A stretch of DNA of 40,978 nt from an uncultured Planctomycetia bacterium (lineage in GTDB: Bacteria; Planctomycetota; SZUA-567; H5-PLA8). Shown here piece by piece: positions 1 to 40,978 of the stretch. Made by a program: the position numbers and the translations under genes. The DNA is taken from assembly GCA_964429255.1 (NCBI GenBank), contig CAYSBP010000005.1, positions 1-40,978 on the forward strand. The letters are read 5' to 3'. Under the pieces are notes generated by a model. It did no database searches and was not told where the DNA came from. It saw only the letters and a program-made list of their open reading frames with translations. Within the stretch, counting starts at the first letter, position 1; each line of letters begins with the position of its first letter.

Positions 1-9
1 ATATTGAAA

Positions 10-85
10 TGGTGGAGGATACGGGGCTCGAACCCGTGACCTTCAGACTGCCAGCCTGACGCTCTCCCAACTGAGCTAATCCCCC
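10..85 (-). tRNA. tRNA-Ala, anticodon GGC, with genomically encoded CCA
   Basis: The reverse complement is 76 nt and folds by hand into a cloverleaf: GGGGGAT TA GCTC AGTTGGGA GAGC G TCAGG CTGGCAG TCTGA AGGTC ACGGG TTCGAGC CCCGT ATCCTCC ACCA. The acceptor stem has 7 bp and includes the G3:U70 alanine identity pair. The anticodon loop is CU-GGC-AG and the T-loop is TTCGAGC. Confidence 0.93.
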
Positions 86-109
86 ACCGGAAGCATGCCG
101 CGGGCAACC

Positions 110-137
110 AGTCTGGACGATCACGTTGACTTGTCAA
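110..137 (-). promoter_or_regulatory. Candidate sigma70-type promoter for tRNA-Ala (TTGACA, 16-nt spacer, CAGACT)
   Basis: On the minus strand a consensus -35 TTGACA (137-132) is followed after 16 nt by CAGACT (115-110). This sits about 25 nt upstream of the tRNA 5' end. The -10 is weak; only positions 2, 4 and 6 match TATAAT. Confidence 0.3.
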
Positions 138-203
138 GGAAAACTCAATCGAGTCGCTGCCCGTTCCCGGGGTCTCTTGCCGAAAGACGTGTGGGAGGGT
201 AGC

Positions 204-1286
204 ATGACGTTTCCTGCAGTCTTGGAGCGGAAGACGGCCCCCATGAACACATCGGTGAATTCGACATCCTTGACGTCACTGCCCGGTCCAGCCGAGGCGG
301 TGCCTATGTCCCGTGAGGAGGCCGTGCGCGCCCTGCGCGAGGGCGACGGTGATGCGACGGTCCGCGAGAAGATCGCAGTCCTGATCGCTAACATCGAGAA
401 AGCCATTGTCGGCAAGCGGGAGTCGGTCAAGATGGTACTGATCGGGTTGTTGGCCCGCGGGCATCTGCTGATCGAAGACGTTCCCGGCGTGGGCAAGACG
501 ACGCTGGCCCGCGCGCTGGCCAAGTCCCTCGACTGCCAGTTCCGCCGGCTTCAGTTCACCCCCGACCTGCTGCCCAGCGATCTCGTGGGCGTTTCCATTT
601 ACGACCAGGCCGAGGCTGGGTTCCATTTTCATCCGGGGCCGATCTTCGCCAACGTGATTCTGGCCGATGAGATCAACCGGACGACGCCGCGCACACAGTC
701 CGCGCTGCTGGAGGCGCTCAACGACTTCCAGGTCTCGGTGGATGGCGTGACGCATCCGCTTCCGCAGCCGTTCATGGTCATGGCGACGGAGAACCCCATC
801 GAGTATGCCGGGACCTATCCGCTGCCCGAAGCGCAACTCGACCGCTTCATGCTGCGTGTGACGCTGGGCTATCCGGATCGCGACAGCGAACGCGCCATGG
901 TCAAGAGCCAGAAGCTGGCGCATCCCTTGGACAGCCTGCAGGCCGTGGTGAGCGGGACGGAAGTCCTCCAACTGCAGGAGATCACCCGTCAGGTGACGGT
1001 CGACGAGACGCTGGTGAATTACATCCTCGAGATTGCCGCGCGGACGCGGGATTCCAAGGCGCTGGCACTGGGCGTCTCCCCCCGCGGTTGTCTGATGCTG
1101 TATCGGGCCGCACAGGCGAGCGCGGTGGTCGAGGGCCGGAAGTTCGTTATTCCGGACGACGTCAAGCGTCTGGCGATGTCGGTGTTGTGCCATCGCGTCA
1201 TCGAAAAGAGCCGCGATGCCGGCGGCAAGCGAGATGCCGAGAACGTCCTGAGCGAGATCCTGGAAGACGTGCCCGTCCCGCTGTGA
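204..1286 (+). CDS. MoxR-family AAA+ ATPase (copy 1)
   Basis: Walker A is [15 protein letters not shown] and Walker B/sensor is [23 protein letters not shown]. The typical MoxR motifs [35 protein letters not shown] and GVSPRG are present. The track ORF opens at TTG 126. ATG 204 follows GGGAGGG, and ATG 243 or 306 are alternative starts. Confidence 0.85.
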
Positions 1287-1332
1287 CCCCGTTCGCTTGT
1301 ATTCGCTTGCCGGAGCGGATATTTCTTCCAGC

Positions 1333-2235
1333 ATGCTTGCGAAACGCCTCATCCCCTGCCTGGACGTACGCGGCGGTCGCGTGGTCAAAGGCGTGAACTT
1401 TGTGGATCTTAAAGACGCGGGCGATCCTGTGGAAATCGCTGCGCGCTACGATGCGCAAGGCGCCGACGAACTGTGTTTTCTCGATATCACCGCCAGCCAC
1501 GAGGGGCGAGACACGATCATCGACATCGTGGAGCGGACCGCCGCGCAGTGTTTCTGTCCGGTGACGGTCGGCGGGGGCCTGCGCTCGGTGGACGACGTTC
1601 GCCGGTTGCTGCGGGCGGGTGCGGACAAAGTCAGCATTAACTCGGCGGCGGTGAAGAACCCCGAACTGCTCCGTGCGGGGGCGAACGCCTTCGGCGCGCA
1701 GTGCATGGTACTGGCCATCGATGCCAAACGGTGCACACCGCTCCGTGGCGGGGAGGGGGATTCGGAGGCCGGTCTGCCGACGCTCTGCAAGGCGCTGGGG
1801 CTGTCCAGCACGGACACGCTCAACTGGATGCGCCAGATGATGGATCGTATCGCCCCGTTTCGTTCCCGGCATCCGCGCTGGACGGTTTACATCCACGGCG
1901 GGCGGGTGGACACGGGGTTGGATGCGGTCGGCTGGGCTCGACTGGGCGTGCATCTGGGGGCCGGTGAGATTCTCCTGACCAGCATGGATGCCGATGGCAC
2001 CAAGGCCGGCTACGACCTCGAATTGACGCGCGCCATTGCCGAGGCGGTCGACGTGCCGGTGATCGCCAGCGGTGGGGCGGGCGGCCTCGAGGATCTGGCG
2101 GCGGCGCTGACGGAAGGCAAAGCCGACGCGGCCCTGGCGGCGAGCATCTTCCACTACGGACAGCACACACTGAACGAGGCCCGGGCGTTCCTGCGCGGGC
2201 GGAGCATACCCGTCCGGTGCGTGCCGGGCGATTGA
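1333..2235 (+). CDS. hisF: Imidazole glycerol phosphate synthase cyclase subunit HisF, with a ~49-aa internal insertion
   Basis: The sequence [23 protein letters not shown]...FLDITAS...VGGGLRS...[12 protein letters not shown]...AIDAKR...[20 protein letters not shown]...IASGGAG...[13 protein letters not shown] is collinear with canonical HisF. The exception is the extra segment after AIDAKR. Confidence 0.9.
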
Positions 2236-2258
2236 CGGAGCGAGGGGGGGGATCCATC

Positions 2259-2597
2259 GTGGATGGAGAGGATGTTCCGGTTCTGAGCCGTGAGATCGAT
2301 CGACTGCTGGCAGCCGCAGCGCGTTCGGGCGCCACTTCCGTTTACCTCAAACCGGGTGCGGCACCAGGGATGCGCATCCAGGGTCGCATGTCGAACCTGC
2401 GCATGCCGGAGTTGACGTCGTCGGGCATCGAAGCGCTGGCTCGCGAGATCCTGGACATCGAAGAAGAGCGGGCGTTGGCGAAATTCTCGGCGGTGGTCTT
2501 CCTGTACGAGATACCTCAGGTGGGACATTTCCGGATCAGTGTCTTCTGTCGTGCGGCTGGATTCCTGCTTACCGCGCGTTGTCTGCGGGACGATTAA
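2259..2597 (+). CDS. Stand-alone PilT/GspE-type N-terminal domain protein with no ATPase core
   Basis: The 112-aa ORF aligns by eye to the first ~100 aa of PilT: IDRLLAAAARSGATSVYLKPGAAPGMRIQGRM...LT...IEALAREIL...FRISVF...AGFLLTAR. A GTG start at 2259 follows a GAGGGGGGG Shine-Dalgarno. The stop at 2595-2597 abuts the convergent porin gene, so no Walker A region follows. Confidence 0.55.
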   Translation: MDGEDVPVLSREIDRLLAAAARSGATSVYLKPGAAPGMRIQGRMSNLRMPELTSSGIEALAREILDIEEERALAKFSAVVFLYEIPQVGHFRISVFCRAAGFLLTARCLRDD

Positions 2598-2598
2598 A

Positions 2599-4254
2599 CT
2601 ACCACTGGATCTGCTGGCTGATCACGAAGACGTTGTTGCGGACGTCGCGGATGCGTTTCCCGCCGGGTCCCCCGGAGTAGAGCGGGTCCACGGCGTGGCC
2701 TTCGGACTCGTCCACCAGCATGTAGTTCAGCTGTGTGCGGACGTTGTAGCCTTTCCAGTAGTAATTCAGGCCGAACGTGTGCACGGTGCTCTTGAAGATG
2801 TCGGTGCGCACGGAGGAGTCCGACTGGAATCCCACGCCTACATCGACGTTGTAGACGGCATCTTCCACCAGCAGGTTGCCGAAGGTTTCGTAGCGGTAAG
2901 TGAACTCGGCGCCGTTGAGCATCTTGACCAGGAAGTTGCTGCTGTTCTGGAGACGATCCGACCAGATGCTCTTGGACAGTCGATAGCCGGTCCCGAAGTA
3001 CCAGCCTTCGCGGTTGAACATACGTGGGCGCAGTTGTTGCAGGTTGGTGGCGTCCAAGCCGGGTAGCGGTCGATCGGTGATCGAGCCCCATTCGCCGCGC
3101 AGCCACCAGCCGCGTACCGGTCCGCCCGGCCGGTACCAGGCCCAGGCATACTGGCGGTTGGCGTGCGTCTCCTGCAGACTGAGGCCGTCCACGGACGGGA
3201 TAACGGAGCCGCCGTCGTTCAGATAGCCCTTGCCCGACTCGCCATGCACGCCGTCCTGCCGGGCAAATCCGACTTCCAGCGAGCCGAACGTCTCGTGATT
3301 CCAGAGCGGACGCAGCATCAGGCGCCAGGCGATGTCCTTGGCGTCGTTGTCGTCCGACCGGTTCTGCAAGCTGGCAAACGTGTTCTGGAAGGAACCGGCA
3401 CTGTTGAAGCCGCCGATCCAGTACTGGAACCGCTCGTTCCACCACCAGCCGTGGACCATGATCCCGAGATCGCGCTGATTGCCGAACTGATTGATCATGG
3501 CGCGTTCGACGAAATCCAGTTGGCCGCTGTTGCGGTAGGTCTCCTCGCCGGCCGGCGCCTTGAACTGGCCGATCGTGAAGTCGTGGTGCGGGATCCAGGT
3601 GGGATGGAAGTTGAGGTAGGCGTCCTGCAAAACGCGGTTGGCACGCACGAAGCCCTGATTCATGCGTTCGCGGGTCGATGACGATTCGGAGGAGTTCTCA
3701 TTTTCGCTTCCGCGGCCATCTCTATTGATGTCATCGAGGGTTGAATCGGCCCCTCCCGGGACGAGTCCGAGCAGTCCCTGATTGCTGGGCAGGCCGGGGA
3801 AGGTGTTGCCTTCGTCGCCGCCCGTCGGGTCGATCGAGATGACGGCGGTGATATCGTCGGTGATGTCCAGGCCGAACTTCAGTTCCGCGCGACGGATGCG
3901 GTAGCCATCGTTATCGTTCAGTTCATTGGTGCGGGTGCCGTCGGCGATGTAATTCCGGTTGTCGTTTTCGATGGTGTAGGTCCAGATCTGAAAGAGCCCG
4001 CTGACAGTGAGCTTTCCGTCCTTGCTGACCACTTTTGCGTTGGGGCCATACTTGTTGTCGATCAGTGCGTCGGCGCGGCCGATTGAACCGGTCGGTTGAG
4101 GCGCTGCATTCTTAGCGGCCAGTTTGGTACGGAGTTCTTCGACGACTTTCTGCAGGTCGCTGAAATCCTGACGATTGACTTCGGCCGCCGGCACGGTTCC
4201 GGCAAGGCCGCAAAGGACTGTGAAGATAGAAAGCCCGCGACGAAGCCTGGACAT
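2599..4254 (-). CDS. Outer-membrane porin, phosphate-selective porin O/P (OprO/OprP)-like
   Basis: The signal peptide is MSRLRRGLSIFTVLCGLAGTVPAAE, followed by a short coiled-coil segment. After that come alternating amphipathic beta-strand patterns. An RIRRAELKFGLD motif typical of Porin_O_P is present, and the C-terminus is aromatic (...ISQQIQW). ATG 4254 is preceded by GAGGAGGG. Confidence 0.65.
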   Translation of the reverse strand: MSRLRRGLSIFTVLCGLAGTVPAAEVNRQDFSDLQKVVEELRTKLAAKNAAPQPTGSIGRADALIDNKYGPNAKVVSKDGKLTVSGLFQIWTYTIENDNRNYIADGTRTNELNDNDGYRIRRAELKFGLDITDDITAVISIDPTGGDEGNTFPGLPSNQGLLGLVPGGADSTLDDINRDGRGSENENSSESSSTRERMNQGFVRANRVLQDAYLNFHPTWIPHHDFTIGQFKAPAGEETYRNSGQLDFVERAMINQFGNQRDLGIMVHGWWWNERFQYWIGGFNSAGSFQNTFASLQNRSDDNDAKDIAWRLMLRPLWNHETFGSLEVGFARQDGVHGESGKGYLNDGGSVIPSVDGLSLQETHANRQYAWAWYRPGGPVRGWWLRGEWGSITDRPLPGLDATNLQQLRPRMFNREGWYFGTGYRLSKSIWSDRLQNSSNFLVKMLNGAEFTYRYETFGNLLVEDAVYNVDVGVGFQSDSSVRTDIFKSTVHTFGLNYYWKGYNVRTQLNYMLVDESEGHAVDPLYSGGPGGKRIRDVRNNVFVISQQIQW

Positions 4255-4309
4255 CGAATCCCTCCTCGGGCAGATCACACTGCTGAATGATCATTCGAAC
4301 AAGCCCAGG

Positions 4310-4337
4310 AGTATAGCTATGCCCCCGGCGCAGTCAA
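4310..4337 (-). promoter_or_regulatory. Near-consensus sigma70-type promoter for the porin gene (TTGACT, 16-nt spacer, TATACT)
   Basis: On the minus strand, -35 TTGACT lies at 4337-4332 and -10 TATACT at 4315-4310, separated by 16 nt. This is about 55 nt upstream of ATG 4254. Confidence 0.5.
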
Positions 4338-4655
4338 ACTGATTCCATCGGGTGGACGCCGCATGCTTGACTCACCTAACCTGAATGGGAGAAACGAGTA
4401 GAGAGAATGAAACACGCCCCCGGGCGAGGGGTGCGTGACCGGTTTCGTCGGAACGCAGGCGTTCATTTTCCCTTTGGGCACGTGTGTGGCGCGATGTGGG
4501 TGGTGCCATGGACACCGCGGCCTTATGCGGTGTCCGTGGACTGGCTGAGACTGACAGCCCACCACGGATACGCACACAGGTCCCAGCGCTCTGTTTGATC
4601 GGCTTCGGGTTCGTATCCATGCACCAGGTCCTGGACGTCACTTTTCGGCTACGCA

Positions 4656-4682
4656 CCCCCGGGCTCGGGGTCTCTGTTTTCG
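4656..4682 (+). terminator. Weak intrinsic-terminator-like hairpin plus T-rich tail in a region with no annotated plus-strand gene
   Basis: CCCCG-GGCT-CGGGG forms a 5-bp GC stem with a tetraloop. It is followed by TCTCTGTTTTCG. The stem is short, so this is a weak call. Confidence 0.25.
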
Positions 4683-4830
4683 TCCTGCAGGAAATCAGCG
4701 TCGGACGGTATACTGGCGGGGCCATGACTCATGGGCCATAGAGATGACGGATTTTTAGGCAGCGCTCTCTGGCAAAAGGCGTCAGGGTTGCGGCGTGCGC
4801 TCAACCATTGAAGAGCGGAGCTGAATTCGC

Positions 4831-5604
4831 GTGACCGAGCCGAGCACCTTGCCTGTGCAGGGGTCCCCACTGCTGATCACGCCGCGTGTGCTGGCAGGCT
4901 TAAGTTTCGTCGCGCTCGCGCAGGCCGCGCTCGTAGCGGCATGCGTCTGGCCCGGGTGGGATCTCTTCACGATCGAGGCACTTCCCGCACGCCTGGCCGC
5001 GGCGGCCTTGAGCCTGGCCCTGCTGTTGGCCCCCGCGTGGAGTTTCGATCCGCGCACGCACGGCGAATCGCCGTGGCTGCGGAGCGGGCGGTATGCCTTC
5101 CTGAGTCTGTGGCAGGCGGCGGCGCTGGGATTCTTCCTGCTGATTTCAGCCCGCGTGACGGTGCTGTCCAGCGGCGCGATCCTGCGTGCGGTGCTGATCC
5201 TGGGGGCCAGCGCTTGGCTGGTGCTGGCCGCCTCACGTTGCTGGCCGCGCGCATACCTTGGGTTGGCGCTGCTCTGGACCGTCGCCCTGCCGATGGGCGC
5301 CTTCATCGTGGCCGAAGTCTTCATCTCGACGCCTGACGGTTCGATGGGTTGGGCGCGCTCGAAAGGTCCTGGTGTCGAAGCGTTCCGAAACACCGTCGAA
5401 TGGGTGCTCCGGTTCAGTCCCGGCACGGCCATCGTGGGCGCGCTGCAGGGCCATCTGCCGGGCGACGCGCCGTGCGGCTGGCGCGAGGCGGGGCTTTTCG
5501 CCGGCGCGTGTGCATTCGCCGGAGGTCTACTGCAGTGGACACGTGCGTGGCGCCTGACGGCCCACACGGAGACTGCAACCCACACAACCATCGCTGGGTT
5601 ATGA
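4831..5604 (+). CDS. Hypothetical polytopic membrane protein
   Basis: The 257-aa product has about 6 hydrophobic segments rich in L/A/W. GC3 is high in this frame. The overlapping antisense ORF 4782-5900 is R/A/S-rich and not protein-like. I recognise no family motif. Confidence 0.6.
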   Translation: MTEPSTLPVQGSPLLITPRVLAGLSFVALAQAALVAACVWPGWDLFTIEALPARLAAAALSLALLLAPAWSFDPRTHGESPWLRSGRYAFLSLWQAAALGFFLLISARVTVLSSGAILRAVLILGASAWLVLAASRCWPRAYLGLALLWTVALPMGAFIVAEVFISTPDGSMGWARSKGPGVEAFRNTVEWVLRFSPGTAIVGALQGHLPGDAPCGWREAGLFAGACAFAGGLLQWTRAWRLTAHTETATHTTIAGL

Positions 5605-5795
5605 CACAAACCTCTTCTCCTGGCTGGACATGCAGGCGCTTCACGAATTGGGGCATGTCGTGGCGGGATGGCTGACCGGAGCGCAGATCCGCGAGGAGTC
5701 CGCTGCGGGATTAGGTCATTGTCTTGTGCGATCTCAGCCTCTACATTGCGCTGGCTGTTCGCGCGGCGTACTTCTCGGTCAGGGTTCTCGACTCG

Positions 5796-7358
5796 ATGCG
5801 CATCCCCTTCGATCTTCTGGCCGCTCTCCTGGTACTGGAGTCGGTGCGTGAATTGCTGCTGCAGCAGCCCAATCTTCAGGACGGCGGGGCCGCCGATCAT
5901 CTACAGACCACGACCCCGCAGGCGCTCATGGCCCTGCTGGCCTTCTGGTTGATCGCCTGGCTGGTCCATGAACTGCTCGCGCGACGCGCCGAATGGAGCA
6001 CGCGCTGGGGGCTCTGGCCCCAGGGTCTGCGCGTCGTGTCCACACCCGGCGGAGTCCTTCACGAGCCGGCGCGCAAGCACCCGCTGGATGTGCACGCCCG
6101 TCGGGCCACCATCGCGCAGTTCGCCATCGTGGGCCTGTATGCGGTCTTCATCTACGGCTATGGTTGGCCCATTAAGACGACGGCGTGGAGTGGCAGTTAC
6201 TTCATCAACGGGCTGCTGGGCCTCGGACCTTTTGCCGTCGCGATGTTGCTGGCGTTGATCCCGAAACACCGCGTCCTGGCGATGGAGACGGGGCGTGGCG
6301 AGGGCGTGCGGCGGTGGCTCTCTTTCGAGTTGCGGCTGACCTTCCCTCCGCTGATCCTGTGGCTGGTGTTGTACGCCTTCCTTGATCTGGCGCAGTTGCT
6401 GGTACCTGAGGCGGCCCTGCACTACGTGATCGGGCAGCCGTGGATGATCGTAATCGGCAGCGGCTTGGTGCTGGCCGGCCTCGCGATGGCGATCATGCCG
6501 TGGATGATGGTCCGGCTGTGGCACGCGCGGCCGATGGCGGACCATGCGGCCCGCGAGCGGTTGACGGGGTTGCTCAAGCGCTCGGGTGTGAAGGCGCATG
6601 CGATCATGGAATGGGGACCACCGGGTACCGGTTTCGCCAATGCATGCGTGCTGGGGCCGTGGGCGCCCTTCCGCTACATCCTGATCAGCCCAGGACTGAT
6701 GCGGCTGCTTTCGCCCGAAGAATGCGAAGCGGTGATCGCGCACGAGATTGGCCACGTGCGGCATGGACACCTGGGGTTGCTGGTCGTCGTTGTGCTGGGG
6801 TTGGCCGCCTGGAGCGATCTGATTCTGCGGGGGCTCGATCGTCTCCAGTATGGCGATCCGGTCACGCAAGGCGTGGTGCTGATGCTGCTGATCGTCGTGT
6901 ACCTGCGTTTGCTCTTCGGTGTGATTTCGCGGCATTGCGAGCGGCAGGCGGATCTGGCGGCCGCGGAACTGCTCGGTACGCCCGTCCCGTTGATCACCGC
7001 ACTGGAGAAGCTGGCACTCCTTTCCGGCGGCACGCGCGAGGTTTACTCCTGGCATCACGACTCTATCGCCAGGCGCGTGGAGCGACTGCAGACGGAGGGT
7101 GCGGACCCCGAGGCCATCCGCCGCTATCACCGGAGCCTGCGGCCGATGCGCATGGGGTTGCTGGGTCTTTCTGCGGTGGCCATCCTGCTGATGCTCAGCT
7201 TGGCGATGACGGAAGGCGAAGCCGCGAAAAATCCGGCCGAAGAAACAGCGCCGGTAACCGTCCAGGAGGAAGCCGCCGAGACCGACGTGTCCGACCGGTC
7301 CGACTCGTCTGACCCGTCCGACCGTCCCTTGCCTCGTGAAGGAGGACTCACCCCATGA
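5796..7358 (+). CDS. Membrane-embedded M48-family zinc metallopeptidase (HtpX/BlaR1/Ste24-like)
   Basis: Multiple N-terminal TM helices are followed by the HExxH motif AVIAHEIGHVRHGH. A downstream ERQADLAAAELLG segment supplies the third ligand Glu. There is a C-terminal TM and an acidic S/D-rich tail. The start is uncertain: TTG 5724 opens the frame and ATG 5796 is the first Met. Confidence 0.8.
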   Translation: MRIPFDLLAALLVLESVRELLLQQPNLQDGGAADHLQTTTPQALMALLAFWLIAWLVHELLARRAEWSTRWGLWPQGLRVVSTPGGVLHEPARKHPLDVHARRATIAQFAIVGLYAVFIYGYGWPIKTTAWSGSYFINGLLGLGPFAVAMLLALIPKHRVLAMETGRGEGVRRWLSFELRLTFPPLILWLVLYAFLDLAQLLVPEAALHYVIGQPWMIVIGSGLVLAGLAMAIMPWMMVRLWHARPMADHAARERLTGLLKRSGVKAHAIMEWGPPGTGFANACVLGPWAPFRYILISPGLMRLLSPEECEAVIAHEIGHVRHGHLGLLVVVVLGLAAWSDLILRGLDRLQYGDPVTQGVVLMLLIVVYLRLLFGVISRHCERQADLAAAELLGTPVPLITALEKLALLSGGTREVYSWHHDSIARRVERLQTEGADPEAIRRYHRSLRPMRMGLLGLSAVAILLMLSLAMTEGEAAKNPAEETAPVTVQEEAAETDVSDRSDSSDPSDRPLPREGGLTP

Positions 7359-7738
7359 AAGGTCTGTGGCCTGTCGCGCTGCTGCTGGTCCTCGTCGCCG
7401 GAGGAAGCGATGCCGCCGAAGAACGGATCCGGGGCATCCTGGAGAAAACCGCCAACCCGGGTGCCAGCGCGCAGATCACCGACGCGCTGAACGACGTGTA
7501 CTATGTGGTCAAGACCGTAGAAAGCGAGAAGGCGTGTGCGCCGCTGATCGGCCAGCGTGTCGTGCTGACGGGAACGGTCGAAGAACGCGTCGATGATCGG
7601 CTGCTCTACCTGACGCTCAAGAAGGCCGAGGTGTACCAGCCCAGGCAACCGGAGACGCCTGCCGACGCGTCGACCTCCACCCCGCTTCCCTCACCTGCGC
7701 CTGTGCCGCCGGCCGACGAAAAGAAGACGGATCCCTGA
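7355..7738 (+). CDS. Small secreted hypothetical protein
   Basis: The signal peptide is MKGLWPVALLLVLVAGGSDAAE. The ATGA overlap with the M48 stop suggests translational coupling. The tail is proline-rich. No family was recognised. Confidence 0.6.
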   Translation: MKGLWPVALLLVLVAGGSDAAEERIRGILEKTANPGASAQITDALNDVYYVVKTVESEKACAPLIGQRVVLTGTVEERVDDRLLYLTLKKAEVYQPRQPETPADASTSTPLPSPAPVPPADEKKTDP

Positions 7739-8476
7739 TCAGGACGCGCTCCCCTGGATCGTTCCGGCGCGGATGTCCAGTTGTTCGCGCGACTGGATGC
7801 GCGAGATCCGGCCGTCCGTGATCCAGATCACCCGGTCGCTGGCCGCGAGCATCTTCATGTCGTGCGTGGCGGTGATCACGGTGACACCCTTTTCCGCATT
7901 CAGTTCTTTGAGCAGGTCGATGATCTCGATGCCGGTGTTCAGGTCCAGGTTTCCCGTCGGTTCGTCGGCCAGCACGATGGCCGGGTCGTTGGCGAGGGCC
8001 CGCGCGATGGCCAGGCGCTGCTTCTGGCCGCCGGAAAGCTGCGGTGGCCGGTGGTGGAGTCGCTGGCCCAGACCGACGCGTTCGAGCAGATGCACCGCCT
8101 TGTCGCGCGCCTCGTCCATGTTCGTCCCGGCGAAGACCATCGGCAGCGAGACGTTCTCCACCGCGTTCATCACCGGGATCAGGTTGAACGTCTGGAAGAT
8201 GTAGCCGATCTTGCGGCGGCGCAGCCAGGCGAGTTCGAAGACGTCCAACTGGACGATATCGACCTCGTCGATATACACCTCGCCCTGCGACGGCCGGTCC
8301 AGCCCGCCGATCATGTTGAAGAAGGTGCTCTTTCCCGAGCCCGACGGGCCCATGATGCTGACGTACTCGCCGGCCATCAGCGTCAGGTCGATCCCGCGCA
8401 GCGCGTGCACCTCCTGGTTGCCCAGGTAGTAGACCTTGCGCAGGTCGTGGACGTGGACGATTTCGCGTCGTGACAC
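7739..8476 (-). CDS. ABC transporter ATP-binding protein, LolD/MacB/FtsE class
   Basis: Walker A is GPSGSGKST, the Q-loop is IFQ, the signature is LSGGQKQRLAIARAL, Walker B is VLADEPTGNLD and the H-loop is ATHD. The GTG start at 8476 has a GGAGG inside the last codons of the upstream FtsX gene. Confidence 0.92.
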   Translation of the reverse strand: MSRREIVHVHDLRKVYYLGNQEVHALRGIDLTLMAGEYVSIMGPSGSGKSTFFNMIGGLDRPSQGEVYIDEVDIVQLDVFELAWLRRRKIGYIFQTFNLIPVMNAVENVSLPMVFAGTNMDEARDKAVHLLERVGLGQRLHHRPPQLSGGQKQRLAIARALANDPAIVLADEPTGNLDLNTGIEIIDLLKELNAEKGVTVITATHDMKMLAASDRVIWITDGRISRIQSREQLDIRAGTIQGSAS

Positions 8477-8479
8477 CGT

Positions 8480-9187
8480 TCAGACCTCCGCGCGCATGGC
8501 GTCCACAGGCCGCATCCGGGCGGCGACATATGCGGGGTAGGCTGCGGCCAGCACGGTGATCATCGTGCCGGCCCCGACCCCCAACGGCAGTCCGCTCAGC
8601 AGCGGCGACACCCACGGGCCCTGCTGGAGCGTCGCGAACCCCAGCGACAGGCTGAGCTGCAGGATCGTGAGCAGATAGCCGATCAGCACGCCCAGCAGAC
8701 TGCTCACCAATCCCAGAAAGACGCTTTCCACCAGGAACATCCGGACGATGAAACGGTCGAGCGCGCCGAGGCATTTCAGCGTGCCGATCTCGCTGACGCG
8801 TTCGGTGACGCTCATCAGCATCGTGTTCGCGATAACGACCACACAGAGGATGCAGGAGAGCGCCATCAGCCACGTCTCGCGGTCCGCCTGCTGACGTTGG
8901 GCCGCTTTGTCATGGCCGAAGACGCCGAGTTTCTGCAGGACCGCACGCACGTGGACGTCGTCGACGGTGGCCAGTCCCGAAAGGATGGTGTTGGATGAGA
9001 ACGCCGAGATCAGGAAGGCCACGACGACGGCGATGCCGACGAAGATCAGCAGGAAGCGCCCGGGGCGATGGCTGATGTTCATCCAGCTCATGCGGATTGT
9101 GATGCCCCACGGCAGCACCGGTTGCCGGTGGCGTATCTCGGCCTTGTCGGCAAAGATCCGCGAAGAGGCCGACATCACGTCCCTCAT
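8480..9187 (-). CDS. Minimal FtsX-family ABC permease (4 TM, ~40-aa periplasmic loop)
   Basis: TM1 is RFLLIFVGIAVVVAFLISAF, followed by a short loop. The FtsX domain then runs ...MLMSVTERVSEIGTLKCLGALDRFIVRMFLVES...AAAYPAYVAARMRPVDAMRAE. ATG 9187 is preceded by a strong AAAGGAGGTGA Shine-Dalgarno. The track start at 9259 lies inside a hairpin loop. Confidence 0.85.
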   Translation of the reverse strand: MRDVMSASSRIFADKAEIRHRQPVLPWGITIRMSWMNISHRPGRFLLIFVGIAVVVAFLISAFSSNTILSGLATVDDVHVRAVLQKLGVFGHDKAAQRQQADRETWLMALSCILCVVVIANTMLMSVTERVSEIGTLKCLGALDRFIVRMFLVESVFLGLVSSLLGVLIGYLLTILQLSLSLGFATLQQGPWVSPLLSGLPLGVGAGTMITVLAAAYPAYVAARMRPVDAMRAEV

Positions 9188-9213
9188 CGCTCCGTCACCT
9201 CCTTTCGCCCGAC

Positions 9214-9296
9214 AATCGTCGTCGTGATCGTTGTCGTAATCATCGTCGTCCGTTTCCATCGCGTCCGAGCAACCGACGACGATTACGACGACGATT
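9214..9296 (-). repeat. Intercistronic inverted repeat (GAC/GTC-rich stem-loop) between the OPT-like gene and the minimal FtsX gene
   Basis: Arm 9214-9235 (aatcgtcgtcgtgatcgttgtc) is complementary to arm 9275-9296 (gacgacgattacgacgacgatt) at 20 of 22 positions. An alternative register pairs 9233-9250 with 9275-9289. The element lies immediately upstream of the Shine-Dalgarno for ATG 9187. Confidence 0.7.
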
Positions 9297-9299
9297 CCG

Positions 9300-11387
9300 T
9301 CAGAACGGCTTGTCCCGCGTGCACTGCGCGATTAACGACAGCGCTACGGCCGCCATGCCGGCCAACCCCAGTCCGCAGGCCAATCCCGCGGCGACCACCG
9401 GGATATACCGTTTCCACCGTTCTTCGCCGAACTTCTTCTGGAAGTAGTAACGCCCCAGCAGCGCGCCGATCAGCATCGACAATCCGCCGTGCAACGGAGC
9501 ACCGGCACCCGTTACCAGTCCGTAAAAGAAGACCACCGGAAGTCCGGCCATCGAAAGCCCGCCGTAAATCAACAGCCCTGCGACACACGAAACGCCGATT
9601 ACGGCGGGCTTCAAGGCCTGCATCAGCAGCGAATGCTCGCCGCTATTGGCCGTGAAGATGATGTACGCCTGGCGCGCCGCCACCGGCCAGACGCGCGCCG
9701 CGTAGGGGAACGAATCCGACGGAATCTCGTTCAGTCGCCAGAAGAACCACCAGAAAAAGAAGCTGCTGACGAAGACGATAAAGAAGCTCAAGAGTTCCGC
9801 CTTGATGATCGAACGGAACGGCGTCCGGGTCAGTTCCATAATGCGGAAGCTCTGCGCCGCCCATCCGCAGTCCATCAGAGGGATCGGCGCGAACCAGATG
9901 TCGACACCCTTGTAGCCGCTGGCGACAAAGACCGTCTCCTTCAAGTACGGCGTCGAGAGGCCCGAACCCGTGAGCCCGAAAAGCCGTGCGGAAATATACG
10001 AGTGCAGCGGCGTCCAGATGAACCCGAAGATCAGGATGATCCATACCGGGAAACCCGGCACCAGCACGTGCGAGACCCAGGTAAAGCCGCTGATACCGAT
10101 GACGAAGAGTGCCACCGCGACCCAGATGGGGAAGTCGCCACGCTCGCGACAGGCCGTCCGCTCGGGCGGCGCGACGGGCGCGCTGAGCGTCCGGACCACC
10201 GCGTTGCCTGTTTGCGCTTCCGCACGGCGCTTGCGGAACGCGCGGATCATGCTGGCGATCCCGATGACCGCCACTGCGCCGGCCAAGCCGATGGAGACGC
10301 TGAGCCAGAAGTCGTAACTGAGCACGAGCTGGTTCACCAGCAACCCGTTGCCCGGCGTCCAGTGCTCGAACATCCCAAAATGCTGCAGGATGGGATTGCC
10401 GAGCACGCTACTCAACAGAATGCCGATGCAGAGGCCCATCACCAGGCTGAAGGGCAGGATCATGCCGGCCACCAGCGCGCCGAGGTCAAAGCTGATCGAA
10501 ATCAGGCTCGCCGGCAGCACGCCTTCGACGTTGGAGGTGAAGTCCACGAACGGAATCGGCAGCAACATGATCGGCTTGGCCATGAAGAGGCCCGTGACGA
10601 TGGGCAGCAGGACGTAGAGGCAGCCGAAGAGGAAGCCCAGCGACGCGCCGACGCTGAAGACGCGCCAGCGCCAGGAGAGCTTGCCGCGTAGTTCACCCTT
10701 CTCGTCGCGCTCGGTCGATTCGGCCAGCGCCGTCGCACCTTCCGCTGCGACAGGGGCGAGAGGGAAGGGGAGTCGCTCAACGTCCGACGTGGCGCGGAAG
10801 AGCAGATAACCGAGCCCAAACCACGCGATCTTGCCCAGCACATAGCCGACGAAGATGAGCGTCAGTGGCGCCAGGAATCCGCGCGAGGCGCTCCACCACC
10901 AGTCCGGATGCGCCAGGTCCCGTGTCTGGATGCCGGGCGACGTCGAGGGCGGCACCACCCAATCCGGAATCTGTTGGGCAATGCCGCTCGTCTGCGGCGA
11001 CTGCAGCAGGTACTGGTTCCAGATCGCGCCGGCGAACGGTCCGCCGGCGAGGGCGATGTGTGCGGCCGCGACAGCGGCAACCGACGAGGCGACATAGAAG
11101 AGAACAAAGATCTCCTGGCGCTTCAGCTTCGAGAAGCTGCGCTTGGCCAACTCGGCAAAAAGGATGATGGTGACCCATTCGGCCGCCGGTCCCAGCGTCT
11201 GCCCCGCGACCAGCCCCAGGTAGATGGCGCCCGGCATCATCACGATGGCGACGAAGAGCGCGCCCAGCACGGTTCGTGACGAGAAGCCGTCCACAAAAGG
11301 ACCGCTCTCCAGCACGTCGTTGGCCCCGGGCGCGGGAGCCATCGACACCGGCTGGCGACCGCTCGGGTCGTGAAGGGTTTCAGCCAT
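9300..11387 (-). CDS. OPT (oligopeptide transporter)-superfamily-like polytopic membrane protein
   Basis: The 695-aa product has about 14-16 TM segments. The N-terminal pattern is SRTVLGALFVAIVMMPGAIYLGLVAGQTLGPAAEW. There is an ERLPFPLAPVAAEGATAL motif (compare OPT L-x-FPSG-x-A) and a C-terminal RYIPVVAAGLACGLGLAG. The start overlaps the upstream stop by 8 nt (ATGGCTGA). Confidence 0.6.
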   Translation of the reverse strand: MAETLHDPSGRQPVSMAPAPGANDVLESGPFVDGFSSRTVLGALFVAIVMMPGAIYLGLVAGQTLGPAAEWVTIILFAELAKRSFSKLKRQEIFVLFYVASSVAAVAAAHIALAGGPFAGAIWNQYLLQSPQTSGIAQQIPDWVVPPSTSPGIQTRDLAHPDWWWSASRGFLAPLTLIFVGYVLGKIAWFGLGYLLFRATSDVERLPFPLAPVAAEGATALAESTERDEKGELRGKLSWRWRVFSVGASLGFLFGCLYVLLPIVTGLFMAKPIMLLPIPFVDFTSNVEGVLPASLISISFDLGALVAGMILPFSLVMGLCIGILLSSVLGNPILQHFGMFEHWTPGNGLLVNQLVLSYDFWLSVSIGLAGAVAVIGIASMIRAFRKRRAEAQTGNAVVRTLSAPVAPPERTACRERGDFPIWVAVALFVIGISGFTWVSHVLVPGFPVWIILIFGFIWTPLHSYISARLFGLTGSGLSTPYLKETVFVASGYKGVDIWFAPIPLMDCGWAAQSFRIMELTRTPFRSIIKAELLSFFIVFVSSFFFWWFFWRLNEIPSDSFPYAARVWPVAARQAYIIFTANSGEHSLLMQALKPAVIGVSCVAGLLIYGGLSMAGLPVVFFYGLVTGAGAPLHGGLSMLIGALLGRYYFQKKFGEERWKRYIPVVAAGLACGLGLAGMAAVALSLIAQCTRDKPF

Positions 11388-14300
11388 GCTTCTCTCCCGT
11401 CACGAGCGTTGCCTCCACCGGTCCAAAGAGCGCACGGCCCTTCTCGATGTATTCCTGATGCGCCGTGACCGGCAGGACGCGCCACATCAACAGTTGCTTG
11501 CGCAACGCATGGATGAAGCGCGGCGTCAGGCGGCGCCAGTTCTGCTGGTCGCCGCTGTAGCGCGTGGCGGTCAAGTGGCACTGACACACGCCCCGCTCCG
11601 CGCGATACACGATGCGCAGTTGTGCGTCGTGGCTGATGCCCAGATCGAACGGCGCGAGCCACGCACGCATCGACAGAACCGGGATCGGCTTGCCGTCTTC
11701 GCCCGTTTCGATGCCGGCGGCCAGATGCTCCACCGCCAGGTCGCCCACCGTGAGGCCTTGCAGCCCGTCAAGGTATTCGTGCATGTAGGCCTGGAGGCCA
11801 AGAACCGCCGAAGGCGTTGCGACGAACGGTAGATACAACGCCACCGTGTCGGTCGCGAACTGCTCGGCGCCGCCGGCCCCCTGCTTGCGGGATTCCGGGA
11901 TCGCCGCGCGGAACGCCTGATGCGCCGGATAAAGCGTCGAAACCACCACGATGAACATGCTGACCAGCGTGACGAAGACGGTCGTACCCGCGGAATAGTT
12001 CAGCGAAAGGCCCGACAGCGCACCGGTCACCAGCAGCACCTTGGAAATGAGCTGGCCCATCAGGTAGCCCAGCGACGCGCCCAGGATCGCATAGACGGAG
12101 GATTCGGCCAGGAAGAGCGAGGCCACATTGCCCGGCGAGAGCCCGACCGAGTTGTAGACGAAAATCTCGCGGCGCCGCTCGTAGACCGATCCGAGCATGG
12201 TGCTCAATACCATGATGAAACCCAACAGCAGCGGAATGGCGATCTGTCCGGTCAGACTGACCGAACTGGTATCGAGCGCCGCGTAGAGCGTCGTCGACTG
12301 ACCGTCGCAGGCGAGAATCGTCAGGTTCGAACGGCGAACGTAGCCTTCGGCCTCCGCGCCAGGATCCATGTTTTTGCCTGCGCGCACGGCAACGCTGCGC
12401 AGACGCGCGCCCAGCCGCATGCCGAAACGCAACGGGATAACAGCCACCCGCGCGGCGAGGTGGTGTTCGTACTTCTCCAGCGTATCGGGCTGCTCGGCAG
12501 CCGCCTTCTGGGCCTTCTGCCGTTCCTGCCGCACGAAGTCCACCGGCGTGATCGGCTCGCCATCCAGATCCCGGAAGGCGTCGAGTTTCTCCTGACTGAG
12601 CATTCCCAACAGCGGGACGCGCTGGCCGAAGAGCACCACGTCCTTGCCGACGTCCGCGGGACCGTAGCCCAGTTCTTTCGCCGCGTGCTCCGGAAGAAGA
12701 ATGCCCGGTTCGTCCTCGCTCTTGAACCAACGGCCCGCGATCAGCGTCCGGTCGATCCCGGTGACCGCAGGCTCCGTGTGCTCGAGGCAGAGCAGCGAGA
12801 CGACCGTGTAGCGGCGCGTGGTCGTTCCATCCGTCTGTCCGTTTCCGTCCGCGGGCGGCGCCAAGTCGATCTGCGAAAGCTGGCCGCTGGCGTCCGAAAA
12901 GAACCAGGCACGCCCTGCGACGGCGGAATGCAGTTCGGAGGCGGTCGCCTCTCCATCCGCCGCGAAGCCACGTTTCAATGAAAGATAGAGCGGCTCCGGC
13001 AGCTGATTCCAGTGCCGGTCGCGCGCCAGCAATCCTTTATAGGCCGGGTGCCCTTCACGGTGCGACAACTTGGAGATGCTGACGACCGGCACGATCGAGG
13101 TAAACGAGAGCAGCGTGAAGGTGACCAGCACGATCGTGAGCGCGGTCAGAAAGCCGCGTTGCGGACGGCGGCGGATGTTGGCGATGCCCAGATCCACGGC
13201 GCGTACCGCAATGCCGCCCGTGTTGGCGGATTCTTCATGCACGCCCGACACCGCCTGCTTCTGTTCGCGCAACACCGTGTCAAACCGTCCGGCGACCAAA
13301 AGGCCCACCGTGGCGGCCAGCGCCAGAATGATGAACGCCAGCAACACGATCAGCGGCGTCATGGTAAATCGAAAGGCCGGGTGAATGAGGGCCAGCACGG
13401 CAAAACTGCCGCCAAAGATGGCCACCATCCAGAAGATGCGCCGGCGAATGGTGCCTGAAGCGAAGACGAGCCGCTCCATGCAGTAGGCGAACGGCAGCAG
13501 CAGGGCGAGATAGAAGAGCACGCCCTGCACGAGGTTATTCGTCGTCGCCAGCAACTCGGTGTAGGCGCGGTTCTCCAGCGCCCAACCCTTCTCGCTCGCC
13601 GCACGATACGAACCGTAGTCGCAGGCATCGAGTGCCTTGCGCGCCTCATCGAGGTGTTTGGCCGCCTCCTCGCGCGTCTCCTTCACACGCGGGTTGTTGA
13701 CGCCGTTACGCTCCAGTTTTTCGAAGCGAGACTGATCCAGCCGCCACATGTCGCCGGCGCCCTGGAGCACCATCGACGGGATCCGCGCCAGTTCGTTCAG
13801 TGCAAAACCCTTGCCGATGGGATCTTCGAGCGTGTTGTTGAGCAGTACGAGGCGTTTCTCGCGGAAGCCCAGGCCCAGCGTGACGCGCACGCGCAGCAAG
13901 GGGTCGGCCCAAACCGTACAACAGGTCTCGTCGGTGTCCCATACCGGTTCGTCGGCGGTGCTCTGTCCGAATTGAAAGGGCGGGCTCTGCGTCGCCGCAT
14001 TCAGGATCTGCACGTCGGTGATCGGCAGGTAGCCGCGCGGGTCCGTGAGGCCGAAAAGCGTGATCGCCCGCGACGGGAAGCAGACCAGATTTCGGCGTTG
14101 CTCCGCCCCGGAAATGGGCGCCTGCCAGGGGTACTCGCCCGGCCGCGCCATATCGAGCGCGTAGAGCAGTGAACCGTCGCGCTCGATCTGCGCCGCACCG
14201 CCGCCGTTGAACCGCGTAACGGCGATGAACTCGCCCATGGCGCGTTCGTTGGCCTGAATGAAACGCTCGGTCGCCATGCCGTACGCTTCGAGCGCGCAGT

Positions 14301-16095
14301 GCGCAAACTCCCAACGCCCCGGATACTGGATCAGCCCATCGAAGCTAAACGTTCCCTTCTCGTCCGTCTGCGTCCCCGGGATGCCGCGCGTGCCGACCAT
14401 CTGTTTGTCGCGGCGGCGCAGCTTCATGAAGACGTTGGCCTCCGCCAGCGGCTGGTTCGGCGTGAAGTCACGGTGCTGATCGAGCCAGATCGCGCGCCCC
14501 TGAAGACGACCCAGGTAGTCCGGCAAGCCCGAGCTGACGTACGGTCCCTTCCAGAACGCCAGCGCCAGGAGCATATCCGTAAGACCGGCACGACGACCCG
14601 GCACGGCCAGAACCTGTTTCCCCAGCAGTGAGAAGTCCACCGCTTCAAAACGGTCGTCCGGCGTATCGACATGCTGGCGATCGTCATCGATGGTTGCCAA
14701 CGTAACGGCCGGATAGCCGGCCAACGCGGGCAGTTCGCTCCCAAATGCGATCCGGAACGGAAAGTACGTCCACCAGCCGCGCCCCTGCGTCAGGTTGATG
14801 CAGTCGACGAACGAAGCCAGGGCCTCGGCCTCACGCCGCTTGGTATCCTCCTCTTTGCTGAAGGCCGTCAGGTACTCCGACAGCTTGAGGCCCAGGTCGC
14901 GGAACTTCGGCCGAAGGTGATATTCGTATTCATCGCGAAAGTGGCCCTGACAGAAGAGCCCCAGTCGCTCGGAATGGCTGGACAAGTCCAGTCCGACGAA
15001 AAGCCCGGGCTTGCCCATTCGCGCAAGCGGCGAGTCCGGTTCCTTCGTCCAGTTGCTCGCAAGGCCATCGTGCAGTCGCCGTACGAAGGCCGTCATGCCG
15101 GCAAGCGCCTGACCGTGACCGCCCGTGAAAAGCAGGTAGATGGGCCGTTCGGGCTTTTCCCGCAACGCGGAAAAGAAGCGCGCGAGTTCGAGAAGGACCG
15201 CGGCGCCACAGGCCTGCTCGGCGGCTGGCGCCAGCGTTGGCACGACGCTGATCCCGTCGTAGTACGCATGAACGATCAACGGCGCGCGGTCGGTGTCGTT
15301 CGCGTCCCGGGCCGGCTGGCCGGGACAGACGCGGACGAGCAGATTCGAAGCCTCAACGCGTTCCCACTCCATCTCGCAACGAACCGTCACCTCGGCCGCC
15401 GGTCGCTCCAGCAGACCATCCAGCACCGGCAGGTCCTGTTCAGCCACATAGAAACGCGGGATGTCGGCCGGCACGGAAAGGAACTTTTGGCGCGCAGACG
15501 TCCCTGTCGCGCGCGGATTGGCACGAAAGAGAACCGCTTGGCCGCCGAATTCGGCCACACCCAGCCACTCGGCGTCCGAATTCCAGTCCATCACGGCGAT
15601 GGATCCGGATATCTTCTTTCCGTACAGATCGGACTCCCTGCCCCGTCCCAGGTCAACCAGCAACCCGCGAAGTCCTTCCGGACCGGTCTGGCTGGTTCGC
15701 GCCAGATTCGGCCAGAGCGGGTGGAGCGTCAACCGGACGGCGCCGTCCGCCGACAACAGGACCGCCGAACGCACACGCGGAACGGTCACCTGGAACGTCT
15801 GAACGTCGATATCATGGATTCCGAATGCCTGCAGTTCGCTCTGCAGATGGCTGGCCGCTTCCGCTGCGCCGTAACCGCTCAAACGCGAGGGCGCGGCACC
15901 GAGCTTCCGGACGGTCTCACGCACACGACCCATGTCGATGTCGGCACTCGTACCGGAGGGGCCGATCGTCGGAACCGGAACCACCAGTTTGGTTTCATGT
16001 GGCGCGCCGACACCGGCGGCCCAATAGACCGTCAACGCGATGGCCAGCATCGCGCCGACGAGCCAGAGGAAGCCTTTTGCCAAACCGGAAAGCAT
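11380..16095 (-). CDS. Giant (1571-aa) fusion of an M28/PA-like ectodomain, 3 TM helices, a MacB/FtsX-type permease and an unknown cytoplasmic C-terminal domain
   Basis: The true start is ATG 16095 (MLSGLAKGFLWLVG..., AGGAG upstream). Residues 9-28 form a TM anchor. Residues ~75-490 form an M28 fold with a PA insert: LLVDLGRG...GKKISGSIAVMD, IVHAYYDG, GAAVLLELARFF, YLLFTGGHGQALAG, QHVDTPDDRFEAVD. Residues ~858-936 contain three TM helices. Residues 965-1395 form the FtsX module: GIANIRRRPQRGFLTALTIVLVTF, a MacB_PCD-like GRWFKSEDEPGILLPEHAAKELG, then VYERRREIFVYNSVGLSPGNVASLFLAES...TLYPAHQAFR. Residues 1400-1571 are not recognisable. Confidence 0.8.
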   Translation of the reverse strand: MLSGLAKGFLWLVGAMLAIALTVYWAAGVGAPHETKLVVPVPTIGPSGTSADIDMGRVRETVRKLGAAPSRLSGYGAAEAASHLQSELQAFGIHDIDVQTFQVTVPRVRSAVLLSADGAVRLTLHPLWPNLARTSQTGPEGLRGLLVDLGRGRESDLYGKKISGSIAVMDWNSDAEWLGVAEFGGQAVLFRANPRATGTSARQKFLSVPADIPRFYVAEQDLPVLDGLLERPAAEVTVRCEMEWERVEASNLLVRVCPGQPARDANDTDRAPLIVHAYYDGISVVPTLAPAAEQACGAAVLLELARFFSALREKPERPIYLLFTGGHGQALAGMTAFVRRLHDGLASNWTKEPDSPLARMGKPGLFVGLDLSSHSERLGLFCQGHFRDEYEYHLRPKFRDLGLKLSEYLTAFSKEEDTKRREAEALASFVDCINLTQGRGWWTYFPFRIAFGSELPALAGYPAVTLATIDDDRQHVDTPDDRFEAVDFSLLGKQVLAVPGRRAGLTDMLLALAFWKGPYVSSGLPDYLGRLQGRAIWLDQHRDFTPNQPLAEANVFMKLRRRDKQMVGTRGIPGTQTDEKGTFSFDGLIQYPGRWEFAHCALEAYGMATERFIQANERAMGEFIAVTRFNGGGAAQIERDGSLLYALDMARPGEYPWQAPISGAEQRRNLVCFPSRAITLFGLTDPRGYLPITDVQILNAATQSPPFQFGQSTADEPVWDTDETCCTVWADPLLRVRVTLGLGFREKRLVLLNNTLEDPIGKGFALNELARIPSMVLQGAGDMWRLDQSRFEKLERNGVNNPRVKETREEAAKHLDEARKALDACDYGSYRAASEKGWALENRAYTELLATTNNLVQGVLFYLALLLPFAYCMERLVFASGTIRRRIFWMVAIFGGSFAVLALIHPAFRFTMTPLIVLLAFIILALAATVGLLVAGRFDTVLREQKQAVSGVHEESANTGGIAVRAVDLGIANIRRRPQRGFLTALTIVLVTFTLLSFTSIVPVVSISKLSHREGHPAYKGLLARDRHWNQLPEPLYLSLKRGFAADGEATASELHSAVAGRAWFFSDASGQLSQIDLAPPADGNGQTDGTTTRRYTVVSLLCLEHTEPAVTGIDRTLIAGRWFKSEDEPGILLPEHAAKELGYGPADVGKDVVLFGQRVPLLGMLSQEKLDAFRDLDGEPITPVDFVRQERQKAQKAAAEQPDTLEKYEHHLAARVAVIPLRFGMRLGARLRSVAVRAGKNMDPGAEAEGYVRRSNLTILACDGQSTTLYAALDTSSVSLTGQIAIPLLLGFIMVLSTMLGSVYERRREIFVYNSVGLSPGNVASLFLAESSVYAILGASLGYLMGQLISKVLLVTGALSGLSLNYSAGTTVFVTLVSMFIVVVSTLYPAHQAFRAAIPESRKQGAGGAEQFATDTVALYLPFVATPSAVLGLQAYMHEYLDGLQGLTVGDLAVEHLAAGIETGEDGKPIPVLSMRAWLAPFDLGISHDAQLRIVYRAERGVCQCHLTATRYSGDQQNWRRLTPRFIHALRKQLLMWRVLPVTAHQEYIEKGRALFGPVEATLVTGEKHG

Positions 16096-16175
16096 GCTGG
16101 TGCCCGTGATCTCCTCTGTCCGCGGACCGCTGTCCGCTGCGCATCCAGGCCCCGCAATCCGGAGGATTGCGTCAC

Positions 16176-18155
16176 TCACCCCCAGAAGTGGTAGACGGTC
16201 TTGCTGCAGATCGCGCCGTAGATGCCGAAGATCGCACCGACGGTGAATTCCCCCAGCACCACGCCCACCACACAGGGAATCGCACGCCGATAAGCCGCGA
16301 CCCCGCCGTAGCGCGTGATCAGCAGCTTGATGAGCCAGCCGAGGAAGATGCAGAACCAGATCTTCCACATCGACCAGGAGGAGGCCGTGGCGTAGCCGAC
16401 GGGATGCAAGAGCCACCACGTGAAACTCATGCGCAGTCCGCCCAGCAGCAAGGCGAAAGCCATTCCGACGAAGAGCGCGATGGTCGAGCCTATTGCGGCG
16501 CTACTCGGCCGCGCCATCGGTTCCGCAAGACGATTCCAGCCTTCGCTGGCAAACAAACCGGCCACCTTGCCCGCGTGGCCGTGGACATAGCAGACGTGCA
16601 GCATGGCCCAGAAGGCCGCGATCGAGCCGATCACGATCGCCACGATCATCGCGTACATCATGGCTCGCGAACGGGTCCTGGTAAGCTGCGCCAGCTTGAA
16701 GCCTTCCATGTCATGCGCGGAGAAGTGCGCCCGGTAGGCCCGGTTAAACCAGGCGAAATAGCCGAACGCCGCCACGTTCTCTTCGCCCAGCGCACGCGAA
16801 CCGACTGCGTTCTGCATCAGCACGCCTGGTCCCATTCCATGGAGGTCGTGTGCCGGCGGCCCCAACTCCGCGCGCATTCGCGCGATGGCGATGGCATATA
16901 TGAAGAAGATCAGGAAGAAGATGAACATCAAACCCCATGAGGCGTGCTTCGTCACCCATTGGCCGTTCTCCATGACCTGGGTCTGGCCGATCCGCGTGCC
17001 CATGAACATCAGCAGTCCGCCGAAGATCAGCAGCAGGATGAAGGTGGTTCGATAGCGGAGCGGTTCCTGGCTGTCATCCGCGCCGCCGGGACGGCCGAAA
17101 ACCGTGCGAAAGACCGCCTTCAGGTGCCGCCGCGAAAGCCAGAGCGCCAGCAGCCCCAGCGCAAGGTATCCGCCCGCCGCCTGTTCACTCGTATAGGGAA
17201 AACCGGGAAGATCGCTGACCCCGATCACCGACGTCAGCACGTTTTGAGCAAGAAAGAAGAGGTAGAAGAACCAGCAGCTAAAGGCCAGGTCGGTCGGCAG
17301 GAAGAACGCCAACCCGATCACAAAGGGAAACAGATTGATGGTCGTGCCGGCAATCGAATTCCAGGGCCGCTCGACCAGGTACTCGCGAAAGCTGAACGCA
17401 TCGACGATCGGAATCTTCGGTACGTTCGGATAGAAATGATTGAGGTTGTTCAGAATGTCGATGACCGCGACGGTGCCGAATCCGATCCAGAAGAGCCGGT
17501 TCTTCAGCAGCCCGGAGAGCCCCGTGGAGATGGTCAGCGGAATCTGGATGATCGGGAAACTGAGCCGCTCCTGCTCCGTCCACGGCCGACGGAAGAGGAT
17601 GTTGATGCAGAGCAGCGCGCCGGTGAGCACAAAGAGGAAGGAGCACCAGAATCCGAGCGGCTTCAACCAGGCCGAGATGAACTTCCATTGGTACAGCGAA
17701 CTGTTACCGACCTCGAAGGCCCGCGCCGCGTCCTTATCCTGCAGTAGCGCCCACCCCGGCACGTGCGGCAGGATCAGTTCCTCCCAGCGGTTGCTCGCGT
17801 TGGCTGCGTGCACCGGGTACGAGATCATCGGGACGAGGATCTGCAGCATGTCATGGCTGCAGAATGTGCCCGCGATCGAGAGCATCATGTAGATCGTGAG
17901 CATCTCGGCCGCCGTGAGTGCCTTGGCGGGCAGGTAACGCTGCACCAGCAGGTTGAGGAGCGCGATCACAAAGACCACGACGGTGACGTGATAAAAGAGC
18001 GAGATGGCGGTGGAGTGACTCGAGTACCAGATGACTTCGGAGAGGACCACCCACCAAGCCAGGAGCGGCATCAGTCCGCACGCGATGCAGACGGACCGGA
18101 GGGTCACGCCCCCCATACGCTCTTCGCCTGCGGGCTGAGGCATTTCCCCCCACAT
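16176..18155 (-). CDS. Polytopic membrane protein, distant paralog of the OPT-like protein at 9300-11387
   Basis: The ~655-aa product has many TM segments. It shares with 9300-11387 the ERL(S/P)FP motif (TEQERLSFPIIQIP) and a C-terminal R-Y...Y/W-R/K-R-x-IP-x-V-x-G pattern (ITRYGGVAAYRRAIPCVVGVVLGE). It is the first gene of the operon. ATG 18143 is an alternative start with better Shine-Dalgarno spacing. Confidence 0.65.
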   Translation of the reverse strand: MWGEMPQPAGEERMGGVTLRSVCIACGLMPLLAWWVVLSEVIWYSSHSTAISLFYHVTVVVFVIALLNLLVQRYLPAKALTAAEMLTIYMMLSIAGTFCSHDMLQILVPMISYPVHAANASNRWEELILPHVPGWALLQDKDAARAFEVGNSSLYQWKFISAWLKPLGFWCSFLFVLTGALLCINILFRRPWTEQERLSFPIIQIPLTISTGLSGLLKNRLFWIGFGTVAVIDILNNLNHFYPNVPKIPIVDAFSFREYLVERPWNSIAGTTINLFPFVIGLAFFLPTDLAFSCWFFYLFFLAQNVLTSVIGVSDLPGFPYTSEQAAGGYLALGLLALWLSRRHLKAVFRTVFGRPGGADDSQEPLRYRTTFILLLIFGGLLMFMGTRIGQTQVMENGQWVTKHASWGLMFIFFLIFFIYAIAIARMRAELGPPAHDLHGMGPGVLMQNAVGSRALGEENVAAFGYFAWFNRAYRAHFSAHDMEGFKLAQLTRTRSRAMMYAMIVAIVIGSIAAFWAMLHVCYVHGHAGKVAGLFASEGWNRLAEPMARPSSAAIGSTIALFVGMAFALLLGGLRMSFTWWLLHPVGYATASSWSMWKIWFCIFLGWLIKLLITRYGGVAAYRRAIPCVVGVVLGEFTVGAIFGIYGAICSKTVYHFWG

Positions 18156-18288
18156 CCTCCCCGTCAGTCACGATGTTGCTGAATGTGCTTGCTCCCACCT
18201 TACCAAATGCGCACCGGCATTCGCCAGTCGCTTTCTGCGCCGAATCCCAATAAGGGTGTGTTTCAGAAAAGTTCCCAGACTTGGGGGT

Positions 18289-18336
18289 GGAACCGCCAAA
18301 GAACGCCAGGGGACGGGGAAACGACAGGAACCGCCA
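18289..18336. repeat. Exact 10-nt direct repeat GGAACCGCCA (two copies) in the divergent intergenic region
   Basis: The copies lie at 18289-18298 and 18327-18336, 38 nt apart start to start. They sit between the minus-strand ABC operon start and kdsD. Their function is unknown. Confidence 0.5.
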
Positions 18337-18400
18337 TGATGCCAAGGACGCTAGCAGTTACGAGGATGCACCCAAGGCCCTGACCAGGGCCCAACGGCAG

Positions 18401-18429
18401 ATGACAGTCCCGTCTCTTTCAGCTATGCT
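18401..18429 (+). promoter_or_regulatory. Candidate promoter for the kdsD operon (ATGACA, 17-nt spacer, TATGCT)
   Basis: The -35-like ATGACA lies at 18401-18406 and the -10-like TATGCT at 18424-18429, with a 17-nt spacer. This is about 40 nt upstream of TTG 18471, which itself follows AGGAAGGAG. Confidence 0.35.
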
Positions 18430-18470
18430 ACGGGGCCTCACGTTGACCCGTCTGAGGAAGGAGCGCGCCG

Positions 18471-19487
18471 TTGAGCAGGACCCCATCTCGGCAGAAAGTC
18501 CGTCCGTCACCGGGTCGGATCAACCCGGGCTACGCGCGGCGCGTGATTGCGGCGGAGGCGCACGCGGTCGCGGATCTTCGGCATGCGATTGACGCCTCGT
18601 TTATCCAGGCTGCGGAGCTGATCCTTGACCGCGGGCGCCAGGGGGTCGGACGGCTGGTGACGACCGGGGTGGGCAAGGCGGGTCTGATCGCCCAGAAGGT
18701 CTGCGCCACGTTCGCCTCGACGGGCACGCCGGCGTTCTTCATGCATCCGACCGAGGCGAGACACGGCGATCTGGGCATGTTGACGTCGCGCGACGTGGTG
18801 CTGGCTTTTTCGAATTCGGGCGAATCCGACGAGCTCTCCCACATTCTTCCCGCGATCCGGAAGATGCGGGTGCCGTTGATCGCGATGACGGGCCGGCCGA
18901 ACTCCACGCTGGGCCGTGCATCCGACTGCGTTCTCGACATCGGGCGCATCGAGGAGCCCTGCCCGTTGCGGATGGCGCCGAGCGCTTCGACGACGGCCAT
19001 GCTGGCGCTGGGCGACGCGCTGGCGCTGAGCGTCCTGAAGGCGCGCCGCTTCACGGCCCAGGACTATGCGCGGCTCCATCCCGGCGGCGCGCTGGGGCGC
19101 AAGCTGATGAAGGCGCGCGACGTGATGCGCACCGGCGCGCGACTGGCGCTGGCCCGGTCGGACGCGACCGTAGGCGAAGCGCTCTTACGCATGTCCAGGG
19201 CGCGTGGCGGAGCGGTTGTGATCGTTGATGCACGCGCGAAGCTTCTGGGCGTCTTTACCGACGGTGATTTCCGGCGCCTGATGATGCGCGATCCGGGGCA
19301 GTTCCACGCGTCGGTGGGTACGTTCATGACGTCGCCATGCAAGTTCATCCAGGACGACACGCTGGTGGCTGAAGCGCAGGCGTTGATGGCCGAGAAGCAC
19401 ATTAACGCGCTTCCCGTGGTGAAGTCGGACGGCCGTGTGGTCGGACTGCTCGACATCCAGGACCTGGTGGGGTTCCCCGTATTGTGA
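18471..19487 (+). CDS. kdsD: Arabinose-5-phosphate isomerase (SIS domain plus two CBS domains), KdsD/KpsF
   Basis: The SIS motif is GVGKAGLIAQKVCATFASTGTPAFFMHPTEARHGDLGM, with ...SNSGESDEL and MAPSASTTAMLALGDAL. A tandem CBS pair at the C-terminus ends ...INALPVVKSDGRVVGLLDIQDL. Confidence 0.9.
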   Translation: MSRTPSRQKVRPSPGRINPGYARRVIAAEAHAVADLRHAIDASFIQAAELILDRGRQGVGRLVTTGVGKAGLIAQKVCATFASTGTPAFFMHPTEARHGDLGMLTSRDVVLAFSNSGESDELSHILPAIRKMRVPLIAMTGRPNSTLGRASDCVLDIGRIEEPCPLRMAPSASTTAMLALGDALALSVLKARRFTAQDYARLHPGGALGRKLMKARDVMRTGARLALARSDATVGEALLRMSRARGGAVVIVDARAKLLGVFTDGDFRRLMMRDPGQFHASVGTFMTSPCKFIQDDTLVAEAQALMAEKHINALPVVKSDGRVVGLLDIQDLVGFPVL

Positions 19488-20065
19488 GCCCAAGAGCCGA
19501 AATCCGTGCCGGTGGACGTGGCTGGCCCGCCCGTGAAGCCTACGCGGCCATCCGACTCGTCCTGTTTGACGTCGACGGCGTTCTGACGGATGGTGGCATC
19601 TACCTGGATGCCCGCGGGGCCGAGACCAAGCGTTTCGACGTGCGTGACGGCTCGGGAATGGCCTTTCTCCGGCATGCCGGCCTGGAGATGGCCATTCTGA
19701 GTGGCCGGTCCAGCGCGGCGACGGATCGGCGGGCTGCGGACCTACACATACCGAAGACCCGCGTCTGGCAGGGCGCCCGACGTAAAGGTCCCGTCTTCGC
19801 TGAAGTTCTGAAGACCTGTGGCGTCCGTAGAGAGGAAGTCGCTTTCATTGGAGACGACATCGTGGATTTGCCGGTTCTTGAGCAGGCGGGAATTTCTGCC
19901 TGTCCCGGCGATGCCCATTCGGCGGCCATGGCGGCCAGCCACCTGATTTGCGCGGCATCCGGAGGCCGCGGCGCTGTCCGGCAGTTCTGCGAACACCTGA
20001 TCAAGCGTCGCGGGACGGGTGAGTGGGAACGGACGATCCGCAGGTACCTGGGCCAGAAGGAATGA
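19484..20065 (+). CDS. kdsC: KDO 8-phosphate phosphatase (HAD superfamily), KdsC
   Basis: HAD motif I is LVLFDVDGVLTDGGIY, followed by FDVRDGSGM, then ILSGRSS, then AFIGDDIVDLPV. GTGA start/stop overlap with kdsD. Confidence 0.85.
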   Translation: MSPRAEIRAGGRGWPAREAYAAIRLVLFDVDGVLTDGGIYLDARGAETKRFDVRDGSGMAFLRHAGLEMAILSGRSSAATDRRAADLHIPKTRVWQGARRKGPVFAEVLKTCGVRREEVAFIGDDIVDLPVLEQAGISACPGDAHSAAMAASHLICAASGGRGAVRQFCEHLIKRRGTGEWERTIRRYLGQKE

Positions 20066-22854
20066 GCAACCCCTCGACCGTCTGGCTGGTCTGCATCCTG
20101 GTGTCGGCGTTGGCCACCGTATCGGCTTCGGAAGCCGGCCTTGTGGCGGACACCGTCGATCTGGATCAGGGCCTCTCTCCGATTCCGATCATCAAGTCCA
20201 ATACCCTCTTCGAAGTCTCGAACGGCGAGGCGGAATGGAAGAAGGCGTTTGTGCACGCCACCACACCGATGGACGAACTGGGCGTGGAGCCGCAGCGTCT
20301 GACCGAGATGATGCAGGATGGCTTTCGTCGCGTCACGAATTTCCGCTCCGAATGGTACAATCGTTCGAGGACGGCCTGTGAAATCACCTTGCTGGTGGGT
20401 GCCCAAGAGGCGTGGGTCGATCCGGGCAAGGCGAACGAAGTCAACTTAGCCAACCTGCGCCTCGTCTTTTTCGTCACGCCTTCGACCTTGACCCTTTCGC
20501 AATCCCAGTTGGCCGGACCCGCGCCCAAGGAGCCCGGCAAGAGTCCCGCGCTGCCTCCCGCCCTGCGCCAGAGCCGTTTTGTCATCACGGCCGAAGATGG
20601 AACGGTGAACCTCACGACCGGCGAAGGGACGGCCATGGCACGCTTCTGGCACCGTCTTCAGTCGCTGCTCGTGGCCCGCATGGTTGACGGAGGGACGGCG
20701 CCGCCGGTGAAAGGCGTGCGCATCGAGATCTTCACCGCGTCCGCGGACGGGGCGCTGACCGAACCGATGGGCGAGATCGCGTGCGAAGGGCTTCACTGGC
20801 GTGCCTGGAACGATCCGCGCACCGGCACGTCCGAACTGACGCTTCGCGCCATGTCCGCGATCCCAAGGTTCGAGCCCCGTGTCGAAGGTCGTTTCGTTTC
20901 GCGGAATCCGGTCACCCAAGAGCAGTCCGAGATGGAGATCAAGGCCAAGGGCATGATCTTCCAGACCAGCATCCTGGACCACCTGCAACCGGTGAAGGAC
21001 GCGGAGGGCCGCGTGCTGGGCGTCACCAATGTGGTGCGCCGGCGGGTGATCTTTCACCGCGAAATCGGGGTGCGCATCGACGGCTCGGAGTCCGCGCCGA
21101 TCATCCCCTTCCAACAGACGCCCGAACCCGATCACGGCAAACCGGCAACCGCCAAGCGGCCGGCGAAGCCGGTGTCGCCGCCTTCGCGAACGCTGGTGGG
21201 TTGCGCCGGGCCCGCCATCCTGGACCTGGCGGTTCAGCCGCGAACCCTTCCGCCCGGGCCGCCGGACCGTCTCGTGCCGTTGGCGATGCGTTTCGAGTTT
21301 CTGAATGGTGTCGAAATGCACAAAGCGCCGCGCGACGCGCCGACCCCGGGTCAACCGGCGGGTACCAGCGCTATCATGACCTGCAGACACCTCTGCTTCC
21401 AGTCCGCGGTCGACGCGCCGACCATGCTGCCGGAGTATGCCGAGGCGACCGGCGGGGTCCGCATCTATGGCTCGCGCCCGGCCTCCGAGGGAGCCGCCCC
21501 GACGCCGTTCCACATCGATTGCCAGCGCATCTATTTTGATGGAGCGAGTAACGCCACCGTCGTGCAGGGTCAGCCCATGTACCCCGCTCGGATCGTGGAT
21601 GACATGGGTTCGCTCACCACCCAGACCTGTGTCATCTCGCAGAAGACGCAGATGCTCTATATGCCGCCATCCGCGATAGCCAAGGAGGCCCTGGTGCGTG
21701 GCACGCGTTCCGCGCCGTCCACGGATCCCGGTGTGGCGCAATCCATCGATTTCAGCGGAGGCGATCTGGAAGCCAGGTGGTTCGGATCCTTCCGCCGGGA
21801 GATCGTGCCGGTCCTGGGTCCGGGCAATGTCGAGGTGCGCAAGGAGATTCTGATCCTCGACAAGGACGTCAGTATCCGGCAGGCGCAGAAGGGTCTGCGC
21901 ATCGAAGGCCAGGGTATCCGGATCGTCAGGGACGAAACAACCGGTCAGGTCGAACGTCTGGAAGGGCGCGGCGGCGTGCTGGTACGAAGCAGCGGGATGC
22001 AGGTCAAAGGCGAGTTCGTCACGGTCGACCTGCGCTACGACCAGAAGAACCAGATCGAGCAGAACACCGTCATCGTCTGGAGTCCGCCGTCCTCCGGGCA
22101 CAAGGCCATGCTGTGGCAGGGGGAGAGTGCCGTTGGCGGCGAACGATTCGTCATCGACGCGTTGAACAACAACTTCCAGGCGTATGGTGGCGTGGTGGCC
22201 CGCTTCAATCTGCCCGAATCGTCCGGACAGAAGGGCGCCGAAGCAAGCGGCGGTGCGGCCCTGATGCCCAGTTTCTCCGGGGGTGGAGCGACCGCCCAGA
22301 AGGGGAGCAACCGGCTGGCCCTCCAGTGCGACGGCGATTTCGAGTTCGTCGGCAGTTCGGGCAAGCTCCGTGTGACCCGCAACGTGCTCATCGCGCAGGG
22401 CTCCATGAGCATCGTCGCTGACCGTTTGGTCCTGACGCTCGCCCCCCCCCCGAAGGACGAAGCGAAGGACGACAAGAAGCCCGACAAGAAGGACGCCGCA
22501 AAGGACGCCAAGCCCGACGAGAAGAGCGATGCGGGGTTGCTCTCCGCCAACGTCAAGAGCCTGGAATGCCGTGGAAACATCGAGATCGGCACGCCGACGC
22601 AGGTCGTGCACTGCGACCGGCTCTTCTTCGACATGGCCTCCTCGCAGGTCTTCCTCGAAACGGACCGCCCTGACGACAAGGTTCGCGTCTATCTGCAGGA
22701 CGGTGCGGGAACCAAGGTGTTGGAGGTGACCCGGCGCCTGGATTACGATTCGAAGGGCGGTGTGTTCACGCCCGCCGAACGGATGCTGCTCAAGCCGTTC
22801 GCGGGAACCAAGCCGCTGCCGCGAACCCCGCCGGACGGAGGGCGCGCGCCATGA
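20062..22854 (+). CDS. Giant (930-aa) membrane-anchored LptC/OstA-like protein (putative LPS-transport bridge component)
   Basis: It occupies the lptC position directly after kdsD-kdsC, with ATGA overlap. The N-terminal anchor or signal is MSNPSTVWLVCILVSALATVSA. The beta-rich sequence carries repeated OstA-like strand motifs. The C-terminal ~170 aa are clearly paralogous to the next ORF (DGDF..SG..RNV..AD.L...SL.C.G.IEI.TP.Q.VHCD.L). Confidence 0.5.
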   Translation: MSNPSTVWLVCILVSALATVSASEAGLVADTVDLDQGLSPIPIIKSNTLFEVSNGEAEWKKAFVHATTPMDELGVEPQRLTEMMQDGFRRVTNFRSEWYNRSRTACEITLLVGAQEAWVDPGKANEVNLANLRLVFFVTPSTLTLSQSQLAGPAPKEPGKSPALPPALRQSRFVITAEDGTVNLTTGEGTAMARFWHRLQSLLVARMVDGGTAPPVKGVRIEIFTASADGALTEPMGEIACEGLHWRAWNDPRTGTSELTLRAMSAIPRFEPRVEGRFVSRNPVTQEQSEMEIKAKGMIFQTSILDHLQPVKDAEGRVLGVTNVVRRRVIFHREIGVRIDGSESAPIIPFQQTPEPDHGKPATAKRPAKPVSPPSRTLVGCAGPAILDLAVQPRTLPPGPPDRLVPLAMRFEFLNGVEMHKAPRDAPTPGQPAGTSAIMTCRHLCFQSAVDAPTMLPEYAEATGGVRIYGSRPASEGAAPTPFHIDCQRIYFDGASNATVVQGQPMYPARIVDDMGSLTTQTCVISQKTQMLYMPPSAIAKEALVRGTRSAPSTDPGVAQSIDFSGGDLEARWFGSFRREIVPVLGPGNVEVRKEILILDKDVSIRQAQKGLRIEGQGIRIVRDETTGQVERLEGRGGVLVRSSGMQVKGEFVTVDLRYDQKNQIEQNTVIVWSPPSSGHKAMLWQGESAVGGERFVIDALNNNFQAYGGVVARFNLPESSGQKGAEASGGAALMPSFSGGGATAQKGSNRLALQCDGDFEFVGSSGKLRVTRNVLIAQGSMSIVADRLVLTLAPPPKDEAKDDKKPDKKDAAKDAKPDEKSDAGLLSANVKSLECRGNIEIGTPTQVVHCDRLFFDMASSQVFLETDRPDDKVRVYLQDGAGTKVLEVTRRLDYDSKGGVFTPAERMLLKPFAGTKPLPRTPPDGGRAP

Positions 22855-24179
22855 GATTCTTCCTGCCGTGGATCGTCCTGCTCATCGGCCTCGTGCGGGC
22901 CGGAGAGGCGCCTCGTAAGGACCCCCAGAAGGACACACCCAAGACCCCCCCGCAGGACTTCACCATTAAGGAAGCCGACCTCCAGCGGTTCCCGGTCCCG
23001 CGCATGAGCACCTTCCCCTGGGTCGTACAGAAACCGGAACCCGCCCGCACCACGGCCCCCCCGACCACCGACTCCGGCCCAGAGGGCATGATCGACGTCG
23101 CTTCGGGAGACGTGACGATCGCCGCCTCAGGGCCGTTTGCCCGGACCGCCGAGCGAGTCAGGGACGACAAGACCGGGGAGTACGCGGACAAGGAGGCCTT
23201 CACGCTGCAGAAGGACGTCGAGATTCTCCAGCCGGCCACGGGAGCAGTCCTGCGCGGCCAGAGCATCAAGCTGTTGCGGGACACCGCCTCCGGCGACATG
23301 GAACGCCTGGAGGCGCGCGGCCACGTGGAGATCGTCTTCGGCACGCGCAAGGCGCGCGGCGAGATGCTGGTCTACGAGACCAAGTTTGGACCACCCGTCA
23401 AGACCCCCGCAGGGACGCACAAGGAGACGCTCACCAACATCGTTACCGTCGAGGGCGACCCCAAGGTGCGCAAACCGGCCACGCTCTGGTCCGGTGATGA
23501 CGTGATTCAGGCGCAGCGCTTCGTACTCGACCTGCGCCGCGACACCTTTCGTGCGCTGGGTGGCGCCTTGATCCAGGTCAGTTTACCGTCCAAGTCGGAA
23601 CCTGGGCCTGTGGCATCGACGGTGAACAAGAACGCCATGTTCCCCGGCCTCTCCCTGATGTCCGGCGCCAAGGTATTCCTCTCCAGCGACGGCGACTTCC
23701 TTTACGAAGGCTTCTCCGGCCGCATCGTGTTGAAGAGAAACGTACAGGTCAAGCAGGAGGGCTTCCTGCTGGTCGCCGACGAATTGGAGATCCAACTCGA
23801 TCTGGGTTCCGGCGGCCAGTCGCAGGGTGGCGTCTTCGCCGGCAGCCTGCGTTCCCTGCAGTGCAAAGGCCGCATTGAGATCAAGACCCCCGATCAGATC
23901 GTCCACTGCGACCAGTTGAGCTACGACCTGAAATCCGAGCATCTTCGCATGGAGATGAACGACCCCAAGACGGACGTCAAGATCTACACCCGGAACCCCG
24001 CGAAGCCCGATTCGGCTACCAGCGTCGTGCAGGTGCTGCGCCGCATCGACATCGATACCCGAACCAAGAACATGGCCGACACCGACAAGGATGCGGCGCC
24101 TACGCGGCGACGCATCGCCAGTTTCGCGGAACCGATTCCCATTCCCAATCCACGCCCTTCCCACAACACCGAACGGTAG
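22851..24179 (+). CDS. Secreted (442-aa) LptA/OstA-like protein, paralog of the preceding ORF
   Basis: The signal peptide is MRFFLPWIVLLIGLVRAGEA. ATGA overlap with the upstream gene. OstA-like motifs include LEARGHVEIVFGTRKARGEMLVYE and LQCKGRIEIKTPDQIVHCDQLSYDLKSEHLRME. It occupies the lptA position. Confidence 0.5.
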   Translation: MRFFLPWIVLLIGLVRAGEAPRKDPQKDTPKTPPQDFTIKEADLQRFPVPRMSTFPWVVQKPEPARTTAPPTTDSGPEGMIDVASGDVTIAASGPFARTAERVRDDKTGEYADKEAFTLQKDVEILQPATGAVLRGQSIKLLRDTASGDMERLEARGHVEIVFGTRKARGEMLVYETKFGPPVKTPAGTHKETLTNIVTVEGDPKVRKPATLWSGDDVIQAQRFVLDLRRDTFRALGGALIQVSLPSKSEPGPVASTVNKNAMFPGLSLMSGAKVFLSSDGDFLYEGFSGRIVLKRNVQVKQEGFLLVADELEIQLDLGSGGQSQGGVFAGSLRSLQCKGRIEIKTPDQIVHCDQLSYDLKSEHLRMEMNDPKTDVKIYTRNPAKPDSATSVVQVLRRIDIDTRTKNMADTDKDAAPTRRRIASFAEPIPIPNPRPSHNTER

Positions 24180-24189
24180 CCCAAACGCC

Positions 24190-25512
24190 ATGCGCCCGAA
24201 CGCCAGGAAACGCCCCCTCGCCCTTGAAACGCATGCGGAACGATACGCTTTGGACGCACGCGCGTACGAGCGATGGATCTTCGGCCCCGACTCGCCGGTC
24301 TGGCGGCCTCCCGCGGAGGGTCTGGTGGCACGTCGGGTGGAGGTGCACCCCGCTCAGCCCTCGCCGCTCCCCCCTTCACCCTTCTCGGTCTCGCTGTGCG
24401 CCGAGTTCCACCATCTGCCGCGCCGAACACTGGACGCTCTCTTCCACCTTCAGGCACAACAGCAGTGCACGATCCGCGACGGGCACGACCTGCTGATCAG
24501 CGGGTGTCACTTCCGCTACAACTGGGAGGAGTTCCTCCGCTCCACGGGTGGCGGCGAGGGCAACCTTGTCCTGCCGGCCTCGCGGCACGGCTTTACGGAC
24601 GATGATCGCGCAATGGCCGTACAAGCGCTGTGGGAGCTTTTCCGCGCCGGGACCTGCACCGTGCTTCGTCCGCCGCCGTTTGCCTTCGCGTGCGGGGCGA
24701 AGTGGGATTTCGACCGACCGTATCTCCTCGGCATCCTCAACGTGACGCCGGACTCGTTCAGCGATGGCGGGCGCTTTGTGGATCCCGACGTGGCGACGGC
24801 CCATGCAGTGGGTATGGTGCTGGACGGCGCCGACGCACTGGACCTCGGCGCGGAATCCTCGCGCCCCGGTTCCCGTGGCGTCTCCGCCAGGGTTCAGAAA
24901 GCGCGGTTGCTGCCCGTGCTGAAGCGTCTACGCAGCGCCCGGCCGTTGCACCGCATCCCCATCAGCATCGACACGCAATCGGCCGAAGTCTTCCGCGCCT
25001 GTCTGGGGGAAGGCGCCGACGCGCTCAACGACATCAGTGCCTTGCGCAGCGATCGTGCGATGGCCCGCCTGGTCGCGCGCGCCGGCTGTCCGGCCATCCT
25101 GATGCACATGCTGGGCACGCCCCGCACGATGCAGAACGATCCCCGCTACCGGGACATGGTCGATGACATCGAGGCGTTCTTCCGTTCGCAGATTCACGCG
25201 GCGATCGAGGCCGGTATCGCGCCCCACCGTCTGCTGTTGGACCCGGGGATTGGATTTGGCAAGACATTCGAACACAACTGCGAGTTGCTGCGGCGTCTGG
25301 GCGAATTCCGCACGTTGGGGCGTCCCTTGGTCGTGGGTGTTTCGCGCAAGAGTTTCCTGGGAAGACTGACCGGGGAGACGTTGCCTTCGCGCCGGGTGCA
25401 CGCGTCCGTGGAAGCCGGCCTGCTGGCCGTGCGGAACGGCGCGGCCCTCCTGCGCGTTCACGACGTGGGCGAACACGCCCGCGCCCTGCGCATCGCGGCT
25501 GCGCTGGTCTGA
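24190..25512 (+). CDS. folP: Dihydropteroate synthase with a ~170-aa N-terminal extension of unknown function
   Basis: The DHPS core is GILNVTPDSFSDGGRF...GADALDLGAESSRPG...ISIDT...ALNDISAL...ILMHMLGTPRTMQ...LLDPGIGFGKT...VGVSRKSF. The first Met after the upstream stop is ATG 24190. An internal Met near 24613 would give a standard-length protein. Confidence 0.85.
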   Translation: MRPNARKRPLALETHAERYALDARAYERWIFGPDSPVWRPPAEGLVARRVEVHPAQPSPLPPSPFSVSLCAEFHHLPRRTLDALFHLQAQQQCTIRDGHDLLISGCHFRYNWEEFLRSTGGGEGNLVLPASRHGFTDDDRAMAVQALWELFRAGTCTVLRPPPFAFACGAKWDFDRPYLLGILNVTPDSFSDGGRFVDPDVATAHAVGMVLDGADALDLGAESSRPGSRGVSARVQKARLLPVLKRLRSARPLHRIPISIDTQSAEVFRACLGEGADALNDISALRSDRAMARLVARAGCPAILMHMLGTPRTMQNDPRYRDMVDDIEAFFRSQIHAAIEAGIAPHRLLLDPGIGFGKTFEHNCELLRRLGEFRTLGRPLVVGVSRKSFLGRLTGETLPSRRVHASVEAGLLAVRNGAALLRVHDVGEHARALRIAAALV

Positions 25513-25698
25513 CCTGCTCCACGCCCACCGGACGAGCACGCGCAGTTGCCGGTCTGCCGGAAGGCGTGTGGCGTGGTGGGTGAGTTGGCTGAGACCGCGC
25601 TGTATCCGGGTCTCAACACAATGGACAAAAACGGTCTTTCCGCCTATAGATGGAGTCGTCAGGTGTGGTTTGAGTGCCTTGGGTGACGGGGTTCGAGA

Positions 25699-26496
25699 AT
25701 GGTCTTCCTTCAGCGGATAGAGGCGCTTTGGCGGAGCGGCGTCGGCGCCTTCGCCGAGATCTTTCTGCTGTTTCTTGTGATCTACACGGTGCTGCGCTTT
25801 CTACGGGGCAGTCGTGGCGCCGCGGTGTTGCGCGGCATCCTGCTCTTGATTGCGGTCTCGATCGGCATCGTCTTTCTGGCGGCCAGTCTGCTGCAGTTGG
25901 AGCGGATCACCTGGGTCTTTGAGAAACTCTCCGCGCTCTTCATGGTTGCGCTGATTATCATCTTCCAGCCCGAGTTACGGCGCGGCCTGCTGCGGCTGGG
26001 GCTGAACCCGTGGTTCCGCCGCATCGTGCGGGCCGGTTCGCCCACGATCGACGAGATCGTCGAGACGGCCATCGTGTTGAGCGAGAACAAGGTGGGTGCC
26101 CTGATGGCGATCCAGCGGGACGTTCCGCTTACCTCCTATGTGGAAACAGCCACGGCTCTGAATGCCGAGATCAGCGGCGAACTGCTCCGTACGATCTTTC
26201 ACAAGGACACGCCGCTGCACGACGGGGCCGTCATCATCCAGGGTTCGCGCATCGCCGCCGCCGGTTGTGTGCTGCACCTGAGCGAGAACCCCGAACTGGC
26301 CAAATCGCTCGGCACGCGTCACCGTGCCGCGCTGGGTATCACCGAGGAGACCGATGCCGTCGCCGTCGTCATCAGCGAGGAGACGGGGACCATTTCCATC
26401 TGCGTGGACGGCAAGCTGATCCGGGATCTCACGCGCGATGACCTGGGCCGTAAACTGACCGAGTTGTGTCTGGAAGCCGTCGAGGGAGGCGAATAG
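25699..26496 (+). CDS. cdaA: Membrane-bound diadenylate cyclase CdaA (DisA_N/DAC domain)
   Basis: Three N-terminal TM helices are followed by a DAC domain. It carries the catalytic motifs LHDGAVII (DGA) and GTRHRAALG (RHR), plus VVISEETGTIS. Confidence 0.9.
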   Translation: MVFLQRIEALWRSGVGAFAEIFLLFLVIYTVLRFLRGSRGAAVLRGILLLIAVSIGIVFLAASLLQLERITWVFEKLSALFMVALIIIFQPELRRGLLRLGLNPWFRRIVRAGSPTIDEIVETAIVLSENKVGALMAIQRDVPLTSYVETATALNAEISGELLRTIFHKDTPLHDGAVIIQGSRIAAAGCVLHLSENPELAKSLGTRHRAALGITEETDAVAVVISEETGTISICVDGKLIRDLTRDDLGRKLTELCLEAVEGGE

Positions 26497-26499
26497 CGC

Positions 26500-27531
26500 A
26501 TGTCCTTGGGCCGAACCCTCCGACGCCTGCCGGCGGCGATCTTCCTGGATGACATCCCGCTGAAGATCGTCTGTTTGATCCTGGCGGTGCTCTTCTGGTT
26601 CTACATCGACGGCGAGTTGACCGACGAGCGCGAGGTGGTTCGTCCCCTCACCCCTGCCGATCTGCCGTTGCCCAAGGATCGCAGGATGGAGGTTCTCTCC
26701 GAGTTCGACCTGCCCGAGATCACGCTCAAGGTTCGCGGTCCGCGCCGCCGGCTGCAGTACCTGAGTTCGCGCGATGTCCAGGTGGACCTTGGCGAAGCCC
26801 TGAAGGACGTTCGGACGGGGTCGCAGCTTGTCCTCTTGAGCCGCCAGCTCTTCTCCGTCGAAAGCGTGGACGTGACCGCGATTTCTCCTTCCGAGTTCAT
26901 GCTGACCCTGGCTCAGACCACGGAACATACGCTGACCGTTCTTCCCGCCACGATGGGCGAGGTGCCGCATGGCTACACGCTGAAGAAAGCCGAGGCCGAG
27001 CCGCAGCAGGTCCAGGTGCGGGCCCGGGAGTCCTTCGATATCGTCGAGAACCTGAACATCCGCACCGAGCCGATCAATGTCCGGGGCCGCACGTCCACCT
27101 TCAAGGCCCTGGTGCCGCTGGCTCGCACGGTGCAAGCCGGGGATCGCGAGGTCCCCGTGGAGTGCGGTGAGAAGGTCACGATCACGGTTACCATCGAACC
27201 CGAAGACGCGCAACGGTCGCTCGACGATGTGCCTGTGCGCACGCTTACGCCGCCCGGTACTTCGATGACCCTTGACCCGCCGATGGTCAGTCTCAAGGTC
27301 TCCGGCTCGGAGATCGACATCGCGCCGCTGCGCAACACCGACGTCCCGGTTTACGTCGAGTGGCCGAACGACTGGAGCCTGCAGGGCCCGGCCGGCAAGA
27401 CGTTCCAGGCGCGCTCGGTCCAAGTGAAGGTCTTCGCCCCGCCGCGCGTGAAGGTGACCGGGAGCCAGGATTCCGCCCTGCCCACCGTAAAGGTACAGGG
27501 CCGGCTGACCCAGTCTTCGCCCGGTTGGTAG
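26500..27531 (+). CDS. cdaR: CdaA regulatory protein CdaR (YbbR-like repeats)
   Basis: It lies immediately downstream of cdaA with a 3-nt gap and a GGGAGG Shine-Dalgarno. The N-terminal TM is IPLKIVCLILAVLFWFYI. Repeated YbbR-like modules follow (...P..V.V.G....L......T.PI.V.G). Confidence 0.75.
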   Translation: MSLGRTLRRLPAAIFLDDIPLKIVCLILAVLFWFYIDGELTDEREVVRPLTPADLPLPKDRRMEVLSEFDLPEITLKVRGPRRRLQYLSSRDVQVDLGEALKDVRTGSQLVLLSRQLFSVESVDVTAISPSEFMLTLAQTTEHTLTVLPATMGEVPHGYTLKKAEAEPQQVQVRARESFDIVENLNIRTEPINVRGRTSTFKALVPLARTVQAGDREVPVECGEKVTITVTIEPEDAQRSLDDVPVRTLTPPGTSMTLDPPMVSLKVSGSEIDIAPLRNTDVPVYVEWPNDWSLQGPAGKTFQARSVQVKVFAPPRVKVTGSQDSALPTVKVQGRLTQSSPGW

Positions 27532-27549
27532 CCGCAAGGGAGAAACGTC

Positions 27550-28263
27550 ATGCCCAGTTTGGGAGTCAATATCGACCACATCGCCACGCTGCGGGAGGCT
27601 CGACGGACCACCGAGCCGGATCCCGTCCGCGCGGCCGTTCTGGCCGAACTCGGCGGCGCCGATCAGATCACCGTGCACCTCCGCGAAGACCGCCGCCACA
27701 TCCACGATCGCGACCTCGAACTCCTGATCCGCACCGTCCAGACGCGCGTGAATCTGGAGATGGCCCTGGTCGACGAGATCGTCGGCGTCGCGCTGAAACT
27801 CAAACCCGCCTGCGCCTGCCTGGTGCCCGAGCGGCGCGAGGAAGTCACCACCGAAGGCGGCCTGAATGTCGCCGGTTCGCTGGAACGCGTGAAGCCCATC
27901 GTCGGTCGCCTCGTGGAAGCCGGCATCGAAGTCAGTCTCTTCATCGCCCCGGACCTCCGGCAGATCGAGGCCGCGGCCAAGTCCGGCGCGACGTTTGTCG
28001 AGATCCACACCGGCGGCTACGCCAACGCCAAAACCGAAGATGGCCTCGCTGCGCAACTGGGCGAAGTCGAACGCGCTTCGCTGGAAGCCCAGCGTCTCGG
28101 CCTCCGCGTCAACGCCGGGCACGGTCTGAATTACCAGAACGTCCAACCGGTCGCCCGTATTCAGGGTATGCACGAACTGAACATCGGCCACTCGATCGTC
28201 GCCCGCGCGGTCTTCACTGGATTGACCGAGGCGGTGCGGGAGATGAAACGGCTGATCGGATAG
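27550..28263 (+). CDS. pdxJ: Pyridoxine 5'-phosphate synthase
   Basis: [23 protein letters not shown]...[18 protein letters not shown]...LEMA...[16 protein letters not shown]...VSLFI.PD...[10 protein letters not shown]...VNAGHGLNY...[10 protein letters not shown] is collinear with PdxJ. Confidence 0.92.
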
Positions 28264-28321
28264 CGGTGCCCGGTGGCCGTCGGTTGTCGGCCCCTCTTCC
28301 CGCTTCGGGAAAGGGGAAGAG

Positions 28322-29356
28322 ATGGTGGTCTTGAAGGACCTCGGATTCTGGAGGAGGCCTCGCACGATGGGCGACGTTGCCGCCGTAGAAGCTCAGGTCC
28401 GTTCCTTTGCCGCGACCTACGAACGCGTCAAGGCCGAGGTGGCCCGGGTCATCGTTGGCCAGACGGACGTCGTGGACGGTACGCTGGTCGCCCTCCTGGC
28501 CGGCGGACACGTGCTGTTGGAGGGTCTGCCAGGACTCGGCAAGACACGCCTGGTCAAAACGCTCTCCGACACCCTCGACCTGCAGTTCCGCCGCATCCAG
28601 TTCACGCCGGACTTGATGCCCGCCGACGTCATTGGAACGACTATCCTGCAGGACGACGAGCGCGGGCGGCGCTTCGAGTTCCAACGTGGCCCGGTCTTCA
28701 CGCACGTGCTGCTGGCCGACGAAATCAATCGCGCAACGCCCAAGACGCAATCGGCCCTGCTGGAAGCCATGCAGGAAAGCACCGTTACCGTCGCCGGCGT
28801 TACGCACCTTCTCGAACCGCCGTTCCTGGTCCTCGCCACGCAGAATCCGATCGAACTGGAGGGCACCTATCCGCTGCCCGAAGCACAGTTGGACCGGTTC
28901 CTGCTGAAACTGCTGGTCACCTGTTCGGACCTGAACGCCCTGGTCACGATCCTGGAGCGCACGACCGGCGACCAGAACCCGGTCCCGCAGTGCGTGGCGG
29001 GGCGTGACGAAGTCGTGGCCTTGCGCGAACTGGTCCGGCGCGTGCCGGTCGCCACGCCGGTGATGGAGCACGCCGGTCGCCTTGTCCTGGCCACCCACCT
29101 CGACCATGCGTCGGCGCCGGCCGGCGTGAAGTCCTTTGTTCGCTTCGGCGCTTCGCCCCGCGCAGCGCAGGCGCTGCTCCTCTGCGCCAAAGTCACCGCG
29201 CTGACGCAGGGACGCTACCACGCATCCATCGACGACGTGCGCCGCTGGGTTCGCCCCACCATGCGCCATCGCCTGATCCTGAACTATGAAGGCGAAGCCA
29301 CCGGTATCACGGTTGACCGCATCCTGGATGACGTCCTGGCGCAGGTTAAACCGTGA
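28322..29356 (+). CDS. MoxR-family AAA+ ATPase (copy 2)
   Basis: Walker A is GLPGLGKTRLVKTL and Walker B is [23 protein letters not shown]. The motifs [36 protein letters not shown] and GASPRA are present. ATG 28322 follows AAGGGGAAG. Confidence 0.88.
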   Translation: MVVLKDLGFWRRPRTMGDVAAVEAQVRSFAATYERVKAEVARVIVGQTDVVDGTLVALLAGGHVLLEGLPGLGKTRLVKTLSDTLDLQFRRIQFTPDLMPADVIGTTILQDDERGRRFEFQRGPVFTHVLLADEINRATPKTQSALLEAMQESTVTVAGVTHLLEPPFLVLATQNPIELEGTYPLPEAQLDRFLLKLLVTCSDLNALVTILERTTGDQNPVPQCVAGRDEVVALRELVRRVPVATPVMEHAGRLVLATHLDHASAPAGVKSFVRFGASPRAAQALLLCAKVTALTQGRYHASIDDVRRWVRPTMRHRLILNYEGEATGITVDRILDDVLAQVKP

Positions 29357-29913
29357 ATCCGCCGCGCCTCACGCGTGTCATCGCCCGGAAGAAGATTGCC
29401 CGCCGCGTTCGCGCGCTGGGCCGCGAGATCGCGAGTTCCCTCTCCCCCGACGAACGGCCGCTGGCCGTGGTCGTCCTTCGGGGCGCCTTTGTCTTCGCGG
29501 CGGATCTCCTGCGCAACATCTCCGATGATCTCGGAATCGAGATTGGCTTCCTGCGCTGCGACAGCTACGGCGCGGGGACCCGCTCGAAGGGCCGAGTCGT
29601 CCTGCTGCAGGATCTGGATCCGGAGTTGGACCTGCGGGGCCGGACGATCCTCCTCATCGATGATATCCTCGACAGCGGACTGACGCTGAGATACCTCGTC
29701 GCCCACCTCAAGGCACGCGGGGCAGCGCGAATCTGCATCTGCGTACTACTGCGCCGGAAACGCCGCACGCGTGCACCCCTTCCGGCTGTCCAAGCCGACT
29801 TCGTCGGCTTCCACGTCGGAAAGGGCTTCTTCGTGGGCTACGGTCTCGACTACGCCGGCCGTCACCGCAACCTCCCGGATTTGGGGGTACTGGCTCCGGC
29901 GCGTCACCGTTGA
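29353..29913 (+). CDS. hpt: Hypoxanthine-guanine phosphoribosyltransferase
   Basis: The motifs are VVVLRGAFVFAADL and the PRPP loop ILLIDDILDSGLTL, with a C-terminal FVVGYGLDYAGRHRNLP-like segment. GTGA overlap with moxR copy 2. Confidence 0.88.
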   Translation: MNPPRLTRVIARKKIARRVRALGREIASSLSPDERPLAVVVLRGAFVFAADLLRNISDDLGIEIGFLRCDSYGAGTRSKGRVVLLQDLDPELDLRGRTILLIDDILDSGLTLRYLVAHLKARGAARICICVLLRRKRRTRAPLPAVQADFVGFHVGKGFFVGYGLDYAGRHRNLPDLGVLAPARHR

Positions 29914-29957
29914 CCGGCAGACACGTGCCATGGTGGATGGCAGGTGGGGGCGGGGTA

Positions 29958-29980
29958 CTGAAAACCTTATCCTGAAAACC
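29958..29980. repeat. Tandem 9-nt direct repeat CTGAAAACC (two copies, period 14) in the hpt-topA intergenic region
   Basis: Exact copies lie at 29958-29966 and 29972-29980. They are just upstream of an AT-rich island (about 30015-30080) that contains TTAATTAA. Their function is unknown. Confidence 0.5.
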
Positions 29981-30124
29981 GGCCAACCCCTTCTTCCCCC
30001 TGGAATCGGCCCTCAGCGGTTAAGAATAATGGAGGCTACTTAATGTGGTCGTAAAATTTTGTTTTAATTAATGTTATGGCTTGAGTGCGCCATTCTTTTC
30101 GAGGGCCTTGACCAGGCTAGGGTC

Positions 30125-30153
30125 TTGACACCGGGGGTTGCTCGGCCTTATGT
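30125..30153 (+). promoter_or_regulatory. Candidate topA promoter (TTGACA, 17-nt spacer, TTATGT)
   Basis: A consensus -35 TTGACA lies at 30125-30130 and a -10-like TTATGT at 30148-30153, with a 17-nt spacer. This is about 105 nt upstream of the proposed start. Confidence 0.35.
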
Positions 30154-30260
30154 GTGCTCCCCGCTTTGTCCGGCCAAGGGCCTTCCTTATATTGGGATGT
30201 GCTCCAGGGGGCCCTTCGCGGCCCGTCCGGTATGCGTTTCACACAGGAGGTCATACGGCA

Positions 30261-32789
30261 TTGGCAGCGGATGAGAAGAGTCTGGTCATCGTCGAGTCGC
30301 CTGGAAAAATCGCCACGATTTCGAAGGTTCTGGGTCGAGAATTTATCGTCAAGGCCTCCATCGGGCACGTGCGCGATCTGCCCAGCAAGAAGAAGGACGA
30401 CGCGAAGAACTCTCTGGTCGTCGGCGTCGGCAAGGACTTTTCGCCGGTCTACGTCAATCTGCCTGCCAAGAAGAAAGTCCTGGACGAGTTGAAGAAGGCC
30501 GTGACCCACACCGACCGGGTCTATCTGTGTCCCGACCCTGACCGCGAGGGCGAGGCGATTGCCTGGCATCTGAAGGAGGCGTTGAAGCTGTCCGATGAGC
30601 GGACCTTCCGGGTGACGTTTGACGAGATCACCCCGCGCGGTATCAAGGCGGCCTTCCAGCAGCCGCGCAAGATTAACATGGATCTGGTGAACGCGCAGCA
30701 GGCGCGTCGAGTTCTGGACCGCCTGGTCGGGTACAAGCTTTCTCCGTTGCTGTGGAAGAAACTGGGTCGCGGTCTTTCCGCTGGCCGGGTGCAGTCGGTG
30801 ACCGTGCGGTTGATCGTGGATCGCGAGCGTGAGATCGGGGCGTTCAATAAGGAAGAGTACTGGACGATTACCGCGACGTTTCAGTACGCAAATGTCTCTT
30901 TCGAGGGCGGACTGCGCGCGCTGGACGGGAAACAGGTCGTCTCGTCCGCCGACGACCTGCTGAAGTTCAAGAACTTCCAGATTTCGACGTCCAGCATCGT
31001 GCGTACGCTGCTGGGTGGCGAGCAGGAAACGCGATCGCTCGCCGATGTCCTCGGTCGCGCCGCCTTCGTTGTACGGACCTACGATGTCAAAGAGGCTCAG
31101 GACCGGCCGTATCCGCCGTACGCGACCAGCCAGCTTCAGCAGGCTGCCGCGAACAAACTGGGCTACGACGCGCGCCGTACGATGCGAATCGCGCAGGAGC
31201 TGTATCAGGGCGTGCCGCTGGGCGCCGAAGGATCGACTGCGCTGATCACGTACATGCGCACGGACAGTTTCCGCATCTCGCAGGACGCGCTCAACGACGT
31301 CCGGAGCGTAATCGGTCAGCGCTATGGCGAAAACTTCCTGCCCGAGAAGCCCAATTACTATGCGTCCCGCAAGGGTGGCCAGGACGCACACGAGTGTATT
31401 CGGCCGACGCATCCGGAGATCGTTCCGGACGACGTACGGCAGTACCTGAGCGACGAACAGTACAAGCTCTACCGGCTGATCTGGCAGCGTTTCGTCGCCT
31501 GCCAGATGCGTCCGGCGCTTTTCGACGCCGCGACCTGCGACATCGGCACGGAAGGGGAGGGGACTCGCAACGCCGTCTTTCGCGCCACGGGCCGCGTGCT
31601 GAAGTTCGAAGGCTGGCTGGCCGTCTACGGCGATCATTCCGGAGCCGCCTCCCATATCGAGGCCAAAGCGGAAGACCGGACGCTCGGTGACGAGACGACC
31701 GATTCCGACGAGGAACCGGCGAAGGCCAAGAAGAAGAACACGCCGCAGGTCCTGCCCGCGATGCAACCCGGCGACCGGCCGGAAGGAAACGGTGTCGAAC
31801 CGGTGCAGCACTTCACCCAGCCTCCGCCGCGTTACACGGAAGCGAGCCTGGTCAAGACGCTCGAACGCGAGGGCATCGGACGTCCCAGTACCTATGCTTC
31901 CATCATCTCGACGATCCAGGACCGCGGATATGTGCACAAGCAGGGCGTGGGCGGGCGGGGCGTCTTCGCGTCCACGCCGCTGGGATGCGCGGTCAACGAC
32001 CGCTTGGTCAACTTCTTCGATCACTCCATCATGGATCTGGGGTTTACCCGTCTGATGGAGGAGGAACTGGACAAGATCGAGGAGTCGCACCTCGACTGGA
32101 AGCACGTGCTCAACGAGTTCTACGAACTCTTCACGAAGGACCTCGCGAAGGCCGCGGATGGGATGGCTTCCGCGAAGGACGAGGCCGTGAAAACCGAGGT
32201 GAAGTGTCCCGAGTGTGGCGAATGTATGGAGAAACGGTTCAACCGTTTCGGCTATTACCTGCGCTGCCCCAAGGAAGGGTGCAAGGGAACGCTGCGTTCG
32301 GACGCTGAAGGCAACGTGCAGGCCAAGCCCAAGCCGGTGGCGACCGGGCTGAAGTGCGATCGCTGCGGCAAGGATGTGGTCAAGGCCGTCGGACGCTTCG
32401 GGGCGTATCTGCATTGCGTCGATTACCCTGAGAAGAAGTGCGGCTTCACGATGAAGCTGACCAAGGATGGCCGGCCGGCGCGCAAGTTTGAGCCGTTTCC
32501 GACAGGCCTTAAGTGCGAGAAGTGTAAGAAGAACGATCTGGTCATCCGCGTCAGTGCGCGCGGCAAGAAGAAGATCCCCAAGCCCTTCCTGAGTTGTTCG
32601 GGCTTCCCCAAGTGCCGCTTCGCCAAGGACATCACCGACGACCTGAAGGGGGTGGGCGAGCAGGCCGCGGTCCGCTGGCACGAGAACGACGGGAAGAACC
32701 GGCGCGACCTGGAGGTCTATCTGAAGGCGATGACCGCCGCGCAGGCGGCGGCGGACGCGCAGGCCGACGCAGATGTCGAAGTGCCCTAG
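30261..32789 (+). CDS. topA: DNA topoisomerase I (type IA) with three C-terminal C4 zinc ribbons
   Basis: The TOPRIM region is LVIVESPGKIATISKVLG and DPDREGEAIAWHL. The active-site Tyr motif is ITYMRTDSFRIS. The zinc ribbons are CPECGECM...CPKEGC, CDRCGKD...CVDYPEKKC and CEKCKKN...CSGFPKC. The proposed start TTG 30261 lies 10 nt after AGGAGG. The track ATG at 30138 would add a 41-aa tail unlike topoisomerase sequence. Confidence 0.92.
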   Translation: MAADEKSLVIVESPGKIATISKVLGREFIVKASIGHVRDLPSKKKDDAKNSLVVGVGKDFSPVYVNLPAKKKVLDELKKAVTHTDRVYLCPDPDREGEAIAWHLKEALKLSDERTFRVTFDEITPRGIKAAFQQPRKINMDLVNAQQARRVLDRLVGYKLSPLLWKKLGRGLSAGRVQSVTVRLIVDREREIGAFNKEEYWTITATFQYANVSFEGGLRALDGKQVVSSADDLLKFKNFQISTSSIVRTLLGGEQETRSLADVLGRAAFVVRTYDVKEAQDRPYPPYATSQLQQAAANKLGYDARRTMRIAQELYQGVPLGAEGSTALITYMRTDSFRISQDALNDVRSVIGQRYGENFLPEKPNYYASRKGGQDAHECIRPTHPEIVPDDVRQYLSDEQYKLYRLIWQRFVACQMRPALFDAATCDIGTEGEGTRNAVFRATGRVLKFEGWLAVYGDHSGAASHIEAKAEDRTLGDETTDSDEEPAKAKKKNTPQVLPAMQPGDRPEGNGVEPVQHFTQPPPRYTEASLVKTLEREGIGRPSTYASIISTIQDRGYVHKQGVGGRGVFASTPLGCAVNDRLVNFFDHSIMDLGFTRLMEEELDKIEESHLDWKHVLNEFYELFTKDLAKAADGMASAKDEAVKTEVKCPECGECMEKRFNRFGYYLRCPKEGCKGTLRSDAEGNVQAKPKPVATGLKCDRCGKDVVKAVGRFGAYLHCVDYPEKKCGFTMKLTKDGRPARKFEPFPTGLKCEKCKKNDLVIRVSARGKKKIPKPFLSCSGFPKCRFAKDITDDLKGVGEQAAVRWHENDGKNRRDLEVYLKAMTAAQAAADAQADADVEVP

Positions 32790-32905
32790 TATCTTCTTCG
32801 GCCTGGGAACTAAAAGCTCGCCCCCTTGACCGCACAGCACCTTGGCCGGTTTGACACTAACCGATCTGACGGATACAAGTCCCCTGGAGTAGGTCACATA
32901 CCGGA

Positions 32906-34753
32906 ATGACTAACTTCATGTCCCAGTGTCCCAGGTACGCTCTTCTGTCGATCATGTTGGCCCTCGGCGTGGTTTTCGCCGAAGAGGGCGAGGCGTTGCC
33001 ACAACCCGTCGTGAGCGCCTGGACCCGCGCCTTTCCAGGCACCGTGATTCTCCGTTCGAAGACCACGTCTGCCCATGACGAGGCGTTCGTCGAACTGCGG
33101 CTGATGGATAAGCGGGAATCCAAGGGCTACGAAGTGCTCTTCAGCGTTTCGGGCACGCTGATGGAAGAAGAGAGGCACACCATCGCCGAGAGCGAGGTGT
33201 TGAAGGTGCTCCGTTTCTTCGCGCTCTTCGGGTCCCTGGACGAGAAGGCGCGCGTGGAGTGGACGGCGGAGAAAGTCAAGGACGGCCCGCGCTGCTTCAT
33301 GTTGCGGATCGACGCGTGCAGCGTGCCGGGGCGACTCGAAGTGCTCGTCCAGCCGGATGGCAGGCTGAAGGTGACGCTGGATCAGCGGCTGAAGGGCGGC
33401 GGCGAGCAGAAGTCCGGACGGCTGGACGGTCGCTTCCATTTGGCGGAAGGCGAGTCGGTCCTGCCTGCAGCACTGGTTCCGGCCAAGGCCAAGCCGGCGG
33501 TGGCGGCGGGAGGCACGGGGGCCGAGGCCCCGCCCATCGAGGAGGTCATACCTGAAGAGGTGCTGCGGACGATCCGCAAGTTGATCCGAGCGACGCTTTC
33601 CGAGGACGGCGAGGAGCGCGACGAAGGTTGGAAGCGGTTGCGCAACATGGGCCCTCTGGCGGTGCCCGGGCTGGCGGCCGTGGCGCGGCACGCGGAGACC
33701 ACGCCGGAGATGCTCAACTCGCTGATGATCACGCTGGGCGATTCGAAGGATCCGCGTGCGGGACCGGCATTGGCCGGGTTGCTGCAGAGCACGAATCCGC
33801 TGGTGCGCCAGGGCGCGGCGCGGGCCATTGGAGACAGCGGGTACAAGGGTGCGCTGACGGGCCTGGAGCGACTGGCGATCGATCCGGCGGAAGAGGAGGA
33901 GGTCCGGCTCTTCGCGGGGATTGCGGCGGCGAAGTTTCAGTCTGCGATCGGGCAGGACGCGTTGAAGTTTCTGGCTGCGTCCTCGAAACCGGCAACGCGG
34001 ACGCGTGCGATCTTCGCGTTGGGCAAGTACGGCGGAACGCCTTTTGTTGCCGTGTTGGCTGCGGCGCTGGACGACACGGAGGCGGTGGTGCGGGCGGATG
34101 CCGTCGAGGCCCTGCGGTTGGTGGGCGGGGACGAGGCCAAGGCCGCGTTGGCGCGGGCCCTCTCGGACGCGGACCATCGGGTGCGTGGCGCGGCGTTGGC
34201 CGGCCTGCGCGGTCTGACCGACCAGCAGCCCGGGCCGATTCTGGTGAGCGCGCTCCTCTCGACCGATGCCAGGGTCCGTGCATCGTCGGCTAAGGCGTTG
34301 GGCGACCTGGGCTATACGGAAGGTGTGGCGGACCTCGAGACGCTGCTGACCGATCCGGACGAGGGTGTTCGGTTGCAGGCGGCGATCGGCGCCGCGAAAC
34401 TGGGTTCGGGCGCGGCCCTGTTCATGCTGAAGGAATTGCTGCAATCCAAGGCGCCGGAGGTGCGAGCCAAGGCGCTGGTCTGTTTGGGAAAGCAGGGCGG
34501 TGAATCGCAGCTTGAGGCGGTTGCAGCTTCCTTGAAGGATGCGGACGGGAAGGTCCGGTTGGCGGCGGTCGAGGCGTTGTCGCTGATTGGCGATGCGGGT
34601 GTCCTGCGCCTGATGGATGCTTTGGCGGATGCGGACGTGCTGGTGCGGGAAGCGGCCGTTGAATCGCTGCAGGCGTTGACGGGGCAGGAGATCGGCGCGG
34701 ACCCGGCGGCGTGGCGGAACTGGTGGACGAAGAGCAAAGAGACGACCCCCTGA
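32906..34753 (+). CDS. Secreted HEAT-repeat (PBS-lyase-type) protein
   Basis: The signal peptide is ...YALLSIMLALGVVFAEE. The C-terminal two-thirds hold about 9 repeats of the pattern D..VR..AA.ALG..G...A...L..LL.D. It ends in WRNWWTK. Confidence 0.75.
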   Translation: MTNFMSQCPRYALLSIMLALGVVFAEEGEALPQPVVSAWTRAFPGTVILRSKTTSAHDEAFVELRLMDKRESKGYEVLFSVSGTLMEEERHTIAESEVLKVLRFFALFGSLDEKARVEWTAEKVKDGPRCFMLRIDACSVPGRLEVLVQPDGRLKVTLDQRLKGGGEQKSGRLDGRFHLAEGESVLPAALVPAKAKPAVAAGGTGAEAPPIEEVIPEEVLRTIRKLIRATLSEDGEERDEGWKRLRNMGPLAVPGLAAVARHAETTPEMLNSLMITLGDSKDPRAGPALAGLLQSTNPLVRQGAARAIGDSGYKGALTGLERLAIDPAEEEEVRLFAGIAAAKFQSAIGQDALKFLAASSKPATRTRAIFALGKYGGTPFVAVLAAALDDTEAVVRADAVEALRLVGGDEAKAALARALSDADHRVRGAALAGLRGLTDQQPGPILVSALLSTDARVRASSAKALGDLGYTEGVADLETLLTDPDEGVRLQAAIGAAKLGSGAALFMLKELLQSKAPEVRAKALVCLGKQGGESQLEAVAASLKDADGKVRLAAVEALSLIGDAGVLRLMDALADADVLVREAAVESLQALTGQEIGADPAAWRNWWTKSKETTP

Positions 34754-34768
34754 CGAGGCGAGGATTTT

Positions 34769-35932
34769 ATGAAGGCGTTCGCGTTGTTCGTAGTGCTGTT
34801 CGTCGGTGTGTTGTGGGCGGCCGAGGTGACGGTGGTGACCGTCGAGGGTGAGGAAGTTTCGGGGCCGCTCGAAGCCCTGGGGGCCGAGAGCATCCGCGTG
34901 AAGGGTCGGGACGTTCCCTCGGGTGACCTGGCCGAGATTCGCTTTCGCCATGCGCATCAGGCGGCCAAGGACCTGGCCAACCTGCGCTTCCGAAACGGCG
35001 ACGTGTTGTACGGCACGGTGGTTTCCGGCGGGGACAAGAGCCTTCGTTTCAACGCCACGCTGCTGGGCGAGATCGAAGTGAAGAACGACGTGCTGGCAGG
35101 ACTGGCTTTTCCGGTGAAGGAAGCGCCGGCGGCCGAGACGCTGAACCAATTTTTTGCGGCGCAGACCGGGGAGAATGATCAAATCCTGGTTCCAAACGGT
35201 GAGGCCACGAACTGCTTTCTGAACGAGATGACGGCCAAGGACATCCAGTACGAGGTGGAAGGTCAGAAACGCACCCGGCCGTACGACCAGGTGGCCGCGT
35301 TCCGGTACGCCGCGCTCAAGCCGTTCGAGCAGGTGAAGGGGCTTCTGGCGCGCGTGTACCTCTCGGACGGCTCCGTCCTGAGCGGGACGCTGGGTGCTCA
35401 TCGGGCGGCCCAATGGGCACTCGCGGGCGTCGAGGGCATGGCGTGGAGCATCCCCGAAGGCGCGATACTGCGCGTCAGCTTCGCCGGCGGACGACTCGTG
35501 TATCTGGACGAACTGGAGCCGAAGGTCGAGCAGAGGCCGCTGGTCGGCGGCGCGCCGTTTATTTTTCGCTGGAGGAAGAACCAGTCCGCCGAAAATGGGC
35601 CGATGGCCATTGGCAAGAAGGAGTATCTGCGCGGCTTCGGCGTTCACTCGTTCTGCACATTGACCTTTCAACTGGGTGGTACCTTCAACCGGTTCATTGT
35701 GGAAGTGGGTCTGGACCGTGCAGCCCTTCCGCACGCGGTGTGCGGATGGAAAGTGCTGGCCGACGGACAGGAACTGAAGGCGGGCGAGGCGAAGGCGGGC
35801 GCGGCGCCCACGACCTTGAAACTGCCGGTCTCTGGCGTCAAGATGCTGGAACTTGTCTGCGACTACGGTGCGGATAACGATGATGCGGGCGATCTGCTGA
35901 ACTGGGCTGAGGCCCGGCTGGTAAGGGACTGA
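34769..35932 (+). CDS. Secreted protein with a C-terminal NPCBM/NEW2-like carbohydrate-binding module
   Basis: The signal peptide is MKAFALFVVLFVGVLWAAE. The C-terminus is KKEYLRGFGVHSFCTLTFQLGGTFNRFIVEVGLD...WKVLADGQEL...LKLPVSGVKMLELVCDYGADNDDAGDLLNWAEARL. This matches the NPCBM pattern (Y.kG.g.H..s...y.l.g.y..F...vG.D......V..DG......v.v.gv..L.L.v...gd....D...Wa.A.l). Confidence 0.65.
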   Translation: MKAFALFVVLFVGVLWAAEVTVVTVEGEEVSGPLEALGAESIRVKGRDVPSGDLAEIRFRHAHQAAKDLANLRFRNGDVLYGTVVSGGDKSLRFNATLLGEIEVKNDVLAGLAFPVKEAPAAETLNQFFAAQTGENDQILVPNGEATNCFLNEMTAKDIQYEVEGQKRTRPYDQVAAFRYAALKPFEQVKGLLARVYLSDGSVLSGTLGAHRAAQWALAGVEGMAWSIPEGAILRVSFAGGRLVYLDELEPKVEQRPLVGGAPFIFRWRKNQSAENGPMAIGKKEYLRGFGVHSFCTLTFQLGGTFNRFIVEVGLDRAALPHAVCGWKVLADGQELKAGEAKAGAAPTTLKLPVSGVKMLELVCDYGADNDDAGDLLNWAEARLVRD

Positions 35933-36032
35933 GTGGGCCGCGGCCTTCCAGACCGCTTGGGCAGTGACAGGTGTTGCGGCGCTGGGCGGCAGGGGCGTCT
36001 GCCCTACGTGGGTGGTTCAAGAAAGGAATCGC

Positions 36033-37097
36033 ATGTCTGTTCGAGAACGATGGATGACGCTTTCGATCCGGGGACTGGTGTTGTTGGCCCTGGTCTTCGC
36101 CAGCGGTTGCGAGTACGACGTGGTCCCGCTGAAAGGCCAGGAAGGCCGATCGATCGTGTATGCGGCCATCGGTCGCGCAGGCGCTCCGAATGCGGGGATC
36201 ATCGTCACCAGCATCGGCGCGATCGTGATCGACCCGCCGCTGAACCCGGAGCTGGGCGAGCGGCTCAACCTGGACGCGTTGCGACGCAGCAAGACCTTCT
36301 GGGACGAGAAGCACCGCACCACGGGGCAGCCCAGCGGCCCGCCGCCCGTCCTGTATGTTCTGAACACCACCTATCGCGCTTCGCACACGTTTGGCAATCA
36401 GGCCTTCAAATCGACGGCGGAGATCATCGCGTCCACCAAGGCGGCCAAGCACATGGCCGATTTGCTGGAAGGCCGCAGGATGCGAGAATTGCTGCAGACG
36501 GAGTTCAAGGTGCCCGGACTGGAACGGCATGGCTTGACGGGCGCGACCATGAGTTTTGACGGTGCGATGACGATCCATTCGCCGGAGGTCGAAGTCCGGC
36601 TCATTTCCATCGGAGACTGCGTGGGTGAAGGTGACGCGGTCGTCTTTCTGCCACAGCAGAAGATCCTTTTTGCCGGTGATTTCGTGCTGACGGGTTTTGT
36701 ACCGTACTATCGCGGGCGAACGCTGAGCACGCGGGGCTGGATCCAGCAGCTCAAGAAATTCGAGGAGCTGCTTTCCGATGACGTGGTGGTCGTGCCCGGT
36801 CACGGCGCTCAGGGTGGCAAGGACCTGCTGAAGCAGCAGCGCGAGTTTCTGGAGGCGCTGCTGGCCGCCGTCAAGACGGCCGTCATAGCCAAGAAGACCA
36901 TCGATCAGGCCGTGCAGGAAGTGAAGCTGCCCAATTTCGCGCGCTGGCAGGGCTACAACGACTGGCTGGGCGGGAACGTCCGCCTGGTCTTCCAGGAACT
37001 GACTCAGCCCGGCGGAAACGAGAGCGGTTCGTCGGGTGGCGCTACCATGGCGACGCCGGCAGGCATCGAGAGCCCGGACAGCTACCGCGGGTTGTAG
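36033..37097 (+). CDS. MBL-fold lipoprotein with a degenerate metal-binding motif
   Basis: A lipobox LVFASG-C follows MSVRERWMTLSIRGLVLLA. The MBL-like layout includes ...GAIVIDPP..., GDAVVFLPQQKILFAGD and VVPGHG. However, the HxHxDH position reads NTTYRASH. ATG 36033 follows GAAAGGA. Confidence 0.6.
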   Translation: MSVRERWMTLSIRGLVLLALVFASGCEYDVVPLKGQEGRSIVYAAIGRAGAPNAGIIVTSIGAIVIDPPLNPELGERLNLDALRRSKTFWDEKHRTTGQPSGPPPVLYVLNTTYRASHTFGNQAFKSTAEIIASTKAAKHMADLLEGRRMRELLQTEFKVPGLERHGLTGATMSFDGAMTIHSPEVEVRLISIGDCVGEGDAVVFLPQQKILFAGDFVLTGFVPYYRGRTLSTRGWIQQLKKFEELLSDDVVVVPGHGAQGGKDLLKQQREFLEALLAAVKTAVIAKKTIDQAVQEVKLPNFARWQGYNDWLGGNVRLVFQELTQPGGNESGSSGGATMATPAGIESPDSYRGL

Positions 37098-37106
37098 GGG
37101 GACGTC

Positions 37107-37979
37107 GTGAGGATTCGCATCTGGGGCGCGCGTGCGAGCATTCCCACACCCTGCACGACGGAGTTCCGCACCACACGATATGGCGGCAACACGACCTGCC
37201 TTTCCGTCTCGGTTCCCGGTGCACTCGCCATCTTCGATGCCGGTTCGGGTATTCGGCCGTTGGGGCTGGGGCTCGACGCCGTGCCGCCCGTGCGCGCGAC
37301 GGTCTTCTTCACGCATCTCCACTGGGATCATATCCAAGGGTTCCCGTTCTTCCCGCCGCTCTATCGATCCGGCAACCGTTTTGACCTGTACGGTTCGCAG
37401 ATCGGCGCTGAAGGGGCTTTGCGGCGGGCGTTGAGTGTCCAGCAGGATGCAGTCTACTTTCCGGTGGGGCTCGATCAGTTGTCCGCCGAACTCCACTTCC
37501 ACGAACTGATCCATGGACAGGCCGTGGTGCTGGAGGGCAAGGCCTCGCGTCTGTTGGTTACGCCCTGCGCGCTGAATCATCCCGGCGGTTGTTTCGGCTT
37601 CCGCATCGACGAGCAGTCCGAAGAGGGCCGCGGTTCGACCGTCTTCTTTGCCACGGACTCCGAGCCGCCTGTCGACGGCCAGCCGCAGCTTGCGGAGTCG
37701 GTCCGCGGGGCGTCGCTGCTGATTCACGACGCGCAGTACTCACCGCAGGAGTACGAAGGACGAAATGGGATCAGCCGAAAGGGTTGGGGACATTCCACCT
37801 GGCGGGAAGCGTTGCGGGAAGCCCAGGCGGCCGGTGTCAGACGCCTGCTGCTGACCCACCACGATCCACAGCACGACGACTGGGAGATTGCCCGGTTGGA
37901 GAGCGAAGCACGAGTCGCGGGTCGCCGGCTGGACATCGACGTTCAAGCCGTTCACGAAGGAATGGAGATCGATCTGTGA
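37107..37979 (+). CDS. MBL-fold metallo-hydrolase (Lactamase_B_2-type, canonical motif)
   Basis: The motifs are IRIWGARASIP...YGGNTTC...IFDAGSG...FFTHLHWDHIQGFPFF, followed by FATDSE, HDAQY and LLLTHHDP. The start is GTG, 9 nt after the previous stop. Confidence 0.8.
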   Translation: MRIRIWGARASIPTPCTTEFRTTRYGGNTTCLSVSVPGALAIFDAGSGIRPLGLGLDAVPPVRATVFFTHLHWDHIQGFPFFPPLYRSGNRFDLYGSQIGAEGALRRALSVQQDAVYFPVGLDQLSAELHFHELIHGQAVVLEGKASRLLVTPCALNHPGGCFGFRIDEQSEEGRGSTVFFATDSEPPVDGQPQLAESVRGASLLIHDAQYSPQEYEGRNGISRKGWGHSTWREALREAQAAGVRRLLLTHHDPQHDDWEIARLESEARVAGRRLDIDVQAVHEGMEIDL

Positions 37980-40828
37980 AGCAATTGCACGCGCTGGCTG
38001 TCCTTGTTGTAATCTTCACCGGTTCGATCGTGGTCGGTGAACAGGCGCCCGACTGGAAGGCGCCCCTGCCCGTTGACCCGCTCGTCCAGCGCGGACGCAT
38101 GCCCAACGGTCTGACCTACTGGATTCGCAAGCATGCCACGCCGCCGGAGAAGGTCGGCGCCTGGATTCATGTCGGCACCGGTTCGCTCAACGAAGACGAG
38201 AACCAGAGGGGACTCGCCCACCTGCTCGAACATATGGCCTTCAACGGCAGTGCCAACTTTCCCCCGGGCACGTTGACCCAATACTTCGAATCCATCGGCC
38301 TGAGCTTTGGCCGCGATCAGAACGCCTTCACCAGCTTCGACCAGACAACCTATATGATCTACCTCCCCGACCCGAAGCCGGAGACGGTCGGGAAAGGGCT
38401 CCTCTGCCTGGCCGATTACGCCTTCCGGCAGTTGCTCACCAAGGAGGAAGTCGAGAAGGAACGTATGGTGGTGCTCGAGGAAGTTCGCGCACGCAAGGGG
38501 AAAGACCAGCGACTGCTTGACAAGATGTTGCCGCTGCTGATCCCCGGTTCCCGCGTCGCCGAACGCCTTCCGATCGGCAAGGAAGAGGTCGTCCGCGGCG
38601 CGAATCGCGAACTGATCCAAGCCTACTATCGCAGGTGGTATCGTCCCGAGTTTTCCACGGTGCTCCTGGTCGGCGACATCGAGCCGTCGCTGGCCGAAAA
38701 GCTGGTGGGCGAGGCCTTCAAAGACTGGAAAGCCGAAGGCCCCACACCGGTCCACGCCGATCCGGGCGTCCAGCCCTACACGACCACGCGCGCGGCTACG
38801 ATCACCGATCCCGAGCTGGCGGAAGCGCAGTGGACGATCGTCAATGTGAAACCGCTACGCCAGGAAAAGACACTGGGTGACTTCCGCGAGCGGCTGATCG
38901 AGCAACTGGGTTGCTGGATACTCAACCGCCGGCTCTCTGACCTGCTCCAGAAAGGGCGGGCGCCGTACCAGTCGGCCTACTGCAGCGTCAGCACCTGGTT
39001 CAACGCCTGCACGACCGTCAGCGCGGGCGCCGGCGGGACTCCCGCCCAGTGGAACCCGATGCTGGTCGCCCTGCTGACCGAACTCAAACGCGCCCGCACC
39101 CACGGTTTCAACCCACAGGAACTCGACGACGCCAAACGTGCCGTCATCGCCGGTTCCGAACAGAGCGTGCGCACCGAGCCGACCCGGGACATGCGCGGCT
39201 GGCTGGAACGCCTCAACGGCGTCGTCGCGAAGAAGCAACTGCCCATGTCCGAAGCGCAGCGTGCCCAGTGCCTGCTTCAGACGATGCCCTGGGTCACCCT
39301 TAACGATGTCAACGAGGCGTTCCGGAAGAACTTCGCGCCCGAGAACCGCCTGCTGCTGCTCGAACTGCCCGAATCCAAGGACCGGCCCGCGCCCGCGGAG
39401 GCCGACATTCTGGCCGTGGCGCGCGACGCCGAACAGGCGCAGGTCGACGCCCTGGCGCAGAAGGAACGTCCCGCCTCGCTGCTCGACGCGGACCCCGGTC
39501 GCGCCCTGGTCGAACACGACGACTGGAACGAGGAACTGGAGGTCTACTCGGCCTGGTTCCAGAACAACGTCCGCGTTCACGTTCGAGAGATGAGTTTCAA
39601 GAAGAGCCAGGCCTGGGTCCAGATCACGCTTCCCGGCGGCCGGCTGCATGAAACCGCCGGGACCCGCTGTCTGGCCGATGCCGCCGCGCTCGCCTTCAAC
39701 CGCCACGCCACCGCGAAGTTCGATTCGGTTCAGCTTCGCGATTTTCTGGTGGGCAGGAACGTCGCCGTCAGCGGCTGGGGTGAAGACGACGCCCTGGGGC
39801 TCCAGATCAGCGGCTCTCCGGAGGACCTGGAACTCGGCCTCCAGCTTGCGCACCTGTTGCTCCGCGAGGCGCGCATCGAGGCCCCCGCGCTGGAGAAGTG
39901 GCGCGAACAGGCCAAGGACGACTGGAAGGATCGCCAGCGCAACGTCGAGGCGCAGCTCTCCGAGCGGCTCAGCATCCTCAAAGGCGGCGGCGATCCGCGC
40001 TTCCTGGGCTGGTCGCCCGAGATGCTCGATCGCGTGACGCTGGAATCCGCGCAGGCCTTCCTTGACCGCCATCTGAAGGATGCGCCCATGGAAGTCGCCA
40101 TCGTCGGCGACCTCTCGCGTTTCCGGGCGATGGAGCTGGCGCGCAAGTACCTCGGCACGCTGCCCCGGCGTCCCCGCCTGGACGGGAAACTCGATGCGCT
40201 CCGTAAACTGAAACTGCCGCGTGGCCCGATCGAAGAGACCGTCCACGTCGACACGATCACGGACCGCGCGCTGGTCGCTTTGGGCTGGCGAGGTCCCGAC
40301 TGGCGCGACGTCAAAGAGCGCCGCCAGATGCTTCTCGCCTCGCAGATCCTGCAGTCGCGGCTGCGGGAAGAGGTCAGGGAGAAGCGCGGGCTGACGTACT
40401 CGGTATACGCTTCAGCCCGGGCGGCCGAGGCGTATCCCGGCACGGGCTTTGTCGGCGCCTACGCCATCGCCGACCCCAAGAAGATCGACGATACCGTCAA
40501 GGCCACACGGGACGTCTTCGACGCGTTCCTGGCGGGCGGCCCGACCGAGGAGGAGATGGCGACGGTCCGCAAGCAGATCGAAAACCAGCTCGAGGTTCAA
40601 CTCCGCGAACCGAGCTACTGGTTGAGCCTGCTCTCCGACCTCGACTACCGCGGCACCAGGCTTTCCGACGTGGCGGTCCTGCGCGAGCGCATGCAGGGCT
40701 ACACGCGCGAAGAGATCCACAAGACGCTTCGCAAGTACATCAAGCCCGAAGGCTACCTCCAGGTCCTCGCCACGCCCAAGCCCGGCGCAACGGCGGAAGA
40801 GGAGAAGACGAGTCAGGCCAAGCAGTGA
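37976..40828 (+). CDS. M16-family (insulinase/pitrilysin-like) zinc peptidase, two fused M16 halves (950 aa)
   Basis: The start GTG 37976 overlaps the upstream stop (GTGA). The signal-like N-terminus is VKQLHALAVLVVIFTGSIVVG. The inverted zinc motif HxxEH appears in GLAHLLEHMAFNGS, with a downstream E in EKERMVVLEEV. The second half has an M16C-like region with no HxxEH. The upstream 129 codons of the track ORF overlap the MBL gene and are R-rich. Confidence 0.88.
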   Translation: MKQLHALAVLVVIFTGSIVVGEQAPDWKAPLPVDPLVQRGRMPNGLTYWIRKHATPPEKVGAWIHVGTGSLNEDENQRGLAHLLEHMAFNGSANFPPGTLTQYFESIGLSFGRDQNAFTSFDQTTYMIYLPDPKPETVGKGLLCLADYAFRQLLTKEEVEKERMVVLEEVRARKGKDQRLLDKMLPLLIPGSRVAERLPIGKEEVVRGANRELIQAYYRRWYRPEFSTVLLVGDIEPSLAEKLVGEAFKDWKAEGPTPVHADPGVQPYTTTRAATITDPELAEAQWTIVNVKPLRQEKTLGDFRERLIEQLGCWILNRRLSDLLQKGRAPYQSAYCSVSTWFNACTTVSAGAGGTPAQWNPMLVALLTELKRARTHGFNPQELDDAKRAVIAGSEQSVRTEPTRDMRGWLERLNGVVAKKQLPMSEAQRAQCLLQTMPWVTLNDVNEAFRKNFAPENRLLLLELPESKDRPAPAEADILAVARDAEQAQVDALAQKERPASLLDADPGRALVEHDDWNEELEVYSAWFQNNVRVHVREMSFKKSQAWVQITLPGGRLHETAGTRCLADAAALAFNRHATAKFDSVQLRDFLVGRNVAVSGWGEDDALGLQISGSPEDLELGLQLAHLLLREARIEAPALEKWREQAKDDWKDRQRNVEAQLSERLSILKGGGDPRFLGWSPEMLDRVTLESAQAFLDRHLKDAPMEVAIVGDLSRFRAMELARKYLGTLPRRPRLDGKLDALRKLKLPRGPIEETVHVDTITDRALVALGWRGPDWRDVKERRQMLLASQILQSRLREEVREKRGLTYSVYASARAAEAYPGTGFVGAYAIADPKKIDDTVKATRDVFDAFLAGGPTEEEMATVRKQIENQLEVQLREPSYWLSLLSDLDYRGTRLSDVAVLRERMQGYTREEIHKTLRKYIKPEGYLQVLATPKPGATAEEEKTSQAKQ

Positions 40829-40881
40829 TTCTGCTCAAGCGTGGCATCCAATGGTGTTCGGCAGTCGGCTTGCGGCTGCAC

Positions 40882-40933
40882 GGACAGGCCCGGTTCTGGA
40901 AGGCTTCAGGAGCCGGGCTCAGCGGGCCTGTCC
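40882..40933 (+). terminator. Long GC-rich stem-loop downstream of the M16 peptidase gene (possible terminator or RNA-stability element)
   Basis: GGACAGGCCCG (40882-40892) is perfectly complementary to CGGGCCTGTCC (40923-40933). An inner CCCGG/CCGGG pairing is also present. There is no T-tract, so it is not a classical intrinsic terminator. Confidence 0.3.
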
Positions 40934-40978
40934 ATGGCACCCCCCACGACGCAAGGCCTCGCGCGTGGTTCACCCAGG

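Follow-up and report, generated by a model that had tools for sequence, protein, structure and literature searches.

Type VII ABC systems (MacB, LolCDE, FtsEX, YbbAP, HrtBA, YtrEF) combine a four-TM FtsX fold, in which an amphipathic helix, a core domain between TM1 and TM2, and a coupling helix can be recognised, with a LolD/MacB-class ATPase. The substrates of the characterised systems lie in the periplasm or the outer leaflet (see PMC5985334 for MacB): MacB expels the enterotoxin STII, and LolCDE extracts lipoproteins. FtsEX-type systems switch on periplasmic hydrolases by mechanotransmission. We know of no member of the OPT family (TC 2.A.67) that works with an ABC system; those studied are autonomous secondary transporters. 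The OPTs characterised so far all take up peptides or metal chelates as symporters; prokaryotic members of the family are biochemically uncharacterised, and eukaryotic ones work alone (PMC3061005). Here, we describe a locus, found in a 40,978-nucleotide stretch of DNA from an uncultured Planctomycetia bacterium (hereafter, the window), that very probably unites one type VII ABC motor with a pseudo-peptidase permease and proteins of the OPT superfamily. The literature search yielded no paper on such a machine, in agreement with the first-pass annotation, which had not recognised the combination as a characterised system. It is thus a membrane system of hundreds of uncultivated bacterial species for which we found no earlier study and, if our reading is true, it may be a new way to couple ATP to peptide capture or envelope processing.

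The ORF map and translations place five genes on the minus strand between positions 18155 and 7739, in the order A (16176..18155, 659 aa), G (11380..16095, 1571 aa, 8 TM), B (9300..11387, 695 aa), X (8480..9187, 235 aa), and D (7739..8476, 245 aa). The first-pass annotation had described them as co-directional and tightly linked, and its coordinates and junctions match ours to the base. Reading the junctions base by base, we found the 80-nt gap proposed between A and G, with GAGGAG ~15 nt 5' of the ATG at 16095, and the 8-nt overlap of the G stop with the B start, in ATGGCTGA. The B-X spacer (112 nt) holds the expected hairpin, a long predicted stem-loop with GTCGTC/GACGAC repeats (9223..9299, minus strand; −43.7 kcal/mol) that is only modestly unusual relative to shuffled sequences (z = −1.8). 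The stem-loop has no T-run and is therefore not an intrinsic terminator, and the scan reported no terminator-like site in the spacer. Just 3' of it, AAAGGAGG precedes the ATG of X at 9187. The stop of X (TGA) is followed by 3 nt and the GTG start of D, for which GGAGG lies inside the end of X, as had been noted. The reading frames of G and X are open further upstream, to a GTG at 16419 and an ATG at 9259, respectively; the start codons chosen here are supported by their Shine-Dalgarno sites, and that of G also fits its homologues, because relatives of 1530–1600 aa align from residue ~1. The operon is bounded by a convergent BlaR1-like M48/M56 gene at its 3' end (5724–7358, plus strand) and by divergent kpsF/kdsC/LptD_N-like genes at its 5' end (18471 onward, plus strand). 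The intergenic region between A and kpsF (18156..18470) presumably carries the operon promoter; the sole sigma-70-like match within it is on the plus strand, and the count of matches is not above that of shuffled sequences.

The motor components were identified by profile and structure searches. D matches Pfam ABC_tran (1.8e-34) and scores best in NCBIfam with LolD (230 bits), MacB (227), YbbA (224), and FtsE (202), all below the equivalog cut-offs. Its motifs are intact (Walker A GPSGSGKST, signature LSGGQKQR, Walker B plus Glu LADEPT, H-loop ATHD), and we predict a catalytically competent ATPase of the LolD/MacB/YbbA class. As a minimal FtsX permease (Pfam FtsX, 1.6e-18), X shows four hydropathy peaks, taken as TM helices, and a periplasmic loop of ~43 aa (residues 64–106), close to the ~40 aa first proposed. 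Its family includes 5965 proteins, of which the best 120 are all ~226–233 aa long. An entire MacB-like FtsX module, including the periplasmic core domain and a conserved coupling helix, lies at residues 959–1398 of G (11902..13221, minus strand). This module matches Pfam FtsX (1e-10) and, among PDB sequences, LolC, MacB, and YtrF; MacB_PCD is matched in 7 of 21 G homologues. The AF2 model of residues 870–1571 (pLDDT 81.3) retrieves MacB (5gko, 2.4e-15), LolCDE (LolC/E), HrtB, YtrF, YbbP, and FtsX with Foldseek, and its core domain aligns to the MacB PCD 3ftj (TMt 0.61). The module comprises an N-terminal amphipathic helix, TM1, the periplasmic core (~1002–1278), TM2, the coupling helix, TM3, and TM4. 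Four coupling-helix residues (E1306, R1307, E1310, I1311) are invariant, even in loci without adjacent X-D. These HMM and Foldseek results bear out the initial assignment to FtsX/MacB-type (type VII) ABC systems.

Ahead of the FtsX module of G come an N-terminal TM anchor (AF2 helix at residues 2–30, hydropathy peak at 5–23; 16006..16092), a periplasmic PA and M28-fold domain (~50–500; 14596..15948), beta-rich periplasmic domains (~520–760; 13816..14538) with AF2 strands at 528–751 (pLDDT mostly 80–97) and no match in the Pfam scans, and a stalk with three extra TMs (775–939; 13279..13773), all on the minus strand. The stalk has three long periplasmic helices leading into the TMs at ~856–878, 883–904, and 914–939 (AF2 helices at 775–796, 802–823, 827–878, 883–904, and 914–939, consistent with hydropathy), and the homologue alignment shows E874, R875, and H905-P906-A907 to be invariant there. 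After the FtsX module, G ends in a cytoplasmic alpha/beta domain (1405–1571; 11383..11883, minus strand; AF2 strands and helices, pLDDT ~88–96) without Pfam or PDB sequence matches. This domain is a conserved signature of the G family: its 1038 clusters at 50% identity always lie at the extreme C-terminus of ~1450–3050-aa proteins or of fragments. The models therefore contain both modules that the first-pass annotation had seen fused in cis, the ~830-aa M28/PA ectodomain and the MacB-like core, but place the former differently: it is predicted to be a module at the N-terminus, with a TM anchor of its own plus three additional TM helices, rather than an insert in the FtsX loop. That G might be an artefact of assembly or annotation joining an M28 peptidase gene to an FtsX gene, a concern raised at the outset, is virtually impossible given its homologues. 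A 99%-identical 1571-aa protein is encoded on independent contigs, more than 100 full-length homologues (30–78% identity) align end to end, G occurs in at least 576 species genomes, closed chromosomes among them, and the C-terminal domain keeps its terminal position; we found no point in favour of a chimera.

The ectodomain profile matches 2ek8 (2.5e-24), YwaD (3.3e-22), and Nicalin (1.9e-10) in the PDB, then TfR1 (~3e-6) and Nicastrin (~6e-3). Foldseek with the AF2 model of residues 1–940 (pLDDT 88.4) returns 2ek8, 6hc6, 8ack, GCPII, and TfR1 at E-values of 1e-21 to 1e-17. The active site has changed throughout the family. The equivalent of the catalytic Glu151 is His in 81 of 81 homologues, and the site columns of these sequences show that three of the five zinc ligands are replaced: His97 by Tyr/Phe (73/81), Glu152 by Phe/Gly/His/Tyr, and His256 by Ser/Ala/Gly (71/81). 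The term pseudo-peptidase used in the first-pass annotation was thus apt. The pocket conserves Y278, Y279, D280, S283, E293, H327, D370, S453, R473, and D481, with Y279, D280, S283, R473, and D481 invariant and D370 kept in 79/81. The di-zinc site has been swapped for a different, near-invariant set of residues, and this invariance indicates a pocket that is remodelled and not simply dead or decayed. In one large homologue (P0116), the M28 domain is preceded by a partial LysM match.

A matches Pfam DUF6785 (1.7e-139) and DUF6784 (1e-27), as do all of the 20 A homologues scanned, and a crude hydropathy scan gives it at least 12 hydrophobic segments. Its profile is homologous to that of B over 565 columns (hhalign 95.8%, E 6.8e-9). 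The window's B has no Pfam or NCBIfam match, and the window's A has no Pfam OPT match of its own, so that OPT is reached only via its homology to B. A B homologue at 57% identity reaches 45.8 bits on Pfam OPT against a cut-off of 25.8, PF03169 is carried by part of the B family, and NCBI names some members 'peptide transporter'. No PDB relative of A or B is detectable by sequence. Judging from these profiles, A and B are paralogous polytopic proteins of the OPT superfamily, with B a divergent member and A distant from B. The A-B homology and the B relatives support the earlier claim that both are OPT-like.

G is found in more than 10 phyla, and the best 80 genomes are all MAGs. The A-G-B-X-D order recurs at eight other loci (L001, L008, L009, L011, L012, L014, L015, L053) from Hydrogenedentota, Sumerlaeota, Victivallales, and other MAGs, far above chance. 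Among 45 G loci flanked by 6 kb or more on each side, 42 have A or B near G on the same strand and 13 have X-D adjoining; the co-occurrence proposed for the five families thus holds for G with A/B in nearly all loci and for X-D with G in a minority. Conversely, B proteins picked from long contigs are directly downstream of a G gene in 3/3 cases. The starts and stops of the G and A/B genes overlap or abut, and the A/B copies vary in number and order (AGB, GAB, BAG, two A without B). G and one or more OPT-like genes therefore make up the conserved core and are hardly ever separated in more than 10 phyla. Loci of PVC, Hydrogenedentota, Sumerlaeota, and Armatimonadota have X-D behind B within one operon; elsewhere the orthologues of X-D stand alone, often beside a CtpA-type S41 protease gene. 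In Armatimonadota-type operons, a cytoplasmic PqqD-family protein and a conserved 300-aa CxxC protein are encoded between B and X-D.

The best explanation overall, which we hold tentatively, is an inner-membrane machine of several subunits that has a type VII ABC mechanotransmitter as its base and works as an ATP-driven, receptor-dependent OPT importer. G and X would pair asymmetrically, like LolC and LolE, with two copies of D bound to their coupling helices. ATP binding and hydrolysis would set the stalk helices of G in motion along with its periplasmic domains, and its remodelled PA-M28 pocket would be a receptor for a peptide-like ligand and not a zinc aminopeptidase. If the extra TM helices of G dock onto A and B, the motor could consequently load or gate these permeases for ligand uptake, akin to a tethered substrate-binding protein. 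The 42/45 linkage, the B homologues above the OPT cut-off, and the invariant coupling helix of G are in favour of this importer, and X, with no periplasmic effector of its own in its translation and hydropathy, fits a partner role. Capture and import as the function of the locus are possible but rather doubtful. The window's B is below every Pfam threshold and A is linked to OPT through B only, OPTs are autonomous wherever studied and offer no precedent for needing an ABC partner, and the invariant His327/Asp/Glu group might serve a new kind of catalysis and not binding. Moreover, X-D is beside G in only 13/45 loci and alone elsewhere, so X2D2 might work independently and G might form homodimers.

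This last point leads to the reading of independent, co-regulated systems, in which A/B would be ordinary H+-coupled OPT importers, G and X homodimers would be separate permeases sharing D, and the genes would cluster solely as parts of one regulon, e.g., for peptide scavenging. The solitary X-D pairs of many genomes, the variable number and order of A/B, and the eukaryotic OPTs that work alone (PMC3061005) fit it, but we consider it unlikely: the adjacency of G and B is near-universal and reciprocal in more than 10 phyla, with overlapping or abutting frames, the four extra TMs of G with their invariant polar residues and its cytoplasmic domain have no known type VII role, and X lacks a periplasmic domain with which to act alone. 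The locus might alternatively export or process its cargo in two steps, with A/B or another route bringing a peptide or lipopeptide to the periplasmic side of the membrane, G-X-D removing it from the periplasm or outer leaflet by extraction or expulsion, and the PA-M28 domain holding or trimming it. The substrates of characterised type VII systems, together with the fold matches of G, suit such export. PqqD is a family with a RiPP leader-peptide recognition fold, and the PqqD-like, peptide-binding protein of Armatimonadota suits export as well as import; yet neither this gene nor the 300-aa one is present in the window or in loci of PVC and Hydrogenedentota. The G loci share no conserved precursor peptide, modifying enzyme, membrane-fusion protein, or outer-membrane factor, the canonical peptidase chemistry is gone from the M28 domain, and all characterised OPTs import (PMC3061005), which together make export improbable.

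Lastly, G could be a cis-acting analogue of FtsEX, its motion regulating its own ectodomain, which would have gained the ability to bind or hydrolyse cell-wall peptides with a single metal or without zinc; A/B would recycle the released peptides. Besides the mechanotransmission precedent, the invariant pocket, in which E293 and D370 join a His that is universal at the general-base position, agrees with this possibility, as do the LysM match and the lone X-D pairs beside Ctp-type periplasmic protease genes in other phyla. We nevertheless regard it as quite unlikely. The NCBIfam scores for FtsX and FtsE fall far short of the cut-offs (X 37.9 vs 225), the gene order is X then D and not ftsE-ftsX, the LysM match is limited to one lineage and covers 25/43 positions, G neighbourhoods hold no conserved peptidoglycan enzyme, and no particular activity follows from the residue set.

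Compared with known type VII systems, the locus has the same FtsX fold and a separate LolD/MacB-class ATPase. It differs in lacking MacA/TolC partners, a Lol hook, an EnvC/PcsB-type partner, and a fused NBD, in equivalog scores that are all far below cut-off, in the near absence of a periplasmic loop from X, in the near-obligate linkage of G to OPT-like genes, and in the N-terminal TM anchor, ~830-aa PA-M28 ectodomain, three extra TMs, and cytoplasmic C-terminal domain of G. A and B resemble OPTs in being ~660–700-aa polytopic proteins, with close B homologues collinear with Pfam OPT above threshold, but A is filed under DUF6785/DUF6784 and neither protein of the window matches OPT. The PA-domain M28 aminopeptidases (Aneurinibacillus 2EK8, B. 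subtilis BSAP/YwaD 6HC6, P. aeruginosa PaAP 8ACK) are the best profile and fold matches to G over ~450 residues, PA insert included; they are soluble, secreted di-zinc enzymes, whereas the G domain is membrane-tethered, fused to an ABC permease, and altered at the catalytic Glu, His97, Glu152, and His256 positions. TfR1, nicastrin (gamma-secretase), and nicalin (BOS/translocon complex) are a further point of comparison: like G, they have a membrane-anchored M28 (+PA) fold without the catalytic zinc site and work with polytopic membrane partners. TfR1, like GCPII, is a fold match to the ectodomain, and the profile alignment of nicalin shares with G a 'YD..V(A/V)P..GA(D/E)' insertion. All three are, however, single-pass eukaryotic proteins without an ABC module, and the common inactive state may reflect shared descent or convergence. 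The logic proposed for the importer, an extracytoplasmic receptor handing its ligand to a permease, is that of Opp-type ABC importers and of TRAP/TTT transporters with a substrate-binding protein. This is an analogy without homology, since the receptor here would be an M28 pseudo-peptidase on a type VII motor and the permease would have the OPT fold.

The five minus-strand genes lie exactly where the first-pass annotation had placed them, according to the ORF map and translations: A, a polytopic DUF6785/DUF6784 protein of 659 aa (18155–16176); G, the giant fusion of PA-M28 and FtsX modules (1571 aa, 16095–11380); B, an OPT-like polytopic protein of 695 aa (11387–9300); X, a minimal FtsX permease (235 aa, 9187–8480); and D, an ABC ATPase (245 aa, 8476–7739). 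All junctions were read from the sequence. A and G are separated by an 80-nt gap with GAGGAG 5' of the ATG at 16095, G and B overlap (ATGGCTGA), and 3 nt separate the stop codon of X from the GTG at which D starts; GGAGG lies within the end of X. Between B and X there is a 112-nt spacer with GTCGTC/GACGAC repeats, then AAAGGAGG and the ATG at 9187. RNA folding shows this spacer as a long stem-loop (−43.7 kcal/mol, with a z of only −1.8 relative to shuffled sequences) whose arms are formed by the repeats (9190–9299, minus strand). Translated in frame from an ATG at 9259, the repeats would lengthen X at its N-terminus by an Asp-rich stretch (METDDDDYDNDHDDD...), which is probably a false ORF extension. 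A short hairpin (GCAATCC-TCC-GGATTGC) is found directly after the stop codon of A, at around 16150–16170. Scans for consensus promoters and terminators gave counts no higher than those of shuffled sequences and were uninformative.

On the 3' side of the operon, a gene for a BlaR1-like M48/M56 membrane peptidase (5724–7358, plus strand) converges on D; a small ORF upstream of it (5349–5675) has no match to a BlaI-type repressor family. The genes diverging on the 5' side form an LPS/Kdo cluster (18471–24179, plus strand), with a kpsF-like gene (SIS+CBS), a kdsC-like HAD phosphatase and then two large proteins that match LptD_N/LptA-type families weakly. Neither locus L001 nor the other related loci keep this adjacency, which was therefore rejected as a functional clue. 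The window also includes folP (Pterin_bind), cdaA (DAC) with ybbR, a MoxR-type AAA ATPase, a 1079-aa M16 peptidase, and a Porin_O_P-like protein, across 24091–29356 (plus), 37589–40828 (plus), and 2599–4278 (minus). Two consecutive ORFs of ~930 aa (30117–32897 and 32894–35734, minus strand) have no Pfam match and fall within a stretch where the positive GC skew is exceptionally high (up to 0.19). The opposite strand carries long ORFs as well, and either strand may be the coding one.

Profile searches recovered in the giant ORF the FtsX and M28 homology that had been proposed for it. Pfam places FtsX at residues 1288–1396 of G (1e-10) and a partial M28 match at 270–341; across 21 homologues of G, it matched FtsX in 21, M28 in 20, MacB_PCD in 7, and PA in 1. 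We modelled residues 1–940 with AlphaFold2 from a 39-sequence alignment (pLDDT 88.4, pTM 0.86). The model starts with a TM helix and continues with a PA+M28 domain (residues ~50–500), beta-rich domains (~520–760), three long helices (775–855), and three further TM helices. Its Foldseek matches include the PA-containing M28 enzymes 2EK8, BSAP, and PaAP, together with GCPII and transferrin receptor 1 (E values from 1e-21 to 1e-17), and the comparison with 2EK8 is significant both by structure (2e-21) and with the family profile (2.5e-24). The ectodomain of G therefore has the M28 alpha/beta fold with a PA insert. The model of residues 870–1571 (pLDDT 81.3) matches MacB, LolC/E, HrtB, YtrF, YbbP, BceB, and FtsX (E values down to 2.4e-15), and its periplasmic domain superimposes on the isolated MacB PCD (3ftj, TMt 0.61), in agreement with the MacB-like periplasmic core attributed to G in the first-pass annotation. 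In total, G has eight TM helices. Its ectodomain is indeed fused in cis, as an N-terminal module with its own anchor and not as an insertion in the FtsX loop.

After TM4, G ends with a well-predicted cytoplasmic alpha/beta domain of ~150 residues (11383–11883, minus strand), which has no sequence relative in the PDB and gives only noise in Pfam. An exhaustive phmmer search recovered it from 1038 clusters (50% identity), and in every case it forms the very C-terminal end of a protein of ~1450–3050 aa or of a fragment. Because it is confined to the ends of G-type proteins, we regard it as a signature of the family; docking of the NBD and regulation are both possible roles. The coupling-helix residues E1306, R1307, E1310, and I1311 are invariant in all lineages, which suggests that G probably always engages an NBD, wherever this is encoded. 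Some members of the family are larger than G, reaching 2300–3050 aa, and their extra domains might hint at the ligand. One of them, the 2335-aa homologue P0116 (L085:3105–10112), has a partial LysM match N-terminal to the M28 domain; we set this clue aside, since it covers 25 of 43 profile positions in a single lineage.

Canonical M28 enzymes have five zinc ligands (His, Asp, Glu, Asp/Glu, His) and a catalytic Glu within an EE motif. We tabulated the corresponding columns in 81 sequences of the G family by aligning the family profile to 2EK8 with HMMER, using site equivalences that we take to follow the numbering of the Aeromonas aminopeptidase. The zinc ligand His97 is replaced by Tyr in 62 sequences and by Phe in 11, with His in 6; the bridging ligand Asp117 corresponds to Glu in 68 and to Asp in 9; the catalytic base Glu151 is His in all 81. 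The zinc ligand Glu152 has become Phe, Gly, His, or Tyr, and the zinc ligand His256 is Ser, Ala, or Gly in 71 sequences. Asp is present at the equivalents of Asp99 (81 sequences) and of the zinc ligand Asp179 (79 sequences). None of the 81 sequences has the canonical residue set which, as judged from the alignment, excludes a di-zinc aminopeptidase mechanism for the whole G family. Even so, the pocket is among the most conserved regions of a protein that is only ~30% identical across phyla, which argues for a selected function, and Y279, D280, S283, H327, R473, and D481 are invariant. Thus, the label of pseudo-peptidase holds for the loss of the canonical zinc site, and not in the sense of decay. 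The pocket could bind a ligand, as in TfR, nicastrin, and nicalin, or be a remodelled catalytic centre. The family profile matches the eukaryotic Nicalin (PDB 7tm3_7, E = 1.9e-10) better than it does the classical leucyl/Aeromonas-type aminopeptidases. A 4-residue insertion after the YD motif, 'YD(S/A)..V(V/A)P..GA(E/D)', is common to the G family and Nicalin and missing from 2EK8; in G it falls within residues ~276–330 (15100–15270). This likeness may be relevant to how nicastrin/nicalin-type pseudo-peptidases arose.

The two polytopic proteins had both been described as OPT-like. A matches DUF6785 (466 bits) and DUF6784 (96.8 bits) above the Pfam gathering thresholds, and both families were matched in 20 of the 20 A homologues scanned. 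B has no match in Pfam or NCBIfam, and BLASTP of A against B gave nothing significant. When profiles built from 20 homologues of each were compared with hhalign, they aligned with a probability of 95.8% (E = 6.8e-9) over 565 columns; A and B are therefore paralogues. Neither window protein matches the Pfam OPT family (PF03169). Yet, a homologue 57% identical to B scores 45.8 bits on this profile (cut-off 25.8) in a collinear match of ~330 positions, and PF03169 is assigned to ~12% of the best 120 proteins of the B family, several of which NCBI names 'peptide transporter'. These scores justify the term OPT-like for B through its close relatives, and A would deserve it by transitivity only, through the hhalign match to B. 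Both are best described, on profile evidence, as outliers of the OPT superfamily. A crude hydropathy scan gave 13–14 peaks in A and B, where the topology of the OPT family has 16–17 TM helices, and searches of PDB sequences with the two profiles detected no solved structure. Every characterised OPT takes up peptides or metal chelates by cation coupling, and the prokaryotic members are uncharacterised (PMC3061005).

The ATPase D has its best NCBIfam matches with the models of LolD (230 bits), MacB (227), and YbbA (224), followed by FtsE (202), and is below every equivalog cut-off. Its Walker A and B motifs, signature, and H-loop are all intact in the translation, and on these motifs and scores D is classed as a cognate-type NBD of the LolD/MacB/FtsE class. 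X matches Pfam FtsX (1.6e-18) and has four hydrophobic TM helices. Hydropathy gives ~43 residues between TM1 and TM2, close to the ~40-aa loop noted initially. The X family includes 5965 proteins at E ≤ 1e-10, with a length of ~226–233 aa in all of the best 120 listed.

A single-sequence search with G retrieved 147 homologues, mostly full length, from Planctomycetota, Phycisphaerae, Lentisphaeria/Victivallales, Kiritimatiellota, Hydrogenedentes, and Zixibacteria. When one genome per species was scanned, relatives appeared in at least 576 species; the best 80 of these genomes, without exception MAGs, extend the range to Armatimonadota, Omnitrophota, Latescibacterota, Gemmatimonadota, Sumerlaeota, and others. 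These homologues, their full-length alignments and the species scan exclude an assembly chimera as the origin of the giant ORF. We then called ORFs in the related loci, searched them with the five window proteins, and counted neighbours in the 45 loci where G has 6 kb or more on each flank. The expected conservation of the neighbourhood is clear for the polytopic proteins, since A or B is near G on the same strand in 42 of the 45 loci (B in 38, A in 27), but X and D occur together near G on the same strand in only 13. The exact A-G-B-X-D order was found in eight loci (L001, L008, L009, L011, L012, L014, L015, and L053). Conversely, three out of three B-family proteins from long contigs are encoded directly downstream of a G gene, and gene calls made independently also show G overlapping or abutting B and A.

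The loci fall into three variants. The window's type, A-G-B-X-D, is found in PVC, Hydrogenedentota, and Sumerlaeota. In Armatimonadota and relatives, gene A is absent, and genes for a ~300-aa protein and a PqqD-family protein (PF05402, 1e-8 to 1e-14) separate G-B from X-D (L016:16573–17978, L018:16503–17874, L038:10303–11966, L093:11090–12483, L085:12417–13370); the first is cytoplasmic and conserved, with CxxC/CH motifs and no Pfam family. In Latescibacterota and Gemmatimonadota, G occurs with A and B and without adjacent X-D. Orthologues of X-D then stand alone elsewhere in the genome, 61–64% identical to the in-operon X of L055. Four such stand-alone loci were found in Latescibacterota, Gemmatimonadota, and Handelsmanbacteria (L086:10001–11622, L087:10001–11498, L090:8001–9520, L089:8001–9501), three of them just downstream of a PDZ + Peptidase_S41 (CtpA/CtpB-like) gene, with housekeeping genes around.

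When all ORFs of 83 loci were clustered without bias, no universal neighbour that would name a substrate emerged, only lineage-specific extras, none of which is within the window: the PqqD and 300-aa CxxC proteins in Armatimonadota, and FGE-sulfatase, SurA-like, Metallophos, and DsbH-like genes in Latescibacterota/Gemmatimonadota. FGE-sulfatase (SUMF1-like) genes are near the operon in 16 of the 83 loci, mostly on the same strand and in the latter two phyla (e.g., L070:3102–4043, L058:2244–3284, L064:6474–7343, L001:18317–19402). Genes for SurA-like, Metallophos, and Thioredox_DsbH proteins recur in subsets of loci, and none is universal. The presence of PqqD led us to consider a RiPP pathway, which we rejected: the 58-aa ORF beside G in L085 encodes a protein with two TM helices, not a precursor, and there is no conserved modifying enzyme.

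We are highly confident of the architecture of the five parts. If the complex resembles LolCDE, a pair of D subunits would bind one copy each of G and X, a stoichiometry inferred from the content of the operon and this precedent. X would be the silent half of an asymmetric pair, which fits its missing periplasmic domain. ATP-driven movements of the stalk would reposition the PCD and the PA-M28 head of G, which would dock on A and B through its four extra TM helices. Because the characterised OPTs import, the simplest interpretation is that the machine uses ATP to capture a peptide-like ligand and feed it into OPT-type uptake, a tentative proposal that we consider more apt to be wrong than right. 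A doubtful proposition, though one worth stating, is that the system is an unrecognised transport class, in which a type VII ABC mechanotransmitter would have a nicastrin/transferrin-receptor-like M28 pseudo-peptidase as its membrane-tethered substrate receptor and would physically gate OPT-fold permeases; this hybrid of primary and secondary transport would be a third kind of receptor-dependent uptake, beside SBP-ABC and TRAP. It may also be a bacterial counterpart of the eukaryotic M28 pseudo-peptidases that sit on a polytopic partner (nicastrin, nicalin).

The behaviour of MacB and LolCDE, together with the PqqD accessory, would fit a machine working in the other direction, for two-step export or processing, which we find unlikely. 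The invariant His of the pocket and the Ctp-type genes beside most of the stand-alone X-D pairs could point to a cis-acting analogue of FtsEX whose neo-functional ectodomain acts on wall peptides; no wall enzyme is conserved with the operon, however, and this seems to us quite improbable. The separability of X-D raises the question of whether the genes encode co-regulated but independent systems. The near-obligate linkage of G and B speaks against this, as do the family-specific extra TM helices and C-terminal domain of G, and such independence is also unlikely.

The G family, which spans ~1000 clusters (50% identity) and no fewer than 576 species genomes, is a blind spot of current annotation: the parts of the system carry no labels beyond 'FtsX-like permease', 'M28 peptidase', 'DUF6785', or 'peptide transporter' across Planctomycetota, Lentisphaerota, Kiritimatiellota, Hydrogenedentota, Sumerlaeota, Armatimonadota, Omnitrophota, Latescibacterota, Gemmatimonadota, and Zixibacteria. 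If these parts cooperate, they would connect type VII ABC mechanotransmission to OPT-fold permeases for the first time, and would give the prokaryotic OPTs a genetic and biochemical context, their first functional handle. A bacterial M28 pseudo-peptidase acting as a membrane receptor would bear on the origins of the nicastrin, nicalin, and TfR types. The system may also account in part for the ways in which abundant uncultivated degraders obtain peptides or reshape their envelope.

Fold and ATPase class place the system in the type VII ABC superfamily. The FtsX-domain fold consists of four TM helices, a cytoplasmic helix at the N-terminus and an extracytoplasmic domain between TM1 and TM2; it is kept in G and also in X, save for the ~43-aa loop of the latter. 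It falls outside MacB, LolCDE, and FtsEX by the tests specific to each. MacB has a fused N-terminal NBD, whereas that of the operon is a separate gene; the MacB equivalog score is 26–37 bits (cut-off 966), and no HlyD/MFP or OMF gene, the counterparts of its partners MacA and TolC, is present in the operon or conserved among the 83 related loci. Similarity to LolCDE is far under the equivalog level (21–35 bits for the LolC/E models, with cut-offs of 362–540, and 230 against 307.75 for LolD). The same is seen for the models of FtsX (at most 37.9 bits, cut-offs 225–255) and FtsE (202 against 264.85); furthermore, the gene order is ftsE-ftsX in FtsEX and X then D in the operon, and the periplasmic domain that binds an EnvC/PcsB-type activator in FtsEX is missing from X. 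The ectodomain of G shares the fold of the M28 family but falls outside its catalytic definition, and could work, at most, like TfR, nicastrin, and nicalin. The first-pass annotation had not recognised the combination as any characterised system; the literature searched has no description of the system, of DUF6785 or DUF6784, of the FtsX, M28, and OPT combination, or of the OPT family with MacB/FtsX. The operon is thus a large, conserved, and unstudied elaboration of type VII ABC systems, and that it embodies a new transport principle is a real, if unproven, possibility.

Follow-up and report, generated by a model that had tools for sequence, protein, structure and literature searches.

The window, that is, the whole 40,978-nt stretch of DNA that was analysed, carries on its minus strand a gene for a 1571-aa membrane protein, together with neighbouring genes for polytopic membrane proteins, a second permease and an ABC ATPase. 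In window positions these genes are as follows.

16176–18155, minus strand: upstream gene, 659-aa polytopic DUF6785+DUF6784 protein (Pfam 1.7e-139 and 9.7e-28)
11380–16095, minus strand: the whole large gene, a 1571-aa M28/PA-3TM-FtsX-tail permease (stop codon 11380–11382; ORF and orthologues)
9300–11387, minus strand: downstream gene, 695-aa OPT-like polytopic permease (Pfam OPT matches of orthologues; NCBI names)
8480–9187, minus strand: short FtsX permease without a large periplasmic domain (Pfam FtsX 2.2e-18)
7739–8476, minus strand: ABC ATPase of the LolD/MacB/YbbA/FtsE class (Pfam ABC_tran 1.8e-34; intact motifs)

The open frame of the large protein extends 5' as far as a GTG at 16419, but the likely start is the ATG at 16095, since the upstream gene ends at 16176, the N-termini of the orthologues align from residue 1 and a GGAG lies about 10 nt upstream. 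An independent 1571-aa protein (P0001) is 99% identical to it. The start of the short FtsX permease is probably M25 (nt 9187) in an ORF that reaches 9259; a Shine-Dalgarno sequence precedes M25, and the orthologues are 227–233 aa long.

Eight TM segments were found in the large protein by hydropathy (residues 9–27; 855–877, 887–905 and 916–934; 987–1005; 1285–1303, 1324–1342 and 1373–1391), and the helices of the AF2 models match them. The chain runs from a signal-anchor helix through about 830 periplasmic residues and three TM helices to a complete FtsX module and a cytoplasmic tail, which is the domain order and topology given in a first-pass annotation of this DNA; the sequence strings quoted there are all present in the protein. 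The AF2 model with the M28+PA fold had a pLDDT of 91.5 and a pTM of 0.90, and the other model had a pLDDT of 84.1. The parts of the protein are listed below.

16015–16071, minus strand: TM1 (aa 9–27), N-terminal signal-anchor helix (hydropathy; AF2 helix 2–30)
14596–15948, minus strand: periplasmic M28 aminopeptidase-like domain with PA insert (aa ~50–500; Pfam, PDB profile matches, Foldseek)
14665–15264, minus strand: remodelled metal/catalytic site (column counts in 107 orthologues, motifs of distant members, HMM alignments to 2ek8, BSAP, AAP and Nicalin)
13816–14523, minus strand: two beta-rich, sandwich-like periplasmic domains (aa ~525–760), the first with the TQTDEKGTFSFDGL stretch (AF2 secondary structure, pLDDT mostly >85)
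13534–13800, minus strand: helical stalk of three long helices (aa ~766–854; AF2 helices 775–796, 802–823 and 827–879)
13294–13533, minus strand: three extra TM helices (aa 855–934; hydropathy, AF2, invariant columns)
11908–13293, minus strand: complete MacB/FtsX-type permease module (Pfam FtsX, NCBIfam, MacB profile, Foldseek, MacB_PCD in orthologues)
11383–11907, minus strand: cytoplasmic C-terminal domain (aa 1397–1571), alpha+beta fold of the order beta-alpha-beta4-alpha2 (AF2 pLDDT ~85–95 for aa ~1417–1557)

The 1571-aa ORF is real and its fusion is no artefact. The first-pass annotation had allowed that the two halves might normally be separate genes, joined here by a frameshift error. 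The N- and C-terminal halves are instead contiguous, in one gene and one frame, in every one of the 80+ loci and in >100 database proteins, so the family normally exists in fused form and the fusion seen here is genuine. A single genome has the gene in two pieces on the same contig (P0100, 1207 aa, and P0272, 277 aa). The artefact explanation is thus refuted, and we give almost no credence to the reading that comprises either such an artefact or its companion, in which the protein is a duplicated permease of the BceB/YbbP type whose first FtsX repeat, the N-terminal four-TM unit, has degenerated (see below).

More than 100 full-length orthologues were identified, with 30–78% identity, and relatives are encoded in at least 494 species genomes from about ten phyla (Planctomycetota, Armatimonadota, Latescibacterota, Hydrogenedentota, Omnitrophota, Gemmatimonadota and others), almost entirely uncultured. 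Ectodomain matches at E<=1e-30 form 616 clusters (50% identity), and most of the best 150 are 1450–1800 aa long. The architecture is not rare: the family is abundant, and automatic annotation labels its members "M28 family peptidase" or "FtsX-like permease family protein". As the first-pass annotation had supposed, it seems to have escaped description, in that a full-text literature search found the architecture described nowhere and the family mentioned in no paper. This is a widely conserved but unstudied bacterial membrane protein family.

An M28+PA aminopeptidase fold, previously read from scaffold motifs, is confirmed for the ectodomain at the level of the predicted structure. Pfam Peptidase_M28 (PF04389) matches residues 270–341 only (profile positions 12–79 of 193; 26.0 bits against a cut-off of 21.3), and the Pfam PA domain gave sub-threshold scores only, in two orthologues (P0115 and P0108). 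Compared with PDB profiles, the family profile matched 2ek8 (1.4e-19) and BSAP (1.2e-16), while Foldseek of the ectodomain model returned PA-containing M28 aminopeptidases at the top (2ek8, E 2.7e-22, PaAP and BSAP), followed by transferrin receptor and GCPII. Both the sequence profile and the structure thus place the domain by fold in M28 (MEROPS M28, clan MH). The PA-domain M28 aminopeptidases of Aneurinibacillus AM-1 (2ek8), B. subtilis (BSAP/YwaD, 6hc6) and P. aeruginosa (PaAP, 8acg) have the same M28 core with an inserted PA domain (fold matches at E 1e-19 to 1e-22, profile matches at 1e-17 to 1e-19). However, they are soluble, secreted enzymes with a canonical di-zinc site (His/Asp/Glu/Asp/His) and a catalytic Glu, whereas the window protein has Tyr/Glu/Gly/Asp/Asp with His at the catalytic position and is tethered to the membrane at both ends.

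The canonical zinc ligands of M28 enzymes are His, Asp, Glu, Asp and His (H97, D117, E152, D179 and H256 in AAP). That this set of five is lost from the window protein was a claim of the first-pass annotation that held up: in HMM alignments to 2ek8, BSAP and AAP, Y278 falls on the first His ligand position, E293 on the bridging Asp (an equivalence that hinges on the placement of a one-residue gap), H327 on the catalytic Glu and G328 on the ligand Glu; D370 is the Asp ligand that is kept, and D477 takes the place of the last His ligand, the canonical HTPxD histidine. Among the five ligands the second Asp alone is retained as such, and Glu for Asp is a conservative replacement at the bridging position; D280 is also retained. 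With three of the five canonical ligands gone, ordinary M28 chemistry is excluded. The histidine of QHVDTPDD had been taken for a retained ligand, but this residue, H475, is variable in the 107 orthologues (Tyr in 37, Leu in 22, Phe in 13, Arg in 12 and His in 11).

The earlier description of the ligands as eroded is not borne out. Among the 107 orthologues D280, H327, D370 and D477 are invariant (107/107 each), E293 is present in 102 and Y278 in 98, and the site motifs are kept in distant members at 30–35% identity. Each ligand-equivalent position thus holds a different but invariant or near-invariant residue down to 30% identity, which argues for a re-tooled functional site rather than decay. 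By these alignments, the M28 metal site has been rebuilt into a different, strictly conserved Tyr/Glu/His/Asp/Asp constellation, and homology predicts that Y278, E293, H327, D370 and D477 cluster in space. The general-base Glu of the "EE" motif is absent, with the invariant His327 in its place. DppA naturally has a His at the position of AAP Glu151, and the E151H form of AAP reportedly retains low activity. The PDB entry 2anp, an AAP variant with His at this position, outscored wild-type AAP against the family profile, and H327 aligns with that His.

Among PDB sequences the M28 core is closest to that of Nicalin, a protein without catalytic activity (E 1e-9; the alignment extends through the LD370 strand), which favours a role in binding only; the match to nicastrin is marginal (E 0.02–0.16). 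It is conceivable, if somewhat unlikely, that the M28/PA domain serves purely as a receptor or gatekeeper without catalysis, in the manner of Nicalin, nicastrin and transferrin receptor: it would recognise a protein or peptide client or select it sterically, or scaffold a membrane complex with the OPT-like and DUF6785 proteins, and would be opened and closed by ATP-driven movement of the FtsX module with no hydrolysis of a client. The replacement of the canonical His, Glu and His ligands and of the catalytic Glu fits such a role, as does the tethering of the domain to a multi-TM assembly, while the invariance of H327, D280, D370 and D477 speaks against it, given that non-catalytic M28 homologues seldom keep invariant charged residues at every position of the catalytic centre, and catalysis can be reconciled with a His in the place of the general base. 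An M28-like ectodomain with an altered metal site is likewise attached to a multi-pass assembly in Nicalin (BOS complex) and nicastrin (gamma-secretase), but both are eukaryotic proteins with one C-terminal TM helix, with TMEM147 or APH-1 as partners, no ABC component and other residues at the ligand positions. Despite the similarity to Nicalin, we rejected membership in this group, as topology, partners and site residues all differ.

After the M28/PA domain, the first-pass annotation had noted a CarboxypepD_reg-like stretch. A beta-sandwich is indeed predicted there by AF2, but the window protein has no Pfam match to this domain, and one of six orthologues matched it below threshold (E 0.052). 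In the AF2 model the last stalk helix runs uninterrupted into TM2. F861, Y862, P868, E874 and R875 are invariant in the three extra TM helices.

For the C-terminal half, the first-pass annotation of a MacB-like FtsX module with a ~280-aa periplasmic domain proved correct. The module consists of a cytoplasmic linker with an elbow motif (aa 935–986), a TM helix (987–1005), the MacB-like periplasmic core (1006–1284) and three TM helices (1285–1396). Pfam FtsX (PF02687) matches residues 1288–1396 with 42.2 bits (cut-off 25.5), the sole FtsX stretch in the protein, and MacB_PCD (PF12704) scored above its cut-off in two orthologues (P0115 and P0118). The family profile matched MacB at 7.7e-13 in the PDB profile comparison. 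Foldseek of the module returned MacB (5lil, E 5.5e-12), LolCDE, HrtBA, YtrEF, YbbAP (9ge7) and FtsEX (8tzk, 8i6o) and, for the periplasmic core, 3ftj (the MacB periplasmic domain), 5c59 and 5f9q. A coupling-helix motif, ERRREIFVYNSVGLSP, lies in the three-TM segment and aligns with the MacB coupling helix; in the family profile the motif ERrrEIfvynsvGLsP aligns with MacB ERTKEIGVRMAIGAR. The features of a type VII ABC permease are thus present: the four-TM FtsX domain, a large extracytoplasmic domain, the coupling helix and, in the window, a gene for an ATPase of the cognate class.

The NCBIfam matches of the large protein to ADOP, MacB and LolC are nevertheless partial, and it scored far under the equivalog or subfamily cut-offs (ADOP 42 vs 622 bits, MacB 26 vs 966, LolC 25 vs 473, FtsX 20 vs 250). 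MacB and LolCDE are the best structural and sequence matches for residues ~950–1400, with the four-TM FtsX fold, the Porter/Sabre-like periplasmic core and the coupling helix in common, but the window protein has ~950 residues added N-terminally and ~175 C-terminally, its operon has no MacA/TolC-type adaptor gene, and the partner FtsX is without a periplasmic domain. The topology of the N-terminal unit (a TM helix, a large ectodomain, three TM helices) is FtsX-like, and the protein has a partial match to TIGR03434, the "ADOP duplicated permease", both of which would suit a degenerate first repeat. That match, however, covers residues 1119–1411, the genuine FtsX module only. The extra TM bundle (aa 845–945) has no detectable similarity to the FtsX module (aa 1275–1405; hhalign probability 0.5%), and the loop between TM2 and TM3 is only ~9 residues long by hydropathy, so that TM2-TM3 is without a coupling helix. 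As no second FtsX unit is present, a BceB/YbbP-type duplicated permease was rejected.

No sequence match to the cytoplasmic C-terminal domain was found in Pfam or the PDB, in keeping with the first-pass annotation, which recognised no motif there apart from a CQCH pair; that pair is not conserved, the consensus being YQYH. The conserved motifs are LPF, W..PFDLG.S, SGD..W.R and RKQ.L.WR. Foldseek gave the domain weak matches to the Bet v 1/START and KA1 folds (E 0.02–0.06). Homologues of the tail were found only joined to FtsX or as contig-end fragments, and the tail is family-specific.

The operon context, that is, the OPT-like, DUF6785/6784, short FtsX and ATPase genes, is the main clue to function and had been overlooked in the first-pass annotation. 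The end of the large gene and the ATG of the OPT-like gene share 8 nt (ATGGCTGA), and an OPT-like gene is present in 40 of the 52 testable loci. The window's own OPT-like protein has no Pfam match, even at E<=10, but two of five orthologues match Pfam OPT (PF03169; best E 4.9e-12), and orthologues carry the NCBI names "peptide transporter" and "OPT/YSL family transporter". A DUF6785 gene lies upstream in 30 of the 61 loci with enough upstream sequence; its product, which aligns with the OPT-like family over 359 columns (hhalign E 7e-5, probability 62%), appears to be a distant relative in the OPT superfamily. The ATPase has intact motifs (Walker A GPSGSGKS, LSGGQ, IVLADE and TH) and NCBIfam matches to LolD (1.9e-68) and MacB (4.8e-67), all under the equivalog cut-offs. 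The short FtsX and ATPase genes occur together near the large gene in 16 of 52 loci and are missing in about two thirds, and five of the 43 loci with both flanks have no partner gene at all.

Two extended relatives (P0116 and P0182) have LysM domains directly N-terminal to the M28-like domain, which hints at peptidoglycan rather than free peptides. An FtsEX-type cell-wall machine, in which ATP would control the binding or trimming of peptidoglycan stem peptides by the fused M28-like domain and the OPT-like permeases would import the released murein peptides for recycling, is an unlikely reading, and M28 enzymes are not known to be peptidoglycan hydrolases. In its favour, besides the LysM domains and a SPOR-domain gene downstream in one locus (L059), is the classical control of peptidoglycan hydrolases by FtsEX-type systems (PMC7668044 and PMC10694151). 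The LysM domains, however, are confined to a few giant variants, the ATPase falls under the FtsE equivalog cut-off (202 bits against 264.85), and neither the window nor loci L001–L007 have division or cell-wall genes beside the operon.

Nine distant loci have a PqqD-family gene (PF05402, E 6.7e-10) and an unknown gene of ~311 aa inserted between the OPT-like gene and the short FtsX gene. They would fit a reading of the whole as a RiPP-like peptide maturation and export system following the logic of peptidase-containing ABC transporters: the cytoplasmic PqqD-type protein would hand over the precursor, the OPT-like proteins or the ABC module would export it, and the outer M28-like domain would trim its N-terminal leader. 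Aminopeptidase-type leader trimming does occur for some RiPPs. We nonetheless regard this reading as very improbable, because no PqqD gene was found in the window or its whole clade, no conserved precursor-peptide or modification-enzyme genes lie near the loci examined, characterised OPT proteins are importers, and we know of no type VII ABC system that moves substrates out of the cytoplasm.

Our preferred reading, which we advance tentatively and at somewhat less than even confidence, is that the protein is the large permease subunit of a new type VII (MacB/FtsX-class) ABC system with a built-in periplasmic "effector", which handles peptides together with OPT-like permeases. Its FtsX module would pair with the short FtsX protein, whose gene is the second one downstream, or with a second copy of itself in loci that lack this gene; the pairing of unlike FtsX subunits has a supporting precedent in LolC/LolE. 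The neighbouring LolD/MacB-type ATPase, in two copies, would complete the complex. ATP binding and hydrolysis in the cytoplasm would be transmitted through the stalk helices to move the periplasmic domains, a mechanotransmission as in FtsEX, LolCDE, MacB and YbbAP, and the M28/PA domain would here be, within the permease chain itself, the periplasmic partner that such systems usually recruit (EnvC/amidase, PcsB, TesA). Three independent features point to peptides: the fold is that of an aminopeptidase, permeases of the OPT superfamily are encoded alongside (one gene being translationally coupled), and one clade has a peptide-binding protein of the PqqD type. A peptide with a free N-terminus, in the periplasm or close to the membrane, is therefore the most likely substrate. 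It would be bound, and probably still processed, at the re-tooled site, with His327 as general base on a hard-metal centre, and the OPT-like permeases would then carry the peptide or its product across the membrane. Counting against the OPT partnership, we know of no type VII ABC system that works with secondary transporters.

The precedent for such a complex is YbbAP-TesA of E. coli, a type VII ABC transporter complexed with a periplasmic hydrolase (PMC12646458). Like the system that we infer here, it has a MacB/FtsX-class permease and a separate LolD-like ATPase and presents substrate by mechanotransmission to a periplasmic hydrolase-fold partner. In contrast, TesA is a separate soluble SGNH esterase and YbbP a duplicated 10-TM permease, whereas the window system has M28/PA fused ahead of a single FtsX module, a separate and short partner FtsX, and co-encoded OPT-like permeases. 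FtsEX, with EnvC/AmiA-B, PcsB, CwlO or RipC, also combines an FtsX permease and an ATPase and regulates an extracytoplasmic hydrolase by conformational change, but its small FtsX periplasmic domain binds a separate coiled-coil activator or hydrolase, and it has no M28 domain, extra TM helices, cytoplasmic tail or OPT partner.

A bolder form of the proposal, which we consider improbable, is a new class of envelope machine in which a type VII ABC mechanotransducer with a built-in, re-metallated M28/PA domain captures or trims periplasmic peptides, possibly murein-derived, and is physically coupled to OPT-superfamily secondary permeases. If true, it would be the first ABC "force transmitter" to gate or feed a proton-driven transporter, and the Nicalin/nicastrin principle would have a counterpart in bacteria. 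Type VII ABC systems (FtsEX, LolCDE, MacAB, YbbAP, BceAB) each run a distinct envelope process, and one more system, phylogenetically widespread, with OPT-type partners and an effector of hydrolase fold built into its permease, would bring a new process to the list. Finding the partner is what usually proves difficult with FtsX-type systems; the fusion makes it trivial here, and the hypothesis is therefore directly testable. The strictly conserved Tyr/Glu/His/Asp/Asp, which has replaced a di-zinc site, offers a natural experiment on how a metallopeptidase centre is re-tooled, and the family would give functions to DUF6785, DUF6784 and a large bacterial OPT subfamily.

The large gene (11380..16095, minus strand) encodes an M28/PA-type ectodomain, three transmembrane (TM) segments, an FtsX module and a C-terminal tail in one chain. 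Its frame, with the stop at 11380, stays open as far as a GTG at 16419. However, since the upstream gene stops at 16176, there is a GGAG ~10 nt 5' of the ATG at 16095 and ortholog N-termini align starting from the Met encoded there, the 1571-aa product given in the first-pass annotation is correct; all sequence strings quoted there were also found in it. A near-identical 1571-aa protein (P0001, 99%) is known from an independent assembly. When 5.8 billion proteins were searched, 147 matched; of the best 120 of these, ~105 are full length (1450–1700 aa), and the full-length relatives have 30–78% identity across 95–100% of the query. In a scan of one genome per GTDB species, at least 494 genomes encode a relative, and the listed loci include Planctomycetota, Hydrogenedentota, Sumerlaeota, Lentisphaerales, Omnitrophota, Armatimonadota, Latescibacterota, Gemmatimonadota, Caldisericota and others.

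By tblastn, the N- and C-terminal halves lie head to tail within one gene in every locus retrieved. Similarly, an exhaustive HMMER search with the ectodomain only gave 616 clusters (at 50% identity) at E≤1e-30, and the best 150 of these are mostly 1450–1800 aa long. As the fusion is universal across database proteins, clusters and loci, the possibility that it arose from a frameshift or assembly artefact, which the first-pass annotation had named as what would overturn its claim of a fusion, was ruled out. The sole split copy seen, an exception to the one-gene rule, is the pair P0100 (1207 aa) and P0272 (277 aa) on one 95,999-nt contig, in which the M28 part appears separate from the FtsX and tail part; the split may be real, or may reflect a pseudogene or a frameshift introduced in sequencing.

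Pfam Peptidase_M28 matches the product only at aa 270–341 (profile positions 12–79 of 193; 26 bits, cut-off 21.3). An AlphaFold2 model of aa 1–880, built with 57 orthologs, has a mean pLDDT of 91.5 and a pTM of 0.90, and contains the following parts:

aa ~50–500: M28/PA domain
aa ~525–760: two beta-rich domains
after the beta domains: three long helices, the last of which (827–879) continues straight into TM2

The M28 fold with a PA insert proposed from the sequence is supported by this model, by Foldseek and by the family profile. The leading PDB matches in Foldseek are PA-domain M28 aminopeptidases (2ek8, 2.7e-22, then PaAP and BSAP), with transferrin receptor and glutamate carboxypeptidase II placed lower, and the family profile matches 2ek8 (1.4e-19) and BSAP (1.2e-16) over the PA insert as well as the M28 core. 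The stretch previously labeled CarboxypepD_reg-like lies within the first beta domain. That label has no Pfam match in the large gene product, and among six representatives of the 58-member alignment one ortholog had a sub-threshold match; we therefore call the region a beta-sandwich only.

To define the metal site, equivalences were taken from HMM alignments to 2ek8, BSAP, AAP and Nicalin together with motif logic, and counts were made over 107 sequences (AAP residue first, then the residue of the large gene product):

His97, zinc ligand: Y278, 98/107 (His in 3)
Asp99: D280, retained Asp, 107/107
Asp117, bridging ligand: E293, 102/107 (Asp in 3); dependent on gap placement because the loop is one residue shorter
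Glu151, general base: H327, 107/107
Glu152, zinc ligand: G328, 95/107
Asp179, zinc ligand: D370, 107/107, aligned with the LD of Nicalin
His256, zinc ligand: D477, 107/107; family DTPxD versus HTPED of BSAP and TPNDT of 2ek8

As the first-pass annotation had recognized, the canonical di-zinc site has been lost, but its description as eroded does not hold since the replacement residues are strictly conserved. Ligand loss is likewise conserved among orthologs, the site residues being kept in members of only 30–35% identity. The His thought to be retained in QHVDTPDD (H475) was rejected as a ligand; it occupies a variable column, and D477 is the residue that pairs with the His of BSAP HTPED. Based on these alignments, what stands in its place appears to be not an eroded site but another constellation, kept by strict purifying selection, with many oxygen ligands and one His at the general-base position, and its strict conservation argues that the rebuilt site is functional. 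It may still catalyze hydrolysis, may bind a harder metal or may only bind a ligand. The ectodomain has the M28 fold and belongs to the Pfam family, yet by sequence it fails both chemical hallmarks of M28 peptidases, and we therefore file it as a non-canonical M28 homolog.

The AAP variant 2anp, which has His at position 151 (AYAAHEVGLRG), matched the family profile (window 14665–15264, minus strand) at 1.9e-7 and wild-type AAP at 1e-5, a ~50-fold better match that is due to the invariant His327. The AAP E151H enzyme keeps low activity, and B. subtilis DppA naturally has His at the general-base position. When only the M28 core was compared, the non-catalytic Nicalin (1e-9) came first among PDB sequences, and a purely non-catalytic receptor resembling Nicalin or nicastrin is a possible, if somewhat doubtful, reading of the ectodomain.

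In every testable feature, the C-terminal half belongs to the MacB/FtsX superfamily; it is not an equivalog of MacB, LolC/E, FtsX or ADOP. Pfam FtsX matches at aa 1288–1396 (42.2 bits, cut-off 25.5). The AlphaFold2 model of aa 850–1571 (pLDDT 84.1) matched MacB (5.5e-12) in Foldseek, as well as LolCDE, HrtBA, YtrEF, YbbAP and the isolated MacB periplasmic domain, and a motif after TM2 of the module (ERRREIFVYNSVGLSP) aligned with the MacB coupling helix in the family profile. Hydropathy gave eight TM segments in the arrangement that had been read initially, 1 + 3 + 1 + 3. Based on the positive-inside loops (RRR at 883–885 and the basic elbow motif IANIRRRPQRGFLT preceding FtsX TM1), the predicted topology has the N-terminus inside, the ~830-aa ectodomain outside and three TMs returning the chain to the inside; within the FtsX module, the ~280-aa core domain is predicted to be outside and the tail inside. 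We found no support for the N-terminal four-TM unit being a degenerate FtsX repeat (hhalign probability 0.5%, no similarity between this TM bundle and FtsX), and explanations of the protein as an artefact or a degenerate repeat are scarcely credible.

The cytoplasmic tail (aa ~1417–1557) was modeled as a confident beta-alpha-beta4-alpha2 fold (block pLDDT ~85–95) with the invariant residues LPF, W..PFDLG.S, SGD..W.R and RKQ.L.WR. No relative was found by sequence in Pfam or PDB, even at E≤10, and profile searches for homologs returned solely the large-gene family or its fragments. Foldseek likeness to the Bet v 1/START and KA1 folds (E 0.02–0.06) is too weak to assign. The CQCH pair singled out earlier was rejected as a metal motif, as its cysteines are not conserved and the consensus is YQYH.

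The large gene lies among four partner genes, all on the minus strand:

16176–18155, minus: DUF6785+DUF6784 protein, the first gene, followed by the large gene
9300–11387, minus: 695-aa polytopic OPT-like protein, after the large gene
8480–9187 (or to 9259), minus: short FtsX with an outer loop of only ~45 aa, after the 695-aa protein
7739–8476, minus: ABC ATPase, after the short FtsX

An 8-nt overlap joins the stop of the large gene to the following ATG (ATGGCTGA), implying translational coupling of the large and OPT-like genes, and 3 nt separate the short FtsX stop from the ATPase start. Walker A, signature, Walker B and H-loop motifs are all intact in the ATPase, which is nearest LolD, MacB, YbbA and FtsE, while falling below every equivalog cut-off. 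The 695-aa protein itself has no Pfam match; two of five orthologs match Pfam OPT (up to 4.9e-12), and NCBI names its orthologs "peptide transporter" or "OPT/YSL family transporter". BLASTP gave nothing significant between this protein and the DUF6785/6784 protein, and hhalign of their families gave E 7e-5 over 359 columns (probability 62%). Both window proteins have an ERL(P/S)FP motif. The two look like very distant paralogs and, if so, DUF6785 would belong to the OPT superfamily.

The short FtsX ORF 8480–9259 begins with an odd acidic stretch (METDDDDYDNDHDDD), and a strong Shine-Dalgarno (AAAGGAGGTGA) precedes a Met 24 codons downstream at nt 9187. Because of this Shine-Dalgarno, and because the resulting length of 235 aa is near that of the orthologs (227–233 aa), the start as annotated probably lies too far 5'. 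The minus-strand ORFs 5901–7130 and 4782–5900 (409 and 372 aa), downstream of the ATPase, were excluded from the operon as they have neither a match in Pfam or NCBIfam nor a counterpart in any related locus. At ~7100–7740, on the plus strand, a gene whose start resembles a signal peptide (MKGLWPVALLLVLVAGG...) appears convergent on the ATPase end. Farther out (126–4278 and 18471–22854), the neighbors look like ordinary diderm housekeeping genes with no obvious operon link, namely those for MoxR-type AAA ATPase, HisF-like, Porin_O_P-like and KpsF/GutQ-like SIS+CBS proteins and for a 943-aa protein that matches LptD_N weakly.

Counted over related loci whose flanking DNA was long enough, the OPT-like gene occurs in 40/52, the short FtsX and ATPase genes together in 16/52 and the DUF6785 gene in 30/61; of the 43 loci having both flanks, 5 lack every partner. 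Nine distant loci, mostly Armatimonadota-type and one from Latescibacterota (L059:16681–18062; also L030, L039, L046, L050, L067, L070, L075 and L086), have two genes inserted between the OPT-like gene and the short FtsX. One encodes a peptide-binding protein of the PqqD family (PF05402, RiPP-recognition-element-like, E 6.7e-10) and the other encodes a basic, Cys-containing ~311-aa protein of no recognized family. Both genes are absent from the window and its clade, and we consider a RiPP-type maturation and export system very unlikely.

Giant relatives (P0116, 2335 aa; P0182, 2451 aa; P0252, 3053 aa; and locus L088) have added modules N-terminal of the M28-like domain: LysM in P0116 and P0182 (E 4.5e-16 in P0182), and Big_5 in P0252. 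The presence of LysM is a hint of closeness to peptidoglycan; as a role for the family, we consider an FtsEX-like machine directed at peptidoglycan, with import of murein peptides, improbable.

Beyond the folds, topology, conservation and gene linkage observed for the large gene product, a mechanism can be proposed by analogy with type VII ABC systems (PMC5985334, a review; PMC12646458, on YbbAP-TesA). The FtsX module would dimerize with the short FtsX, or would form a homodimer in loci that lack the short FtsX gene, the dimer would bind two ATPase subunits, and ATP would move the stalk helices and so reposition the periplasmic domains. Known type VII systems recruit their periplasmic effector as a protein of its own (EnvC and amidases, PcsB, TesA, LolA, MacA), whereas in the large gene product the putative effector is part of the permease chain. 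The most economical substrate would be a peptide with a free N-terminus, based on three independent elements related to peptides: the aminopeptidase fold, the permeases of the OPT superfamily, one of them translationally coupled, and the PqqD protein of one clade. We tentatively favor an ATP-regulated module that binds or trims peptides together with the OPT-like permeases.

A 2018 review of MacB-family topologies covers the MacB, FtsX, LolCE, YbbP and BceB arrangements, and the word "peptidase" is absent from its text (PMC5985334). In the full-text literature we found no paper on an M28-FtsX architecture, nicalin with FtsX, DUF6785, DUF6784 or PF20581. The first-pass statement that the architecture is undescribed thus agrees with the literature, but the proteins are already in databases under automatic names. 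The family appears to be an abundant, uncharacterized type VII ABC system of many phyla that has OPT-type partners and a re-tooled effector of hydrolase fold fused into it, and the function of which we infer. Its architecture, together with the conserved rebuilt site, would surprise a specialist and is directly testable.
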